Below, piece by piece: positions 1-64,000 of a DNA stretch of 64,000 nucleotides; the first letter of the stretch is position 1, and each line of letters opens with the position of its first letter. The notes under the pieces are model-generated. The model searched no databases and was not told the DNA's origin. It saw only the letters and a program-made list of their open reading frames with translations. The translations under genes were made by a program, and so were the position numbers. This DNA comes from Epithemia pelagica (taxonomy: Eukaryota > Protista > Bacillariophyta), in NCBI GenBank assembly GCA_946965045.2, contig OX337231.1, forward strand, positions 3,720,001 to 3,784,000, read 5' to 3'.

Positions 1-1017
1 TCAGTCCATGAATAAGGAGGAAAGCGAGGACGACAACGCTACTTGGGAACGTCTGAACCGCCCGTCCGCCATTCAAGTTTACACAAGAGCGAAGGCCAGA
101 GCAAAGGCCACGCTGTAAAGGAGAAAGCTATTCCGAAACAGACTACTCAAATCGTTTCGGAGTCTATGACACGGCTCAAGAAGCAGATATCCCTCATCTA
201 CGGTAAAGTACTTCGCAAGATATGGTTCCTGGTCCGCATGATACTCCCACTCACTCTGTATTGTCCTTTTTTCTATGACATGGTCGTTTCGTACCCAATG
301 GATGTGGCAAACTTGTGCAAAGCATCGACTAGTGCGATCTTTGGAAGACTGCTGGTGAAGGGTGATGTATACAAACAGTCAACGGGCGAAACGCTTTCCA
401 ATGATGTCAAAGCAGAACGGCCGGAGCCAGTCGAAACTATGGAAACTAGTCCACAAACGTAACGTCTGGAGTTTGGTGAAGAAGAGAGCACTCAGTGGAC
501 AGACAAGGCTGCACCAGTTTTAGATGCTACATGGAATATTCGTTTTCAGGAGCTTGTAGAGTACAAGCGTCGACATGGGGATTGTTTAGTTCCTCAAATA
601 TATCACCCCAATAGAGCACTTGGAAACTGGGTACATAGCCAACGGCAACGATTCACCAAGCAAAAGGACCATCAAAATGGCAGACCATCAAAATTGACAT
701 GTTCCAGAATAACCCCGGATGAGATCTCGAAACTTGAATCAATTGGTTTTGAATGGAATGCTATTGAGGCGATTTGGATGCGGAGCTACAAAAAACTTGA
801 GACGTATGCCAAGAAACATGGTAATTGCAATGTTTCCAAGAGGAGAGATAAAAAATTGTACAAGTGGGTCAACGACCAACCAAAAAGGTACCGACAAAAG
901 ATTGATGGATCATCGAACGCCATGACAGATAGACAAATTGAATTGTTGGAAAGCATTGGTTTCAATTGGGATACAGTGAAAGCCACACACGCTAAGAGGA
1001 GCGCATTTCCGTGCTGA
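1..1017 (+). pseudogene. HA (helicase-associated) domain gene, disrupted copy, 5' end outside window
   Basis: Near-identical to 4890-6021. Has a 1-nt deletion at ~50 (GGGAAC-GTC vs GGGAACAGTC) and an in-frame TAA at 460-462 where the paralog has GAC. Downstream frame encodes three HA repeats (WNIRFQELVEYKRRHGDCLVP...LESIGFEW; W..SYKKLETYAKKHGNCNV...LESIGFNW). Confidence 0.8.
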
Positions 1018-1820
1018 CACGCATCCTCACTTTTTCCAACTCTCTTTTTTCCGGGCGCACGTAGACGAACAGGAATGGCCTCTGTGACGTCCAAGAGCCG
1101 CTCTTTGAATTTGATCAACGGCAACGACTGGCTTTACCGGGTCTGTGCATACAAGTTTCCCGCATTCCCATGCTTCAACCTGACTTCCTTCGAAGCTGGC
1201 TGGCGATTGACTCAACAATCCATCACGAGTGCAATCCATCGGAACGTGATCTCGGTCGGTTTTCGTTGGTACCATGCTAATGGCGGCAGAAAAATAGCAA
1301 AAAAGATTTGGTTGTCCTGCGGCTCTGTTTCCTTGCCAACCAAGATCCGTTCCACTCGTGGCGTTGCTTCCAAAGCCGCATCGAAACATGAGAAACATCA
1401 TGCAGATTTCGGAGTTGAGTATTCGCCTCGCTTGAGGGGCTTTCCCCCGAAGTCCCCCATCTTGATCAGGGGGCCGAAACATAACGGACGATCAACGCAC
1501 AGACAACCACTACCTAATCTTTGAGAGTGATGCGGTGAAATTGGAAGGGCGAAATGAAAATTGCAGATTTATGAAGAGTTTCATATTTTCTGTCTAATTC
1601 GTCAATACCATTGCAAGGGGCGCATCTTCTCTCGCGGTGGTGAAGCCTTCTGAAAAAAACGAATTGGGAGGCTCACCCGTTCCGCGAAACCTGAAAATTC
1701 GAAATTGGATTTCGATTTTCGATGAGCCTCTCCATCACATGTATGTCCCCCTCATTGTACTAGCCGCAATCGTGCTTGTATTCCTCTTCCCAACTGCATT
1801 CCAACAACCCGCCACTAATA

Positions 1821-2981
1821 ATGGTAACCCCGTTGGTCGACATTCGTTCCTCCTACCATCAGTCCATAAAGTTGGAGAACAAGTCAACTATGGAATCTCT
1901 GTTTTCTCGCAACACCATAACAAGTCCTGATCATACTCCTTTTGATTCACTCGTTCTAAACCCCGCCGATGTGCTCCTGGGAAGGGGCAAGGGGTTTTAC
2001 AAGTGGGCAGGAAATGTGGTGTACTCCAAAATCATATCGTCCTTTGTTCCAGCCTACGAAGCAGCCACCAAGAACAAGGACAAGATGCGAATCTCTCTTG
2101 AGATTGTTTCCCTGATCAAAGTGAACGGAGGTCGCTTTGTGGGAGTCGACACGACATTTGGACCACACGGCGATTCCCTTGTGGAATTGTACGAAGTGTC
2201 GGATGCGGATGCACGGCAAAAGGTGTCCCAGGTGAGTCTTGCTCATGCGTTCAAGTCCATGCTTCCAACAATGGGTCATTGTGCTGAACTGAATGTCCAC
2301 GAATCGATTCTCACACTTGATACAAAACAGGCTTTACGACACAAGAGAAAGCTGTCCAAGTCTAGAAGGAAACGGAGCAAGTCCACTTCCTCCAGCAAGG
2401 CTCACAGTCGTTGTTTTCCCCAGAAGCCCGACCGCGTCGAGAATCAAGACAGACTCTTGACGAAACCAACACCACGCAAGCAAGTCTCAAGGGTTGGACA
2501 GGAACAAGCTTGTATGATGGATTCCTGCTCCATTACCAGCTTACTCAAGACCAGCCCAACGCCCTTGAAGGCTTGCACTGTTCGCGTTCGTCACCACGAA
2601 GATGCCAATGTCCTACGCGACAGTTGTTCACAAGACCAGGAAGCGACATCAGGACGTCTGGTAGTCATGGATTCATCACCCTCCTCCAATCTGGTGTGTC
2701 CTGCTTCTCCTCCCTCCTGTTCCAGTACGACATGTTCTAGCAGCAGCAGCAGTAGCAGTGCTAGTTTGTGTTCGATTGATTTGTTGGAACTCGAAAGTGA
2801 TCACAACCAAGTGATAGACCGGGACAACAGCTGTGGACTGCAACTTCCCGAGAATATGGAGTACTACCATGTCGTGGACACGGACAATGCATCCGAGTTT
2901 AGTTTGTTGGATATCGAGGATCAGTCGTGTCTCTTTCCGGAGAGTACGTATGCGTGGCGTTCCCACAATGCTTGTGAATAA
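1821..2981 (+). CDS. DUF6824-domain protein (paralog A), 2 exons; intron 2232-2330
   Basis: Motif DVLLGRGKG..GN..Y...Y....K..I...IV..GGRF...YEVSD.DARQKVSQ|ALRHKRK. GTGAGT donor at 2232 and CAG acceptor at 2330 restore KVSQALR. Start codon could instead be 1890. Confidence 0.85.
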   Translation: MVTPLVDIRSSYHQSIKLENKSTMESLFSRNTITSPDHTPFDSLVLNPADVLLGRGKGFYKWAGNVVYSKIISSFVPAYEAATKNKDKMRISLEIVSLIKVNGGRFVGVDTTFGPHGDSLVELYEVSDADARQKVSQVSLAHAFKSMLPTMGHCAELNVHESILTLDTKQALRHKRKLSKSRRKRSKSTSSSKAHSRCFPQKPDRVENQDRLLTKPTPRKQVSRVGQEQACMMDSCSITSLLKTSPTPLKACTVRVRHHEDANVLRDSCSQDQEATSGRLVVMDSSPSSNLVCPASPPSCSSTTCSSSSSSSSASLCSIDLLELESDHNQVIDRDNSCGLQLPENMEYYHVVDTDNASEFSLLDIEDQSCLFPESTYAWRSHNACE

Positions 2982-4008
2982 AGGACACAGACCACATCTT
3001 GTTTTTTGTAGATACTCGCGCATTCTTCATGTTGGGGGTTAACATCATATACATATATATTGTATAGTCAAAAAGTGATTTTCAGAGCACCTTGCCCATT
3101 GTCCAACATGTTTTTCATCGTGGATCAGAAAAAGGATCGAACATTCTGACTTCCCAGTGGAGGCTCTTGAGTGAGCAAACTCGTAGTTCTTGACGACTTC
3201 AAAAGACAATGGCTACCATGGTCCTCGTTCCAACGGCCTCTTGGCCAATCGCCACGAGAGCACCTGCGACTTCCTGTACTTGTGGGATGTGGAGGAGGAG
3301 GATTCATTGGTTCCACTGTGCTACAGCGGTTTGTGGTGGGTCAAGGTTACACGAGAAGTAATCCCATTATTCGTTTCAGCAAAGTTGCGAGTCTGTTTTT
3401 GGATGGGTGAGGAACGACCGCTCCCCAAACAAGTGCAAAACCTGCAGTATTGTGATTGAGTGGAAAGAGCTACAGGCAGTCGTCCAAAGGATCACTGGAA
3501 ACGCATCAACCATCAACGTGTCGCTCAAAGTCCATTCGCCACATCTCTAGAAGAGGACTTGGTTCTTGGTTCGGCAGGAGAAGGGCGATCCCAAAATTAT
3601 TTGTGGAGACTTTTCGATTCCAGACTGCCGACGGACGCTTTCCGCGCCCATTCGTCCGAGCGTGCCTATCTCTATGGGGTTTGATCGTGGTCACGGTTTG
3701 GACCGGCTCGCAATCAATCCATCAGTGTCACGATGACCCCATCGCATCGAACGGCCCTCTCGTTCGAACCTCTTGGCCGATGGCCAAAGCGTGTTCGGTC
3801 CAATTCCATCTTTTATTACCTAGGATAAGTTCCTGTCAGGAGGAATGATGTTTCCGGACGATGGGAACCGATGGAAGTTCCTCGAACGGAGAGTCACAGG
3901 ATGTGCCTTTGTTTCAGGAAAATCTGAACTGCGGCCGCCCGAAATTTTGGGGCTCCTCCTCCACAACGCGCAAGTATCCCAGCAGAGCAACGATTCTTCT
4001 CGTAGAAC

Positions 4009-6021
4009 ATGGCGTGCCTGAAACACTATTTTCAGCCTCGTCTCTCTCAGCTTGCGTTCTCTCTCAGCAAGCATGGACAGGTTTGGAAGATGCTTCGATC
4101 ACGAACCCTCGCTGACAGGGACTCGTTGCTTCGTGTATTTGCCGGAATCCGATCCTTTTCGCGAAATACCAAGATAAGAAATTGGAGTACCAAGCAATCC
4201 TATGTGGATCTGCTGCTCTCGATGTCTCACCTTGTTGTTGGTCCTCTCGATCCGAACCATGCTCGGCTGACACTCTCTATACCGAAGGATCATGGTCCTC
4301 AAGACACATTCGACAGTGTTAGCATCATCGCCAAGTCAGGTTTGTTGAATTCCCCGCATATATTGGAAGATAACGAAGAAAATTCAACAGGGAATGACTT
4401 TTTGCCACACTTGCATGATCCAGGCGCTTACGATCATAGAATGGTTGAGAGCCACCGGGCCCGCAAAGGCGAACCACTACTTGGAACCAAGGTACCGACC
4501 AAGGCTGATCCTTTGTCAAAGGATCATAGCCGCAAAACCACACAGTACCTCTCGGATCGGCTCCCTCCGTCCAATGCTCGTGTTCACGGCACACCATCAG
4601 GCCGTGGACCAGCCCATGTAAATCGATATTTCCTGCAGTCCATGACAGACCAAGACGACCATTCTACAGCGAAACAAGCTGGGCCAGACATGCAGGATCC
4701 AAGCACGAGCGATTGTCCGGACGCGAGCCAACCGACCCGCAAGGATCAGGAACTACTTGGACCAACCACTGCTGACAGTGCCATTCAAGACAGAGAAACG
4801 CGTTACCACTTGGATCCGACCTCCCCGTGCAATAAGGATGTTCAAGGCATAGAAGACCGCGTTTCAGCCTACGAAGATATGTGTTTGCTTCAGTCCATGA
4901 ATAAGGAGGAAAGCGAGGACGACAACGCTACTTGGGAACAGTCTGAACCGCCTGTCCGCCAACGCAAGAGCGAAGGCCAGAGCAAAGGCCAAGCTGTAAA
5001 GGAGAAAGCTACATCGTCCGTTCCGAAACAGACTACTCAAATCGTTTCGGAGTCTATGACACGGCTCAAGAAGCAGATATCCCTCATCTACGGTAAAGTA
5101 CTTCGCAAGATATGGTTCCTGGTCCGCATGATACTCCTACTCACTCTGTATTGTCCTTTTTTCTATGACATGGTCGTTTCGTACCCAATGGATGTGGCAA
5201 ACTTGTGCAAAGCATCGTTGAGAGCAATCCTTGGAAAACTGCTGGTGGGAGGTGATGTATACAAACAGGCAACGGGCGAAACGCTTTCCAATGATGTCAA
5301 AGCAGAACGGCCGGAGCCTGTCGAAACTATGGAAACTAGTCCACAAACGGACCGTCTGGAGTTTGGTGAAGAAGAGAGCACTCAGTGGACAGACAAGGCT
5401 GCACCAGTTTTAGATGCTACATGGAAAGAGAAGGCTGCAACAGATGTGGAAATTTTTGGTCAACAAGACATTGCTACATGGAAAGAGAAGGCTATGCCCG
5501 TTGCCGAAAGACGCAAGTCCAACAAGTCCAACAGAGAATTGCGCCAAGAAGAGACTTTCAAGATTCGTTTTCAGCAGCTTAAAGACTTCAAGCGTGGAAA
5601 TGGGCATTGTTTAGTTCCTCAAAGATATCCCCCCAATATTCAACTTGGTCACTGGGTGCATCACACACGGCAACGATACACCAAGCGAATGGACGTTGAA
5701 AATGGTAGACCATCAAAATTGAAATGTTCCCCAATATCCCCGGATGAGATCTCGAAACTTGAATCAATTGGTTTTGAATGGAATGCTATTAAGGCGGTTT
5801 GGATGGAGAACTACGACAAACTTGAGAAGTATACCAAGAAGCATGGTAATTGCAATGTTTCCATCAACAGAGATGAAGAGTTGTGCAAGTGGGTCAACCT
5901 CCAACGAAAAAGGTACCAACGTAAGATTGATGGATCATCGAACTCCATGACAGATAGACAAATTAAATTGTTGGAAAGGATTGGTTTCAATTGGGATAAA
6001 AGTGAAAGCCACCCACGCTAA
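4009..6021 (+). CDS. HA-domain protein (670 aa): long low-complexity N-terminus, hydrophobic segment, C-terminal HA repeats
   Basis: Uninterrupted ORF. HA (PF03457-like) motifs RFQQLKDFKRGNGHCLVPQRYP..LGHWV..R, LESIGFEW, NYDKLEKYTKKHGNCNV, LERIGFNW. Confidence 0.88.
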   Translation: MACLKHYFQPRLSQLAFSLSKHGQVWKMLRSRTLADRDSLLRVFAGIRSFSRNTKIRNWSTKQSYVDLLLSMSHLVVGPLDPNHARLTLSIPKDHGPQDTFDSVSIIAKSGLLNSPHILEDNEENSTGNDFLPHLHDPGAYDHRMVESHRARKGEPLLGTKVPTKADPLSKDHSRKTTQYLSDRLPPSNARVHGTPSGRGPAHVNRYFLQSMTDQDDHSTAKQAGPDMQDPSTSDCPDASQPTRKDQELLGPTTADSAIQDRETRYHLDPTSPCNKDVQGIEDRVSAYEDMCLLQSMNKEESEDDNATWEQSEPPVRQRKSEGQSKGQAVKEKATSSVPKQTTQIVSESMTRLKKQISLIYGKVLRKIWFLVRMILLLTLYCPFFYDMVVSYPMDVANLCKASLRAILGKLLVGGDVYKQATGETLSNDVKAERPEPVETMETSPQTDRLEFGEEESTQWTDKAAPVLDATWKEKAATDVEIFGQQDIATWKEKAMPVAERRKSNKSNRELRQEETFKIRFQQLKDFKRGNGHCLVPQRYPPNIQLGHWVHHTRQRYTKRMDVENGRPSKLKCSPISPDEISKLESIGFEWNAIKAVWMENYDKLEKYTKKHGNCNVSINRDEELCKWVNLQRKRYQRKIDGSSNSMTDRQIKLLERIGFNWDKSESHPR

Positions 6022-6806
6022 GAGGAGCGCATTTCCGTTCCGTCACGCATCCTCACTTTTTTCCGGGCGCATGGAGACGAACAGGAATGGCCTCTCTGAC
6101 GTCCAAGAGCGGCTATCAAGGACACGTCTTTGAATATGATCAACGGCAAGGATTCGCTTTACCGGGTATGTGCATACAAGTTTCCCTCATTCCCATGCTT
6201 CAACCTGACTTCCTTCGAAGCTGGTTGGCGATTGGCTCAACAACCCATCACGACTGCAATCCTACGGAACGTGATCTCGGTTGGTTTTCGTTGGTACCAT
6301 GCTAATGGCGGCAGAAAAATAGCAACGGAGATTTGGTTGTCCTGCGGCGATGTTTCCTTGCCAACCAAGTCTCGTTTGGAGTGCGACTGCTCAATAAAAC
6401 TGGACGGTCTTGACATCTTCTAATATGAAGAAAAAGGTAGAAATATGACATTGAGCGATAGAGAGGCTGCGGTCTTGAGTCGCCCGAGCGAGAACCGAGA
6501 ACACGAAGGTGATACTGTTATGAAATTTCAAAAGTTGTTCAATACAATAAGCCTGATGACAACGAGTAGACTACCTTGAACAACCGCATTGATGAATCGA
6601 AACAACAAACAACCAATATGAAAGCGTAATAGCGAATCCGTCATCCTCATATTTCCCGCATTTCGCCTTCCATTCTCACTCTCCACTCTCACACCATCGT
6701 ACCCTTGTGAAGTAAGTGTCGCGCCTCGCGTCTCGCGTTGTCCCTGTCCATTGTCCAGAGGTATTGGCAAGTGACGATTGACGATACGAAAAATAATAAT
6801 ATGGAG

Positions 6807-7094
6807 TTTCAGAAGGCTTCACCACCACGAGAGAAGATGCGCCCCTTGCAGTGGTATTGACGAATTAGACAGAAAATATGAAACTCTTCATAAATCTGTA
6901 ATTTTCATTTTTTCGCCCTTCCAATTTCACCGCATCACTCTAGTTGTTGTCTGGGCGTTGATCGTCCGTTATGTTTTGGCCCCCTGATCACGATGGGGGA
7001 CTTCGGGGGAAAACCTCTCAAGCGAGGCGAATACTCTGCATGATGTTTCTCAGGATGTTTCGATGCGGCTTTGGAAGCAAAGCCACGAGTGGAA
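6807..7094 (-). repeat. Inverted copy of 1350-1655 inside the second cassette
   Basis: Reverse complement matches 1350-1655. Forward homology stops at 6369 (CCAACCAAG), 5 nt before where the inverted homology starts in copy 1. Confidence 0.9.
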
Positions 7095-7451
7095 TGACTC
7101 ATTATCGCTGGTGAAGCGTGTGGGTCCAATCATTCTCATGTGTGATTGTATTTATTTATATGAGCGTCCAACTAATCCCATAAACAAATTGCTGCATGCG
7201 AGAAGAAGCAGTCGCATGAATGGCATGACCGATCCTACACTTTTTGCGGAAAAAGTACACGTCTGAAGCAGAAATGGACAGCTCGATGGATTACTGTGAC
7301 ATCGCCACAGTTGAATAAAACCGAGTATCTCCTACCTCCTGGCTTTGTCGGATCCTCTAAAAGGATATTGCGCCCACAAATCAGTTGCTCAGAACTCTTC
7401 ACAACGAGCCAGAAATTCAAAGATACCTCAGCACTGAAGCTCTGAAGAACA

Positions 7452-8731
7452 ATGAAGTTGGTGCGACCTATTCCGTACAAAGCAGGCCATGTGACCATCG
7501 AAGCAGGGTCGACTTGTTCATCGAATGACGGCAAAAATTCTGTGAACTCAAGCAATGCGTCCTCCCTGGTTTTGACATCAGCTGATGTCCTACTTGGACG
7601 AGGCAGGGGCTCCTACTCCTGGACTGGAAATAAAATCTATCAAGAGCTCTTGACAAGATATGTTCCAGCCTACACAATGGCCAAACGAAACAAAGATAAA
7701 ATGCATATTACAGACGAGATTGTCGCCACAGTGAAATCGAGAGGAGGCAGATTTTTGGGTATGTGCCAATCCAAGACTGTTTCGGCTTCCAAAAGCCACT
7801 TGTATGAAATTTCGGATGCAGAAGCACGCATCACGGTTTCCCAGGTAAGCATTGGCTCATCGCAATGGCTTGTTTGATGTCGTATATGTGAGCCTCTAAC
7901 GTTCATTCCGGTGTTTTTTGCTCTATGCGTGTCTAGGCGATGAGGCATCGCCTTCGAGCGGCATTGAAAAAGAAGAAAAGAAGCTTACAAGCTCTCACAG
8001 AAACCCTGCCAGCTCCTGCACCATCATCATTGACCGGTCCCAAAGGCGCAAAGACATTTGTTCCGACCAGTCATGGATCCGAGCCATGCGCGAATACATT
8101 GAAGAAATACGTTTCAGACACACGATTGCGAAACACAACTACTTTCAATGATGGAGTAGCAAACTTGTCACAACAACACGAACCGAGGCCAGTTTCTCCC
8201 GTGGCTTCAACGTCAACACCTAGTGGCGGACGGTTCGATAGTGGAAGACTTGATTACCTGCTTCAAGATCCAACTTTCCGGGAGATTCTGGAAGATTTTA
8301 TGACAGAAGAACCGACAGACCAATCTTATGGGACAACAGATATGATACCTTTTTCACAAAGTTCCCAACTAAAGGACTCTACCAGTTCTGTAGTGCACTG
8401 CGTGCATGGCAGCCGTCGCCGCTCCTTACTTTCTCTGTCGTCTAAATCTTTCATGCGGAGCAAGACAATGGCCTCTGAAGGCATCGCTGCGTTGGCTGAG
8501 ACCATTCGATCGCAAAACTCAACGAGTGACTGCTGTAAAACGACGATGAAGAACCAAGACGAAAACGACCTTCTCTTGGCGGCATTGGATTTGCAGGAAC
8601 AAGATTTGTCTCGTTGGTCTTCGTCTATTTTGTTGCTCGGTGGAAGCGAGGCAAGATTGGAAGACAATTTGAACACAACACACGATGATGGCGCGCTTGA
8701 TTGGCGATGCATTTGCTACAAGGACACATGA
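7452..8731 (+). CDS. DUF6824-domain protein (paralog B), 2 exons; intron 7845-7936
   Basis: DVLLGRGRGSYSWTGN...GGRF...YEISDAEARITVSQ|AMRHRLR. GTAAGC donor, TAG acceptor. Confidence 0.85.
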
Positions 8732-9301
8732 ATGTTCCCTCAGAACGGCACAACTCCCCCCGAATCGTACTGTGACAAGGCGAGAGCTACCACAGTAAAT
8801 GAGTAAAATACATAGAAGCTAGGCCTATCGAGATCAAGGTAACAAGGCATGTTTAGAGAGCTTTTGTTTCCTTGGTCTAGTACCATAGTTTTGTCTTCGC
8901 GGGTCGGACATGTGAGACTTGGCATTTTGCTATGTGGCTATCTCTCCACGGCAGGAAAATATCTGATGCGAGTTTCGTCAGTGTTCTACCAAATGCATTC
9001 TTCTTTGGGTAAACTGTCCAGTACTGCATAGAAAGGGCCAATCATGACACCCAAGAACAACAACAAAAGGCGGTACCCACGACGGTAGTTGTTGGGTATT
9101 TTCCCCAGTGCTTTGCGGAGGCATGACCAACAGGTACAATATCGGTTCTTGGATGCCGCGTGCTTCCTTTCCCCATGCTTACTTTGCAAAAACGCAACCA
9201 CCGTCCTTTCTGTGTTGTATTGCTCTCGAAAGGGGCACGCACACTGGACGATCAGCCATGACGCACCTGCACATTGCCGCGATAAACGACTCGACCCAGT
9301 C

Positions 9302-9948
9302 CTACTGACTTATACACTTGGATTCATCCAAATAGGCTCGAATCATGATTCCAAACTCCACTTGCGAACACTGTTTCTTCTTTTCCATGCTGGGAAAGGT
9401 GGCATCAAAGGCTTCCACCTCTTTGGGATCCAACTCTTCGAAAATGGGACTGTAATGGAACTGAAACTTGGTCTGGTTCTGTCTAGATTCCTCGTCGTCT
9501 TTTTCAGTTTCCTGTTGTGCTTGTTCTTGTCGTCGTCTAAATGGATGATTCTTGTCGGGCGGATTCAAAATTTTGATGAGTTGTCCATAGGGATATCGAC
9601 CAGTCTTGTCAGTAATGTTGTAATCTCGACAATTCTCAAAGCCGTATCCACAGTAGTTGTGCGGAGATCCCAAAATAATCACCGCCTTATAGTTCAAAGC
9701 ATCCGAAGCAATGGTAAAACTATGATCCACCAATCGACGTCCAATGCCCAAGCGTTCTCTTGACGTTCTTGTTGTTGTTGGTCCTTCTCCTCCTCCGTAC
9801 TGCCGCTTCGAATCACATAAGACTGATGACTGTACATGATGCATCCCACAATCTCCTTAGTCAGTCGATGCGTCAAGTAGTGCTCATCGCAGCCCGAACT
9901 GATTCCAAAAGGCTCGACGGCACAACTCTTCCACGGTCCGATAATCGG
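9302..9948 (-). pseudogene. Truncated, frameshifted duplicate of the GNAT acetyltransferase at 13698-14564
   Basis: High identity to 13678-14420. Lacks the 5' end, has in-frame loss of RHHADYVPELSFVAELET, and loses PTVTFGPLWVHPDYQ with a frameshift. The 3' flank 8870-9300 also matches parts of 12880-13690. Confidence 0.88.
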
Positions 9949-10028
9949 GACTGATAGCCTACTCGGCGCACCGCGCACGGTCTGTATGTTCTTCTTTATC
10001 TCCCGGGCTGCCAGTTCCGGTCGACGCT

Positions 10029-11711
10029 TTAGCGCAGTAGGCCGTAGCCAACATCCATCTGAGCGGTAAAATGAACGTGACCGTCGAAAGCATCAAGCAA
10101 GTCAGGCATCTCCCAAAGTTCTTCTGATTGGACAATTGTGTCCCATTCGGCAGTGCGATTCGCATCCACCGGCTGGAACTTTTGCAGGACGTACTTCATG
10201 GCAAACACATCATGGTCACAAAACATTTTGAGCTGACCGATGCGGGGGCAAGGATTCGAGCCGTTGGCGCGTCTATACTTTTCTTCATTCGATTCGAACT
10301 TCGTTTCGAAAAGAAACTGTTCCTGGATGGCTTTTGCAACATGTGGATGCCGAACTCCATCCCCTTTGATGTCGAGGAGTGTTGAGGGGTAGTTGGAACC
10401 TGTCTCACGAGCATAGTCAAAGTCTGTCAGAACGCCTTCATGGAGGACCATGTTCCGCAAACGAATGTCCCCATGGACAAAGTTCTTCTCGTGTAGACTC
10501 TTGAGCTTCCTGACAATCTCGGCTAGTTTTTGTGATTTCACCTTACCGTACCAAGGTTCTCCGTCGGTCCGCTTCAGGAACTTGGTGGAAACAATGTCCA
10601 AGCCATCCATGCTCATCAAGTTGGCGCCGGGATCGATGAACTCACGCACCAGGTCTATGTTGTGGTGGCGTTGATCTTTAGCGGAACAGGAGGAGTGCGG
10701 AGACGGTAATCGTAGGCTTTGTAGACAATGGCGTCATCCTCTGGCCCAGACCCTTCATGCACGGAGACAACTTTGCTGAGATACCCTTGGTGCCACTGTT
10801 CAGCAAGTTCGCTGCTGTACGACCGCAGATACCTTTTCAGACCTGATATGAACAACTTGAGCCCGTCCATGCCTTTTGCATTCAGAAGAAGTGATCGTGT
10901 GTGACTGGGTGTCTCGTAGAAATTAACGACGACACCGTAGGCTCGAATTTCTAGAGTTTCCAACGTTCGAACTTGTGAGGCAAGGTCGCTTAGAAGAAGC
11001 AATAGTGTCGCTTCCGTACACTGATGACTGGAGCAGGAAGGCCGAAAAGTTTAACACCGGCTTGTATTCAAGAATTGCCGCAATGGCGCCATGAGCAATG
11101 AATCCCACGTCCACGTCTTGCTCCTTTAGCTTTTTGTGCGGCACGATAGGTAATTGATGCACGCACTCGACCCCAATTTCCGCCAACTCGGACTGCAACA
11201 ATCGTGCAAGCTGGGCACTTCTTGGCTTTTCCGAAGGTGTACTTTTGCCCCGTTCACGAGGAAACAGCGTTTCAATAGGTTGCCGAACGATTTGCATCGA
11301 CTTGTCCTTGAGATCAAGATTGCGTGTCATGTCCAGGCAAAATTGCGTGTACGACTTGACCGAGACGAAGGCACCAAAACTATCGCTTTTACTCATGGTG
11401 GTTTCCTCGTATTTGCGCTTGTGACTGGCATTTTCTCCTTTTTCCAGCCCAGAAGCGGATATAGGACAAACGTCCGGGACGATGAAACTCTTCGAAGACT
11501 TGAAGGATTGACGAACGGAAGACAGCAAAACCTCGACTGCCCTTTCTTCGTCAAATGCGCCAGGTTGCGTCATGGCAAGCATTGCTCGCGCGATGATGGA
11601 CCACTGGTTCGACGGACAAGAAGTTCGGCCTCCGTCTTTCTGCCTCGCACGGCGGACTACTTTCTCGATTAATAATGCCTTCATGGCCGCGTTGTTGTCG
11701 TCACTACTCAT
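10029..11711 (-). pseudogene. PD-(D/E)XK nuclease + protein-kinase-like gene (Crinkler/CR-effector-like architecture), two frameshifts
   Basis: ORF pieces join into one protein: DVDVGF..AILEYK...QSSVY (REase D..ExK and QxxxY), VYKAYDYR, LHEKNFVHGDIRLRNMV, LTDFD. Frameshifts at ~10975 (TGC CTC A CAA GTT) and ~10685 (GTTCCGCT). Confidence 0.72.
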
Positions 11712-11818
11712 ATGATGAGACTCGTATATGATTTGCTTACTGTGTTTCAAAACAAGAGCTCTCCTCTTCTTGAACACAAGTTTTGTTGCAAAGGGTCGTC
11801 TGTCTTCTCTCCCCCTTA

Positions 11819-12611
11819 GGCTATCTCCACCCGGGGCCGCTAAAGGTCCAAAAACCGCTATCGAACTCCACCATCTCCTCTAACCGCTAAACAGCTCCAC
11901 TATCCGCTATTTTTGCCGCTATTTGGAGCCCCGAATAGCGGGGAAAATAGCGGATAGCGGAGCAAAATATAACCGTCGGCATAAATAAATTAACGTCTGC
12001 TGCCAACAGTATCTCTCGTGTCGAAAACATGGCAATGGCACGTATTGATTTGTGACGATCGCTTACCATCTCTTTTTCCATTGTTGTGTTCCCTACTTCC
12101 TACAATGGGATAAGAACCATGCACAGCAAGATGATTCGAGGATCACGGATCGGAAGGAATGCAACAATCAAACAAATGCATCATTCAAACTATTGATGTG
12201 TTCGATTATCAGACAATCAATCGGAAATCGGACAGGGAATACAATAGGACGATTGGACTGCAACCTACAACCTACATCTACATTGGCCATGAACAACAAC
12301 ATGATTCACCATGACAGTCAACAATGAAGAGGGAGAACAACGAGTCCTCCATCTTTGGTTTATGCTTTGTGCTCTCGTTGATTGTCTTATTTGAATTCCG
12401 CAACTTCCGCGGCCGCACGCCGGGCACCTTTTTAGCCGAAACAAGAGAGGGCATATGCGCAATGCGTACGCGCAACGCGAGATAGCGGCGTTCTTTTAAC
12501 GGAGATCGTGGAGTTTATTTCCCTTTGGCTCCGCTAATCCGCTATCCGGATAGCGAGGCCAATCAGAAAGCCCCAAAACGTCAGCATAGCGGCGCTCGGG
12601 TGGAGATAGCC
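11819..12611. mobile_element. Non-autonomous PIF/Harbinger-like (Tourist-type) MITE, 793 bp
   Basis: Perfect 15-bp TIRs GGCTATCTCCACCCG (11819-11833) / CGGGTGGAGATAGCC (12597-12611). TTA duplication on both sides (11816-11818, 12612-12614). Many subterminal CCGCTAT/ATAGCGG motifs. Confidence 0.93.
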
Positions 12612-13697
12612 TTAGGCCGTTCCTTGATCTTCCCACAAAACCAAATTTGACGTCGTATTTCGTGACGTGTCACGCTCCAACTTTTGTTTTGCAGATTCTA
12701 GAGATACAGCCTTAGTTGAATTGTTTCATCAACGATGTCAACGATAGAACGAAGAGAGTCTGTCCGTCATACGTAAGCCCCATCTCCTCTCAGCTTCGTT
12801 TTCGGATATTGTCAAAGAAGACCAAATCCTGTTTCCTGTTTCACGCCATCATCACAACACCTTACACCATGGACGAAGTTGCTTTTATTTCCTTGTTTCT
12901 AGGACAAAAGTTGTGTGTCTTCGCGGGTCGGACATACTAGACCAGGAATTTGCCTATGTCGCTATCTCTCCATGGCAGGAAACTATCTGACCTGAGTTTT
13001 GTCAGCGTTCTACCTAGAGTGTAGAGTCATCGGCTCCTTCATTCTTCTTCGGGTATATTATTGTCCATTTTGCAAAGAAAGGATGATCCTCATGACGCCC
13101 AAGCACGTATCCGGTCCACGTGGAGATGCAATACAAGACGGCAACGCCCACGCTGTGTAGTGTACACGTTTCCTTCCTGCATTCGGTATCCATTTCTTGT
13201 CATCCATGGCAGGCCTATTGTTGCTTTCGCTCTCTCGACTGTTTCATGACTACACAGTCTTTCATATCTACAGCATTTGCGTTTCCTTTTGCTCCATGAC
13301 CCCACAAGTTTTCCTGCCAGCTGGTCTCGCACAAACCCGCTTCTGCGAGTGATGTTGTTTGTTGCACAGAGGAGACGAGGTATACTCACTCGTCCACACA
13401 AATGTGGACCACCCAACGAATCCTTTCTCGTCCTGCTGTGAGGGATCTTTTGCTGCTGCTCCTCCTTCTTTGCACCGCGGCAGTGTGGTACCAGTCGCCA
13501 TGTCCGCCACTATTCCAGTGCTATATGGAGAAATGACCAACGGGTCCCATGTCGGTTCTTTGGATTCCCCTTGCGTTCTTTGCACCAAACGCAACCACCG
13601 TCCTTTTGCGTTGTATAGTTCTGTCACGCAGGAGCCGTGAAGGTGCCGTGTGCCGCAAACAAGACTCAAGCAAGTCCTACTGACTTATACACTTGGA

Positions 13698-14518
13698 TTA
13701 ATCCAAATAGGCTCGAATCATGATTCCAAACTCCACTTGGGAATACTGTTTCTTCTTTTCCATTCTGAGAAAGGTGGCATCAAAGGCTTCCACCTCTTCG
13801 AGATCCAACTCTTCGAAAATGGGACAGTACTGGAACTGAAACTTGTTCTGGTTCTGTCTAGGTTTCTCGTCGTCTTTTTCCGTTTCCTGTTGTTCTCGTC
13901 GTCGTTGAAATGGATGATTCTTGTCGGGCGGATTCAAAATTTTGATGAGTTGTCCATAGGGATATCGACCAGTCTTGTCCGTAATGTTGTAATCTCGACA
14001 ATTCTCAAAGCCATATCCACAGTAGTTGTGGGGAGATCCCAAAATAATCACCGCCTTATAGTTCAAAGTATCCGAAGCAATGACCAAACTATGATCCACC
14101 AATCGACGTCCAATGCCCAAGCGTTGATAGTCGGGATGGACCCACAGAGGACCAAAGGTGACAGTGGGAATCTTCTCTTGCTCTTGTGGTTGGTCCTTCT
14201 CCTCCTCCATATTGTCGCTTCGAATCACATGCGACTGACTGTACATGATGCATCCCACAATCTCCTTGGTCGTTTCCAGTTCTGCCACAAAGCTCAGTTC
14301 CGGCACGTAATCGGCATGGTGGCGCAATCGATCCGTCAAGTAGTGCTCATCGCAGCCCGGACCGTAGAGATTCCAAAAGGCTCGACGGCACAACTCCTCG
14401 ACGGTCCGATAATCGGCGGGGGTTTCGTGACGAAGGATCACATTATGGTGGTGGACTGATGGTTCTTTGCTGTTGTTGTTGTTGTTGTTGTTGTTGTTGC
14501 TGTTGTTGTTGTTGTTGC

Positions 14519-14552
<34 letters not shown>

Positions 14553-14564
14553 CATGGTCGTCAT
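13698..14564 (-). CDS. GNAT family N-acetyltransferase, bacterial (YhbS-like) type, with N-terminal poly-Asn
   Basis: ILRHETPADYRTVEELCRRAFWNLYGPGCDEHYL..RLRHHADYVPELSFVAE; acetyl-CoA motif A FGPLWVHPDYQRLGIGRRL; AVIILGSP..Y..YGF; C-terminal VEAFDATF..EKK..SQ.EF. No intron. Confidence 0.92.
14468..14552. repeat. (GTT/GCT)n microsatellite encoding Asn/Ser tract of the GNAT
   Basis: Seen directly in sequence. Confidence 0.95.
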
Positions 14565-14894
14565 GGTCGGTGTTCTTTTTTTTTTTTGTCTTCGTTTGTT
14601 GTTATTTTATAATTCTATGGTGCGTGTGGTGTGTGACTAAGCGGCCGGACCGCTAAGTAGGTGGGGCTGTGTGGGGAAGAATTGTGAAAGAGTGTAGGGT
14701 GTGTAAAGTGGAACCTGTGGTTTTTGTAGAGAAAATGAGAACGTCTGGTTTTGTTCCTCGGTGTTCTCGAAAGTGGAGTGACGGACAGACCCATATATCG
14801 GTTCCGTGCGTGTGGGTAGACTATAGTTGCTTAGGAGTAGGTGGTTTGATGAGTTCGTTGTCCTGTTCTGCATAGAGACGAGTAATAGGCACGA

Positions 14895-15272
14895 TCCGCT
14901 AAGCCTCAAGTCCAACAAAGATCTACCGAATCAGTCAATCGAGAAACAAATACATGATATGCTATTCTTAATCTCTTTTTCCGGTATGCTGCCTGTCGAC
15001 TTTCGGGACGACAAACGTTCCCCCTCATACTCCTACTGCTTGATGTTTCGTTTTCTTGACCAGTTCGGCCTCCTACTGCTCGGTTTTCTGGAAGTAGGAA
15101 GTAAAGGAAGAAGCCCAATACAATGAGCAAGGGGACTCCAAGACCGACCGTGAGTCCAATGGCCAGTGCCTTGTTGGTACTTGGGTTCGTCGTCGTCGTC
15201 GTCGTCACTCGTACTGCTTTTTTGGTATGCTGCTCCTCGCTGTCACAGGTCACAGCTCAACAAGAGAGGCCA
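14895..15272 (-). pseudogene. Inverted, degenerate copy of the NikA-like gene 3' end (TM anchor + 3' UTR, 17645-17980)
   Basis: Reverse complement reads NKALAIGLTVGLGVPLLIVLGFF and continues into matching 3' UTR; contains indels and frameshifts. Confidence 0.88.
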
Positions 15273-15772
15273 ATCTAGAATCTAGGCCAATGCGGCATGC
15301 GGCTAGACTACTGCTACTTTCGCTGTCACAGGTCACAGCTCAACAAGAGAGGCCAATGCGGCTACATTACTGCTACTACTTTCGGAGCCAAGATCTTTGG
15401 CTTTGGCCTGTTCAATGTGCGACCATGCTCGGTAGGTAAGATCCGTAAGAGTATTGCATGTACTTTACACTGGACATCAACGTCAACGAGGGTGTATATC
15501 TACGAGTATAGAATAGAAGGCAGGAGTCGCCAACATCTACTCCTTTTAAGTCGTCATTATTTGGCCGATTGAGGCCGATTGTGCACGTCCATGTCCAAAG
15601 AACAGACAGTGCAAATAGGCCTAGAGATTAGGCCTTAAATGAAGTGTCTCATGTCTCGAAAGATCTTTGGGGTCGGCACACCCAAGATTTGATATGACAA
15701 AACCAATGATATTGGAACGAAGCATCTAGGTAGATCGCTCTATCGCATCGAGAAACCAAGAAGAACGACACC

Positions 15773-17856
15773 ATGATGATGATGATGATGATGATGATGA
15801 GGATGCTCGTTGGATGGGCCGTTCTTGGTTGGACAACGCCCAGTGCCGTGGCCATGACGACGACGCTGGACCTGGCACATCTCCGCCGCGCCTTGACCGA
15901 GTGAGTTTGTTCGTTGTGTGTGTTGTGGTGTTTTAGTGGAGGACGCGATCGTTGAAAAGATTTGTCCGTGGCGTGGCCGGGATACAGTTGTGTGTTGTTT
16001 GTTGTGTTGGGACCGTATCGTCGAACATGTGTGTGTCTCACAGTACCCATTGTGGTTGACACAGCACGGATGCCGCCAAGCAGTGCAACGGTCAGTTTCC
16101 CGCCCTGGATTTTTTGACGATTGAAACCGAAGTGTCGCATCAGGCGGCGGAAGCTGATGTCCGTGCCGACTTGGAGGCGGTGGGGTTCACCGTCAACAAT
16201 CGTCCCCTGAAAAAGGACGAGTACAATGCCGAATTGGTGGCGGGCAACTTTCATTTGGCCTTTTCCGAAACCTATGGGGAACCCTACGATCCTCACGCCT
16301 TTGCGGGGGGATGGCGACAAGGCGATGGCGAAGGTCTCAATCATCCCTTTGCCAACTTGACGGGTGGCGATTCCGGCGAAGAGCTCTTTCAAATGATTGA
16401 TGACGTCTTGCTGACGACGTCCGTCACGGAACGCGAGCGACAATGGCGGGCGATTCACCAGTACTATCACCGCAATGCCGTCATGTTGCCCATGTGGGGC
16501 AAGCGCGTACCGACCGTCTTGAATCGACGACTCACCAACTACGAGCCGGGACATCAACAATTCGACTATCCGGTGCATCGGCTCATTGTCAGTCCGGGAA
16601 CCTCCCGCGACTTGACCATTGCCCCTGGAGGACAAACGGGCCTCTTCCAGACTGTGGGTCGGTTGGATCCCCACACGTATCGCCCCAATGAATTTTTTGC
16701 CAACAATTGGGTCTACGAAGGCTTGGTCACGTATGGTGCAGGATCGCAAATCTTGCCTTCGTTGGCCGAAAGCTTTGACACGGAGGACAACCCCGACACG
16801 GGGGGCTACAAGTACATCTTTCAGCTTCGACAAAACGTGACCTTTCATGACGGTGCCGCCTGGAATTGTGCGGCGGCCCGACTGAACTTTGACCATTTCA
16901 CCCAAGGAGTGGGAGGAATGAGCGCCTTGCAAGACTACACCTGCGAGAGCGAATTTGTCTTTGTTGTCACGACCAACAACAAGGCCTACACCTTTCTCTA
17001 CGATCTGGCCTACATTCGGCCCCGCCGCATGCTCTCCCCCCAAGCCTTTTTGAATGGACCCACCACAGATCCCATTACCGCAAATTCCTGCGAGCCATCG
17101 CGGACGACCATTGAAGGTATTACCTGTGTGGGCATTGCCAATGTGGCCGGGACCGGGCCGTTCGTGTTGGCCTCGGACTTGCCGGACCGCAATAATCGAG
17201 ACCCCAGTTCGAACCATATCGATGACGAGGTCCTCTTTACCGTCAATCAAGACTACTGGGATGGTCCAGCGCAGTTTGATTCCCTCAAGGTGGTTCGGTA
17301 TGAGACGACGCAAGCCGTCAAGGCGGCCCTCTTGAACAATGAGCTCGACATTGTCTGGGGCTCGGGCGTCTTGACCAACACGGACATTTTGGAACTGCGG
17401 GACCAGGACGACAGCAATGTCAATGTCTTTTTCTCGTCCGATATTCAAAATGGCATGATCATTTTCAACACGGGCAAGGCGCCTCTGAATGACTTTAATG
17501 TCCGCAAGATTATTATGCACTCGATCCACAAGAGCGAAATTGTTGAAAAGGAACAGTTGGGCCAAGTCGTGGACAATGTCTTTCCCCGTCATATTCGCCA
17601 TTGCGACGTGGACTTGACGCCCCATTGGGATTATGATCCCGAAAAGGCCGTCTTGTTGAGCTGTGAAAGCGAGGAGCAGAAAAACAAAAAAAGCAGTACA
17701 AGTGACGACGACGATAACAAGGCACTGGCCATTGGACTCTCGCTTGGTCTCGGAATCCCCTTGCTCATTGTATTGGGTTTCTTCATTTACTACTTTCAGA
17801 AAACCAAGCAGTACGAGGCCGAACTGGTCAAGAAAACGGAAAACCAAGCCGTATGA
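15773..17856 (+). CDS. nikA: NikA-like family-5 solute-binding protein, circularly permuted, with signal peptide and C-terminal TM anchor; exon1 15773-15900, exon2 16065-17856
   Basis: SETYGEPYDPHAF (E. coli NikA HRTWGAPYDPHAF) comes before LDPHTYRPNEFFANNWVYEGLV (NikA LNPHLYTPNQMFAQSMVYEPLV). Also GTGPF, NQDYWDG, FNTGKAPLND..VRK, WDYDPEKA. GTGAGT..CAG phase-2 intron restores the frame. Confidence 0.88.
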
Positions 17857-19925
17857 GTATGAGGGGGAACGTGTGTCGTCACGAACAGCGAAAACCGATG
17901 AAGAATAGCGTATTAACCTTACCTAGTTGTGTCTCGATTGAATGATTCGGCATCTGTGTTGGACTAGGTGTGGCGGACCTCTCTACTACAGGAAAGCAAT
18001 TGCCAGGAAACTAGAGTCTACCCACACAGATGTAACCGATAGCTGAGTCTGTCCGTCTTTCCATTGCAAGAAAACCAAAGAACAACTCTCTAAGTCTTCC
18101 TACCTAGTCGAGTTTTGGAGTTCGCTTCGCAAGTCGCATCGAAAAGTGGGACTGGGATCTGGGATGCAAGATGCAATTGAGACTTTGGGGTGAAATAATC
18201 TGCTCCACCGTTGTCATTGTCAACCTTCCCTCTCTTTGCAGAATCCAACGTTTTCTTGTTGGAACGTCACAAAACAGTCACTTCCTTGGTGAGGGAGCAG
18301 CAACAACCCAGTCGCTGTTGCTGTATTCGGTGGTGTATCGGATGAGACTGTTGCCGTGGAACCAACGGTATCGATCGGCGGACAGCCACTCTGGTTGGAT
18401 CAACAAAATCGGATAGGAGGTGGATTGTCAAGAACAGCCCGCCACGACGACGACGACAAGACGTGCCAAGGAGAGATCTGAATCCGCCTTGCTTGCTTGC
18501 ATGAGGAGTCAGGCTCGATAACTTATTTTCATCATATACCATATTCACATGCTTGCTACAAGCCAGCGAATAGCCTTCTTCGAGACAATCCAGAGGCCAT
18601 TGTCGGAGAGGTCTTATGCCCAATCATCAGCCACTGTGACTCCACCAACGAAAGCAAGACATATGGTGAACTCGCTATTCGGAGCCTTGTGATCCACTCA
18701 ACTAAGTTGCGGTTCTTTTGTGCGTTTGCGCCTTGGCCTGGCCTTGTTGTAAGAGGTAGTGGCAAAAGTCGAGGAGGCAGTACAACAACACCTGTGGCAA
18801 ATCGTCTGGATCCGCAGTCATTTGAACCTGGCACTTGTACCGCTCCGAGCATGAACCCATGTCCACAACATGCTATTGCAGAAAGCCAGATTCTTCATGA
18901 CTTGTGTGAGCACAGTCCATGAATTCATCACCATCATTGTTGTATTGCCCGAGCCAACAACACATTCCACAGAGCTGCATAGAAGCGTCACTCGAGTGAG
19001 AGACAGACAAGGATACACATGTTGTTATACAGCCGAGATTGATACCTCGGAACGAAGCAGCACCCGTACCATACATCAATTCACGATCACTGGACCAACT
19101 GAGATCATTCGGACATTAGAACTGTGAGAATGAAAAGGCCGCTTGGTCACAAAGTCTCACCAAACCCTCCAACATATGCAAATCGATCGTTGCTACGAGC
19201 AAGCTGCCGCTTCATGTCGTTCGATCTAGTACCAAAAGAGATGGAGGACCATGAGATCTCTCGTGTCATGATGAATAGAAATGTTCGACTTGACGGACCG
19301 AGAAACATGGCAATCGGTGGGATGGACGCATGCGTTTTGCGTTGTGAAGAGCGGAACTTTCGGACTACTAGAGAAAGAGATGGAAGAACTTGTGCCATAA
19401 TGAATCGACATGATGTGTTCAAGAAGTCGACTCTTGACGGATCGAGAATCGAGAATGGTGGATGGACACGATGGACATGCGTTGAAGAGTGACGAGCGGA
19501 CCTCCGTTCAGAACACCACCTGGCGCTATTGCTATGCCCGCATAGACTGCATAGCACCTCGATCAAAGCCCCTCTGGATGGTGGAGCACTGCGGGATTGG
19601 CCGTCCTGTTCTTTGGAAAAAAACAACCAGAATGAATACAAAATACACGATGACGTTGAATATATTGAATGGGCAATCGGCATTCGGCCCAATACAACAC
19701 TGGGCAATCGCCGAGAGGAAACATTACTACTTCTTGTGGGCATGATGCACGGAGTACGACGTGTCCTCTGATTTTCGCTTTTGGCTATGATCATGAACGA
19801 AGAAGCTATTAAAGCTACCCTTCCGAGTATACCCGAACAGGCCAAAGATGTAACGGAGACTAACGTTTGCTGCGAGAAAAATGGCGGGGCTCCTAGAGAT
19901 CCAAAAAAGTTCTTTTTCCAGAAAA

Positions 19926-19999
19926 ATGGTATGCAATCTTTGCGATTGTGCATGTCGAGTTGATGGTATGCAATCTTTGCGATTGTGCATGTCGAGTTG
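19926..19999 (+). repeat. Perfect 37-bp tandem duplication
   Basis: ATGGTATGCAATCTTTGCGATTGTGCATGTCGAGTTG x2, just upstream of the DUF6824 paralog C start. Confidence 0.95.
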
Positions 20000-20040
20000 A
20001 CCGTTCCTGTCTATCCCGCATTTCTCGATCGGCCCAAAGG

Positions 20041-20957
20041 ATGGAGACAAACAATACCCGTTCCCAAACAACCAAAATCATGGCGGCTTGCAAGCAATAT
20101 AGCGAGACTTGTGAGGATCGTCGTGTTTGCGATGCTGTCGAGAATGGGTTTCGACCTGCAGATGTGGTCATGGGTCGAGGAAAGGGCATCTATGAACGTC
20201 AAGGCAACAAGGCCTACATGGAAATTATCTCCTCCTTTGTCCCTGCCTACAGGACGGCCCGTAAAAATGCCGACAAGATCCGCATCACCCAGGACGTGAT
20301 TGCCTTGGTGAAGCAGGGAGGTGGCCGCTTTTTGGGAATGAATCCTCGAAACAAGCAAGTCTATGAGGTATCCGATGGGGAAGCACGCATCAAAGTATCG
20401 CAGGTAAGCTGCTGCTACCTAGATCCTACCAGCGCAATCTATATGCCCCCCTGCTACATTTTTTGTCCTTGTCCATTTGCTCATGTGGTTTGGTTTCGGC
20501 TGTATCATCATTTTCTCTGTAGGCACTGCGGCACAAGCGGTTGGTGACGGAACGGAATCGAAAACGAGCGGGACAAGACCTGGAAGAATGCGCCACGAAA
20601 GAGGAGGAAGAGGCTGGGCGTTGGAACGACCACCCTAGTGGTACGGATCCTTTACCAAAGAAACGCAAGACGATGGAGTCGGTAACCTCGTCCGTTGTGG
20701 AACCACTACAAACGGGTGACTCGGAACATGGTGTGGCACCACAAGGAGTCGAGTTGACGACCACAACGACAGAATGCAGGGGAAAACCACTGGACCATGT
20801 TTTGGAACCAGACGTTGGTCTGTCATATCCTTGGCTTTGTGAGGAGCACATGTACAGTGCGTGCCATGATCTATGGAAGCTTCGAGAAGAAGACCACTCC
20901 TTGTTGTCGTGGACGGGACTCACGGAAGAAGATCTCGAGTCTCTCATGCTCTCTTAA
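20041..20957 (+). CDS. DUF6824-domain protein (paralog C), 2 exons; intron 20404-20522
   Basis: DVVMGRGKGIYERQGNKAY...GGRFL..YEVSDGEARIKVSQ|ALRHKRL. GTAAGC donor, TAG acceptor. Confidence 0.87.
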
Positions 20958-21584
20958 TCAAAGAACGGCACCACCTTCCATTGTGGCATGGACCTTTGGA
21001 TGGCACAAAAGACAAGCTCTGCAAACGCGAACAGGAACTAGATCCTTGGGTTTGCCCCACTCATGCATTGAATTGGAAGACAACCTTTAGACTCTCTTGG
21101 AATACGACGAGACTGTGGTCCATGGTCCCCCGAAGAGTTGTGAGAATGGGTAGCCAGGGTAGCGAGAAGGCCCCTTCCACCGAACCATGGATTTGTCGCT
21201 TTCTGGACCACTTTCTGAGTTCTGAGTCAACCAGCTACAGTGCTATAGATTGCATACAATACTCCGAACCTAGCATACGAATACACGAAACAATGGCCCG
21301 ACATCGTCACCGCCAGAAAAAATCCTTGGGACCAACATAGAGAGCAACAATAACAAAAAACAACCAAGTTAACACCAATAACCCATCATATCCAAAAGTG
21401 TGTTTGGACACCTAGGGAAGATGATGTTCTTGACGATGATGAAAGATGACGGATAAGAGACCTGCAAGTCGCTTCTAAGGAAAGCCAATAGACTAAACCT
21501 ACCTAGGTTGTTGCACAATCTTCATAATGTAGTAGTTAGAATTACAACAGTCGTTTATTCATGTTCCCCTCCTAATCTTCTGAA

Positions 21585-22799
21585 TCATCTTTGTTCTTCT
21601 TCATCCTCCTCACTGCCGGCATCGAGTTGGGCAATTTGGGATAAAAACTGGAGTGGATTTTGGCGTTCTTCCAAGGACACCTTGCGAAGTGCCCTTCGAG
21701 GTCGTTTGAATTTGACCAAGAGAGCCGATCGATCGTCCAGGTCTGTTGTGGTGGTGGGTACCGTGTGACTGCGTCGTTTGCGAACCACAATGGGTATTTC
21801 GTGCAAGACAGGAGGTGGTGGTGTGGTCGTATTGTTGCTGGAACAGGACGAAACACTGGTTCGATCGGAACGAGACACTCTTCGTACCGGTGGTGATGTA
21901 GTGGTGGTAGTTGTCGTCGTTGCGGGAGTCGTCTCCTTGGATGTGAAGGTGGTAGCAAGTTTGGTGGTGATGCTGCTGTTGTGTCTCTTGTTGTTGGTCG
22001 AGATTGTGACTGGAATGCCTTGCTCGAGAATGCCTTGTTGTCGTTGACTGGCGGCATTTTGCAAGGCTAGGGCGGTAAACTTTTGCGCATGCACTCGATG
22101 TACTTCGGTCCAAACTTGTTGCGCCGAAGAAAAGCGAATGAAATGTCCACCTTGATCGGCCACCGATTGGAGGAGGGAGGCCACCAAGGCTTTGCGTTTG
22201 CGTTGATTGCCAGCCGTGTAATTGGGCAGCGACTGCCGAATGAGGGTCTTGAATTCCCGATTGGGATAATGAGCCATATCCACCACGACATCGTATTCGT
22301 GCGGCAAATAATCACTGGGAAAGACTTGGAGATTCGAATCGGCGGATTGAGACGAGGATTCCTTGAGATTGCTCTTGCTGTGCGCATCCGGATTGAATTT
22401 GGGCAATTTCAAATTGTTGAGTTTGGTGGAAATGGGGAGTTTGAACAATTCCTCCACCGAGGTGACGGGAGCGGCCGTGGCAAGGCCCGAAGGTGCTCGT
22501 GCGGATGATGATGATGCTGCTGCTGTTGAGGAGGATGAGTGCGAGTTGGAGTTCGCGTTTGGGGAGGTGGTAGTAGAACGGTTCGTGTTGCTGTTGCTGT
22601 GGTTGTTGGGACACGAATCTTGTGCGGCTCGTACCACGGAGGGAGTCACCATGGCCCTCAGAAGCTGTCGTTGCAGTTCTTGTTGTTGCTGTTCAACCTC
22701 TCGTTGTCGTTGCTGGGCTTGGATTAAGGCTTCCAATTGTGCTAAATCAAACTCCATGCCTGCATTGCGCAGCAACAATTGTGCATAGGTGCCGCTCAT
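21585..22799 (-). CDS. Divergent intronless DUF6824-like protein with N-terminal Gln-rich region (paralog D)
   Basis: PHEYDVVV..PNREFKTLIRQ....Y......RK.LV...LQSV..QGGHF......WTEV....A.KFTALALQ matches the family pattern but lacks the GRG motif. Confidence 0.65.
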   Translation of the reverse strand: MSGTYAQLLLRNAGMEFDLAQLEALIQAQQRQREVEQQQQELQRQLLRAMVTPSVVRAAQDSCPNNHSNSNTNRSTTTSPNANSNSHSSSSTAAASSSSARAPSGLATAAPVTSVEELFKLPISTKLNNLKLPKFNPDAHSKSNLKESSSQSADSNLQVFPSDYLPHEYDVVVDMAHYPNREFKTLIRQSLPNYTAGNQRKRKALVASLLQSVADQGGHFIRFSSAQQVWTEVHRVHAQKFTALALQNAASQRQQGILEQGIPVTISTNNKRHNSSITTKLATTFTSKETTPATTTTTTTTSPPVRRVSRSDRTSVSSCSSNNTTTPPPPVLHEIPIVVRKRRSHTVPTTTTDLDDRSALLVKFKRPRRALRKVSLEERQNPLQFLSQIAQLDAGSEEDEEEQR

Positions 22800-23943
22800 G
22801 GTGTGGAATGGTGGTCTCACGCTCTCTCGTGTTGTTGTGTGCCCTTTTCTTCTCTATGGTTTTAGCACGTGTGTTTGTTTTGGAGAGAGCGAGTGTTGTT
22901 TTCTTTGGGGAGACAAAAAGTCCACAGAGATGACTGCAAGTTGCAGCGCTTGTAAACTTTGCGTGCAGAGACGTTGAGATCTCCGGTGTGTGCAGTTTTC
23001 TCCAAGCTGCATCCAGCGAAATCCAACTTCCGAAGAAAAACGTGCCACTATCGTCCATAAAGTAGTCACCATCTGTCTGTATGAAGTAAACAGATGTTAC
23101 GGAACCGCACTGGTTGAAGAGAACCCCAGATTCCTCTACGGCTTGCACTATGAGTAAAACAGTACCCATCGATACTTGGTACAATACGACAGAAAAGGAG
23201 GAGATCCTTCCGGTTCCTTCGGTTCGTCCGAGATCCGGACATTCCCCCTTCCCCATCGACAAAAACTACTTCCTGCACTTTTACGCAGTACGAAGAGTGC
23301 TTGCCAATTCGCGCACGATTGTCCCATTGCGGTGGATCTCGATGGGTGCTTTTCGTCGGTATATTACAAGAGGAAGGGCCATTGTGAATAATAGCTCGGA
23401 TTTCGTATCCGGTGATGGATGGACTGGTCCAAGGAGAACCACGAACGAGTGCGACTCAAGTGCGGGGCTGGCCCCCCGAAACAGACACCGTCTGATCCAG
23501 ATAGCAAGGATAGCGAACCTTGGAAAGTGTCATGATCTAAACGGAGTACGAGTAGTCTACTCTCTACTCCACATATTTCGATTATCGAATATCGAATAGC
23601 CACACGGAGTAGGAGACGTGAACGACACATGGAAGCATCACGAATTCTCAAACAGTGTAAGGACCAATTGAGACTTTGAGGAGAAAGCTTATTGTCGCCT
23701 ACAGTGTCAACAAAGAAAACAACAGCTGAGGGCGCGGTGCCCTCGAGAACGACTGTCTACTTGTTGCCAATCTGCTGCTGGCAGCATGCATAGAACATGA
23801 GCCACCACAAGGGCCTTCTTCTCGGTGTGGATGGGTGAGAGACCTGACCGCGACGGCCCTTATTATTTGCTCTGCTATAGAGTGTCAATACTTGTCCGCA
23901 ATCTTTGGAGTCGATCCGTCGTATCCAAACAATCTCTTCTTGT

Positions 23944-24015
23944 TCATCATCATCATCATCTTCTTCTTCTTCTTCTTCTTCTTCTTCTTCTTCTTCTTCT
24001 TCTTCTTCTTCTTCT
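23944..24015. repeat. (TCA)n(TCT)n microsatellite
   Basis: Seen directly in sequence. Confidence 0.95.
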
Positions 24016-24399
24016 GCTTCTATTTGATGCAAGAAATCTTAACGAGAGTAACCGTGTTGGATCAAGACCACCACCCAAGATACGTGTTGTTGGGAGCCGC
24101 TATCGCTTCTTGTCTCTTGGACGGCAACGTTTCATGAACTAAAAGTGCCGAGAGTACACAGGAACCTACGCCAAAGGCTCATCATTCTGACTCTAGCGTC
24201 CTTGTTGAAAGTCTACGTGAAACAGAGGAAATGAAGATTCAAGGTGTTGGATTTCGGCTGCTCCTTCGCTTCACTGAGATGCTTGAATCTCCCGCTGCTG
24301 CTACCGGATGCCTCTCCAGTTACCCCTCCGGCATTCCCCGAGCTCTTTGGTATGAACTCGTTCCCGAGCTGTGGGGCAACGGATTCAAGTTGCAAAACC

Positions 24400-24530
24400 C
24401 TTTCGTACCCCACCCTTCCAGCAGAAATCTAGAGATATGCCTTGTTTATGATGATGCTATAGCGCTATAGCATCATCATAAGCAAGGCACATCTCCAGAT
24501 TTCCTGCGGGAAGCGTGGAGTAGGAAAGGC
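24400..24530. repeat. Zero-spacer palindrome (fold-back); perfect core 24446-24481
   Basis: TTATGATGATGCTATAGC|GCTATAGCATCATCATAA centred at 24463/24464. Arms continue with mismatches for ~60 bp or more. Confidence 0.92.
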
Positions 24531-27092
24531 AACTTCCATGTCTACAACTGGTGCTGAATCCCTGCGTCGAGTTTCGTTGCGGGCTGCAGCTCAAAACATT
24601 GCGGATCCTATTCATGCTACTTCTCCTGATGCATAATTTATAGATGTTATCCGCTCCTGTGTCCTTCAAGGCATGTCGTCTTCAAGGATGCAGGAGATGA
24701 TTACGTTTATAAATTTTACATCAGAAGTTGACACCACAGACCCTGTTGCATGGACTAACGCCATCAACAGTCTCCCTCCTCCTTCTTTTGGCGGTGGTGA
24801 TCCCAGACGCTCACTGGAGCATTCGTCCTGAACACTGGATCCTCTGTGATCCTGATGGTGAGGTACTCATGTTTTCGGTTGCTCCCTCAGGCCCGTACGG
24901 TTTCTGATGACGGCTTGGCATCCATATGGACCACTTCTATCTCTGCAATTGACCCCCTCGCCCATGCTATGTCTGTTACCCAATGACCTGAAGCAAACAA
25001 AGAATATGAGTGGTATACACGTAAGACAAGATTCGGCACGTCACCGCGATGGTAGTCGACGGAACCAATCATCGAGGTACTCGTTGCACACCAATCGAAA
25101 GCATGTACAAGATGCAAGGATACAAGAAGTCGACAGAGTTTTGTTTCATGACTCCAACCATCCGTCGACTCGGTCCGTACCAATCGAATCGATAAAAGCG
25201 GATAAACACAAGCAAGAATCACATTGCGTTGACTCGGTTTTCTCACGAGGAAGCAGAATCACCTTTGACATGAATGTGCAAACAAGTTTTGCGTATTGCC
25301 GGTACCATACCTGACTGGTTGTTTGGGTCGACGAGTGCGGGTTTCTCTCTGCTTGGTCTGGTTGCTTTCTAGGTGAAGCGGCAACTGACCATCGATCTCA
25401 TGCCTCCAACCCACTGTCTTCCTCTGGTTCAAGTGCCCACTGAATCTTGACTCAATTTTTGGCATGGTGATAGCTTTCTTCTCGATTCATGTTGCGAGGC
25501 GATGATTGCGGATGGACACAATTTGACCTTTGATGGGGCACGAAACCTTGGCATGTATATTTGGTTTTTGAATGTGAGTTTCTCTTTTCTTTTTCCACTT
25601 TGGGTGCCTTTCTGCTTGTGTGCCATTTACCGATACACCATACTTGTATTGCTTCCTTTCACCCTGCTGCATTGACCATTTGAATGGACACCACGTTTTG
25701 AAACGACTGGAGAGCGGAGCCGACAACAACCCCTCTTGTTTGCGTTTCCAGCTGCACTTGTACATTGTACAGGCCATGCGCATTGAAGTGTCTTGCGTGG
25801 CAGTGGCTAGTTCGAACTTGGAGATAACGAGGCGAGAGGGAAGAAACAACACTTTTGCCACTGCTTCTCTCCGTGGAACACCTGTCGCATATGGACTCAA
25901 TTTATGGCATCAAGTTGGTCTTACGGTCCGATTATTGTTCCACTACATATTGCCACGGCTCAATAGGCACTTGATGATGCGGGAAAAGGCAGAGTAATCA
26001 ATTCAGACAACTGAAAAGGCAGCAGTGCCACAAAGGAACAGGAGCAAAGCTCTCAACAGGAACCTTACAAGGGAAACAAAAACAAAGACGAACATGCGGA
26101 ATTCCTCGTTTGGGGGCAGTAAGAACGTCGAATTGCAGCCAAGAGACAATGGTATCCAGAAGAAGAATTCATGGAAGTGCATTGCTTCTCTTGCTTGAGC
26201 ACGAACCTGCTTGATTGAGTCAATCCTTGGCATTAAGAGTTATTGGATAGCCAACATGATCATGCACCATGAGAGATGGACACTCTATGCCTTGAGATGG
26301 ACACTCTGTTCACCTTCGGCCTCGAACTCTCTTGTTGCCTTGACATGGCGTGGGAACTCACATTTCACGCCTTATTCGGCCCTCTGGTTCTAATTCATGT
26401 GGCCCTTACCCGTCCACCAAGGCATGCAATGACACAGACAGTCGAGCCCCAACCACTGCGTTCCAGTTGTATTGGCGCATGAATCTAATCATGAACTATG
26501 ATCTTTGATCCATACGAGTGACAACGGACAACCTACCTCCGCCTTCCGCTTATCCATTCTCCTCTTCCTCTATTATCGAGACACCTCAGCGATTTCTGGT
26601 CAGCATCACGTCGTTGACGACTTTTTGAGACACTTGGAGGATGACGACATCGAGGTATATCTCTACTAGCAGAAACAATATGACGGGGGAATTGGAAGGT
26701 GGAGGATTCTCTAGGGAGAATGGAAAATGGAAACGTAGCTATCCCCCCGCGCTGTACCCCACGACGGATTTAGGGTTAGATCTAGCGTACTACTCGGAAC
26801 GGCGTTACCTATCAACCAAAAAAAATAAGAAAAGTGACTGGACTGGACGGAGAAGAACAAGGAGGACATACACGAGATATCCGAATCCGAAATACGAAAT
26901 ATAGCCAAAAGATCCAAATCCAATTTTCAAGCCGGACAAGATTCATGCAATCTTTTACGCCGTTTACCAATGGTTCATGTCTCATCCGTGCCTTGATTAA
27001 GCAGATTTCAGTGTATTTCCTTCTAGATTTTACAACGAAAGGACACACAATTGCCAGTGAATGCATACACGACCGACAAGAGGTAACACACC

Positions 27093-28295
27093 ATGAACTT
27101 GATCAAGGAAAGACCCAGATCCGCAGATGTTCTTTTGGGCCGAGGAAAAGGATCGTACGAGCACAAGGGAAATAAGGCCTACATGGATATTTTATCCTCA
27201 TATTTGCCTGCCTATGAAGCTGCTACCAAGAACAAGGTAGGTCAACCGTTGGACGTCCAGGTTTGTGCCAGCGTGTCTGGCCCTATATGATTGTTCAAAC
27301 TCATTAATTGGCATGTGTATTGAAAATCGGTTGGAACATACAGCACAAAATCCAAATCACAGAGGAAATCGTGGCGCGTGTGAAAAAGGAGGGAGGCAGA
27401 TTTTTGGGCATTGATAAAAAAGAGATTTATGAGGTTTCTGATGGGGAAGCGCGAATCAAGGTCTCGCAGGTAAGAATATCCATGTCTGACGCTAAGCTTG
27501 TCTCAAACTTGTTGTGAGGTACAATGAAGTCCTTCTTGTGAAGGCTTAAAATACTTTGATACGATCTAACTGGTTTTCCTCCGTTTCTGGCTTCCAATTA
27601 TCTGAAAATGAACACTTTAGGCTTTGCGACACCGGCGATATATGTTGAATCGACAGAAAGGGGGTCATGTTGGCGTGAATGAAGAAGACTGTTCTGGAGT
27701 CTCGTCCGCAAGTTCATGCTCGGAGGGTGAGAGTGGCCAGAAGGAAGAAGAAACGATACATGTATTCGAACCGAGTGTGGAAGGAAAACTGCCGTCTTCA
27801 CTGGTGGCAGCGATGCGCTATCTTCTCCAAGAACCGGTATCTTGTCACCGATCTTGTTCACTGGAGGCCGCGCAGCGTTTTCAAGTCCAAGAACCAAGTT
27901 CATGCTCGGAGGGTGAGAGTGGCCAGAAGGAAGAAGAAACGATACATGTATTCGAACCGAGTGTGGAAGGAAAACCACCGTCTTCACTGGTGGCAGCGAT
28001 ATGCTATCTTCTCCAAGAACCGGTATCTTGTCGCAGAAGTGAGCGGGGATCTGGTCATTCCACGAGCGGGGATCAAACTAGAATGATTCACGGAGAACAC
28101 GAGAGCCTACTTTTGGGGAAGGAAGAAGTCTCGAGGCACAATACAACATATCAGGAGATTCAAACAGGAGACCATGACGATGACCGCGGTGGCAATGGGG
28201 AATGCGCGTTTGACGACGTTTCTGCCTTTTCCGATTTTCTCGATGTTGGGGACCATGAGGACAGTGACTTTGTGGACCTAGTCAACTCATTGTAA
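27093..28295 (+). CDS. DUF6824-domain protein (paralog E), 3 exons; introns 27237-27343 and 27470-27620
   Basis: DVLLGRGKGSYEHKGNKAY...TKNK|HKIQITEEIV...GGRFL..EARIKVSQ|ALRHRR. Both introns are GT-AG and phase 0. Confidence 0.87.
27709..28032 (+). repeat. Intragenic tandem duplication, period 186 bp (62 aa)
   Basis: CAAGTTCATGCTCGGAGGGTGAGAGTGG...CCGGTATCTTGTC at 27709-27846 and 27895-28032; reading frame preserved. Confidence 0.93.
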
Positions 28296-29215
28296 CATTA
28301 TGTACGCTGTTGATTGGTTAGAATAGGGACCTTATCGAATCCGGTGTCCTTTCTTTTCGGTCCTCCTAGGTGGCGCCCCTTTATTCTGCCGGGTAGACTA
28401 TTCATCGAAATTTGTGGGGTCGATGATCGGATTGGTGTATTTTCCCCTCATATTTTTCTCTTGGTCTGGTTAGTCCGGTGTCTGTGGGCCCGTCTGTCCG
28501 ACTGATAAATGTTTATTTCCCCCAGCAAAATCAAGAGAAAAAGGCTATAATATTGAGTATTCTCTGATTCAATAATCAATAACTTTAAAAGTCCGTGTCT
28601 TTCTTAAATGAAATGAAGAGTTAACAAAACTCATTCACATACGACAGTTTCTTTTCATATGCCCTTTACCCCTTCTAATTTATTATAGTACACTACTCTT
28701 CGACAATAACTTTCCAGTTGGACGAACATCCATGCTCCATGCGTGACATTCTCAATTCTCACAGCCAACAGCCAACTTGCTCCACCGTCCACCGTCCACC
28801 GTCCACCGTACATCAGTTGTTGTTGATCTCCTGTGCTGTTCATTGTCACTATGCAACAGAGACGAGGGCGATTGTCCAAATTGAGATGCCACCGAGCCAC
28901 CAGATCGTGTTGTTGTCCAGGATCAATGTAGGACCAAGAGCCTGGGAACTCCATCAAGAGAAGGTACTTTACAAGAGAGAACAAGAACGTTCACTCGCAT
29001 TCTCATCCCTCCACACAACAACAAGGTGTGTGAGATGCAACCCAAGGTCATCTCGGCCAAAAGTGTGTCACTGATTTTTGCGTGATCACACAAGGACCTG
29101 AAACGAGAAAACCTTGATTTGCTCACAAGAGCTGCCCACAAAAAAAATCGATCACAGATCAACAAAGAACTTGGTTCTCATTGGGAAAACTGAACATCAT
29201 ATACATCAAGAAACA

Positions 29216-30211
29216 ATGGAAAGGAGAGTTCCAATACATTCGACAGGTTTGCCTTGTTCCGCCACTTCTCACAGCACTCCATCAAGCTCCATGGAAGCGT
29301 CTACTACTTCTTCATCATCTTCGTCTCCTCGTTTGCTGGTATTTCCTCATGAACAGGATGTTTTGTTGGGGCGAGGCAAGGGTTCCTATGAGTGGAATGG
29401 CAACCGAGCCTTTGCTCGACTGGTATCGTCTCATGTTCTTGTGTACGAAGCGGCCACGGGGAACAAGCACAAAATCCAAATTACGCAAAACATTGTGGCG
29501 CTGGTACAACAGATGGGAGGGCGATTCTTGAAACAAGTCCAGCCAGGAACAAGAATGCCAAGCGACCACGACGACACCAACATCAACAGTACGACTAGTG
29601 ACCTTCCTTGTTGCGAAATTGTTTCCGATACCGAAGCTCGGCGCAAGGTTTCGCAGGTACGACCAATGTTGCCATCTATTCTCTTGTTTTGTTTCACGAA
29701 CTCATTCTTTTGCTTTGCAAACTTTTTATGACAGGCGTTGCGGCACCGAAGGCGCTTGGTTCCACAAAGCGAGCGAAGAAAACACCAACAAACCAACCGC
29801 CGCCAACGAAGAACCACCAGAACTCCACAAGAAGGTCCTCGTTCTGCGTCGCAACGACACGAAGGGACTTCTCGTCCTCGGAATCATCCAGACACTCACG
29901 CGGATATTGTGTCTCAAGAACCGAATGGCGTCCACACGAGCAGTCACGACCATGCGGCGGCATCCACGGGAACAGCAGCAGCAGCAGCTCCAACCGTCCT
30001 AATTGGTCAACTTCCACCCCTGGAACAAGAATATTATTCTCCCATTGATTCCGACAATGTCTTGTCCGACTTTTCCTTGGTGGAACCCAGTGATGAAGAT
30101 GAGGCTTCCTGGATGGGCGACGACGAACACGACACGGAGGATGATTCCGCACCACCACCATTTTCATGTCCCTCCGAACCTTCCAGCACGGTACAAGGAG
30201 TTGAAATGTAA
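29216..30211 (+). CDS. DUF6824-domain protein (paralog F), 2 exons; intron 29657-29734
   Basis: PHEQDVLLGRGKGSYEWNGN...GGRFL...SDTEARRKVSQ|ALRHRRR. GTACGA donor, CAG acceptor. Confidence 0.87.
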
Positions 30212-30318
30212 CAGACAACAACCTCTATAGAACCTACTCCTACAATACGAATAATATAAAGTACACGATAGAAAAGTCATGGAAACCTTGATCCAGTGTG
30301 CCTCGAACTTACGTTGGA

Positions 30319-30421
30319 GAGGATGGACTTTTGCACCTCCAGGGTAGGAGAACGAGGATGGACTTTTGCACCTCCAATGTAGGGTTCGGTAGGAGAAGGA
30401 AGATGGCCTTTTGCACCTCCA
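30319..30421 (+). repeat. Three imperfect direct repeats of GATGG(A/C)CTTTTGCACCTCCA
   Basis: Copies at ~30319, 30354 and 30400, with related GGTAGGAGAA spacers. Confidence 0.85.
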
Positions 30422-30913
30422 TCGCAGCAACGAACCTCCATCCACCAATCAAGAGAGTTCATGACAGGCCTTGCTCCCTCGGGATCACAATCACACAATC
30501 ATCCCGATGGATGGGTAACTCCCACCACACTACCTACTTGATTTTCTCTAGGAGTACCTAGAAGTACACCATCCTCAAGTTGGACCATAAGAAAATGAGA
30601 CAATACACCCCCCAAACGAGTGCTTCTGGTCAGATGGTGGCAACCTGGGGGTAGACCGTAGACCTCCTAGAGCGTGTAGTCGGTGGATCCCGGTCATCCA
30701 GTCCAAGGCGAATCCAATGGCTATGGGCTATACGGCATGGGGGAATGGGCAATAGTGCCATGGGGGATCGGCTTGTTCAGCCTGAGCGCTTTCTCATGGG
30801 GGAGGTTACCATTCATTTAACTTTAACGTCACTGGAGTTTGGAGTTCCATCCAAATCTCGCAGACACTTTTTGTCCTTAACTAATACTTCTACCTCCATA
30901 ATAACCAAAAGAA

Positions 30914-31385
30914 CAGGGTGACCGGAGTCTAATTATACCCTCACTTTTAGACCCGGTCTAAAAGGGTATAATTATTTTAGACAGAGGTCGAGTCTAAAAT
31001 AAAATTCTTAGACTCTTAACCTTAACCCTTCAGTAGCGCCGCGACCACTGTGTGAGTACGAGACCGTTCTGCCTCATTCCTCTCAATGCCATCTCAATGA
31101 ACAAAGTAAGGTCTCAGTGATCCTCTCTCATGCTTAGAGAGTGCAAGAACAATGTCATCCATACCTTCCAACAACTTAGATGATGAAGCTATGAGGTCCT
31201 CGGATGTGTTGTCATAGACAATGCTCGCTCATAGTAGCTGGCTGTCTAGGGTTAGGGTTATTGCTTCACCGTACAAAACCACGGAGAGATTTTAGACCCT
31301 GTTTTAGACATTTTATACAGTCTAAAAGTCGTTTTAGATTTATTTTAGACCCGAAATATTTTAGACTGTCTAAACGGTCACCCTG
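30914..31385. mobile_element. hAT-like MITE, 472 bp
   Basis: 11-bp TIRs CAGGGTGACCG / CGGTCACCCTG. Flanking AAAAGAA on both sides (30907-30913, 31386-31392). About 12 subterminal TTTTAGAC/GTCTAAAA motifs. Confidence 0.85.
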
Positions 31386-31679
31386 AAAAGAAGTCATGAG
31401 TAAACTGTACTCGTAAACTGATTTCTGATTTTTTGATGATTGATGATTGATGATCTCAAAGCTCAATAGAAAAATATAGGCTAGGAAGCCAAGCTTTGTG
31501 TCTGTTTCGAAGTTGTTCCTCACAGTCCACAGAAGAAGCAGCAGCAGCAGCCGCAAACATCCCTTGTGCCTGCCAACCGAGCATGCAGCAATGTCCATGG
31601 TAAACAAGCCCTTGTAATAGTACCAGAGCAATTCGCAAACTAGGTAGTCCAATTCCATCCCGAACAAACAAACAGTAGA

Positions 31680-33392
31680 ATGAATGGTTCCCTTGTCGAG
31701 ACCGCCGCCACCAGTTCTACAAATACCTGTACCAAACCCCGACCCTTGGCCTATCCTCCGACAGAGGCCGATGTGTTTTTGGGTCGAGGCAAGGGTTCCT
31801 ATGGTCGTCAAGGCAATCTCTTGTATACCAGTATTATTCGATCGCACGTGACTATGTACATGAAGCTGACCAAGAATCAGGACAAAATCCGTCTCACCCA
31901 ACAAATTGTCGAATTGGTCAAGACCAAGGGATGTCGCTTTTTGCGACGCGCCGAAGCAACATCCGTAGGGAAAGGTGCGGCAAAACGTTCGGGTTCAAGT
32001 AAGGAAGAAGAAGAGGGCGAAGAAGAAGAGGAGGAGGAAGAGGGAGAATTGTACGAAGTCTCGGATGTCGAAGCGAGACTCAAAGTGGCACAGGTAGGTT
32101 GAGTGGGCAGAGTTTTTTTTTCTCATCTCTCCTGCAATAGGTACAGCCGAAAATTCAAAAACGTGACTCACGTGTTCCATTTCCAATGTACATTCTATAA
32201 TGATTACCTCTACTAGGCACTTCGTCATCGGCGAGGACTGATTTTGCGAGAGCAACGGCGACAAGCAGCACGGCCAACTGGGAGAGCAACAGCAGCAACT
32301 CCCACCCAGCGAGGAGGACGACAACGTTCGTCCTCCAGCACGAAGAAGAAGAAAGGACGCAGCGCTTCTTCCAGCAAACGGCGAACCACCACAAAACAAA
32401 GTCCGGTGAATCCACAGACAATGGTGTCACCACAACCAGAGGAAACTATCAAGACCCCTCCAGCTGCAGCAGCAGCACTAGTAGAAAGTCTTCCTGCCGT
32501 TGCAAGGCTTCTCCACCAAGACTCGGACTCCCGGGTGGGAGTGTGGTCCGTTGCTTCGGATCCAGGCAGCAGACGGACCAACGAGCATCGTCTTGATGTG
32601 CCACACCAGCAACCAGAACACCAAGACAAGAATCTTGCCGAACCTCTGGCGTGGAGCCGTTCTTGGACCAGCCATCACCATGGCAACCACAATGGCATGG
32701 CCGATTCCTACAACCACCACCCCTCGCTGCCGCTACTGGATGCATCCGTGGCATCCTTGGTGGCGGCCATGTTTCCATCTCACCACCAACAACAACAAGA
32801 CACGATCCTGTTTCGAAATGAACCCTGCGGAACGGGAGCCACACGAAGCATGGAACATTCCCTGTGGATGGACCCTTCTTTGGGTCGTGTTGCGCACCAC
32901 GAGCAGGTTGGTACCATGCTGGACGCCCATCGTTACCGGCATGACCACCAACAACCACCACTCAAAACAAACCCACAAGAGGATAACGATGCAGACGAGC
33001 ACTTGGAGTTGGCTTCCTTGTCCACCATGAGCAGTACCGGAATCTTTGCGGAAGATGCACATGCCATGGAAGAGGAGGAGGAGGAAGACACTACGACTAC
33101 TATCAATGAGCATGACGTGCCGTGCAAGACCAGTACCATCGCAACGATGCGCGTTCCCGAACTACTAGGCTTTCATCATGGCCAGCAGCAGCGGCCAGAA
33201 CCATTGCAGGCCCATGCCCGAGAACAAGGATTGCAACTCGACAACAATCGCCATCATCATCAACAACAACAAGACGAAGAAGAAAGTGACTGTTGGTGGG
33301 ATCCCATTCCCTTGGCTCCAGGTGCCACGCCCGCCGCAGTGACATTGGAATCGGCCGGATGGAACGGATTGTCCAGCATGCAAGGTGTCTAA
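31680..33392 (+). CDS. DUF6824-domain protein (paralog G), 2 exons; intron 32094-32216
   Basis: PTEADVFLGRGKGSYGRQGN...GCRFL...YEVSDVEARLKVAQ|ALRHRRG. GTAGGT donor, TAG acceptor. Confidence 0.87.
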
Positions 33393-33394
33393 AT

Positions 33395-33435
33395 AGAGAG
33401 AGAGAGAGAGAGAGAGAAAGGAGAGAGAGAGAGAG
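33395..33435. repeat. (GA)n microsatellite
   Basis: Seen directly, immediately after the stop codon of paralog G. Confidence 0.95.
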
Positions 33436-33674
33436 GTTGCATGTTGACATTCGTGAACTTTTGCACTTTCAGCATGTGGCACTCTCTCGATAGACTTCTA
33501 CAGAGTCCTGTTTACAGAATATCTATCGAGTTGGCACATAGAATTCGGGTAAACTACTAGAGAGAGTACGTTACACTTAAAGCTCGGACCAATTCCAGTC
33601 CTTCTAAACACCAAACCACAATCGTTCCACCACTTGCCTCTCTTTGCGGATCTTTAGTCCGTGTGTTTCTTGCT

Positions 33675-34187
33675 TTAGTAGAACACATCAGGTTTCGTCT
33701 TGGCCTTTAATCCCTTGGGAATATCCACACCCGTCTGGTCATATTTTTCCAGGCCGGCAAACAAATTACCAATGGCCGCACCCAATTGCGGTTTCAAAAC
33801 GAGCCGTTCCATGAGTTTGCCCAAGAGTCCAAATTTGGCTTGTAGCTTCATGTCGGCAATCAAGGTGGTTTGGTGCTGCGAGTCTTGGCCCGGTACGGCA
33901 TGGAGCGTCACGACAATGGATTTGACCGGGAGACTGGCCTCCATCAAGCGAATGGTATAGGACCGGTTGGATTCATCCCAGGTTTCAATCTGTTCGGTAG
34001 CTGTATTGCCATCGTACAAATGACAGGTACGAATGGCACCCACACCACGATCCTTGTCCGGTGTCACTTGGTCGACCTTTCCCACAAGGGGATGAATGTG
34101 TTGCACATGGGCAAAGTCTCCCAAGAGTTCCCAGGCCCGATCGGGATGAACCTGGACGGTACGTTCAATATGCGCCTTGATCACCAT
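33675..34187 (-). CDS. SRPBCC / polyketide cyclase-dehydrase (START-like) family protein, bacterial type
   Basis: IERTVQVHPDRAWELLGDFAHV..IHP.V......GVGAIRTC.LYDG....E.I..WDE..RSY; KFGLLGKLME..V.KPQL....GNLFAGLE. Intronless, 170 aa from ATG 34187. Confidence 0.85.
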   Translation of the reverse strand: MVIKAHIERTVQVHPDRAWELLGDFAHVQHIHPLVGKVDQVTPDKDRGVGAIRTCHLYDGNTATEQIETWDESNRSYTIRLMEASLPVKSIVVTLHAVPGQDSQHQTTLIADMKLQAKFGLLGKLMERLVLKPQLGAAIGNLFAGLEKYDQTGVDIPKGLKAKTKPDVFY

Positions 34188-35177
34188 GGTTTGAGTCGAG
34201 TCTTTTTGGTTTCTGGTAGGATACGTGTTGTTTGTATGTGTCGCTTGACAATCCACAAGCAGTTCAATTTGTGAGACAAGTCAACGACGCAGCCCGTTTG
34301 GCTTGATAGCATTCCTGGAAGCATTTCCTTTTACGAGAACATTTTCTTTTTAGAAGATCTTTGTTATTGCTGGATCAAGTCGAACATGGTGCGCCAAGGA
34401 TGGATGTTCCTCGAAGACGTTCGTGCGACTTCATGCCGATTTGTGGTAATTTCTATCCGCAGAGATCTTTGACCGTAGTGGATCCCCATCTGGATGGCAT
34501 TCGGACAGACCGAATCTTTGGTGTCACCGCCAACCCCACCAACTGAAGATTGGACGGCGTATCAAGCCTGGCACAGATGGGTCAAACCGTCGAGTGGTGG
34601 TGGAGCAAATGCACAGAGACTCTGTTCCTTGACAACAATACGATGAGGGGAGCAACGAGGGAGCTACAACGAAGGCAGAGCCTCTACGTTATGATTCTTC
34701 GAAAGTCAATGGCATCAAAGGACCATAGTTCTTTGGAAGGGAACACTTTCCGATGGGATCGTTTAGAATGATTCGAGTCGTGTTACCCTTCGAAGAAGAT
34801 ATGGCCACATGGACACCACAATGAACTGTATAGATATAGATCATTGATGGTTCCATCGAGACTTTTCCAAACCCTTCTCTCCATGATGGATCAGCAGCAA
34901 CTCCAGAGATGCGATGTTGTTGAGATCAATGTGGTCGCGTCTGAGTCGCTTAATAGAAAGCCTATAAATGGATCGCGGATGCGTCGCCTGACAGCCGGTC
35001 AGGATCGCTACCATGACTACCCGTCAACTTGAGCGAGCAACTCCTCTCTCACAATAACATCAGGAATGCCAAGAGATCAAGCAGTGGCAGTTCCTCTTTG
35101 GTCGATCATATTGATAGGGTCGTGCCCAACAGCATTTTGGAAGGAATGCGAGGGACTTGATGGTGTTTGCCTCGTCC

Positions 35178-36071
35178 TCACAGAGAAAGCAGAGATTCGA
35201 GATCTTCTTCCGTTAGCCCCGTCAACGAGAGCACCGACTCTTCATCTCCATCATTCCATGCACAATTATCTTCAGTTGCGTCAACGTTACCATTCGTGTC
35301 TTTCGGAAACAGCCAAGGGTATTGCAAGGGGTCCATAATGTCCATTGCAAGCACTGATTCCGTGTGCTCTATCACGGATGGACCTTCTTTAGTCACTGGT
35401 GCTTGCCCCAAACCATTCATAGAGTCTGTGGGTGGTTCCGCTACCGCCTGCAAGGCAGTTTCCTGAGTTTCCAGCTTGCTTGGGGCAGTCGTCTCTGCAC
35501 TGGGAGCTATCGGAAGCCGTTCATCTTCGTCTGTTTCTGTGGCACCATCCTGGTTTTGTCTGGCTCGTTCTCGATTTCGTTCCATGACCAACCTCTTGTG
35601 CCGCAGTGCCTATAGTAAGAGTTGCGACAGAACCGCCACAAAAACAGCATTAGGGAATAAACAAGAGGCGCGTAGACAAGATGCGATTGTGTAACCTACC
35701 TGCGATACTTTGATCCGTGCTTCCGCGTCGGATACCTCATAGACTTGCTTGTCTTTATCCACTCCCAGAAAGCGGCCACCTCCCTTTTTGACCAGGGCAA
35801 TCACGTCTTCTGTAATGCGGATCTTATCGGCATTGTTACGGGCAGTCATGTAGGCAGGGAGATAGGAGGAGATAATTTCCATATAGGCCTTATTACCTCG
35901 GCGTTCATAGGTCCCCTTTCCTCGACCCATGAACACATCCGCCGGTCTAGGACAAGTAGGACCATTTTCATCAGCATCGCGAGCATCCTCGCGGATATTG
36001 TCGTCCTCTCCGCATGCCTTGAAAGCAGACATTGCGGTTCTTTTGGATCGGGCACTGTCGTTTGTCTCCAT
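35178..36071 (-). CDS. DUF6824-domain protein (paralog H, close to C), 2 exons; intron 35699-35610
   Basis: DVFMGRGKGTYERRGNKAY...EARIKVSQ|ALRHKRL. C-terminus LTGLTEEDLESLLSL is nearly the same as paralog C. Confidence 0.87.
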
Positions 36072-39000
36072 GCTGTCGGCCTTTCAAAGTTGCTGTGGGT
36101 ACGACCACACCGCTGCAGTTGAAAGGAATGCTTGATTAGGAAGAAACCAATACATCCAGTCAAAAAGATGGCATGCGGCCATTGTTGTCGCAGTAGTCCG
36201 GCGTCGAAGTTTTTGGCGTCTCCGTTGGATCTTTCTCGCATGTTCAGGTATGCTCGGCAGGGTAGCTTTTCAGTTCATGACGTATCGTTGGGGAAAAATC
36301 AAACATTTAACGATCGTACAGCAATGGGGGACAGCAGACAGTCCCACTTCCCACTTCCCACTGGACCATGGACCACAACATAGTTTTGCCCCGATTGTCC
36401 AGAGTCAACAGTCAACATCATCGTCTTGTGTACGAGTACTGTGTACACGAAAATAATCCCCAAAGAACAGGACATTTGATTATCACAGTGTCAGTCGAAG
36501 TAGCTTTGCTCGAGCTAGTAGGGCTTTTGATATGTGCCATCGCGGAGCGCCAGGTGGTGTTCTAGAGAACTGGTGCACGGTTCACTCTCTCCACACAAAG
36601 AAAGTTGGTCCATCATGCCAAAGGACCACACACCTCAATCCACCAAAGGTCGTCGTCGTCACCTGATGAAGCATGCCTGATTACAATGGCACAAACGCCA
36701 AGTTCCTTCCAGGAATAGGAGCCATTGTCTCTTATTGTAAGTCTCGTTAATCTCGTTGGTCTGTTGTACCTCCAACGACATGGTTCCGACGCGTCCTGTT
36801 CCACCGCGAATGGCATGGACCGCCAAAGCTCCATACTTTGTCAAACACATATGGTGCGAGGGCCGGCGGAAGCTGGACGCTTTTGTTGCCGTGTGTACGT
36901 CAAAGGTAATATCAATGCCAGGAGCCGAAACATGCCTTGTCAAGTCTTTTTTGTGACATCTCACTCTAGTGCTGTTTTTGGTATTTCCAGTGGTTCTCCT
37001 CGGAGTTTGTGGTGATGATACACCACCAAACAGGCCGGATTCGCAAAGCTCATTTCTTTGCACCATGAAAGAATCTGGGTGTCTGTTAGGCCATGTATCA
37101 AACGGACGAGACTTTGGAGCGGCACCTGAAGAACAACCCAGAAGATTAACCCATGCTGAACGGATCAATTTCAAGTGTCATGTGTCATGCCACTGCAGCA
37201 GCCAGAGTTGGAGAGAGAGGATGATGATGCAACGGCAACCGCGGTCCAAGTAAGAACCTTGCTTGCTTTCAGCTGTTGCCATTCGGTACCATCCAAGTGC
37301 CACCAGTCGTCTTGGTTTCTTCCATTGCCGGCCTGTCCGCCGATAGTGCCTCCAACGGAAGGAACGGTGTTTGTCGGGAGAGGTCCAACACTTGCTCCTC
37401 CCAAGGACGACGAGAAACGGCCCTGCAGAATACATGATAGTAGGGTCTCAGACAAACTGACAATTCCAGCACCAGGGCCCGGTCATGAGGAATCTGACTG
37501 GTGCTGGTGCCGCGTGGACTGTCCCATGGACTGTGCTAGTGGTGTGTCGTCCAATGGCATGGACAGCCAAACCCGCCGTATCAGAGTCTCTCTCCAATGA
37601 GCGCAATGGCATCAATGATCCGCTCCTTTTCCTTGTTCGCCGGCGTCAAACACAGTTCATAATGTGGTGGGAAGAAACTATAAAGTGTTGTGGACTTGCG
37701 TTTCCGAAACAAGGACATTCGACGACTCTTTTTTCTCTCGAACGACTTGATATGCATCCGAGCACCATGAACTCGTTGGAATGCGACAAAACGTGAATAG
37801 AACGACAGAGTTCTGTCATGCGATGAAAATGAGTGATCGAGCGGTGCAATGGCGTACGGGAGGTCGCTTGTGAACACTTATACCAGACAGATATGTGGAT
37901 TGGGTCCTTGGCGCTGCATCGTCCCGGTTGGTTGATTTTGGGAGCTCGGCTTTTTCCCATTCGATTTTACCTCAGGCAGTGCTAGATCAGCCATCGTTCC
38001 ATGGCAATAGAGTCTCACCAACTAGATGCAAGCCTTGTATTACAAGCATTGTGTTATGATGCTTCTGTAACCTGTATTGCATGGGCGGGTGAGGAACGGC
38101 AGTGTCGACTCTGACTCCAATGGTTGGTTGGAGACGCAGCGAAATTAATTCACCAAAAAGTCTCAATTGCACTCATCGAGTCCCACGTTTCGATTTCCCG
38201 GGATGTCTACTACTCAGACGGTGGGTGACTTTTACATATATAACAGAGGAGAAAAAAGCGAACCCTACAACCTACAACCCCTACATCTACATAGGGTATG
38301 GAGGGCAAGCCCCTACGACAAAAGCATCACCAACGATCGGCATGCGACTGGTTTTCGCTTGATATCGGTGACGACTGCTACTCCAAGGAGGATATTGAAT
38401 GCTCCTATTGAATATTGAATATCGACTGCTTTGCGCTTAGAGTATTTCGAGTTATGCATAACTCTCGGGGAAGATAAGAGTAAGTCAACTCCATCGCCAC
38501 GACAAAACCACAATCCACATAGCTACCCTTCGCGCTCACTCGTCTGTGGATCATAATTCTTTGAAATCTTCGAAAGAAGAAGAGAGTCGCTTTGTTTCAA
38601 ATCTGATACATCAACGAATCCGCCAAGATGTGCATGGAAGACGCTGTCGACGAGGAGGAACTCATCCTCTGTAGTGCTTGCTGCTGCTCCAACTGCTCCT
38701 GTTATCCTCGCGCGGATGCCATTGGTGTCAGCGGAAAGGTAAATGTTTCGTGACGTTGGCGACTTGTGTGTGTCATTGCCCATCACATCCTACTAACTTT
38801 TGATTCTGTTTCATGAAACAACAGTGCGGTATTTGCTGCGCCAATGCGGAATGCTGCTGCAAACCTGGAGCACCCTGTTTGATGCCTTTCTGCTGTTTGG
38901 GATGCAAGTGCGAAAACGACGGATGCAGTGTCATCAACGGTCAATGCCAACGTAAGTGAGACCATGTTGGAAGAAGAAAAGAAGGAAGAGAGAACCCAAC

Positions 39001-39816
39001 GACAGTTAGAGAAGTACGGAGAAATCCCTTTTTCCTTTGAATTGGCCGTTCTGACATTTTTTTTCTCGTTCAGTTTGCTGCCTCGTCCAGAGCTGTGCCA
39101 TCCCCTGCAACGAAGAGGTCCCTGTTGCCTGTACCGTTTTGGGTTTGACTGTCTACCCCAGGGTACGTCCCATCATTGGATTCGGAGATTGAACATGTTT
39201 CCCGAATACTCTAACTTTGTCTTTTATTGTCACAGGTTGGATGCTGCATTAAGCAAAAGGCACTCAAAGAAGAGATGAGCCGTTAAGCAGTTGCGACCTT
39301 GCGCGAAACATATTTTGAGTCGCGTCTCCATTCCGACGACCAAGCTATTACTACCTGCTGACCTACCTTGTCAATGAGCATTATTCTCGAGTCTTTTCTG
39401 TTGGGTTGTTTTTGGTGGGGTATCACTAACCAGAATCCAAGTCTAGACTTTGGGATTGTCATGAGAAATGTGTGTCCACGAAGCCGAACAATTCGCAGAT
39501 AGTTTTTGGTAGGATTGCCCTAGCTGTTAGTTATTGCTTTAGGTACACGGTCTCTTCAAAACTCGTAGACTCGCTTCCATGGCAATTCCTAGATAAAACC
39601 GTGTCTCCTTCCAACCAAATTATTGTAATTAGGTACTTCTCGGAGAGTTGGTTGGGTGGAACAGGGGTTGGAGCCTTCGCGCAAGGCTGTCTGTTTCTGG
39701 TTTTGCTCCCCAGTTGTAGGGTTCATGACCCGCGAGGCAGTCACCATTGTATCGATTCACCCATCCAGCGAAACAAGTTTTGTCTTGTATGCCACAAAGA
39801 GGAAATTCCATACACA

Positions 39817-42843
<3,027 letters not shown>

Positions 42844-44118
42844 GACTTTGGTCTTGTGGAATGAATCTGTGGCTCGTTTTCGTTTGTTCTTGTTGTTGTG
42901 GTGGTGGTGAAACAACTGCCACCTCAATCGTCTATTGGTTGGTTGGTTGGTTGGTTGGGATTCGCGCACAACACTATACTGTTTTGGGTGTGACGTTCAA
43001 CGACTCTCCCCCATTCTTCTTGTGTGTATCGTCGCAGAACTACTATAAATAATACAACCACAAGGATGTGTGAGAGAGAGACAACCCAAAACTAATAAGG
43101 AGTGATGGATTCCTACTTGTTCCAAAGCGCACAAGGAGGATGAGGATGATGCCAACCAAACGATGATGAGAGCGAGAGGATCCAAAAATCCGAACAGAGA
43201 CGACGAAGAAGAAGCAAGAAGCACAATCAATTGATGGATGTCGACGACGTACTCGTTCTGGTGTGCATCACCATCCATGATGGTACTGCGACCAAGCGCA
43301 CTGCCTCGGGGCATGGGCGACTACAATGGAGGTGTGCGACCGGATCTTTTTCGCGCGTGCTGCGGCACATGCCTCGCGTGCCGTGATGTGGCTTTGTTCG
43401 CCTTATTACTTAGGACTCCAACATCCGGAAGTATGGAGTGGAATCCAGCTGGTGGCAGCGACATGGTGAGGCGAACGCAACTGCACACATCCACCAAGTG
43501 CTGCTGTGGACCAATCATACGGCACAGCACGAGCGTACGTCGTCCGGATCGATGCCATGATTGGTGGCATGGTCTCTTGCGTGTTGGTACCAAATCCGAA
43601 CCTTCAAACAAACCACACCCGATCGCATGCCGAAAAACAAAAGTGAAGTGCAAGAGCAACTCGACGGACTGGGGTGCTTCTTGATTGGCATTCTGCGACA
43701 GTGATGTGCAGATTCTTTGACCCTCGACTGGCATCATTGATTCCATCCCAACACATTCTCCATTGACACTTCTCCCAAAGCACCCGACCAAGTCATTGTG
43801 TCTTCTCAAAAGTTCAGCGCCTTTCGTCGTTCAAACACCAAAGCAGTTTGGCATTCTCAGTCAGACGAGTGGAACGGCCGAGTCTACGACAACACCAAGA
43901 ACAAGCCACACTATTGGCGGTTGGTGTTGACACTCTTTTTGCATTTTCCAGTTCTTCAAACCTGCATTGGAGGTCACGTTTGACTGACACGATCAACGAC
44001 TCGATAGCCACAACGAATCTCCTTCCGTCAAGGTCATATCTTGGCGCAGCCGTGAATAGAAACAGGAACCCGTTCGGCACTTTTTTCGAGTAGACATTTT
44101 CGGTTCGTTCCTTCAAGC

Positions 44119-44667
44119 ATGACACTCCTGACAAGCACAAGAATGGTATCGGTATCGGCCTATCAACGATGGACCCTGTCGCTTTGGCGTTCATCGGCAG
44201 TCCTATTAGAGTCATCGTCGACGTTCCTACCACAACAACAACAACAAGGCTATCACTCCAAGTCCTCCAACAACAACAAGAAGAAGAACTCCAAGCAGGA
44301 TCGTCATGCTCATTCTGCTGATGGTTCCTGTTGTTCGACACATCAACAAGACTGGTGGATTCGTTCGACGCACGATCCTCTCTGTCATCCGCAACCCCAT
44401 GTCTTGGGCAGCTTGTCCATTTCCCATCCCGCCTCCCCCGTCGTGTTGGGATTTTCGGCGCATGTGGGTGCGGAAGAACACGAACAAGAAGCCTGTTTTG
44501 CAACGACATCATCGTGTTGTTCCGCCCATTCCTCGTCGTCATCGGCCTCTTCTCTCTATTCGTCGTCCAACCAACGACAACGGAACAATCGCACCACCAA
44601 CAACAGTACTACCACGGCGACGGCTTGCTCGTTTTCGGATTCGTCCTCCTCGTCGTCTGACAATTAA
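44119..44667 (+). CDS. Hypothetical protein, paralog of 45523-46302
   Basis: Shares GYHSK and PHVLGSLSISHPASP..LGFS with the convergent neighbour. Confidence 0.5.
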   Translation: MTLLTSTRMVSVSAYQRWTLSLWRSSAVLLESSSTFLPQQQQQGYHSKSSNNNKKKNSKQDRHAHSADGSCCSTHQQDWWIRSTHDPLCHPQPHVLGSLSISHPASPVVLGFSAHVGAEEHEQEACFATTSSCCSAHSSSSSASSLYSSSNQRQRNNRTTNNSTTTATACSFSDSSSSSSDN

Positions 44668-45522
44668 GGTTACTCCACTATCTCACACAAACAGCAAGAA
44701 GAGGAATGGGAGAGTGACCGTAACAGACCATGTGTGGTGTAGACCATATCAATCTCGTCGGACCAACAAGGCGCCGCGGGTGCGTGACACTGGCACTCCT
44801 CTGCGAGAGAGGGAACCCGAGGATTGTCCGTGTTGGAGTTTTGGGTTCCGAGAGAAGTATCATTATTACAACAGTTTCGGACATTCTCCAAACGACCGAC
44901 ACACCAGAGGCATTGCGTAGTTCCTCTCCTGTCGGTAGTAGTGATGGTTCCATATAGTAGTGTGGTTGTCGAATGGAACCGACTACTACTACTACTACTA
45001 CTATGTTTCCAAGTCTTGTGTATAGTTTTAAAACTCGTTCGATAGTCCCAGTCGAAACGATAACAGTATTCATGGTAGAGAGAATGGGTCCGAGTTTTTC
45101 CGGCAGATTTCGTAACGTTCTCCTTTGGTTGGTGTGGATCGAAATGGTTCTCGCAGAGACGAAGAAGAAGAAGAAGCGGCATGGACTGCAGTGTCTAGAG
45201 AGCAGAGACAATCAGGAAGAACACATGTGGGCATGGAGAAAACCAATCCTTGTTTCCCCCGGCGTATGCAAAGCACGAGTCTCCTCGGAGGATGGAGTCT
45301 GACGAATGCCTACCCATGCTAGGAGTAAAATCGGACCTTTCGTGCGACTCAAGTACTAGGTAGGGAGTGGGAGTAGGATGATGATGATAGGGCGATAATG
45401 TTGGTCTATTCTTGAGTTTCTTTTTGTGTGGTAAGGGTCTTTCGAGAATGGTGGATTTATTGATTTCAGGATAATACTAGGACAACAGTTTTTCTCTCTC
45501 TAGTCTTTTCTGCTGTGACTCT

Positions 45523-46302
45523 CTACTGTCGTTTGGGATTGCCATAGCGTCTTCGTTTGGCTCGTCGTGCATTTCGATTGCAGGGACGCTTGCCATGATT
45601 GGCCTTTTTGGCAGGTCGCGTATTGCGAGGCATGGTCCATACTCGTTTGGTGGTGCGTGGAGGATCTTGTTGCTGTTGTTGTTCCACGGAGTGCTCTTCT
45701 TGCTCTTGTTGGACACTGGAATGGGGTGGCAACTCGTAGGTCGGTTCCTTGAGCAAACTCGCCGAGGCGGCAAGATTGTGCGGTGGTTGCTCTTGCTCCT
45801 CTGGTTCGGCCACTGGCAAGGCTTGTTCCCAATCGCCACCAATGGAAAATCCCAACAAGTAGGGTGTGGCGGGATGACAAATGGTCAAACTTCCCAGTAC
45901 ATGAGGATGATGTTGATGCAAATGACTGGCAATCCACAATTCTTCCAAGGGTTGTGGAGCGGGCGATGATGGCGACGTTTGGCTATTATTGTTGTTGTTG
46001 TTGCGATTATTTGTATTGTTGCTGTTGCGATTGTTGTTGTTGTTGGACTCGGCATTTTTGGAGTGATAACCACGAACACTACTGTTAGACCTCCAGGGAT
46101 GCCGTAGCATGGATAGCGGGTAGTTTTGGTTCGCAGCCACAGCAGCCATGACAAGGTGCGGTCTGGGTACGGTGGAAGCAAACGATCGACTGATGGTAGT
46201 AGTTCTTCCTGCCACACGGCTCAGTTCGCAAACAGCTCGTCGGATAATGATCCCTCTATTCTGGGAGCTGGTAGCTTGCAGCAACGGGCGGATGCGATTC
46301 AT
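45523..46302 (-). CDS. Hypothetical protein with mitochondrial-presequence-like N-terminus and basic C-terminal tail
   Basis: N-terminus MNRIRPLLQ...RRAVCELSRVAGRTTTISRSFAST is Arg/Ser-rich with few acids. C-terminus MPRNTRPAKKANHGKRPCNRNARRAKRRRYGNPKRQ. Confidence 0.65.
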   Translation of the reverse strand: MNRIRPLLQATSSQNRGIIIRRAVCELSRVAGRTTTISRSFASTVPRPHLVMAAVAANQNYPLSMLRHPWRSNSSVRGYHSKNAESNNNNNRNSNNTNNRNNNNNNSQTSPSSPAPQPLEELWIASHLHQHHPHVLGSLTICHPATPYLLGFSIGGDWEQALPVAEPEEQEQPPHNLAASASLLKEPTYELPPHSSVQQEQEEHSVEQQQQQDPPRTTKRVWTMPRNTRPAKKANHGKRPCNRNARRAKRRRYGNPKRQ

Positions 46303-47267
46303 GGTGGTGGCAAGTATGACTTGTTGTTGTTGTTTCCAGGATAGCCAAGGGATTCGTGTGTGAAAGGGTCTCTGTGGAACACACAAGCTTCTCGTTTTTT
46401 CTTATGTTATAATATTTGATAGTATCAATGACTCTCAAACCAAAAAAGGGTGTTTGGAGATGGATTCGTGTCTGGAGCAGGCGCTTCTTCTTCAGATTTC
46501 GATGCGAACTCACACGATGCGATGTCAGGTTGCCAATGGCCCGCTAGTGTTCCTTTTTTTAGTTTTCACGATGCAGACACACACACTCCTTCTTGATTCA
46601 CTTGGAACGAGAACAAGAAGAGAGCCACCAAACCAAAAGGCAATGAGAATGGAGGAGCAGATGGATCTGCCCAATTTTTTTCTAGGTAGGCGGCGCAAAC
46701 AAGCAAACACAGACAACAATTGCTGCAGCGTCCACTTGAATGGTGGGGAAGGATTGTTCTGCCAAAAAAAAACTCGTTGGTGATGTATTAGTTCTGTTGT
46801 TCGGTTGAGCAGTAATTTGTTCTGTCTTTTGTTGTTCTCACGCCTCTGGTTCTGATTTCAAAGTGGGAAGTTCTCAACAAGAGGAGGCAACCAACAATAC
46901 ACTGCGAAACCAAGAAAGTGAGCGCAAACATTCGTTCCGTTGCTTTGGTTGTGCAACCCCGCCACGTTTGGCAGTCGACGTGATTGGTCCAATCCACCCA
47001 TGGATTGCCACAGATGGCGCCGACACGTGCGAATGCGTGCCACTTTGGGAACTTGAGCGGGTGCAGTCAACATCCAGAAAGATTCATTATATAAGAATAC
47101 TCCGTCGTAACCGCTCGAAAGTTGCGAAGCGTCCCCTATCACCAATCGTTATGGTTCGCATGTGGTTCGCATACTTACGACGCAAGTCTGCCGTTTGCTT
47201 GTCACCGTGACAGGCAAACGATAGCACTCGGGACTCGGGCGAATCTGACACACCTGGCAGCAGATGC

Positions 47268-47470
47268 TTGCCATGTTTTCGACACGAGAGATTCAAAGTT
47301 TCACTGTTGGCAGCAGACGTTAATTTATTTATGCCGACGGTTATATTTTGCTCCGCTATCCGCTATTTTCCCCGCTATTCGGGGCCCTAAATAGCGGCAA
47401 AAATAGCGGATGGCGGAGCTGTTTAGCGGTTAGAGGAGATGGTGGAGTTCGATAGCGGGTGGAGATAGCC
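47268..47470 (-). mobile_element. Second copy of the Harbinger-like element left end (partial)
   Basis: Reverse complement of 11819-12036, ending in TIR GGAGATAGCC followed by TAA. Internal sequence beyond ~47268 differs from copy 1; the other TIR was not found. Confidence 0.88.
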
Positions 47471-48145
47471 TAACTACTAACGACGAGCTGCGACTAGAAG
47501 CACCAAGTACTACTACCTACTACACTATTATTTTGTGTTTTGCGAAATCCAGAAGACAGAAGACGATAATGTTATTGTCTTCTCATTTTTGCATCGACCA
47601 CTTGAGTCGAAAAGCGAAAAGGCGATAGTATAGGGCTCGGACCAAGACGGAATGACTTAATGGCATTGAATTCGATTTAGGAATAGCCAAGAAGGGTGTT
47701 GAAGAACTGACAGTGTCCCAATGGGCATCTCAAGAGAGAGAATGACGCAATACGCAATCCTCGATCGAAATTGATAGTATTGTTCGATAATTCCAATGTT
47801 AGGGGTTGGCTACGTTGGTTGGGTGTTGGGTTGCCCTACAAAAAATAATACTACTCGTACTACGAACTACGAGTACTTGTAACTAGTAAAGATTGCCCAA
47901 TACACAACCCGAAACTGGTCGTACCGTACAGAGTTTCAATGAAAGAGTACCAATTATTGAAGATTGGCCACCTGCGACGAATTTTGAAAAGACTCGGAAA
48001 ATTGGAACTCGCTATTCCTCTCCGCCTCACCAGCCAACGCCACCACAATCATAGAAAATTGGTTCCTTGATTAGAGACCACAACAACCACCACCACCACA
48101 TTCATCTTCGTGTTGTTGTGATCCATCATCATCATCATCATCATC

Positions 48146-49054
48146 ATGTTGGGTGATTTGATTGCCCATTCCCTCCTTCGCCATTCGTTGCGAAGCGTCA
48201 AACTGGAGGAGGCCACCAGCAGCAACAGCAATGTTGTGGGTGGTAGTAGTACCACTAGCAGCACTCCTAGCAGACGTCGTTGCAAACGAGGACGCAAATC
48301 CTCTTCGCATGGTGGAGGTGGATTTGTGTACATTTATCAACCGACATCTTACCTCATGGCCAATGGAACAACCTGCAGTAGTACAACTTCGAATACCAAT
48401 TCCTCCCACCCATCCAGTCGATCCTCACACCACCACCATCCAGCTGCTTCTTCCAGCATGGGATGTTGCATGTTGATGCGACAAACACCGGAAGCCCTGA
48501 CGGAATTGTTGAGTCATCATTATGCGCAACAGCAACAACAATCTCAACCAGAAGCAACTTGCAGCAAGGAATCCACCAATCATTCGAATTCCGGACGAAT
48601 CAAGCATCGATCCTATGGATTGGCCAATCGCATTCAACGATCGCATCGAGTGGAGTCCTGGACATCGCAACGAACACTGATGTCCACCACCACCAAGGCG
48701 GAAGACGATGAGGACGAACCAGAACCAAGTCAACAAGAACAAGAAGAAGGAGAGTCAGCAGAAAGCAACACTGGATCCACTTCCACAGCAACCACTTCAA
48801 CTACTACAACCACAACCAACGATGGACCATCTGGTCGAGGTCGCCGTTTGGGACTGAGAAAAAGTCGCTCCTTGCAACTCCACACCGATTCCTCCTCCTT
48901 TTGGTCGCGTTCGTCGTCTTGTGCGGGTCTCTTGGTGCCGGAGCCACCATGTCCAACGCGTCGCCACCACAAACTTCGATCGTTGTTGCAACGAAGTCGA
49001 TCCCACAAGGGGAATCCTGACACGAGCCGTCTTTCCAGCAACTCGCAAGCCTAG
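48146..49054 (+). CDS. Hypothetical Ser/Thr/Gln-rich low-complexity protein
   Basis: 302-aa ATG-initiated ORF whose composition resembles neighbouring real genes; no domain recognised. Confidence 0.45.
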   Translation: MLGDLIAHSLLRHSLRSVKLEEATSSNSNVVGGSSTTSSTPSRRRCKRGRKSSSHGGGGFVYIYQPTSYLMANGTTCSSTTSNTNSSHPSSRSSHHHHPAASSSMGCCMLMRQTPEALTELLSHHYAQQQQQSQPEATCSKESTNHSNSGRIKHRSYGLANRIQRSHRVESWTSQRTLMSTTTKAEDDEDEPEPSQQEQEEGESAESNTGSTSTATTSTTTTTTNDGPSGRGRRLGLRKSRSLQLHTDSSSFWSRSSSCAGLLVPEPPCPTRRHHKLRSLLQRSRSHKGNPDTSRLSSNSQA

Positions 49055-49691
49055 GAGGCTTTTACAAAAATACCATGGAGGAAACCCCCATGCCGACAGA
49101 CTTGTGTGGAACAAGACTTTGATCGGCGAGCCCGTTCCTCCCAAGGTATCTCAACTCCTCCCCTTCCTCTTTTTTGGTTGGTTGTCTCGGGAGTCTAGTC
49201 AGTCGATGGCCTCCTATCTACACTACAAAAGAAGGACCAGCTAGTTACTTTCATAACAAGACACACGTTTTCTACTAATTTTTGGTTTTGACACAGAGAC
49301 TCCATTCATTCGATATTGGTTCCATGTTCTACTTAGAAAGCTTCACGGTACCTCTAGTAACGAACGACAGGATCCGACGGTGGCTGTGGTCCATTCCGTC
49401 CAACCACCGCAACAACAACGCATCATCATCCTGTCCTCCACCAGAGATAGACATCAAACACCACCGTCTGGATTTTTCTTCACCTAGCTACGTTGTGCAA
49501 CGTGGATCGATGGACGAGGCACAAACGGGGGTCGACTGGCGCTGTCCCCCCAAGATTGGGGGGAAGGTCGAAAAATTTGGTCGCGCGTGCGCGCCCTGCC
49601 AACAAAGAGAACGCAAAAAAAAAACTCGCTGCTCAATTCTCTCGTGCTGCCTTTCATTTCTTGTCGACAGTGTCAAGCGCCGTGACCGACC

Positions 49692-50948
49692 ATGACAACG
49701 ACACTGAAAGAACAAGCATGGCAGTCGGGCCTTGTCCTGTTACAAGACGAGACACCGGAATGGAATTTCGAGGACTGGCCTCCTCTTGAGGGTGGATGGC
49801 GTTTTCGTCATGCTTTGGTCGTACTTTATCATCCCGATCCAGACCATGACAGCAACAACAACAACAACAAGAGACAAACGGTCGTCGTGTTGGGAGGAGC
49901 CGACAATCGATATAATACTACCAACTCCGTTCTGTTCCTGAATTTGGATGATGGCCAGAAGAAGCAGTGGCGAGACGGGCCACCCATGAACACGAGTCGT
50001 GAAGGACATGCCGCTGTGGTTTGCAACGGAGGGGTTTATGTTGTTGGAGGAGAAGACAGTTCATTTTTGACTTGCATCGAAAGAATTGATTCCACTGATT
50101 TGCTGCAAGAACCATCTTCGACTTTTAGCAGCAGCACAACACATGAGAGTTGTTGGACAAGATTGACCTGTCGGTTATCCGAGGAACGATGGGGATGTTG
50201 TGCTGTGGCAGTTCGCAACCGATACATTGTTGTAATGGGTAGTGGACGCAGCAATCGTTATTTGTCGTCGGTGGATATTTTGGATACCAGCAACCACACT
50301 GTCACTGCGGGACCAAACATGACTGTTCCACGAGCATGCTGTGCCAGTGCGGTCATTGGTCAACGCATCTTTGTGGTTGGAGGCTGTAACGACGAGGATG
50401 GCTATCTTGACTCGGTCGAGTATTTGGACTATGCAACACACTGTGACAGTGATGATGAGACAAACAAGGAAACTGGTTCGACGTTCCTTTCTTTCTCACC
50501 CACCTGGACCACTCATTCGGAGTTGAGGCTTGTCAATGTACAAAGTTCTATTGCCAGTTCTTGTGCCACGGTTGCCGTGGGATCGTGTCTGGTTGTGGCC
50601 GCAGGAAGCCGTCCAACCGTCCAAGTCTTGGATACGCACCGCAACAACCACGTGTGGAATCTCCCACCCTTGGGAAATGACCGCGATGGCTGCACTCTGG
50701 TGACGGTTGCCAATCAAGTTGCCGTGATTGGTGGACGGTACAATTCTACCTGTGCGACAGTACCAGTAATGGATCGGAATTCGTGGTGTTTTCGTCGACT
50801 GCAATCGAACGGATGGTCTCATTCACTTAAAGGTAGTATGGGTACTTTCCGAGATGCGCATGATATCTCACCCTTGTCGTCGTCGTCCACATGGACAGTA
50901 CCTTGGAAACGAGCCAGGCTCAATCCATGCCAAACTGATGGAGGGTAG
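49692..50948 (+). CDS. Kelch-repeat protein
   Basis: Repeated Kelch signatures VVVLGG...W..GPPMN..R.GHAAVV...VYVVGG; GPNMTVPR..CASAVIG.RIFVVGG; VAVIGG. Confidence 0.92.
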   Translation: MTTTLKEQAWQSGLVLLQDETPEWNFEDWPPLEGGWRFRHALVVLYHPDPDHDSNNNNNKRQTVVVLGGADNRYNTTNSVLFLNLDDGQKKQWRDGPPMNTSREGHAAVVCNGGVYVVGGEDSSFLTCIERIDSTDLLQEPSSTFSSSTTHESCWTRLTCRLSEERWGCCAVAVRNRYIVVMGSGRSNRYLSSVDILDTSNHTVTAGPNMTVPRACCASAVIGQRIFVVGGCNDEDGYLDSVEYLDYATHCDSDDETNKETGSTFLSFSPTWTTHSELRLVNVQSSIASSCATVAVGSCLVVAAGSRPTVQVLDTHRNNHVWNLPPLGNDRDGCTLVTVANQVAVIGGRYNSTCATVPVMDRNSWCFRRLQSNGWSHSLKGSMGTFRDAHDISPLSSSSTWTVPWKRARLNPCQTDGG

Positions 50949-53439
50949 GATGAAATCTAGCCGTTTCAAATGTCTTGAGTGGTTGGTTGACTTGTGTGTT
51001 TTCTACGTTGGATTGCAATCCTAGAACCTACACAAGTCGTTACTCAAACGTATTAGAAAGAACATGTTGCAAGAAAGAAGGTGCTTGTTGGTTGTCAAGT
51101 GCGGGAAAGGAACGACCCGATTTTTTTACCTCGACACAAGTGGCTTTGGCCATATACCCTGTTACCTGTCAGCAGTTGTGGGACAGTGCGAGAATTGTGG
51201 TCTCTTCTTTCCTCCTTTTCTCTACTAGGAACGATGGATCACAACTACCGTAGTGCAGTGAATATAGAGTCCCTGTACTACGTGCTCCTACTACAGTAGC
51301 CTCTCATCAGGCGAGGACGGATATTGGGTGGAACCAGGGCCATTTTGGCAAACGTTTGCTGCCATGGTGGTGGTAGATTCAAACGACGGCCTCTTCTCTG
51401 TCCACGAACATGACGGCTAAATCCTGATGATACGATATAGATTGGTAGAGGATTCATTGTGGTGAGAGAGGAAGAAGGAGACAATGGCACCATGGTTGGG
51501 CACCTGGAATTGTACCTTGAGATTTTGAGAAAGAGGAGGCCTCGACCGAATCGCCAAGGGATTTTGCAAAACGGACTATTGGACGATATAGGTACTAGTA
51601 CAGGACAAAAAGTCTGCTCACTAGCTATAATGTCCCGAGGCTGAAGAGGACAGAGTTCCGAGTTTCCATGCTTGTACGTGGTCTCTTGTCGGCCATGGAA
51701 CATTCGTGTCGCCTGAAACCCGATACACGACTTGACTCCAATTTTTCTCTTGGACCAGGAGCGACTCACTTCTCCACTACTTTGGAAACACTATAACCGA
51801 GTCCACATTCTTCTTCGTGTCCAAGAATTTCGTTGAGGCTTTTTTGTTCGTTGCACGGGATACCAGTTGCTTGTTTCTACTTGTTCGTATTCCGATGAAG
51901 GCCAACGACTGTCTTCTCCACCCGCTCCGCCTCGTTCCTTTTGGAGTGGCTCCCAAAGTGCACACAAGACTCTCACTGTTGAGACGATTTGCTGGGAGTA
52001 TTATAGTAGCTCCTATAGCCTTGTGCTTCGCTGAGAGAGTGACTTCCCTCTTGGACCGTTTCTTTGTTCTCCTCCGTGCCTTGATCTATTCGGTAAAAAA
52101 TAAAAAAAGAGAGATGGAACGTTAGTTTTCCCAAGGGTGGGAGAACCGCATGCTTTGGTATCGGAAATTACCTTGGGCAATTCTCGAGGCGTTCTGTTCC
52201 AAACGGAACAACCAGTCGGATGGGTCCTCTTCGATCCTCTCTTTGCGTAGCACACATGATACCCTTTCGAGGATGGTGGATCTGAAACAAAGAATCACAC
52301 GTCACACACCAATGTAGTAAGAATCCGACGGTGCAATGTACAACAACACGATCCATCGTGGATCACACACAAGGGAGGAGAGGAGAGGGAGGCTGAAAAA
52401 TGCGAGGTCGAAAGAATTGAAGATTACAGTATGCCGCGGATCCTTTTGAAGCTCACGTATTCGTCGTTTTATACTTTAAATTTCATCTTCGACTCTTTCG
52501 ACTTCGCTTTTTTCTGCCTCCCTCTCCTCCCGTTCCAACCGTGTCTCCTCCCGGTCCATCCTCCGAGCGGGGAGGATGAATCCTCCACCGAGACGGTTGC
52601 ATGCACCAGACGTTGTTGCACTAGCAGAAAAACAACGAGAGAAGAGACAATCGATGGTGCCGACAAAAGACGAGACCACACGCCAAATCCACACACACAC
52701 ACACAAAAAGCAAGGAGGACTGTCGTTGCAAGGTACGTTGTCATGTGCATCATTCTACCGCCATGGCCGTTCAATGTTCAAAATTTTCGATTTGTGGTCC
52801 GTCATGACACTGTCCGTCCGTAGGCCGTGGATGGATGGATTCGCACAATAGTTCCATTTCGTCGTTGCTGCCATGTCCTTCTTTGAATTCACTCACCTGA
52901 ATACATCTGTGACCTGTTTCCAAGTGCTTTCATCGAGTTGAGAAAAAGGGCCATACCTCCCAATGATCTACGTACATTCGTTCCACAGTTGCCGTTATGG
53001 ATAATAATATGAGCAGCCGCGTCTCCATCCACATCTGCTGGTCCCCCGGCGTTCCCCCAATTATGGGGAAATGAAAATCGACAGATCGGCTGGCTCGCCG
53101 TTTGGCCCCACAATTTTGTGTTTGTGGCTTTGGAGAGCATGGCCACACATCAACAATGGTGTGGTGTTGGAGATTGATCTTCTCGCTACAGAACTATACA
53201 CAAGACAAGATGTACCGGTCTCTCTACAGGAGAGAGCAAGAATTCTAGACAATTCCATCCGTGACACGAATGAAAGATTCCATATCGAATGGCAAGGACG
53301 CACGAGGAACGTAATTTCAACACTCGTTCATTGTCTATTATATGTGGATGGATCGATCTCTACAGAGACTTGCGCAAAACAGCACTTGCGTCACGTTGTG
53401 TTTTCAAAACACCCAGGATTGTGCACTATACTGCAGGAT

Positions 53440-55281
53440 TCATTCTTCCATGCGGGCCGCCGCGTTGGTGCCGGTAGCAGGTTGGGGAAGCACACTGTCC
53501 TTTGGTTTGGAGGATGACGACGACAATGATGGGACGGCCAACTGTCGTGCTTTGCGCAACAGAGGCTCGAGCATGTGTTTGCAATGACCGACATTGTCGC
53601 TAATTTCGACAAACTGGACTGTGGACCACTGACTTGCCTTGAGGCGTCGTACCGTGGGTCCCAACAAGGGTTTCCAAATGCGAAAGCGCGCCGCCTTCTT
53701 TGTTTGGGCAGCAGCAAGAGCCTTGTCGTGGTGGTGTCGTCGTCGAGAATGCTGGCTACTACTTTTCTGGAGGTGTTGTGCCACGCAATGAGCCTTGTGT
53801 ATCACGTCTCGGGTTTCCGGACGCACGGGAGAAACCGAACAATTGTTGTTGTTGTTGTTGTTGTCGTTTCTTGGATGGTCTACACCAGCAGTCGGTGCGG
53901 AGGAGGTGGTGTACTGCTGCTGCTGCTGCTGGGACTCGTCTGCAGATGGGGCAGCATCCAGTATCTTCTCTTGAAAATGGAAACGAGCAATTTCTCGAAA
54001 CAGTTCATTGTGGCCCAGTGTAATGCCCAGTGTCTGCTGTGTCTTGGTGGTCGCGGCGGCGATGGACCACGGTGCGGCTAGTCTTGCTGCCATATTACTA
54101 GTAGAGGGACCAGATGCATCCTCCTCGTCGTTGGGGTCTTGTGGTGTTTGGGGTTCGGCCCACGAGGCGAGACCTTGTTGCACGAGCTGCCGAATTCGTT
54201 CTGGTTTGGACTCGGGATTCGTCCAGTCGTCGTCGTCGTGTTTTGTGGTGCGCACGACAAACTCACTTTCGACGGGTTCAAAGTTGGAACAGCCACACAC
54301 AAAGTGCAAATCGTCGGGAAAGGTTTGTGGAATCAATCCACCCAGGAGGACAAGGACACTAGGAGGAGGATGAAATGGCACGTTTGGTTGGGTTGGAATC
54401 CTCATGGCTTGTTGGTTCGGGAGCATCGACTGCTGCGGACCACGCACCGATACTGCGGCCTGTGGTACGGTGCGGGTGGGTGGGTCTCGTGGTGGTGGTG
54501 GTGGAGGACGGGCCCGTGTAGCAGCGGCGGGAGGATTGCCACGGACCACCATGGGTGCCGCTTGCGGTTGGGACCATTGAGCAATGGCTGGAATGCGTTG
54601 TAGACCTAATTCTGGACTATACAACAAACGATACAACCGCCGATCCATGGTACCGGGCACTTTCATGCAGCTTCGGCTCGGATTTGGAATGGTTGCTCCA
54701 CAAGTGATGGAGGATACCGGTGGACTGGTGGAGGGAGATTTCTCAGCAGTGGTTTGTGGTCCCATCATTGTACTATTATGAAGTTCACAAAACCAATGGG
54801 TTCCCACAAGGGGTCGCCCATCTCGAGTGGCACTCCCTGGAAGAATCACTTGATAGAGTGTCTGCGCCCGTGTCAGGACCAAGCCCACTGCCAGAATCTC
54901 CACAATGCGCCGGAGGGAAAAGACGGTGCGCATGGCTAGGGCAAAGTGGGGAGAAAATCCAACCGTGGCCCAATCATCCACCATGTCATACAAGAGGCTC
55001 ATACACACGTATCGGTCTTGTTCCAACAAGACGGCACGACCATGGTAGGGGTCCTGCGCATTGCCCCAAGCCAGGGCGACTGCCTGGGCCCAGACCTCGG
55101 AATCCGACGAATGCCGGGCCTTGTCCTCCTGAAGTCGTTGCAATGCCTTTTGAAAGACGCTGTCTTCGAAACGGGCAACGTACCGTTGGATCTGGGAAAC
55201 GTAATGATTCCAACGTGAATGGTCCAATGCTGACGAGGAGGACGCTGCTGTTGGCGATATCCGCACTTTGGTCATTTCCAT
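53440..55281 (-). CDS. Hypothetical protein with one copy of an unrecognised ~190-aa domain plus Pro-rich linker and C-terminal region
   Basis: Long ORF; the N-terminal domain aligns with both halves of 58277-59659. Confidence 0.8.
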   Translation of the reverse strand: MEMTKVRISPTAASSSSALDHSRWNHYVSQIQRYVARFEDSVFQKALQRLQEDKARHSSDSEVWAQAVALAWGNAQDPYHGRAVLLEQDRYVCMSLLYDMVDDWATVGFSPHFALAMRTVFSLRRIVEILAVGLVLTRAQTLYQVILPGSATRDGRPLVGTHWFCELHNSTMMGPQTTAEKSPSTSPPVSSITCGATIPNPSRSCMKVPGTMDRRLYRLLYSPELGLQRIPAIAQWSQPQAAPMVVRGNPPAAATRARPPPPPPRDPPTRTVPQAAVSVRGPQQSMLPNQQAMRIPTQPNVPFHPPPSVLVLLGGLIPQTFPDDLHFVCGCSNFEPVESEFVVRTTKHDDDDWTNPESKPERIRQLVQQGLASWAEPQTPQDPNDEEDASGPSTSNMAARLAAPWSIAAATTKTQQTLGITLGHNELFREIARFHFQEKILDAAPSADESQQQQQQYTTSSAPTAGVDHPRNDNNNNNNNCSVSPVRPETRDVIHKAHCVAQHLQKSSSQHSRRRHHHDKALAAAQTKKAARFRIWKPLLGPTVRRLKASQWSTVQFVEISDNVGHCKHMLEPLLRKARQLAVPSLSSSSSKPKDSVLPQPATGTNAAARMEE

Positions 55282-55729
55282 GTTTGTCTGTCGCTTGAGG
55301 TTTGTGTCGTTTTCAATTTTATGAGGAAAGGCGACTCTGGGATAACGGATGGAATATGGAATGCGGATCGAGCGTCTGTCTGTCTCTCCTGTGTACATCC
55401 ATCCGGTCGCATATTGTAGTCCTCATCGTTTGGATATCAATTATTTCTCTAATTGGGTTATATAAAAAAGATTCACTACAACCGCTGAGAATTTGTGAAC
55501 AAGCCGAGACCCGCAACTTTCCACGTCTCATTTGCGGAGTTGATAGAGATGGGAAATCAAGTTTTGGTGGGAACGATCTACAAGCAAATGCGACTTTCAC
55601 GTACCGCAACGCATCCGTCCTGGAAACGATGCAGTGAGTCAGGTAGGTCCGAAAGGACCATTGTCGTTGGCCGTGTGATCATTGGGATCCATATCTAAAA
55701 GTAATCTCGCCGAAACGAGCACCTAGATA

Positions 55730-57790
55730 ATGAATTCCAGAACAAACGAACAGCACCAAGAAGAGACCCTTGAGAGTGCAGCTGAATCCGCGACAACACG
55801 GTCCCCAAATGAAGATTGTCCTTCGGAAAGAGCCTTAGTAGGAGACGTGGATAGGACCAAATGCAAAGATCACCCGGCCAGTATAACCCGTGGTGGACTT
55901 GAACAAAGTGTCTCGGAAGCAGATCCACAGGCTTGCTCGTACGGCAACCATGTCGTCGACGAGGACGACGATTTGTATGGCAGCCATATCCTCGACGAGG
56001 TTGAGGATGATGATGACGACCTTACCAGAGCCATGCAGGAATCCCTCAAAGACGCAGTGTTAGTTTACGACACACACTCAAAGCCACCGCCAGGCGAAAA
56101 AGGTGGTGTTTCAGACTTGCAACGTACAGAACCCAACGAAGATTATGACGCAGATCTCGCAACGGCTCTTGCGGCATCTCTAGCCAAACTTGGGAATGTA
56201 CACCACCAGGGAAAGTACACCAGCAGCAGTCAGAATATTGAAGGAAATGCTCTGCGAGTTGGTGCTGCAGCACCAAATCAGAGTACTTTGAGCGACGAGG
56301 CCAATGCCAGGGCTCTTGATGTACCCTTCCAGGACATGAGCCAACTCTTGGATTCTCCCAAACAAAATACAGTAGAGCAAGAGGAGGATTACGACGCAGA
56401 TCTAGCCGCAGCTATCGATGCATCTCTCGCCGTCAAGTTGGGGAATGAAGACGACCAGAAAAAGAAGCCTTCCGTAATGCACGGTCAAGATGCCAAAGAA
56501 GAGGCCGATTCCATGAAAGCCACCCTGTATCCCAAGCCATGCATTGGCGATCGCGCACAGAAACAAAACTCCAAGGATCGCACAGGCAAAGAACTACAAC
56601 CAACAGAAAAAGATGGCGTTCCTCACCAGCAGCCCACAGAACCGGATAAAGAATATGATGCAGATCTCGCACAAGCAATTAAACCATCTCTTGTCGAACT
56701 TGGGAGTGTGTCTGACGACGAGCTTACGAAACCATTTGCAGTGCCTATTCAAGATACAGTAGAAACGGTTTGCCCGATGGAGGGCATAACATATTACTGG
56801 CCTTCCTGTAAGCATGCCCAGAATTTAGATGATTTGGATGGTCCCGTCAATGAATGTGCCAAGAGCGGTGCCGAAGAATTAGGGCTAATATGGCGCAGCG
56901 ATGCCGACTATGCCAGGGCCTTACAACAGCAATTCGATCTCTGTGATCAACGCTATACAAAAGGACTGGAACATGTCCACTTTGCCTCCACACATACGGG
57001 ACGAGCCTGGCAATTGGTGGAACTCGTGTTGAATCTCCAACAAGAATACCGACTCCAACAAACCCTGGAGCAGTCACGTCTGAAGTTGCAGACAACACCG
57101 GTCTCATACGCCATGAAAGAAACAAGTTGGATCCAGGCCATTGCATTGGATGATATGATTCCCATGGCGGAAAAGCTGATTGCCACACAAAACGAGTATC
57201 GGCATCAACGCAAACCCGTCCATGTGGATATTGGGTACCACTGGACACGGCTAGAAAATTTAGGTCGAATCCAAACCAACGGATTGCTCACCAAAGAGGA
57301 ACGAGATTCCAAACTGATTCGGGTTTCTAACAATGGTTCGTCTTTTGGGGATGGAATATATACCGCCAACGATCCTTACTCTTATTGTGGTCGATACGGA
57401 CGAATCTGCATCATGGTGGCGCGTCTCCGGGGAATGCTCACCACAAAACGTTTTCACGAAAGGGGTGATACCCTTGTGGGCCGCAACGGTCTAGTGCACG
57501 TGTTGGCCACATCGGGACAATGCATTCCACTCATGTATTTTTATGCTGATTTGATTGACCCCGAAGATCCCGATTTCCCCGGCAATACATGGGTCCACCA
57601 GCATCATGTCAAGCTACAAGAAATGGTTGACAGAGTCTTCAATCAAGAAAGTCGTGACGGTAATACAGTTTCCTTCCAGACCCCGGTTGCCAAAGTGTTG
57701 TGTGCGGAGGATGCAAAACACCACTTTGACTCTTTGAACAGGTGGAGAGAAGACGACCGTCCAAGTTTAACCAAACCCAACCTATTTTAG
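55730..57790 (+). CDS. UIM/MIU ubiquitin-binding repeats + PARP-like ADP-ribosyltransferase domain
   Basis: UIM-like DDDLTRAMQESL, DYDADLATALAASL, DYDADLAAAIDASL, EYDADLAQAIKPSL; MIU-like DADYARALQQQ. ART motifs GYHWT, N...I..NGL, G..FGDGIYTA, VL....QCIP. Confidence 0.82.
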   Translation: MNSRTNEQHQEETLESAAESATTRSPNEDCPSERALVGDVDRTKCKDHPASITRGGLEQSVSEADPQACSYGNHVVDEDDDLYGSHILDEVEDDDDDLTRAMQESLKDAVLVYDTHSKPPPGEKGGVSDLQRTEPNEDYDADLATALAASLAKLGNVHHQGKYTSSSQNIEGNALRVGAAAPNQSTLSDEANARALDVPFQDMSQLLDSPKQNTVEQEEDYDADLAAAIDASLAVKLGNEDDQKKKPSVMHGQDAKEEADSMKATLYPKPCIGDRAQKQNSKDRTGKELQPTEKDGVPHQQPTEPDKEYDADLAQAIKPSLVELGSVSDDELTKPFAVPIQDTVETVCPMEGITYYWPSCKHAQNLDDLDGPVNECAKSGAEELGLIWRSDADYARALQQQFDLCDQRYTKGLEHVHFASTHTGRAWQLVELVLNLQQEYRLQQTLEQSRLKLQTTPVSYAMKETSWIQAIALDDMIPMAEKLIATQNEYRHQRKPVHVDIGYHWTRLENLGRIQTNGLLTKEERDSKLIRVSNNGSSFGDGIYTANDPYSYCGRYGRICIMVARLRGMLTTKRFHERGDTLVGRNGLVHVLATSGQCIPLMYFYADLIDPEDPDFPGNTWVHQHHVKLQEMVDRVFNQESRDGNTVSFQTPVAKVLCAEDAKHHFDSLNRWREDDRPSLTKPNLF

Positions 57791-58276
57791 GAGGCCACTA
57801 AACATGATACTCAGTGAGCCAAACCCTTGGTCACGTCGCTCGCAAAATGCCGTGCTATCTGAAAATGGGTTCAGCGGTTCATTTTTCCTTTTCACTATTG
57901 CCTACCATTCAGTTATTGACACGCTCACCACCATCATAATTCTTTTGGACCTACTTCCAAAGGATGCTCTCATAAAGCCCAAAGTGGTATCATTAGATCG
58001 ACCACCAGCCAATTCCCCGATCGATATATATTATGGTGAAACAAGAAGTCTTGTCGGAGACATATCTTTCAATTATAAAGGTGTTTGCGCCAATGGATTT
58101 CTTATTTCTTCCAAGGAATATGGCATTTAGCTTTCAAATATATGTAGGACTGGTAATTCGGTCACGGACAAAACATGTAGAATGAATTCCGCCTCGAGCG
58201 TTGTGCAGGGCCGTTTAGAGGAGCATGTCGAATAGTCGTAGGTGTTTGGATCTCACAGTGATATTTTATTTTATTT

Positions 58277-59659
58277 TTACAAGGAACTCGTCATGGGTCG
58301 ATAGACAAAGGACGCCACTTGTGGCTTGCAGCACCGAGAAAAGAGTTCATCGTTTTGGAGACCCAATGTCTTGCTGTACAGCAAACGATAGAGCCGTTTG
58401 TTCATGGTTCCGGTACCTGGGTAGCTGCTTAGCAAGGTTGCCCATCGATCTCGCTCCGAGGGGGTTTCAAAGTTTTCCAGTTTCACATGCAAATCCGAAT
58501 ACCAATGCATACCTGTAATCGTTTTGCCATCCTCCGTGGGTGCGGATTGGACCATCTTGTACAAGGCCTGTGCACGATCCATCACCAAACAGACGCCGAG
58601 AATACGGGCAATCCGTCGCGGTTTGAAAATCTTTTGTATCGCGTTTTCAAATTCGACCGAAAGTTCCTGTTCCTCCCATTCATTGACGAGTTCGTAGAGC
58701 AGCGTCAGGCACGATTTTCGGTCATGGTTGAGTTGCAAGACCCGAGGGTTGGTAGGATCATCTCGAAACAAGAGGTACAAGTTCTTGGCCCATGTTTCGG
58801 GATCTTGCGATCCCCGATCCTTGTACAAACGCGTCAGCCGGTCTTGAAACGACGGTTCATCGTAAATATTGACAAAGAGTTGGACGATAAGGTTGGGATC
58901 GGACAATCCGACTTTGGCACGTTTGAGACGCTCCACAAACTGATTGTTTTCTTGTGCCGTCTCAGCGAGCGTGGGACCCGGGGCTCTTCGTTTCGTTCCC
59001 GACAACACCACGGTGCTAGTTGTCTGTGGTGGCGGCTGGACAAAGGTTGCCAAGGCTGGAAGAGACCAACGGACAATATCCGCGTCTTGGAGCAGACCAA
59101 AGGCCTTGGAATGAATAATCTTGTAGAGACGGCGATTCATGGTGGGCGAGCCTTGGTACGTGGTCAAGGCCATTTTGAGATTTTCCAAGGCCTCGTCCAG
59201 GTGCGAAGGAATGGAGGTTGCTTCCATCGAATTGTCTTTTTGCTCTTGTTCGAGCAGTGCGACATGTTGTTTGGCATACCAATGCATCCCATAAAAGGTG
59301 GAGGATGGTAGCTGCATTCGATACAAGGACTGGGCACGGTCCATGACAAGACAGATAAAGAGAATTTTGCGCAAGCGCGATACTTGAAAGACGTGGACAA
59401 TGTCTTGTTCAAAGTCGTCTGGACTCGATGCCGTTTCCCAGGCATTGACCAGATCGTACTCCAACTGTAGGCACTTTTTACGATCTCGGTTGAGCAGTGA
59501 GGCATGCGGATGGGTCGGATCCTTACAGAGTGTCTGGTAGAGATTCTGGGCCCATGGTTCGGGAGATTGATTTCCCAAATCATGGTACAATCGATTCAAA
59601 CTTTCTTGGAAGGAAGGTTCCATGTAGGCAGTGAGAAAAGACTGAACGGTCGTCGACAT
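58277..59659 (-). CDS. Hypothetical protein made of two tandem copies of the unrecognised ~190-aa domain
   Basis: Internal duplication: EPSFQ.L.RLY.D.G.Q.PE.WA.NLY...DPT.P...LN.DRK.CL.L.Y.LVN.WE...LVMDRAQ.LY..GMHWY...TMN.RLY...S...GL occurs twice. Confidence 0.88.
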   Translation of the reverse strand: MSTTVQSFLTAYMEPSFQESLNRLYHDLGNQSPEPWAQNLYQTLCKDPTHPHASLLNRDRKKCLQLEYDLVNAWETASSPDDFEQDIVHVFQVSRLRKILFICLVMDRAQSLYRMQLPSSTFYGMHWYAKQHVALLEQEQKDNSMEATSIPSHLDEALENLKMALTTYQGSPTMNRRLYKIIHSKAFGLLQDADIVRWSLPALATFVQPPPQTTSTVVLSGTKRRAPGPTLAETAQENNQFVERLKRAKVGLSDPNLIVQLFVNIYDEPSFQDRLTRLYKDRGSQDPETWAKNLYLLFRDDPTNPRVLQLNHDRKSCLTLLYELVNEWEEQELSVEFENAIQKIFKPRRIARILGVCLVMDRAQALYKMVQSAPTEDGKTITGMHWYSDLHVKLENFETPSERDRWATLLSSYPGTGTMNKRLYRLLYSKTLGLQNDELFSRCCKPQVASFVYRPMTSSL

Positions 59660-61305
59660 GGTTCTGGGTTTTGTTTACAGGTAAGGAGGGTGTGTGTTGC
59701 TTTTGCGTTTTTGAATGGTTTGGAGTTGTGAGAGCATCGTGGATATTTTTTGTGGTGATGGAATCCCCGAGTCGCGAACTGCTGCGAGCGGGGCTTGCGG
59801 GCTTGTTGCGAGACGCTCTATCTCATTGTACTCTTTTTCTGACAGTCCATGACTTGCGACAAGGTTGCGACCGCAGGATGCAATCCCACAAAATGGGAAC
59901 ACCATGACTGTCATGTTCTCCTGTGCCGTGGTCGATTATGGATGATGGGAATGATGTCCCTCATCAACTTCCCCCACGATGTTGAATCGTTGTTCTCTTC
60001 TAGTAGAGACACTTGCAATCGCAAGAGACCCAATACGACCCATCCCAGAGGAACACTTGTGCCTCGCAACTCGCAACATAGTATTGGACTCCTACTGTTG
60101 GAGCGAACGGCAAAAGAGCCTCCGAGCAAGGTGGAGAGGATACAATCCCATCATACAGGATGAAAAGACCATGACTGTCCTGTGCCGAACTGACACAGAA
60201 AAGGATTGTAGGGATGCCACTCGGCATCGCAAGCAAAAAGAGAATGCCAATGCCACGTCTTCGAAACAAGAGTTTGCAATCTTCTCTCTGGGCTAGAGAA
60301 GACATGACAAACACCACCAGCATCTATATTCCGCTTTACTCGTCGAGGTGTGTGAAAAAAGCTGCGTTTGCTCTCCTTTGACATTTCCTCTCGTACTAGT
60401 AGGTAATACGTTGTCAGACAACAAGAAACTATGGAGCATAGTTTTCTAGAACACACCGCCCGGGGAAATCATAAAGAGAGAGAGACAAGGACATTTTCCT
60501 CTCATCAAGTTTGCCATTCTGGTTCGCACCATGAAGGAGGGCATGTCTTGTGCAAGTCGAAAGTCAATCTCGTTTCTCGTTTGTCGTCCACTCCGCGAAG
60601 GCTATCCACAGGGTAGTGCGTGGAAACGGGTCCGCGCCCTTTTTCCCCCAACCAACAACGGACTCGGTTGGGGGATGGGGCAATGGCCCAGCAGTCTGTC
60701 CGTCGGCCATCCACGACCGGCGAGGCGTGGATTGTTTAGCGAATGCGATTTGGCGGTTGTGGGCGGGAACGTGGCTCGCCGTTCGCACCAAGTCTAGTAT
60801 TGCCCCAGCAGGTGGGCGGGCGTGTTGCGGTCCATCGTCTCGTGTTGTGGAACCACAATAGAAGACAAAAGAGCCGGTGCCGTTCGCACGGCAACAAGAG
60901 TCCTCAACAGTGCTCGCCGGAATCGAAAATTCCTCTTGTCGGACTTTGGCGCATCACAGCTCCCTTTGTGTGTGTAAATTGTTATTGAGTGTTGTATTGG
61001 GGGCAAACGATACTCTCTATTGATTGTATATACAAGAGAAGAGAACGACTACTACTAGCGACAACACCAACCACCATAAGTCCCTGGCTTAGAAAGGGCG
61101 AGCCCATTTTTGTTGGTGTGTGTGTGTGCTTGCACTGTCGATAGCCTTTTGCACCTCTTCTTCTTCGAAAGCCAGCAAAAACAAAACACTACTCACTCGA
61201 TTTGAGTGACATCCTTCATCGGGAGATCCTCTAGTTGCCAACAACAACAACACAACAACAACAATTTGCCACTCCTCTCCAGTAGAATAGTCTCTTCGTT
61301 ACAAG

Positions 61306-64000
61306 ATGACCTATCGGCCCAACCTCCAGTATGGTTCGCCGCCGCAACCACCACCACGACACTATTCATCGCCACCATCCTCCTCCTCCTCCTGGACGAA
61401 CCACAAACACAACAAGAGTGCCGCTTCGCCGACCACGTACCAACAACAACAGCGAACGACATACTACTCTTCCAATCCGTACCAAAAAGCCATTCATAAC
61501 AACCACAATCCTCGCAGCAGTCCTCCTCCACCTCCTTCCTCTTCCAGAATGAGCATGAGGAGCAGTACAAAGACCAGTTCTTCCAGTGTCTCGTCACCAC
61601 CACCAACCACCAGAGCCACAACCTCTGCTTCTTTGTATCATTCGTCTCCTCCTCCTTCCACTCAACGAACCACTACAACGTTGCCTGCGGCTACCAAAGA
61701 TGCTCTTGTCGTGACCACCACCACTACCACAAGGACCGCCTCGATGCGGGGAGAAAAGGAGGATCCTCCTCCTCACAGTAGTAGTAGTACGACAGTCATG
61801 AGTCCTCCTCCTCCTCCTCCTCCATCTTCTTCTCATTCTCACCAACCCAGTTCCCCCACGTCCTTGTCCACTTCGACCGTCACGGACGATCCCACCACCA
61901 TGACGGGCACGACCGTGACCAGTATGAGTGCCACCACGGCCAAGTCGTCGTGGCGGACGCCAGGTCAAACCTTAAGGGCGCACTTGTTGCAACGCGATCA
62001 AGAGCAGCAACAACAACACGGCAACAAACATTCCTCCAAGGATGGTGCTTCCTTGCTCATTAATCCAAATTGCAGCATTGAAAAGTATCATCAAGTTTCC
62101 GAAAAGGCAAGTGTCTGTGTTCGACTAGTAGTACCTCGTAGCAGCATTGCTTTTTGTATTTGTGTTTGGAGGGGCATGGATCTCACACATTTTCTTTCTT
62201 TCTATATCCATACGATGATACACCATTGGATGGATTCTGGGTCTTTATTGTTGTGGTTTCGTTTGGGTGCGTGTGTTTGTGTTGTTGTTCTTTTCTCTCT
62301 ATTGTTATTATTATAATGACAGGTATTGGATCAATTTTTGCAACATCCGATTGAAACACGAGAGGAATTGTTGGAAGCCTATTTGGTCGGAATGCGATTG
62401 CTGCAATTTTTGCAAGAGGTCCTGCCCACCCATCCCGAATATCACAGTCATTCGACGACGAATCCAAACAAGGAGGAGGAGGAGGAGGATCCCACAACGT
62501 CCTTGGATTCCTACAGTCAATCGACGGCACAAGAATTGACTCGGTACCTCAAAGAAATTGCCCTCATGATTGATCAAGAAGAACACGAGGCGTATATTAC
62601 ACGTGTCTTGGTGCAATCGGGCGGTGTCAGTGTCACGGGAGACGACGAAGAGGACGACGACGAAGAGCACGAGGACGAAGATGATACCACCACCAAAGAT
62701 GCATCCACGATTCAAGGACAAGCCTTTTTGCATTCCACCCTGTCCTCCCATACCACGGCCAGTACCATGATCACCGAACAACAATCCCAATCTCCTCGCA
62801 GCAGCACCAACCATAACAACACTTCGGCTTCGACGGCCTTGTTGCCACCCACAGAGTCACAAGGATCCTCTAGTTCGGAATCCACATCCTCGTCGTCACC
62901 CTCTTGGCCACCACGCGCCACGACAACGAAACCAACCCATCCACAACAACCACGACCAGACCCCAATGCCTTGTCGTCTCGTCGTCCAGTCTCGTCGTCC
63001 AATCCTACTACTACTGCTACGACCCAAGAAGAAGCACCCATTCGTCACGAGACACCAGCCGATCGACGACGACGACGATTGCAAGCCGTGTCCTCCTCGT
63101 CCGACAGTACCATGACGGGAAATGTGTCCTCCTTGTCGCCACCTCCGCCGCCACCACCGCCCGAACAACAACAAAGGCAACCACAACAACAATCTTCTCT
63201 GTCGGCCACCAAATATCCCCATCGTCAGGCGTCTTCACCAGCCGCAACCACAACCACAACAAGAAACACTCCAACACAGCCATTGCAATCCAACAAGAAG
63301 AAAACAAATAGTACGTTATGGACCGCGCCCTCTACTTCGGCCACTTGGAAGGACTGGACCGAATCGTCCCTCCGAGGGACCTTTACGGAAGAAAAGAAGG
63401 ACGATGGTTCCTTTGACTACCATGAGAATGGCAGAACGAAACAGCAACAAGAAGTCATAAACAGAGAGGAGACGGATGATGATGATGATGACGACGAAGA
63501 CGGTGATGAACACGATGATGATGATCAAGATACCGTAGAATGGAGTGCCTTTAGCGTGGCCACATCGCAATTGTTTGCCGATCATTCCAATACACCAGCA
63601 AGCAAACGACAACAACAACAATCGTCACCGTCGAAACAACAACAGCCACAAAACAGTGCAACACAACATGCAACACCATCATCTTCTTCCAAATCGAAAC
63701 AGATATCGTCACCAACCATCATCAAGAAATCGACGTCGCGAAATCAGACCAGTAAAGGCAGTAGTAGCAACAGTGCTACTGCTGCTGCTGCAAGTCCACT
63801 GACTCGAACCAATGGCCACAACAGTACTACCAAGAACAACAACAACAGTCCAATCGAACTGCAACGGCAACGGTCGCCACCCGCGCCCTTGTCGTCTTCG
63901 TCCTCTTCTCTCAAGAATGTTCGTGACATGGAATCCAAGATTGAACAACACCAACAACGTGGACATCGCAATCCATTAGATTTGTATTCCAAGGCCGCCC
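61306..64000 (+). CDS. USP8-dimerisation (AMSH/USP8 N-terminal MIT-like) domain protein, long disordered regions, runs off window; GC-AG intron 62107-62322
   Basis: Spliced sequence INPNCSIEKYHQVSEK|VLDQF...EELLEAYLVGMRLLQFLQEVLPTHPEY matches the Y..SA..L......AY....R...L...LP.HP.Y pattern. Exon 2 frame is open to position 64000. Confidence 0.75.

Follow-up and report, generated by a model that had tools for sequence, protein, structure and literature searches.

A circularly permuted NikA-type binding domain in a predicted membrane-anchored protein of the ZCRP-B family in the diatom Epithemia pelagica

Introduction

ZCRP-B (Zn/Co-responsive protein B) was described in marine diatoms by Kellogg et al. 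2022, Nat Commun 13:1995 (PMC9010474), with T. pseudonana XP_002297477.1 and P. tricornutum XP_002183815.1 as members. According to that article, ZCRP-B is NikA-like, with 30.5% identity to E. coli NikA, is induced at Zn/Co scarcity, and is located at the cell/plasma membrane. Its authors proposed a tethered high-affinity Zn/Co ligand that either feeds ZIP transporters or is endocytosed, by analogy with ISIP2a, and they report no increase in Co uptake when P. tricornutum overexpressed the protein. ISIP2a itself is unrelated to ZCRP-B in fold and sequence (PMC9010474). It binds Fe3+ with carbonate. Induction of ZCRP-B at low Zn has been reported again in a 2026 preprint, and, in a 2025 preprint, all "ZCRP-B" field matches reportedly proved to be bacterial.

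Supplementary Fig. 6 of PMC9010474 aligns ZCRP-B collinearly with NikA and CntA; in this figure, about 170 N-terminal residues of ZCRP-B and the last ~150 residues of NikA face gaps, and a hydrophobic C-terminal end is visible. The words permutation, rearrangement, extension, and truncation are absent from the main text of PMC9010474, and a literature search on circularly permuted forms of NikA or of solute-binding proteins in general returned nothing relevant. We therefore treat the family-wide permutation described below as unreported in the literature searched, the family itself being already named and partly characterised.

In this study, we focus on a ZCRP-B-like gene of Epithemia pelagica, located in a stretch of 64,000 nucleotides (contig OX337231.1, positions 3,720,001 to 3,784,000, hereafter the window), and compare its gene structure, segment order, predicted fold, and ligand site with those of its algal and bacterial relatives.

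Gene structure and locus

The features of the locus, in window coordinates, are as follows.

15773 to 15900, plus strand: exon 1, with nine consecutive ATG codons followed by a predicted hydrophobic signal peptide; ends in phase 2 before GTGAGT
15901 to 16064, plus strand: intron of 164 nt (GT...AG), with the donor GTGAGT at 15901 and the AG at 16063-16064
16065 to 17856, plus strand: exon 2, encoding the whole mature protein; stop codon at 17854-17856
16066 to 16590, plus strand: first mature segment, equivalent to the C-terminal third of NikA (mature residues ~337-502)
16573 to 16632, plus strand: permutation junction, from the alignment with computationally rotated NikA
16591 to 17661, plus strand: second segment, equivalent to the N-terminal two-thirds of NikA (~1-322), ending in WDYDPEKA..LLSC
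16894 to 16920, plus strand: site of a 10-residue deletion, at which the H-x-W loop (NikA R97-H98-A99-W100) is gone
17662 to 17721, plus strand: acidic, Ser/Thr-rich stalk between ectodomain and membrane, with low model pLDDT (52-73)
17722 to 17796, plus strand: predicted transmembrane helix (spliced residues 596-620), Kyte-Doolittle maximum 2.45
17797 to 17853, plus strand: predicted cytosolic tail, lysine-rich, 19 aa
14774 to 15252, minus strand: inverted partial duplicate of the 3' end of the gene, recognised from inverted repeats, translation, and a tblastn-type match with stops

A plus-strand frame, open without interruption from 16060 up to its stop codon at 17854-17856, begins without a Met or a signal peptide; because a TGA at 16057-16059 closes it upstream, an additional upstream exon is needed. 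Joining 15900 to 16065 preserves the frame and yields a two-exon product of 639 aa, a length in line with full-length homologues, most of which have 600-680 aa. The N-termini of these homologues consist of a signal peptide of 20-40 aa, then a conserved Cys, and then the first strand, and a hydropathy profile of the spliced protein places a hydrophobic window over residues 1-19. The signal peptide on exon 1 and its splice are thus inferred from the sequence and from homologue N-termini, and the inference is well motivated. An 'HLRDL' motif in exon 1, common to one homologue only, was dropped as evidence. The public gene call at the locus (P0001, 574 aa) reads a GTG codon as the Met start and misses exon 1. 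No spliced joint was present among the read contigs, which came from two runs of the organism that look genomic, since their contigs cover the intron, and from two marine metatranscriptomes with short pieces (203 and 360 nt, 99-100% identical to the gene).

A single C-terminal transmembrane segment is predicted, like the signal peptide, from hydropathy and the structural model, in which a helix at residues 549-593 lies over this segment; the resulting membrane location of the protein is itself a prediction. The original prediction, which placed a spliced signal peptide at one new terminus and a membrane helix with a short tail at the other, reads this predicted architecture correctly. Pfam matches to Mid2 (weak) and Psg1 stem from the stalk and the transmembrane segment only and were set aside. 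A 732-aa antisense ORF (15649-17847, minus strand) was likewise rejected, as a codon-bias by-product opposite a gene with homologues at E = 0.

The stalk, the transmembrane segment, and the tail are represented in the inverted duplicate, together with some 200 nt of 3' flanking sequence; the duplicate is 82-91% identical to the gene and frameshifted, and it is a relic that lies outside the gene. Neighbouring ORFs with a Pfam match encode a GNAT acetyltransferase, two DUF6824 proteins, and a helicase-associated (HA) domain protein.

Circular permutation of the ectodomain

The ectodomain is confirmed as a circularly permuted family-5 (cluster C) solute-binding domain of the NikA type. It passes the gathering score of Pfam SBP_bac_5 (PF00496; 110.5 bits against a cut-off of 32.4), and its best PDB match by phmmer is NikA (E = 4e-38), in three stretches whose order is swapped: in a query numbering that starts at 16093, residues 6-143 correspond to NikA 341-474, residues 187-330 to NikA 11-156, and residues 378-549 to NikA 172-342. 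BLASTP against E. coli NikA (sequence from NC_000913), which had been suggested as a check, gave the anticipated two HSPs in swapped order, at 28-29% identity, and no single collinear alignment. The junction lies within one ORF (16093-17856), without a stop or a frameshift, and genomic contigs from two runs span it with no indels. The original prediction that the domain order is rotated relative to NikA is thereby upheld by two search methods and by the continuity of the ORF across the junction, and the motifs that it quoted (PYDPH, GRLDPHTY, and WDYDPEKA) are all present.

In the alignment with rotated NikA, the old C-terminus is joined head-to-tail with the old mature N-terminus with a 4-residue insertion only, and the new chain ends sit in a surface loop of NikA, between residues ~322 and ~337. 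The first mature segment contains PYDPH (with NikA Y402), the substitution W398Y, and a Glu at the position of His416.

Predicted fold

An AlphaFold2 model built from 81 sequences shows one compact fold (mean pLDDT 91.6, pTM 0.84), and the segment order of the protein differs from that of every solved family-5 member listed. Its top structural matches are NikA from Brucella and E. coli, followed by CntA, with Z of about 25. Both Foldseek and VIA-align are order-dependent aligners and hence cover two-thirds of the model; within this scope, VIA-align places model residues 180-534 over NikA 1-321 (Z 25, rmsd 1.7-2.8 Å, ~310 residues). The proposed superposition on NikA was accordingly obtained for this larger part of the chain, the first ~178 residues falling outside an order-dependent alignment.

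For these residues, the evidence comes from model confidence. In the full model, the N-terminal segment reaches a pLDDT of 84-98 per 10-residue block, mostly above 90, whereas the first 180 residues folded alone give 36-95 per block (mean 72.3) and lose two strands; because confidence falls in this way, the segment needs the remainder of the chain. The isolated-segment model, a mediocre fold that offers directional support only, matches only the C-terminal thirds of family-5 solute-binding proteins, for example NikA 312-467 and MppA 361-505 (Z 5-8.7, with high rmsd). We read the first segment as completing the predicted fold at the place of the C-terminal third of NikA, a placement that rests on model confidence.

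Relationship to ZCRP-B

Homologues were collected by word searches with the window protein and with its paralogue on contig 18 of the same genome, 120 relatives each. The sources that name an organism include the diatoms Thalassiosira, Cyclotella, Conticribra, Nitzschia, and Seminavis, with Coscinodiscus by its MMETSP label, together with the bolidophyte Triparma, Symbiodinium, a Rhodomonas-labelled record, and the green alga Pycnococcus. The contig-18 paralogue is 37% identical to the window protein, and the two genes represent the two subfamilies in this genome.

The window protein shares 48% identity over 99% of its length with P0033 of Thalassiosira profunda, strings of which are recognisable in the T. 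pseudonana row of Supplementary Fig. 6 of PMC9010474, a match made via the figure. In the P. tricornutum row, the VPSH motif that marks the contig-18 type can be seen. Since the T. pseudonana row resembles P0033 and the P. tricornutum row resembles the contig-18 type, both subfamilies have a published Zn/Co-responsive member. Among the cluster members of the matches, no accession tied the homologues to XP_002297477.1 or XP_002183815.1. Judged by its sequence, the window gene is an unusually divergent member of ZCRP-B, in the T. pseudonana-type subfamily.

The suggestion that the protein may act as a surface metal receptor conceptually like phytotransferrin agrees, by analogy, with the hypothesis that had already been published for ZCRP-B in PMC9010474. 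The published status of the family lowers the novelty of the present observations, of which the unreported element is the family-wide permutation.

Ligand site and loop deletion

Ligand-site residues are numbered here as in mature NikA, a numbering verified against its sequence, and frequencies refer to 81 aligned members. Y22, R137, and Y402 are invariant (81/81), H98 and W100 are kept in 80/81, and W398 is kept in 77/81. The position of His416 is occupied by Glu in 75/81 members, including the window protein, and the window-type consensus of this region is D-E-G-H; the contig-18 paralogue keeps R97, H98, W100, W398, and His416. In NikA, Y22, R137, and Y402 touch the carboxylates of the chelator and not the metal, with which PDB entry titles agree, and His416 is the single Ni-ligating protein residue, the R97/W100 loop touching the chelator (compare also the titles of PDB 3QIM and 3DP8). 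Because the conserved residues are the chelator-carboxylate contacts of NikA, a metal chelate is favoured as the ligand.

The conserved loop motif of the family is H-x-W. The absence of a segment equivalent to RHAW, noticed in the original prediction, is real: the window protein has a 10-residue gap here against every homologue and is the sole such case among ~240, its sister P0005 keeping H-x-W, and the site is free of indels in the genomic contigs of two runs. Loss of the loop may reflect altered specificity or early decay.

The possibility that the window copy is a decaying or neofunctionalised paralogue, having lost the family ligand and either acquired a new one or become an incipient pseudogene, seems to us rather unlikely. 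It would account for the loss of H-x-W in this copy alone, for the W398Y substitution, for a terminal branch (0.66) twice that of the sister (0.32; median 0.21), and for the relic inverted duplicate of the 3' end 520 bp upstream, which implies local rearrangement. Set against these signs, the reading frame of 639 codons is unbroken, none of the six Cys of the family has been lost, R137, Y22, and Y402 are kept, the model remains confident across the deletion (pLDDT 82-94), the fragments in the two metatranscriptomes are 99-100% identical to the gene, and the gene is the only one of the window type in the genome.

Mature NikA is free of Cys, whereas the family conserves six in the body of the ectodomain and one more just before the first strand. 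The Cys of the LLxC motif is 98% conserved, and this residue and the N-terminal Cys flank the cut loop; a disulfide joining the new termini through this pair is plausible. In the contig-18 type, the number of Cys is even, since the extra Cys at the YCDVD position is absent.

Transport context

The original prediction that no ABC permease accompanies the gene extends from the window to the whole genome (60.5 Mb, 23 contigs), in which the bacterial-type permease family BPD_transp_1 (PF00528) has 0 matches; the same search was positive in 14/14 control genomes. Among ten neighbouring ORFs scanned against Pfam, none was a transporter. ZIP transporters have 11 matches in the genome, none of them near either paralogue, and physical linkage to ZIP genes was accordingly rejected.

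The NikA equivalog model TIGR02294, which has a cut-off of 393 bits, matches the window protein in two stretches for a total of 208 bits, compared with 840 bits in one stretch for E. coli NikA. Against the CntA model NF047575, the window protein scores 124 bits and does not reach the cut-off of 800. The protein is NikA-derived, yet it is not a NikA.

These scores bear on whether the protein could be a receptor for nickel or a Ni chelate, serving urease or Ni-SOD, in which the specificity of NikA was kept and the domain merely re-anchored. Such a reading would be in keeping with NikA as the best-scoring bacterial family and the source of the top PDB matches, with the conservation of Y22, R137, and Y402, and with the contig-18 paralogue, which retains the R97, H98, W100, W398, and His416 set. 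It nevertheless strikes us as improbable, given that the window protein falls well under the NikA equivalog cut-off, has Glu for His416 and Tyr for W398, and has lost the R97-W100 loop. Moreover, proteomic data show both subfamilies induced by Zn/Co scarcity (PMC9010474), and in the excerpts of the literature drawn on here no Ni response of ZCRP-B is reported, Ni limitation being absent from the treatments quoted. Because ZCRP-B is induced when Zn/Co is scarce, Zn/Co capture is the likelier function, and the role in supplying Ni to urease that had been put forward for this gene is not favoured.

Distribution of the permutation among algal and bacterial relatives

The permutation is a family-wide trait and not an artefact. 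When 241 algal homologues were compared with NikA, 219 showed the swapped order and none was collinear (0/241); the remaining 22 yielded one HSP each, nearly all of them being entries truncated at the N-terminus. In none of the 241 proteins does a canonical C-terminal third follow the transmembrane anchor. The permuted set includes MMETSP transcripts marked complete, chromosome-scale diatom assemblies, and the second locus in this genome, so that the survey for the same permutation that had been called for, MMETSP included, found it throughout the algal family.

On the bacterial side, a junction-spanning profile was compared with 185,579 bacterial and archaeal species genomes and gave 61 loci, each one-sided at the junction, in a scan seeded by two motifs only, which rare permuted bacterial forms could escape. 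One bacterial locus (L023) seemed by tblastn to span the junction; it proved to be a canonical 521-aa NikA followed by nikB, the extension being spurious, and it is the one locus examined at which nikB adjoins. All 48 bacterial relatives extracted from the scan loci are collinear with NikA (48/48, one HSP each).

A maximum-likelihood tree of 55 permuted algal and 49 bacterial proteins, for which no root was inferred, has a single branch between the two sets (SH-aLRT 100) and, on its algal side, two groups, the window type with support 87 and the contig-18 type with support 91. A single permutation event before the split into two subfamilies fits this tree.

That the swapped order could instead be an assembly or annotation artefact, such as a fusion between the end of one solute-binding protein gene and the start of the next in a tandem pair, draws on the tandem intermediates through which circular permutations are thought to arise and on the plainly imperfect gene call P0001, but it is next to impossible when the junction has no stop or frameshift, contigs from independent runs agree, more than 200 homologues share the order, complete-marked transcripts and a second locus here among them, and no homologue carries a canonical C-terminal third behind its membrane anchor.

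Proposed mechanism and significance

Taken as a whole, the observations are best explained, and in our view quite probably, by a permuted, membrane-tethered surface receptor of the ZCRP-B family that captures scarce Zn2+/Co2+. In this proposal, the product of a two-exon nuclear diatom gene would be a type I membrane protein with a complete solute-binding fold derived from bacterial NikA. Its chain starts in lobe II at about NikA 337, runs to the old C-terminus, continues through the fused old N-terminus, and ends at about 322. The permutation would have arisen once, most simply when an in-frame tandem duplicate lost both of its outer ends. The stalk and the single transmembrane helix would tether the ectodomain to the plasma membrane, where the receptor would most likely capture Zn2+/Co2+, probably as a carboxylate-bearing chelate. 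The captured metal could then be passed to ZIP-type transporters, or the receptor could be endocytosed with it.

A more far-reaching version of this proposal would see in the permutation no neutral accident but the rebuilding, specific to eukaryotes, of a receptor from an ABC importer. A cut in the lobe-II loop would put both chain ends by the membrane, the Cys pair would staple the cut, and the docking face so freed would be used by a partner other than an ABC permease, either a ZIP transporter or the endocytic machinery, the window copy having switched ligand through loss of H-x-W. We regard this version as unlikely and put it forward as speculation; if it were true, this diatom would have on its surface two receptors that differ in their specificity for metal or chelate.

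ZCRP-B is a field biomarker of zinc stress and the leading candidate for a high-affinity Zn uptake ligand in marine phytoplankton, and the permutation bears on how its sequences are read. It explains both the "N-terminal extension" and the "missing C-terminus" of the published ZCRP-B alignment, and it corrects the mapping of residues, in that the PYDPH/His416 region lies near the N-terminus of the protein. The junction also provides a sequence signature by which algal ZCRP-B can be told from bacterial NikA, of practical use because the "ZCRP-B" field matches of the 2025 preprint reportedly all proved bacterial. More broadly, the family offers a clean natural circular permutation of a large two-lobed binding protein after its transfer to eukaryotes, and the window copy is a natural mutant with which the contribution of the loop can be probed.

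Comparison with known systems

The likeness to the diatom protein ISIP2a/phytotransferrin is a functional analogy only, in that a single-pass surface protein captures metal, is induced by scarcity, and is endocytosed. CntA (Opp1A), the staphylopine-metal binder of S. aureus (PDB 5YH5, 5YH8, 5YHE), is the second-best match by both family and structure (Z 24.4-24.8). Its ligands are opine chelates of Zn, Co, or Ni, and by analogy it is a plausible model for chelate capture by the window protein; unlike the latter, it has a collinear order, an N-terminal lipoprotein anchor, and an ABC permease partner.

NikA, the periplasmic Ni-(L-His)2/metallophore binder of the E. coli NikABCDE importer (PDB 1UIV, 3DP8, 4OER), has the same fold as the window protein (Z 25) and has Y22, R137, and Y402 in common with it. 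The window protein differs in being permuted, in having no NikBCDE partner, in the change of His416 to Glu, in the deletion of the R97-W100 loop, and in the gain of six Cys, a predicted signal peptide, and a predicted transmembrane anchor.

The closest system is ZCRP-B, with which the window protein shares a NikA-derived SBP_bac_5 ectodomain, swapped segments, a predicted single-pass anchor, and an algal distribution. In its account of the P. tricornutum protein, PMC9010474 puts the transmembrane segment 'near the N-terminus', whereas in the present proteins the hydrophobic N-terminal stretch looks like a signal peptide and the predicted anchor lies at the C-terminus. The window protein is set apart within ZCRP-B by W398Y and by the lack of the H-x-W loop, which is present in every other member; its contig-18 paralogue, with the VPSH and RHxW motifs kept, is the P. 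tricornutum type of ZCRP-B.

Surroundings of the ZCRP-B gene

Several features of the window accompany the ZCRP-B gene (15773-17856, plus strand), all on the opposite strand:

13698-14564, minus: GNAT acetyltransferase ORF
14774-15252, minus: inverted partial duplicate of the 3′ part of the gene, matching 17657-18063
15649-17847, minus: 732-aa antisense ORF opposite the whole gene
19147-19953, minus: 268-aa ORF bearing a 37-nt tandem duplication

The inverted duplicate, situated about 520 bp from the ZCRP-B start codon on its upstream side, spans the stalk, transmembrane (TM) helix, tail and 3′ flank of the gene, with 82-91% identity to its counterpart and a frameshift in the tail. Its inner end bears two identical 38-nt units in direct orientation, at 15237-15274 and 15320-15357, a repeat that includes the codons for LLSC, the end of the second segment of the ectodomain. 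This copy looks like the leftover of a local inverted duplication.

The gene itself opens with an (ATG)9 microsatellite (15773-15799), giving the predicted protein nine methionines at its N-terminus. In the read-contig comparison, the interval 15758-15812 was classed as repeat, and contigs break there; the number of ATG units may vary, and so may the codon at which translation really begins. As a gene, the long antisense frame is unsupported, and sense-strand codon bias best explains it.

The GNAT acetyltransferase ORF contains, towards its 5′ end (14449-14574), an extended series of TTG triplets, (TTG)n, interspersed with a few CTG; on the coding strand this is a CAA/CAG tract that would encode polyglutamine. 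The tandem duplication in the 268-aa ORF is exact (19926-19999), and a Pfam scan of this ORF returned no match.

Related proteins in the genome and elsewhere

Two further SBP_bac_5 loci are located elsewhere in the genome of this diatom (G000; C, contig; L, extracted locus):

G000:C18:2031044-2032660 (L002 1330-3153), minus: second permuted paralogue, intact, 607 aa in one ORF
G000:C9:948453-948809 (L066 about 2850-3643), plus: third SBP_bac_5 match, unrelated to ZCRP-B

Of a family-5 binding protein, the contig-9 open frame (253 aa) encodes just the C-terminal third, followed by a hydrophobic tail at its end. Upstream, in a different frame, lie a stretch resembling a signal peptide and several residues reminiscent of an SBP N-terminus. 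The locus may represent a mini-protein, or a gene that has undergone an internal deletion.

Among the homologues, P0089 (981 aa, from a 503 kb ENA contig) carries Peripla_BP_2 (PF01497), a siderophore/B12-type binding fold, N-terminal to a complete permuted ZCRP-B domain, thereby combining two metal-chelate receptor folds in a single chain with no obvious TM helix.

The contig-18 paralogue is 37% identical to the window protein. Because its ORF is devoid of a signal peptide, an additional upstream exon is likely. It retains all of the NikA residues R97, H98, W100, W398 and His416, and is of the Phaeodactylum tricornutum ZCRP-B type.

What the first reader, a model, noticed from the sequence alone, without database searches (positions are those of the whole stretch)
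53440..59659. Candidate system: ubiquitin-binding ADP-ribosyltransferase flanked on both sides by genes with an unrecognised domain
A ~190-aa, probably helical domain with invariant positions (FQ, L.RL..D, E.WA, DP, DR..C..L.Y..V..W, R...IL..LV..RAQ.LY, G.HW...H, TM..RLY....S...GL) occurs once in 53440-55281 and twice in 58277-59659. Between them is the UIM/MIU-ART gene, head-to-head with the first (~450 bp spacer) and tail-to-tail with the second. I do not recognise the domain. Conserved Cys, His, Trp and Arg suggest a ligand or catalytic site. The layout hints at a linked ADP-ribosylation/ubiquitin module (reader, eraser or substrate), but the ART gene could simply have landed between two paralogs.
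Basis: partly seen in the sequence, partly recalled or inferred. Interest (0 to 1): 0.75.

Follow-up and report, generated by a model that had tools for sequence, protein, structure and literature searches.

The report
Diatom EP-like domains flanking a PARP-like gene
The two genes flanking a ubiquitin-motif PARP-like gene in this diatom carry an unannotated 200-residue domain predicted to fold like the EP domain with which plant EDS1/PAD4 proteins sense TIR-made nucleotide signals, and relatives of this domain are fused to TIR enzymes, hinting at a plant-like NAD-based signalling axis in diatoms.

Summary
One copy of a ~200-aa domain lies in gene A (53440-55398, -) and two in gene C (58277-59659, -). 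They flank a gene with four UIM motifs and a PARP10-like fold.

The domain matches no Pfam, PDB-sequence or PADLOC family. Its AlphaFold model is very confident (pLDDT 94.8). The only clear structural matches are the EP domains of plant EDS1/PAD4 (Z 7.6-10.9; next fold 5.5). EP domains are the receptors of TIR-made ADP-ribose-derived nucleotides and are described as unique to seed plants.

- **Family size:** about 200 clusters, with named members only from Epithemia and Entomoneis.
- **Fusions:** Glu-bearing TIR domains (including one gene in this genome), and also LRR, trypsin, cyclase, UEV, C2, bromodomain and MLKL_N.
- **TIR neighbour:** another copy in this genome lies 1.4 kb from a TIR gene.
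- **Two subtypes:** the halves of the two-domain proteins are old, distinct subtypes, which recalls the EDS1/PAD4 pair.

The link to the ART gene is weak. The trio recurs only as a 94% identical mirror duplication 12 kb away. In Epithemia clementina the C and A orthologues are consecutive annotated genes about 32 kb apart, and no ART lies within 10 kb of either.

The scan noted the mirror copy before (s1-252314, s1-252392). Function is inferred, not shown.

The parts
53440..55398 (-). Gene A: one EP-like domain near the N-terminus, then a long, partly low-complexity tail with conserved motif islands
   Evidence: ORF. It is collinear over its whole length with E. clementina ACA910_010422 (P0040), E 1e-57.
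54523..55200 (-). EP-like domain of A; it groups with the C-terminal copies of the two-domain proteins in the quick tree
   Evidence: Profile hit E 8.9e-111; tree placement; dN/dS 0.18 against the mirror copy.
55399..55729 (.). Head-to-head spacer between A and the ART gene; a possible shared promoter region (inferred)
   Evidence: Coordinates; no expression data.
55730..57790 (+). UIM-bearing PARP-like ADP-ribosyltransferase gene
   Evidence: ORF; weak Pfam PARP (E 0.005) and UIM_2 (E 0.004) hits.
56006..56695 (+). Region holding four UIM cores (phi-x-x-A-phi-x-x-S-phi) that start near residues 98, 144, 226 and 314
   Evidence: Regex count 4 against a mean of 0.025 in 2000 shuffles.
56867..57787 (+). 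Conserved C-terminal region: an MIU-like motif (residue 391), a helical part and a PARP-like catalytic fold with GYHWT (502), GDGIYTA (540) and HVLATSGQ (590)
   Evidence: Alignment A5; AF2 pLDDT 76.7; Foldseek PARP10/13/15/12/14, E 5.5e-5 to 1e-3, prob 1.0.
58277..59659 (-). Gene C: two EP-like domains in tandem and nothing else
   Evidence: ORF; two profile hits.
59030..59659 (-). EP-like domain 1 of C (N-type subtype)
   Evidence: Profile hit E 2.6e-110. It lies in the N-type clade, supported 100/99.
58292..58894 (-). EP-like domain 2 of C (C-type subtype); this is the copy that was modelled
   Evidence: Profile hit E 2.3e-107; AF2 pLDDT 94.8, pTM 0.90; EP-domain matches at Z up to 10.9.
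52824..59916 (.). Arm of a recent inverted (mirror) duplication. The partner arm lies outside the window at G000:C4:3791969-3798705. The second domain of C (about 58114-58855) has no counterpart there.
   Evidence: blastn: 52824-58113, 94.1% over 5.3 kb; 58856-59916, 89.4%.

Best explanation
A and C belong to an unannotated diatom protein family. It is defined by a ~200-residue, mostly helical domain whose predicted fold is that of the EP domain of plant EDS1/PAD4/SAG101. In plants, two paralogous EP domains form a pocket that binds nucleotides made from NAD+ by TIR enzymes. I infer that the diatom domain is a signal-receiving or signal-relaying module of an NAD+/TIR-based, immune-like pathway. 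I also infer that it works as a pair of two old subtypes: joined in one chain in C, and supplied in trans by single-domain proteins such as A. Shown here: the repeat, the family, the fold match, the TIR fusions and the TIR adjacency, and the split into two subtypes. Inferred: ligand binding, pairing and an immune role. The gene between A and C is a PARP10-like, probably mono-ADP-ribosylating enzyme with four ubiquitin-interaction motifs. Its place between A and C looks like a lineage-specific arrangement that was then copied by an inverted duplication. It may share a divergent promoter with A, but a functional link to the EP-like genes is not established.
For: Repeat: E 7e-35 and 2e-26. Family: about 14 loci and 18 copies in this genome; 202 clusters at 50% identity with E<=1e-3; members in Epithemia clementina and in Entomoneis transcriptomes. 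Fold: AF2 pLDDT 94.8 and pTM 0.90 from only 17 sequences. In VIA-align against 48,161 chains the top three are PAD4 and EDS1-family EP domains (Z 10.1, 9.8, 8.4; rmsd 2.9-3.3 over 133-138 residues) and the next is 5.3. In the second look the top 11 entries are all EDS1 or PAD4 (Z 7.6-10.9) and the next is 5.5. The aligned ranges (PAD4 295-450, EDS1 367-555) span the published ligand contacts: PAD4 R314, K379/380, Y383, F387; EDS1 D469-R493. TIR link: 5 of 73 long members carry TIR, confirmed for P0037, P0068, P0078, P0161 and the own-genome ORF at G000:C3:3367684-3368691. All keep the W..EL glutamate. In this genome an EP-like gene lies 1.4 kb from a TIR gene, next to LRR ORFs. Other partners are typical of signalling or effector proteins: LRR, trypsin, cyclase, UEV, C2, MLKL_N. 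Subtypes: the N-terminal copies of 13 two-domain proteins plus 6 single-domain proteins form a clade (UFboot 100, SH-aLRT 99) that excludes their C-terminal copies. The domain is under purifying selection, dN/dS 0.18. Conserved Arg, Asn, His and Trp residues are the kind of residues a nucleotide pocket would use.
Against: There is no sequence-level link to the EP family. Pfam at E<=10, PF18117 against the six-frame genome at E<=10 and a family profile against PDB sequences all give nothing. Foldseek gives no E<=0.001 match; EDS1 rows appear only at prob 0.57-0.66. The structural alignment covers 133-144 of 207 residues at 7-14% identity, and the tool warns that helical models can reach such Z values by common arrangement alone. 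There is no lipase-like domain. I could not superpose coordinates, so I do not know whether the conserved residues line a pocket. Some fusion partners (bromodomain, C2) are not immune-specific. There are no expression or biochemical data for these genes. The C-type copies do not form a well-supported clade in the careful tree.
Confidence: 0.5

Rival explanations
1. A, the ART and C form one functional module. The PARP-like enzyme makes ADP-ribose marks, perhaps on or near ubiquitin, and the EP-like proteins read them, are modified by them, or regulate the enzyme.
For: The layout is tight: a 331-bp head-to-head spacer and a 486-bp tail-to-tail spacer. By my rough estimate from the locus counts, about 14 EP-like loci and 3 intact ART genes in 60.5 Mb would fall within 5 kb of each other by chance less than 1% of the time. 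The trio is kept as a unit in the mirror copy and in the related assembly ERZ21939226. There, a 93% orthologue of C also lies tail to tail with a divergent ART paralogue, 63% identical in the ART domain. EP domains bind ADP-ribose-derived ligands. One family member carries a ubiquitin-binding UEV domain. ART relatives are fused to Deltex RING-DTC. In E. clementina the ART genes and the C/A orthologues lie on one contig within 13 annotated genes.
Against: All instances trace to one ancestral locus in close relatives. In E. clementina there is no ART within 10 kb of the C or A orthologue and no EP-like ORF within 10 kb of the ART clusters. None of the other roughly 12 EP-like loci in this genome is near an ART, and the third ART paralogue (C4:3850511) has no EP-like neighbour. 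No ART fusion occurs among 160 family members. EP-like genes cluster with each other anyway (C3:3449352 and 3458366; ACA910_004381/004383 and 020395/020401).
Confidence: 0.2
2. The domain binds no ligand. It is a protein-protein adaptor, like Death-fold or effector-associated domains in other conflict systems, and couples sensors (LRR) to effectors (TIR, protease, MLKL_N, cyclase) through pairing of the two subtypes.
For: One domain is joined to many different effector-type and sensor-type domains. There are two old subtypes, found fused or as separate genes. Plant EP domains are themselves heterodimer interfaces and docking sites for helper NLRs.
Against: Strongly conserved Arg, Asn, His and Trp residues across 107 divergent copies fit a defined binding site better than a plain interface. 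This rival also overlaps the main explanation, because plant EP domains do both.
Confidence: 0.2
3. The EP resemblance is a chance convergence of a helical bundle, and the family has an unrelated role, for example nuclear or chromatin-associated or structural. The TIR fusions are then just one of many shuffled architectures in a fast-evolving lineage-specific family.
For: No sequence similarity to EP. Foldseek is not significant. Partners include a bromodomain and C2. The family is known only from a few diatom genera.
Against: Eleven independent EDS1/PAD4 entries outrank every other fold by 2-5 Z units, in both a full 48,161-chain search and the second look. The independent link to TIR, the very enzyme class upstream of EP domains in plants, would be a striking coincidence.
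Confidence: 0.1

Closest known systems
EP domain of the plant EDS1 family (EDS1, PAD4, SAG101; Pfam PF18117)
   Same: It is the best and only clear structural match (Z 7.6-10.9, rmsd about 3 A over 133-144 residues). Both are helical domains of about 200 residues. Both come as paralogous subtypes that could pair. Both are linked to TIR domains.
   Different: There is no detectable sequence similarity. There is no N-terminal lipase-like domain. Here the domain stands alone, sits in tandem, or is fused directly to TIR and other domains. It is found in diatoms, whereas the literature places the EP domain only in seed plants. Ligand binding is untested.
Human PARP10 (ARTD10) and the mono-ART PARPs 12, 13, 14 and 15
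   Same: The middle gene's C-terminal domain has their fold (Foldseek E 5.5e-5 to 1e-3, prob 1.0). It keeps the His (GYHWT) and Tyr (GDGIYTA) motifs and has a non-Glu third position. Like PARP10, it carries UIMs N-terminal to the catalytic domain.
   Different: Pfam PARP scores 16.7 bits, below the 26.7-bit cut-off. It has no RRM, macro or WWE domains. It has its own conserved helical region and an MIU-like motif. My assignment of the third triad residue (Leu592) rests on a motif analogy recalled from memory.
PARP9-DTX3L / Deltex pairing of an ART-fold protein with a RING-DTC ligase
   Same: More distant relatives of this ART domain are fused to RING plus the Deltex C-terminal domain (P0176, P0178), so the family is tied to ubiquitin chemistry.
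   Different: In this gene the ubiquitin link is through UIMs only. No Deltex domain is in or near the locus.
Bacterial Thoeris and other TIR-signal/sensor pairs
   Same: The logic is the same: a Glu-bearing TIR, which resembles ThsB-type TIRs, is coupled to a dedicated non-catalytic domain that could sense its product.
   Different: The sensor fold differs (SLOG or macro in Thoeris). No PADLOC model matches the EP-like domain.

Membership tests
EDS1_EP (PF18117) | Sequence match to the family HMM above its cut-off (23.1 bits) | tested here: not met
   No hit for A or C at E<=1, for 52 family members at E<=10, or for the six-frame genome at E<=10.
EDS1_EP (PF18117) | EP helical-bundle fold | tested here: met
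   Z 10.1, 9.8 and 8.4 against 5.3 for the next fold. The top 11 rows are all EDS1 or PAD4, at Z up to 10.9. The model has pLDDT 94.8.
EDS1_EP (PF18117) | N-terminal lipase-like alpha/beta-hydrolase domain in the same protein | tested here: not met
   C consists of two EP-like domains only. A has the domain at residues 70-290 and no Pfam lipase hit.
EDS1_EP (PF18117) | Heterodimer of two paralogous EP domains forming a nucleotide pocket with conserved basic and aromatic contacts | not testable with these tools
   Two subtypes exist and Arg, Trp and His residues are conserved. No coordinates or multimer model were available to place them.
EDS1_EP (PF18117) | Functional coupling to TIR enzymes | tested here: inconclusive
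   There are fusions to Glu-bearing TIR domains and one adjacency. These show association only, not signalling.
PARP catalytic domain (PF00644) | Pfam match above the gathering score | tested here: not met
   16.7 bits against a cut-off of 26.7, E 0.005.
PARP catalytic domain (PF00644) | ART fold of the PARP type | tested here: met
   34 PDB matches at E<=0.001; every listed row is a PARP catalytic domain, and PARP10 is best at 5.5e-5.
PARP catalytic domain (PF00644) | H-Y-E/Phi NAD-binding triad | tested here: inconclusive
   His and Tyr motifs are invariant in 12 sequences. The third position is inferred as the invariant Leu, by analogy only.
UIM (ubiquitin-interaction motif) | Acidic run followed by phi-x-x-A-phi-x-x-S-phi | tested here: met
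   Four cores against 0.025 expected. Pfam UIM_2 scores 17.4 bits, below its 21-bit cut-off. Ubiquitin binding is untested.
TIR domain (PF01582/PF13676), for the fused relatives | Pfam match above the cut-off and the catalytic Glu in the W..EL motif | tested here: met
   E 5.5e-16 to 3e-18. Glu is invariant in 6 sequences.

The most novel reading that the evidence does not exclude
Diatoms have a true counterpart of the plant TIR-to-EDS1 axis. EP-fold proteins, acting as intramolecular or intermolecular pairs of two subtypes, bind nucleotides made from NAD+ by TIR enzymes (and perhaps by ART enzymes) and switch on effectors. The EP receptor fold would then not be a seed-plant invention. It would be either much older or have arisen twice for the same job.
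Probability: 0.3. Interest if true: 0.9.

Novelty: new variant of a known kind. Interest (0 to 1): 0.75.

Why it matters
The plant literature I read calls the EP domain unique and places the origin of the EDS1 family in seed plants. How TIR signals are received in organisms that have TIRs but no EDS1 is an open question. This diatom genome has at least 23 TIR-matching loci. A lineage-expanded family with an EP-like fold that is fused to TIR domains with the catalytic Glu gives a concrete, testable candidate receptor outside plants. It also gives a handle on innate immunity in diatoms. My searches found no paper that links EDS1 or EP domains with diatoms.

Tried and rejected
- **Sequence and fold libraries that gave nothing for the domain:** Pfam on A and C, Pfam on 52 members at E<=10, PADLOC, ESM Atlas, a family profile against PDB sequences (only chance hits to antibody frameworks), PF18117 against the genome, Foldseek against PDB and Foldseek against BFVD viral structures.
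- **ART by sequence alone:** single-sequence and profile searches against PDB gave only a marginal DarT hit, E 0.29. The fold search settled the question.
- **ART fusions:** I looked for an ART domain fused to the EP-like domain among 160 family members and found none.
- **Positive selection:** between the mirror copies, dN/dS is 0.18-0.72, which gives no sign of it.
- **The divergent C-ART locus (L050):** I tried to place this locus of assembly ERZ21939226 in this genome. It maps to no single allele; its flanks hit C4:3.62 Mb at 67-89%. I therefore use it only as a related arrangement.
- **Neighbours:** the nearby genes (P450, Kelch, several ORFs without a family) gave no further link.
- **Word search with the EP-TIR protein:** it added only E. 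clementina.
Full report
**What is there.** The window is G000:C4:3720001-3784000 of a 60.5-Mb, 23-contig eukaryotic genome. The nearest named proteins are from the diatom Epithemia clementina. Three uninterrupted ORFs occupy the finding:
- A: 53440-55398 (-), 652 aa.
- ART gene: 55730-57790 (+), 686 aa.
- C: 58277-59659 (-), 460 aa.

A matches both halves of C (E 7e-35 and 2e-26).

**The middle gene.** Pfam gives only sub-threshold UIM_2 and PARP hits. Four UIM cores are present, against 0.025 expected in shuffles, and an MIU-like motif sits at residue 391. An AlphaFold model of residues 380-686, built from 12 homologues, has pLDDT 76.7. Its Foldseek matches are PARP10, then PARP13, 15, 12 and 14 (E 5.5e-5 to 1e-3, prob 1.0). 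The His (GYHWT) and Tyr (GDGIYTA) motifs are invariant. I infer the third triad position to be the invariant Leu592, by analogy with H-Y-I/L mono-ARTs; I recalled that analogy from memory and did not test it. More distant relatives are fused to Deltex RING-DTC. This agrees with the earlier notes s1-242496 and s1-252392.

**The flanking domain has no sequence-level family.**
- It has no Pfam family, even at E<=10 over 52 members.
- It has no PADLOC match.
- A family profile finds no PDB sequence match.
- The ESM Atlas returned no usable hit.

**The domain defines a real family.**
- There are about 14 loci and 18 copies in this genome, including one pseudogene.
- There are 202 clusters at 50% identity with E<=1e-3 in the 1.84-billion-protein library.
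- The members that carry an organism name are from Epithemia clementina, and from Entomoneis sp. CCMP467 and Entomoneis paludosa transcriptomes, so the family is transcribed. Most members are unnamed.

**Fold.** With only 17 sequences, AlphaFold2 gives pLDDT 94.8 and pTM 0.90. The model has ten helices and two short strands.
- Foldseek against PDB finds nothing at E<=0.001. EDS1 complexes appear among the weak rows at prob 0.57-0.66.
- VIA-align against 48,161 representative chains puts three EDS1-family EP domains on top: PAD4 in 7xey_B (Z 10.1, rmsd 2.9 over 133 residues), 8zf0_C (Z 9.8) and EDS1 in 4nfu_A (Z 8.4). The next fold scores 5.3.
- In the second look, the top 11 entries are all EDS1 or PAD4 (Z 7.6-10.9). 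CRM1 follows at 5.5.
- The aligned ranges (PAD4 295-450, EDS1 367-555) include the residues that contact pRib-ADP in the published structure.
- PF18117 finds nothing in the six-frame genome.

So this is a fold-level resemblance. It is not family membership by sequence.

**Independent link to TIR.**
- Five of 73 longer family members carry a TIR domain C-terminal to the EP-like domain.
- One such gene is in this genome, at C3:3367684-3368691 (TIR_2 E 5.5e-16).
- All keep the Glu of the W..EL motif.
- At C16:2.87 Mb, LRR ORFs, a TIR ORF (PF01582 E 1.8e-7) and an EP-like gene lie within 6 kb.
- Other fusion partners are LRR, a trypsin-like protease, an adenylate/guanylate cyclase, UEV, C2, a bromodomain and MLKL_N.
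- No member is fused to the ART domain.

**Two subtypes.** In a maximum-likelihood tree of 47 domain copies, the N-terminal copies of 13 two-domain proteins plus six single-domain proteins form a clade (UFboot 100, SH-aLRT 99). That clade excludes the C-terminal copies of the same proteins. A's domain groups with the C-terminal copies, with weaker support. The tandem duplication in C is therefore old, and its two halves have stayed distinct. This recalls the EDS1/PAD4 heterodimer, in which two paralogous EP domains build one pocket. The best-conserved residues over 107 non-redundant copies are W133, G130, P193, L113, R61, A110, W37, D108, R109, F92, N167, R169 and H138. I could not place them on the model.

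**Is the ART linked?**
- The trio is one arm of an inverted duplication. Window 52824-58113 matches G000:C4:3793438-3798705 at 94.1% identity, and 58856-59916 matches 3791969-3793041 at 89.4%. The spacer between the arms is 12 kb. The mirror copy of C has lost its second domain.
- dN/dS between the copies is 0.18 for A's domain, 0.72 for A's tail, and 0.45 for the ART and for C.
- The related assembly ERZ21939226 has the trio. It also has a 93% orthologue of C next to a divergent, 1294-aa ART paralogue.
- In E. clementina all these genes lie on one contig. The ART genes ACA910_010409 and 010414, with further unannotated ART ORFs, lie at 1.18 and 1.34 Mb. The C orthologue 010421 lies at 1.472 Mb. 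The A orthologue 010422, which is collinear with A over its full length, lies at 1.504 Mb.
- There is no ART within 10 kb of either orthologue, and no EP-like ORF within 10 kb of the ART clusters. An 11-kb stretch between the two orthologues was not seen.
- No other EP-like locus in this genome is near an ART.

The C-A pair is therefore ancestral. The ART's position between them is lineage-specific. A functional link remains possible, through a shared divergent promoter or through the ubiquitin ties of UEV and Deltex, but it is unproven.

**Comparison and novelty.** The plant literature I read calls the EP domain unique, says it uniquely defines the EDS1 family, and dates that family to seed plants. 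Searches that combined EDS1 or EP domain with diatoms or Foldseek found nothing relevant. I file the flanking domain as an EP-like fold in a new sequence family with new architectures, not as a member of PF18117.

The scan had already noted the mirror copy of this locus (s1-252314; ART copy s1-252392).

**Limits.**
- The fold evidence rests on a predicted model and on one in-house aligner.
- No residue-level superposition, multimer model, expression data or biochemistry was available.
- The taxonomic breadth of the family is only partly known.

Noticed in passing
G000:C3:3367684-3368691 (L045:1429-2616:+; L055:5618-6802): This genome has its own EP-like + TIR fusion gene (396-aa ORF, TIR_2 E 5.5e-16). 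The second half of its EP-like domain is degenerate: the G.HW motif is missing. A 2OG-Fe(II) oxygenase ORF lies just upstream.
   Followed up: partly
G000:C16:2872001-2882000 (L053): A cluster of LRR ORFs (2003-3868, +), a TIR ORF (4461-5705, +) and an EP-like gene (7068-8000, -) lies within 6 kb. It may be a split sensor, enzyme and receiver set.
   Followed up: partly
G000:C6:3154711-3155076 (L040:394-2901:-): An 836-aa ORF joins a partial EP-like domain to a bromodomain (E 5e-19).
   Followed up: no
window 53440-54520 (C-terminal tail of A): The mostly low-complexity tail (Pro-, Gln- and Asn-rich) holds short islands conserved with the E. clementina orthologue: CGCSNFEP, LGHNE.FR, FR.WKP and FVEI..N.GH..MLEP.LRKAR. 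This may be a further small domain. dN/dS of the tail between the mirror copies is 0.72.
   Followed up: partly
G000:C4:456325-457407 (L005, L039): A decayed copy of gene C, 64-84% identical in pieces, is broken by TAA stops and frame changes.
   Followed up: no
L050:1-360 and L050:17853-18267: The ends of this related-assembly locus match dozens of sites across G000, at 82-99% identity. They are probably high-copy mobile-element termini.
   Followed up: no
window 47350-47419: A 70-bp stretch matches its own reverse complement at 86% identity (a palindrome).
   Followed up: no
window 39817-42969 (-) and 49692-50948 (+): The neighbours are a cytochrome P450 ORF (E 1.4e-50) with a long N-terminal extension and a Kelch-repeat gene (E 2.7e-25). 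Neither has an evident tie to the finding.
   Followed up: no
L057 and L058 (E. clementina JBGMNV010000066, 1.17-1.35 Mb): The ART family is tandemly expanded in E. clementina. At least five ART-domain ORFs lie in two clusters, and some are not in the annotation.
   Followed up: partly
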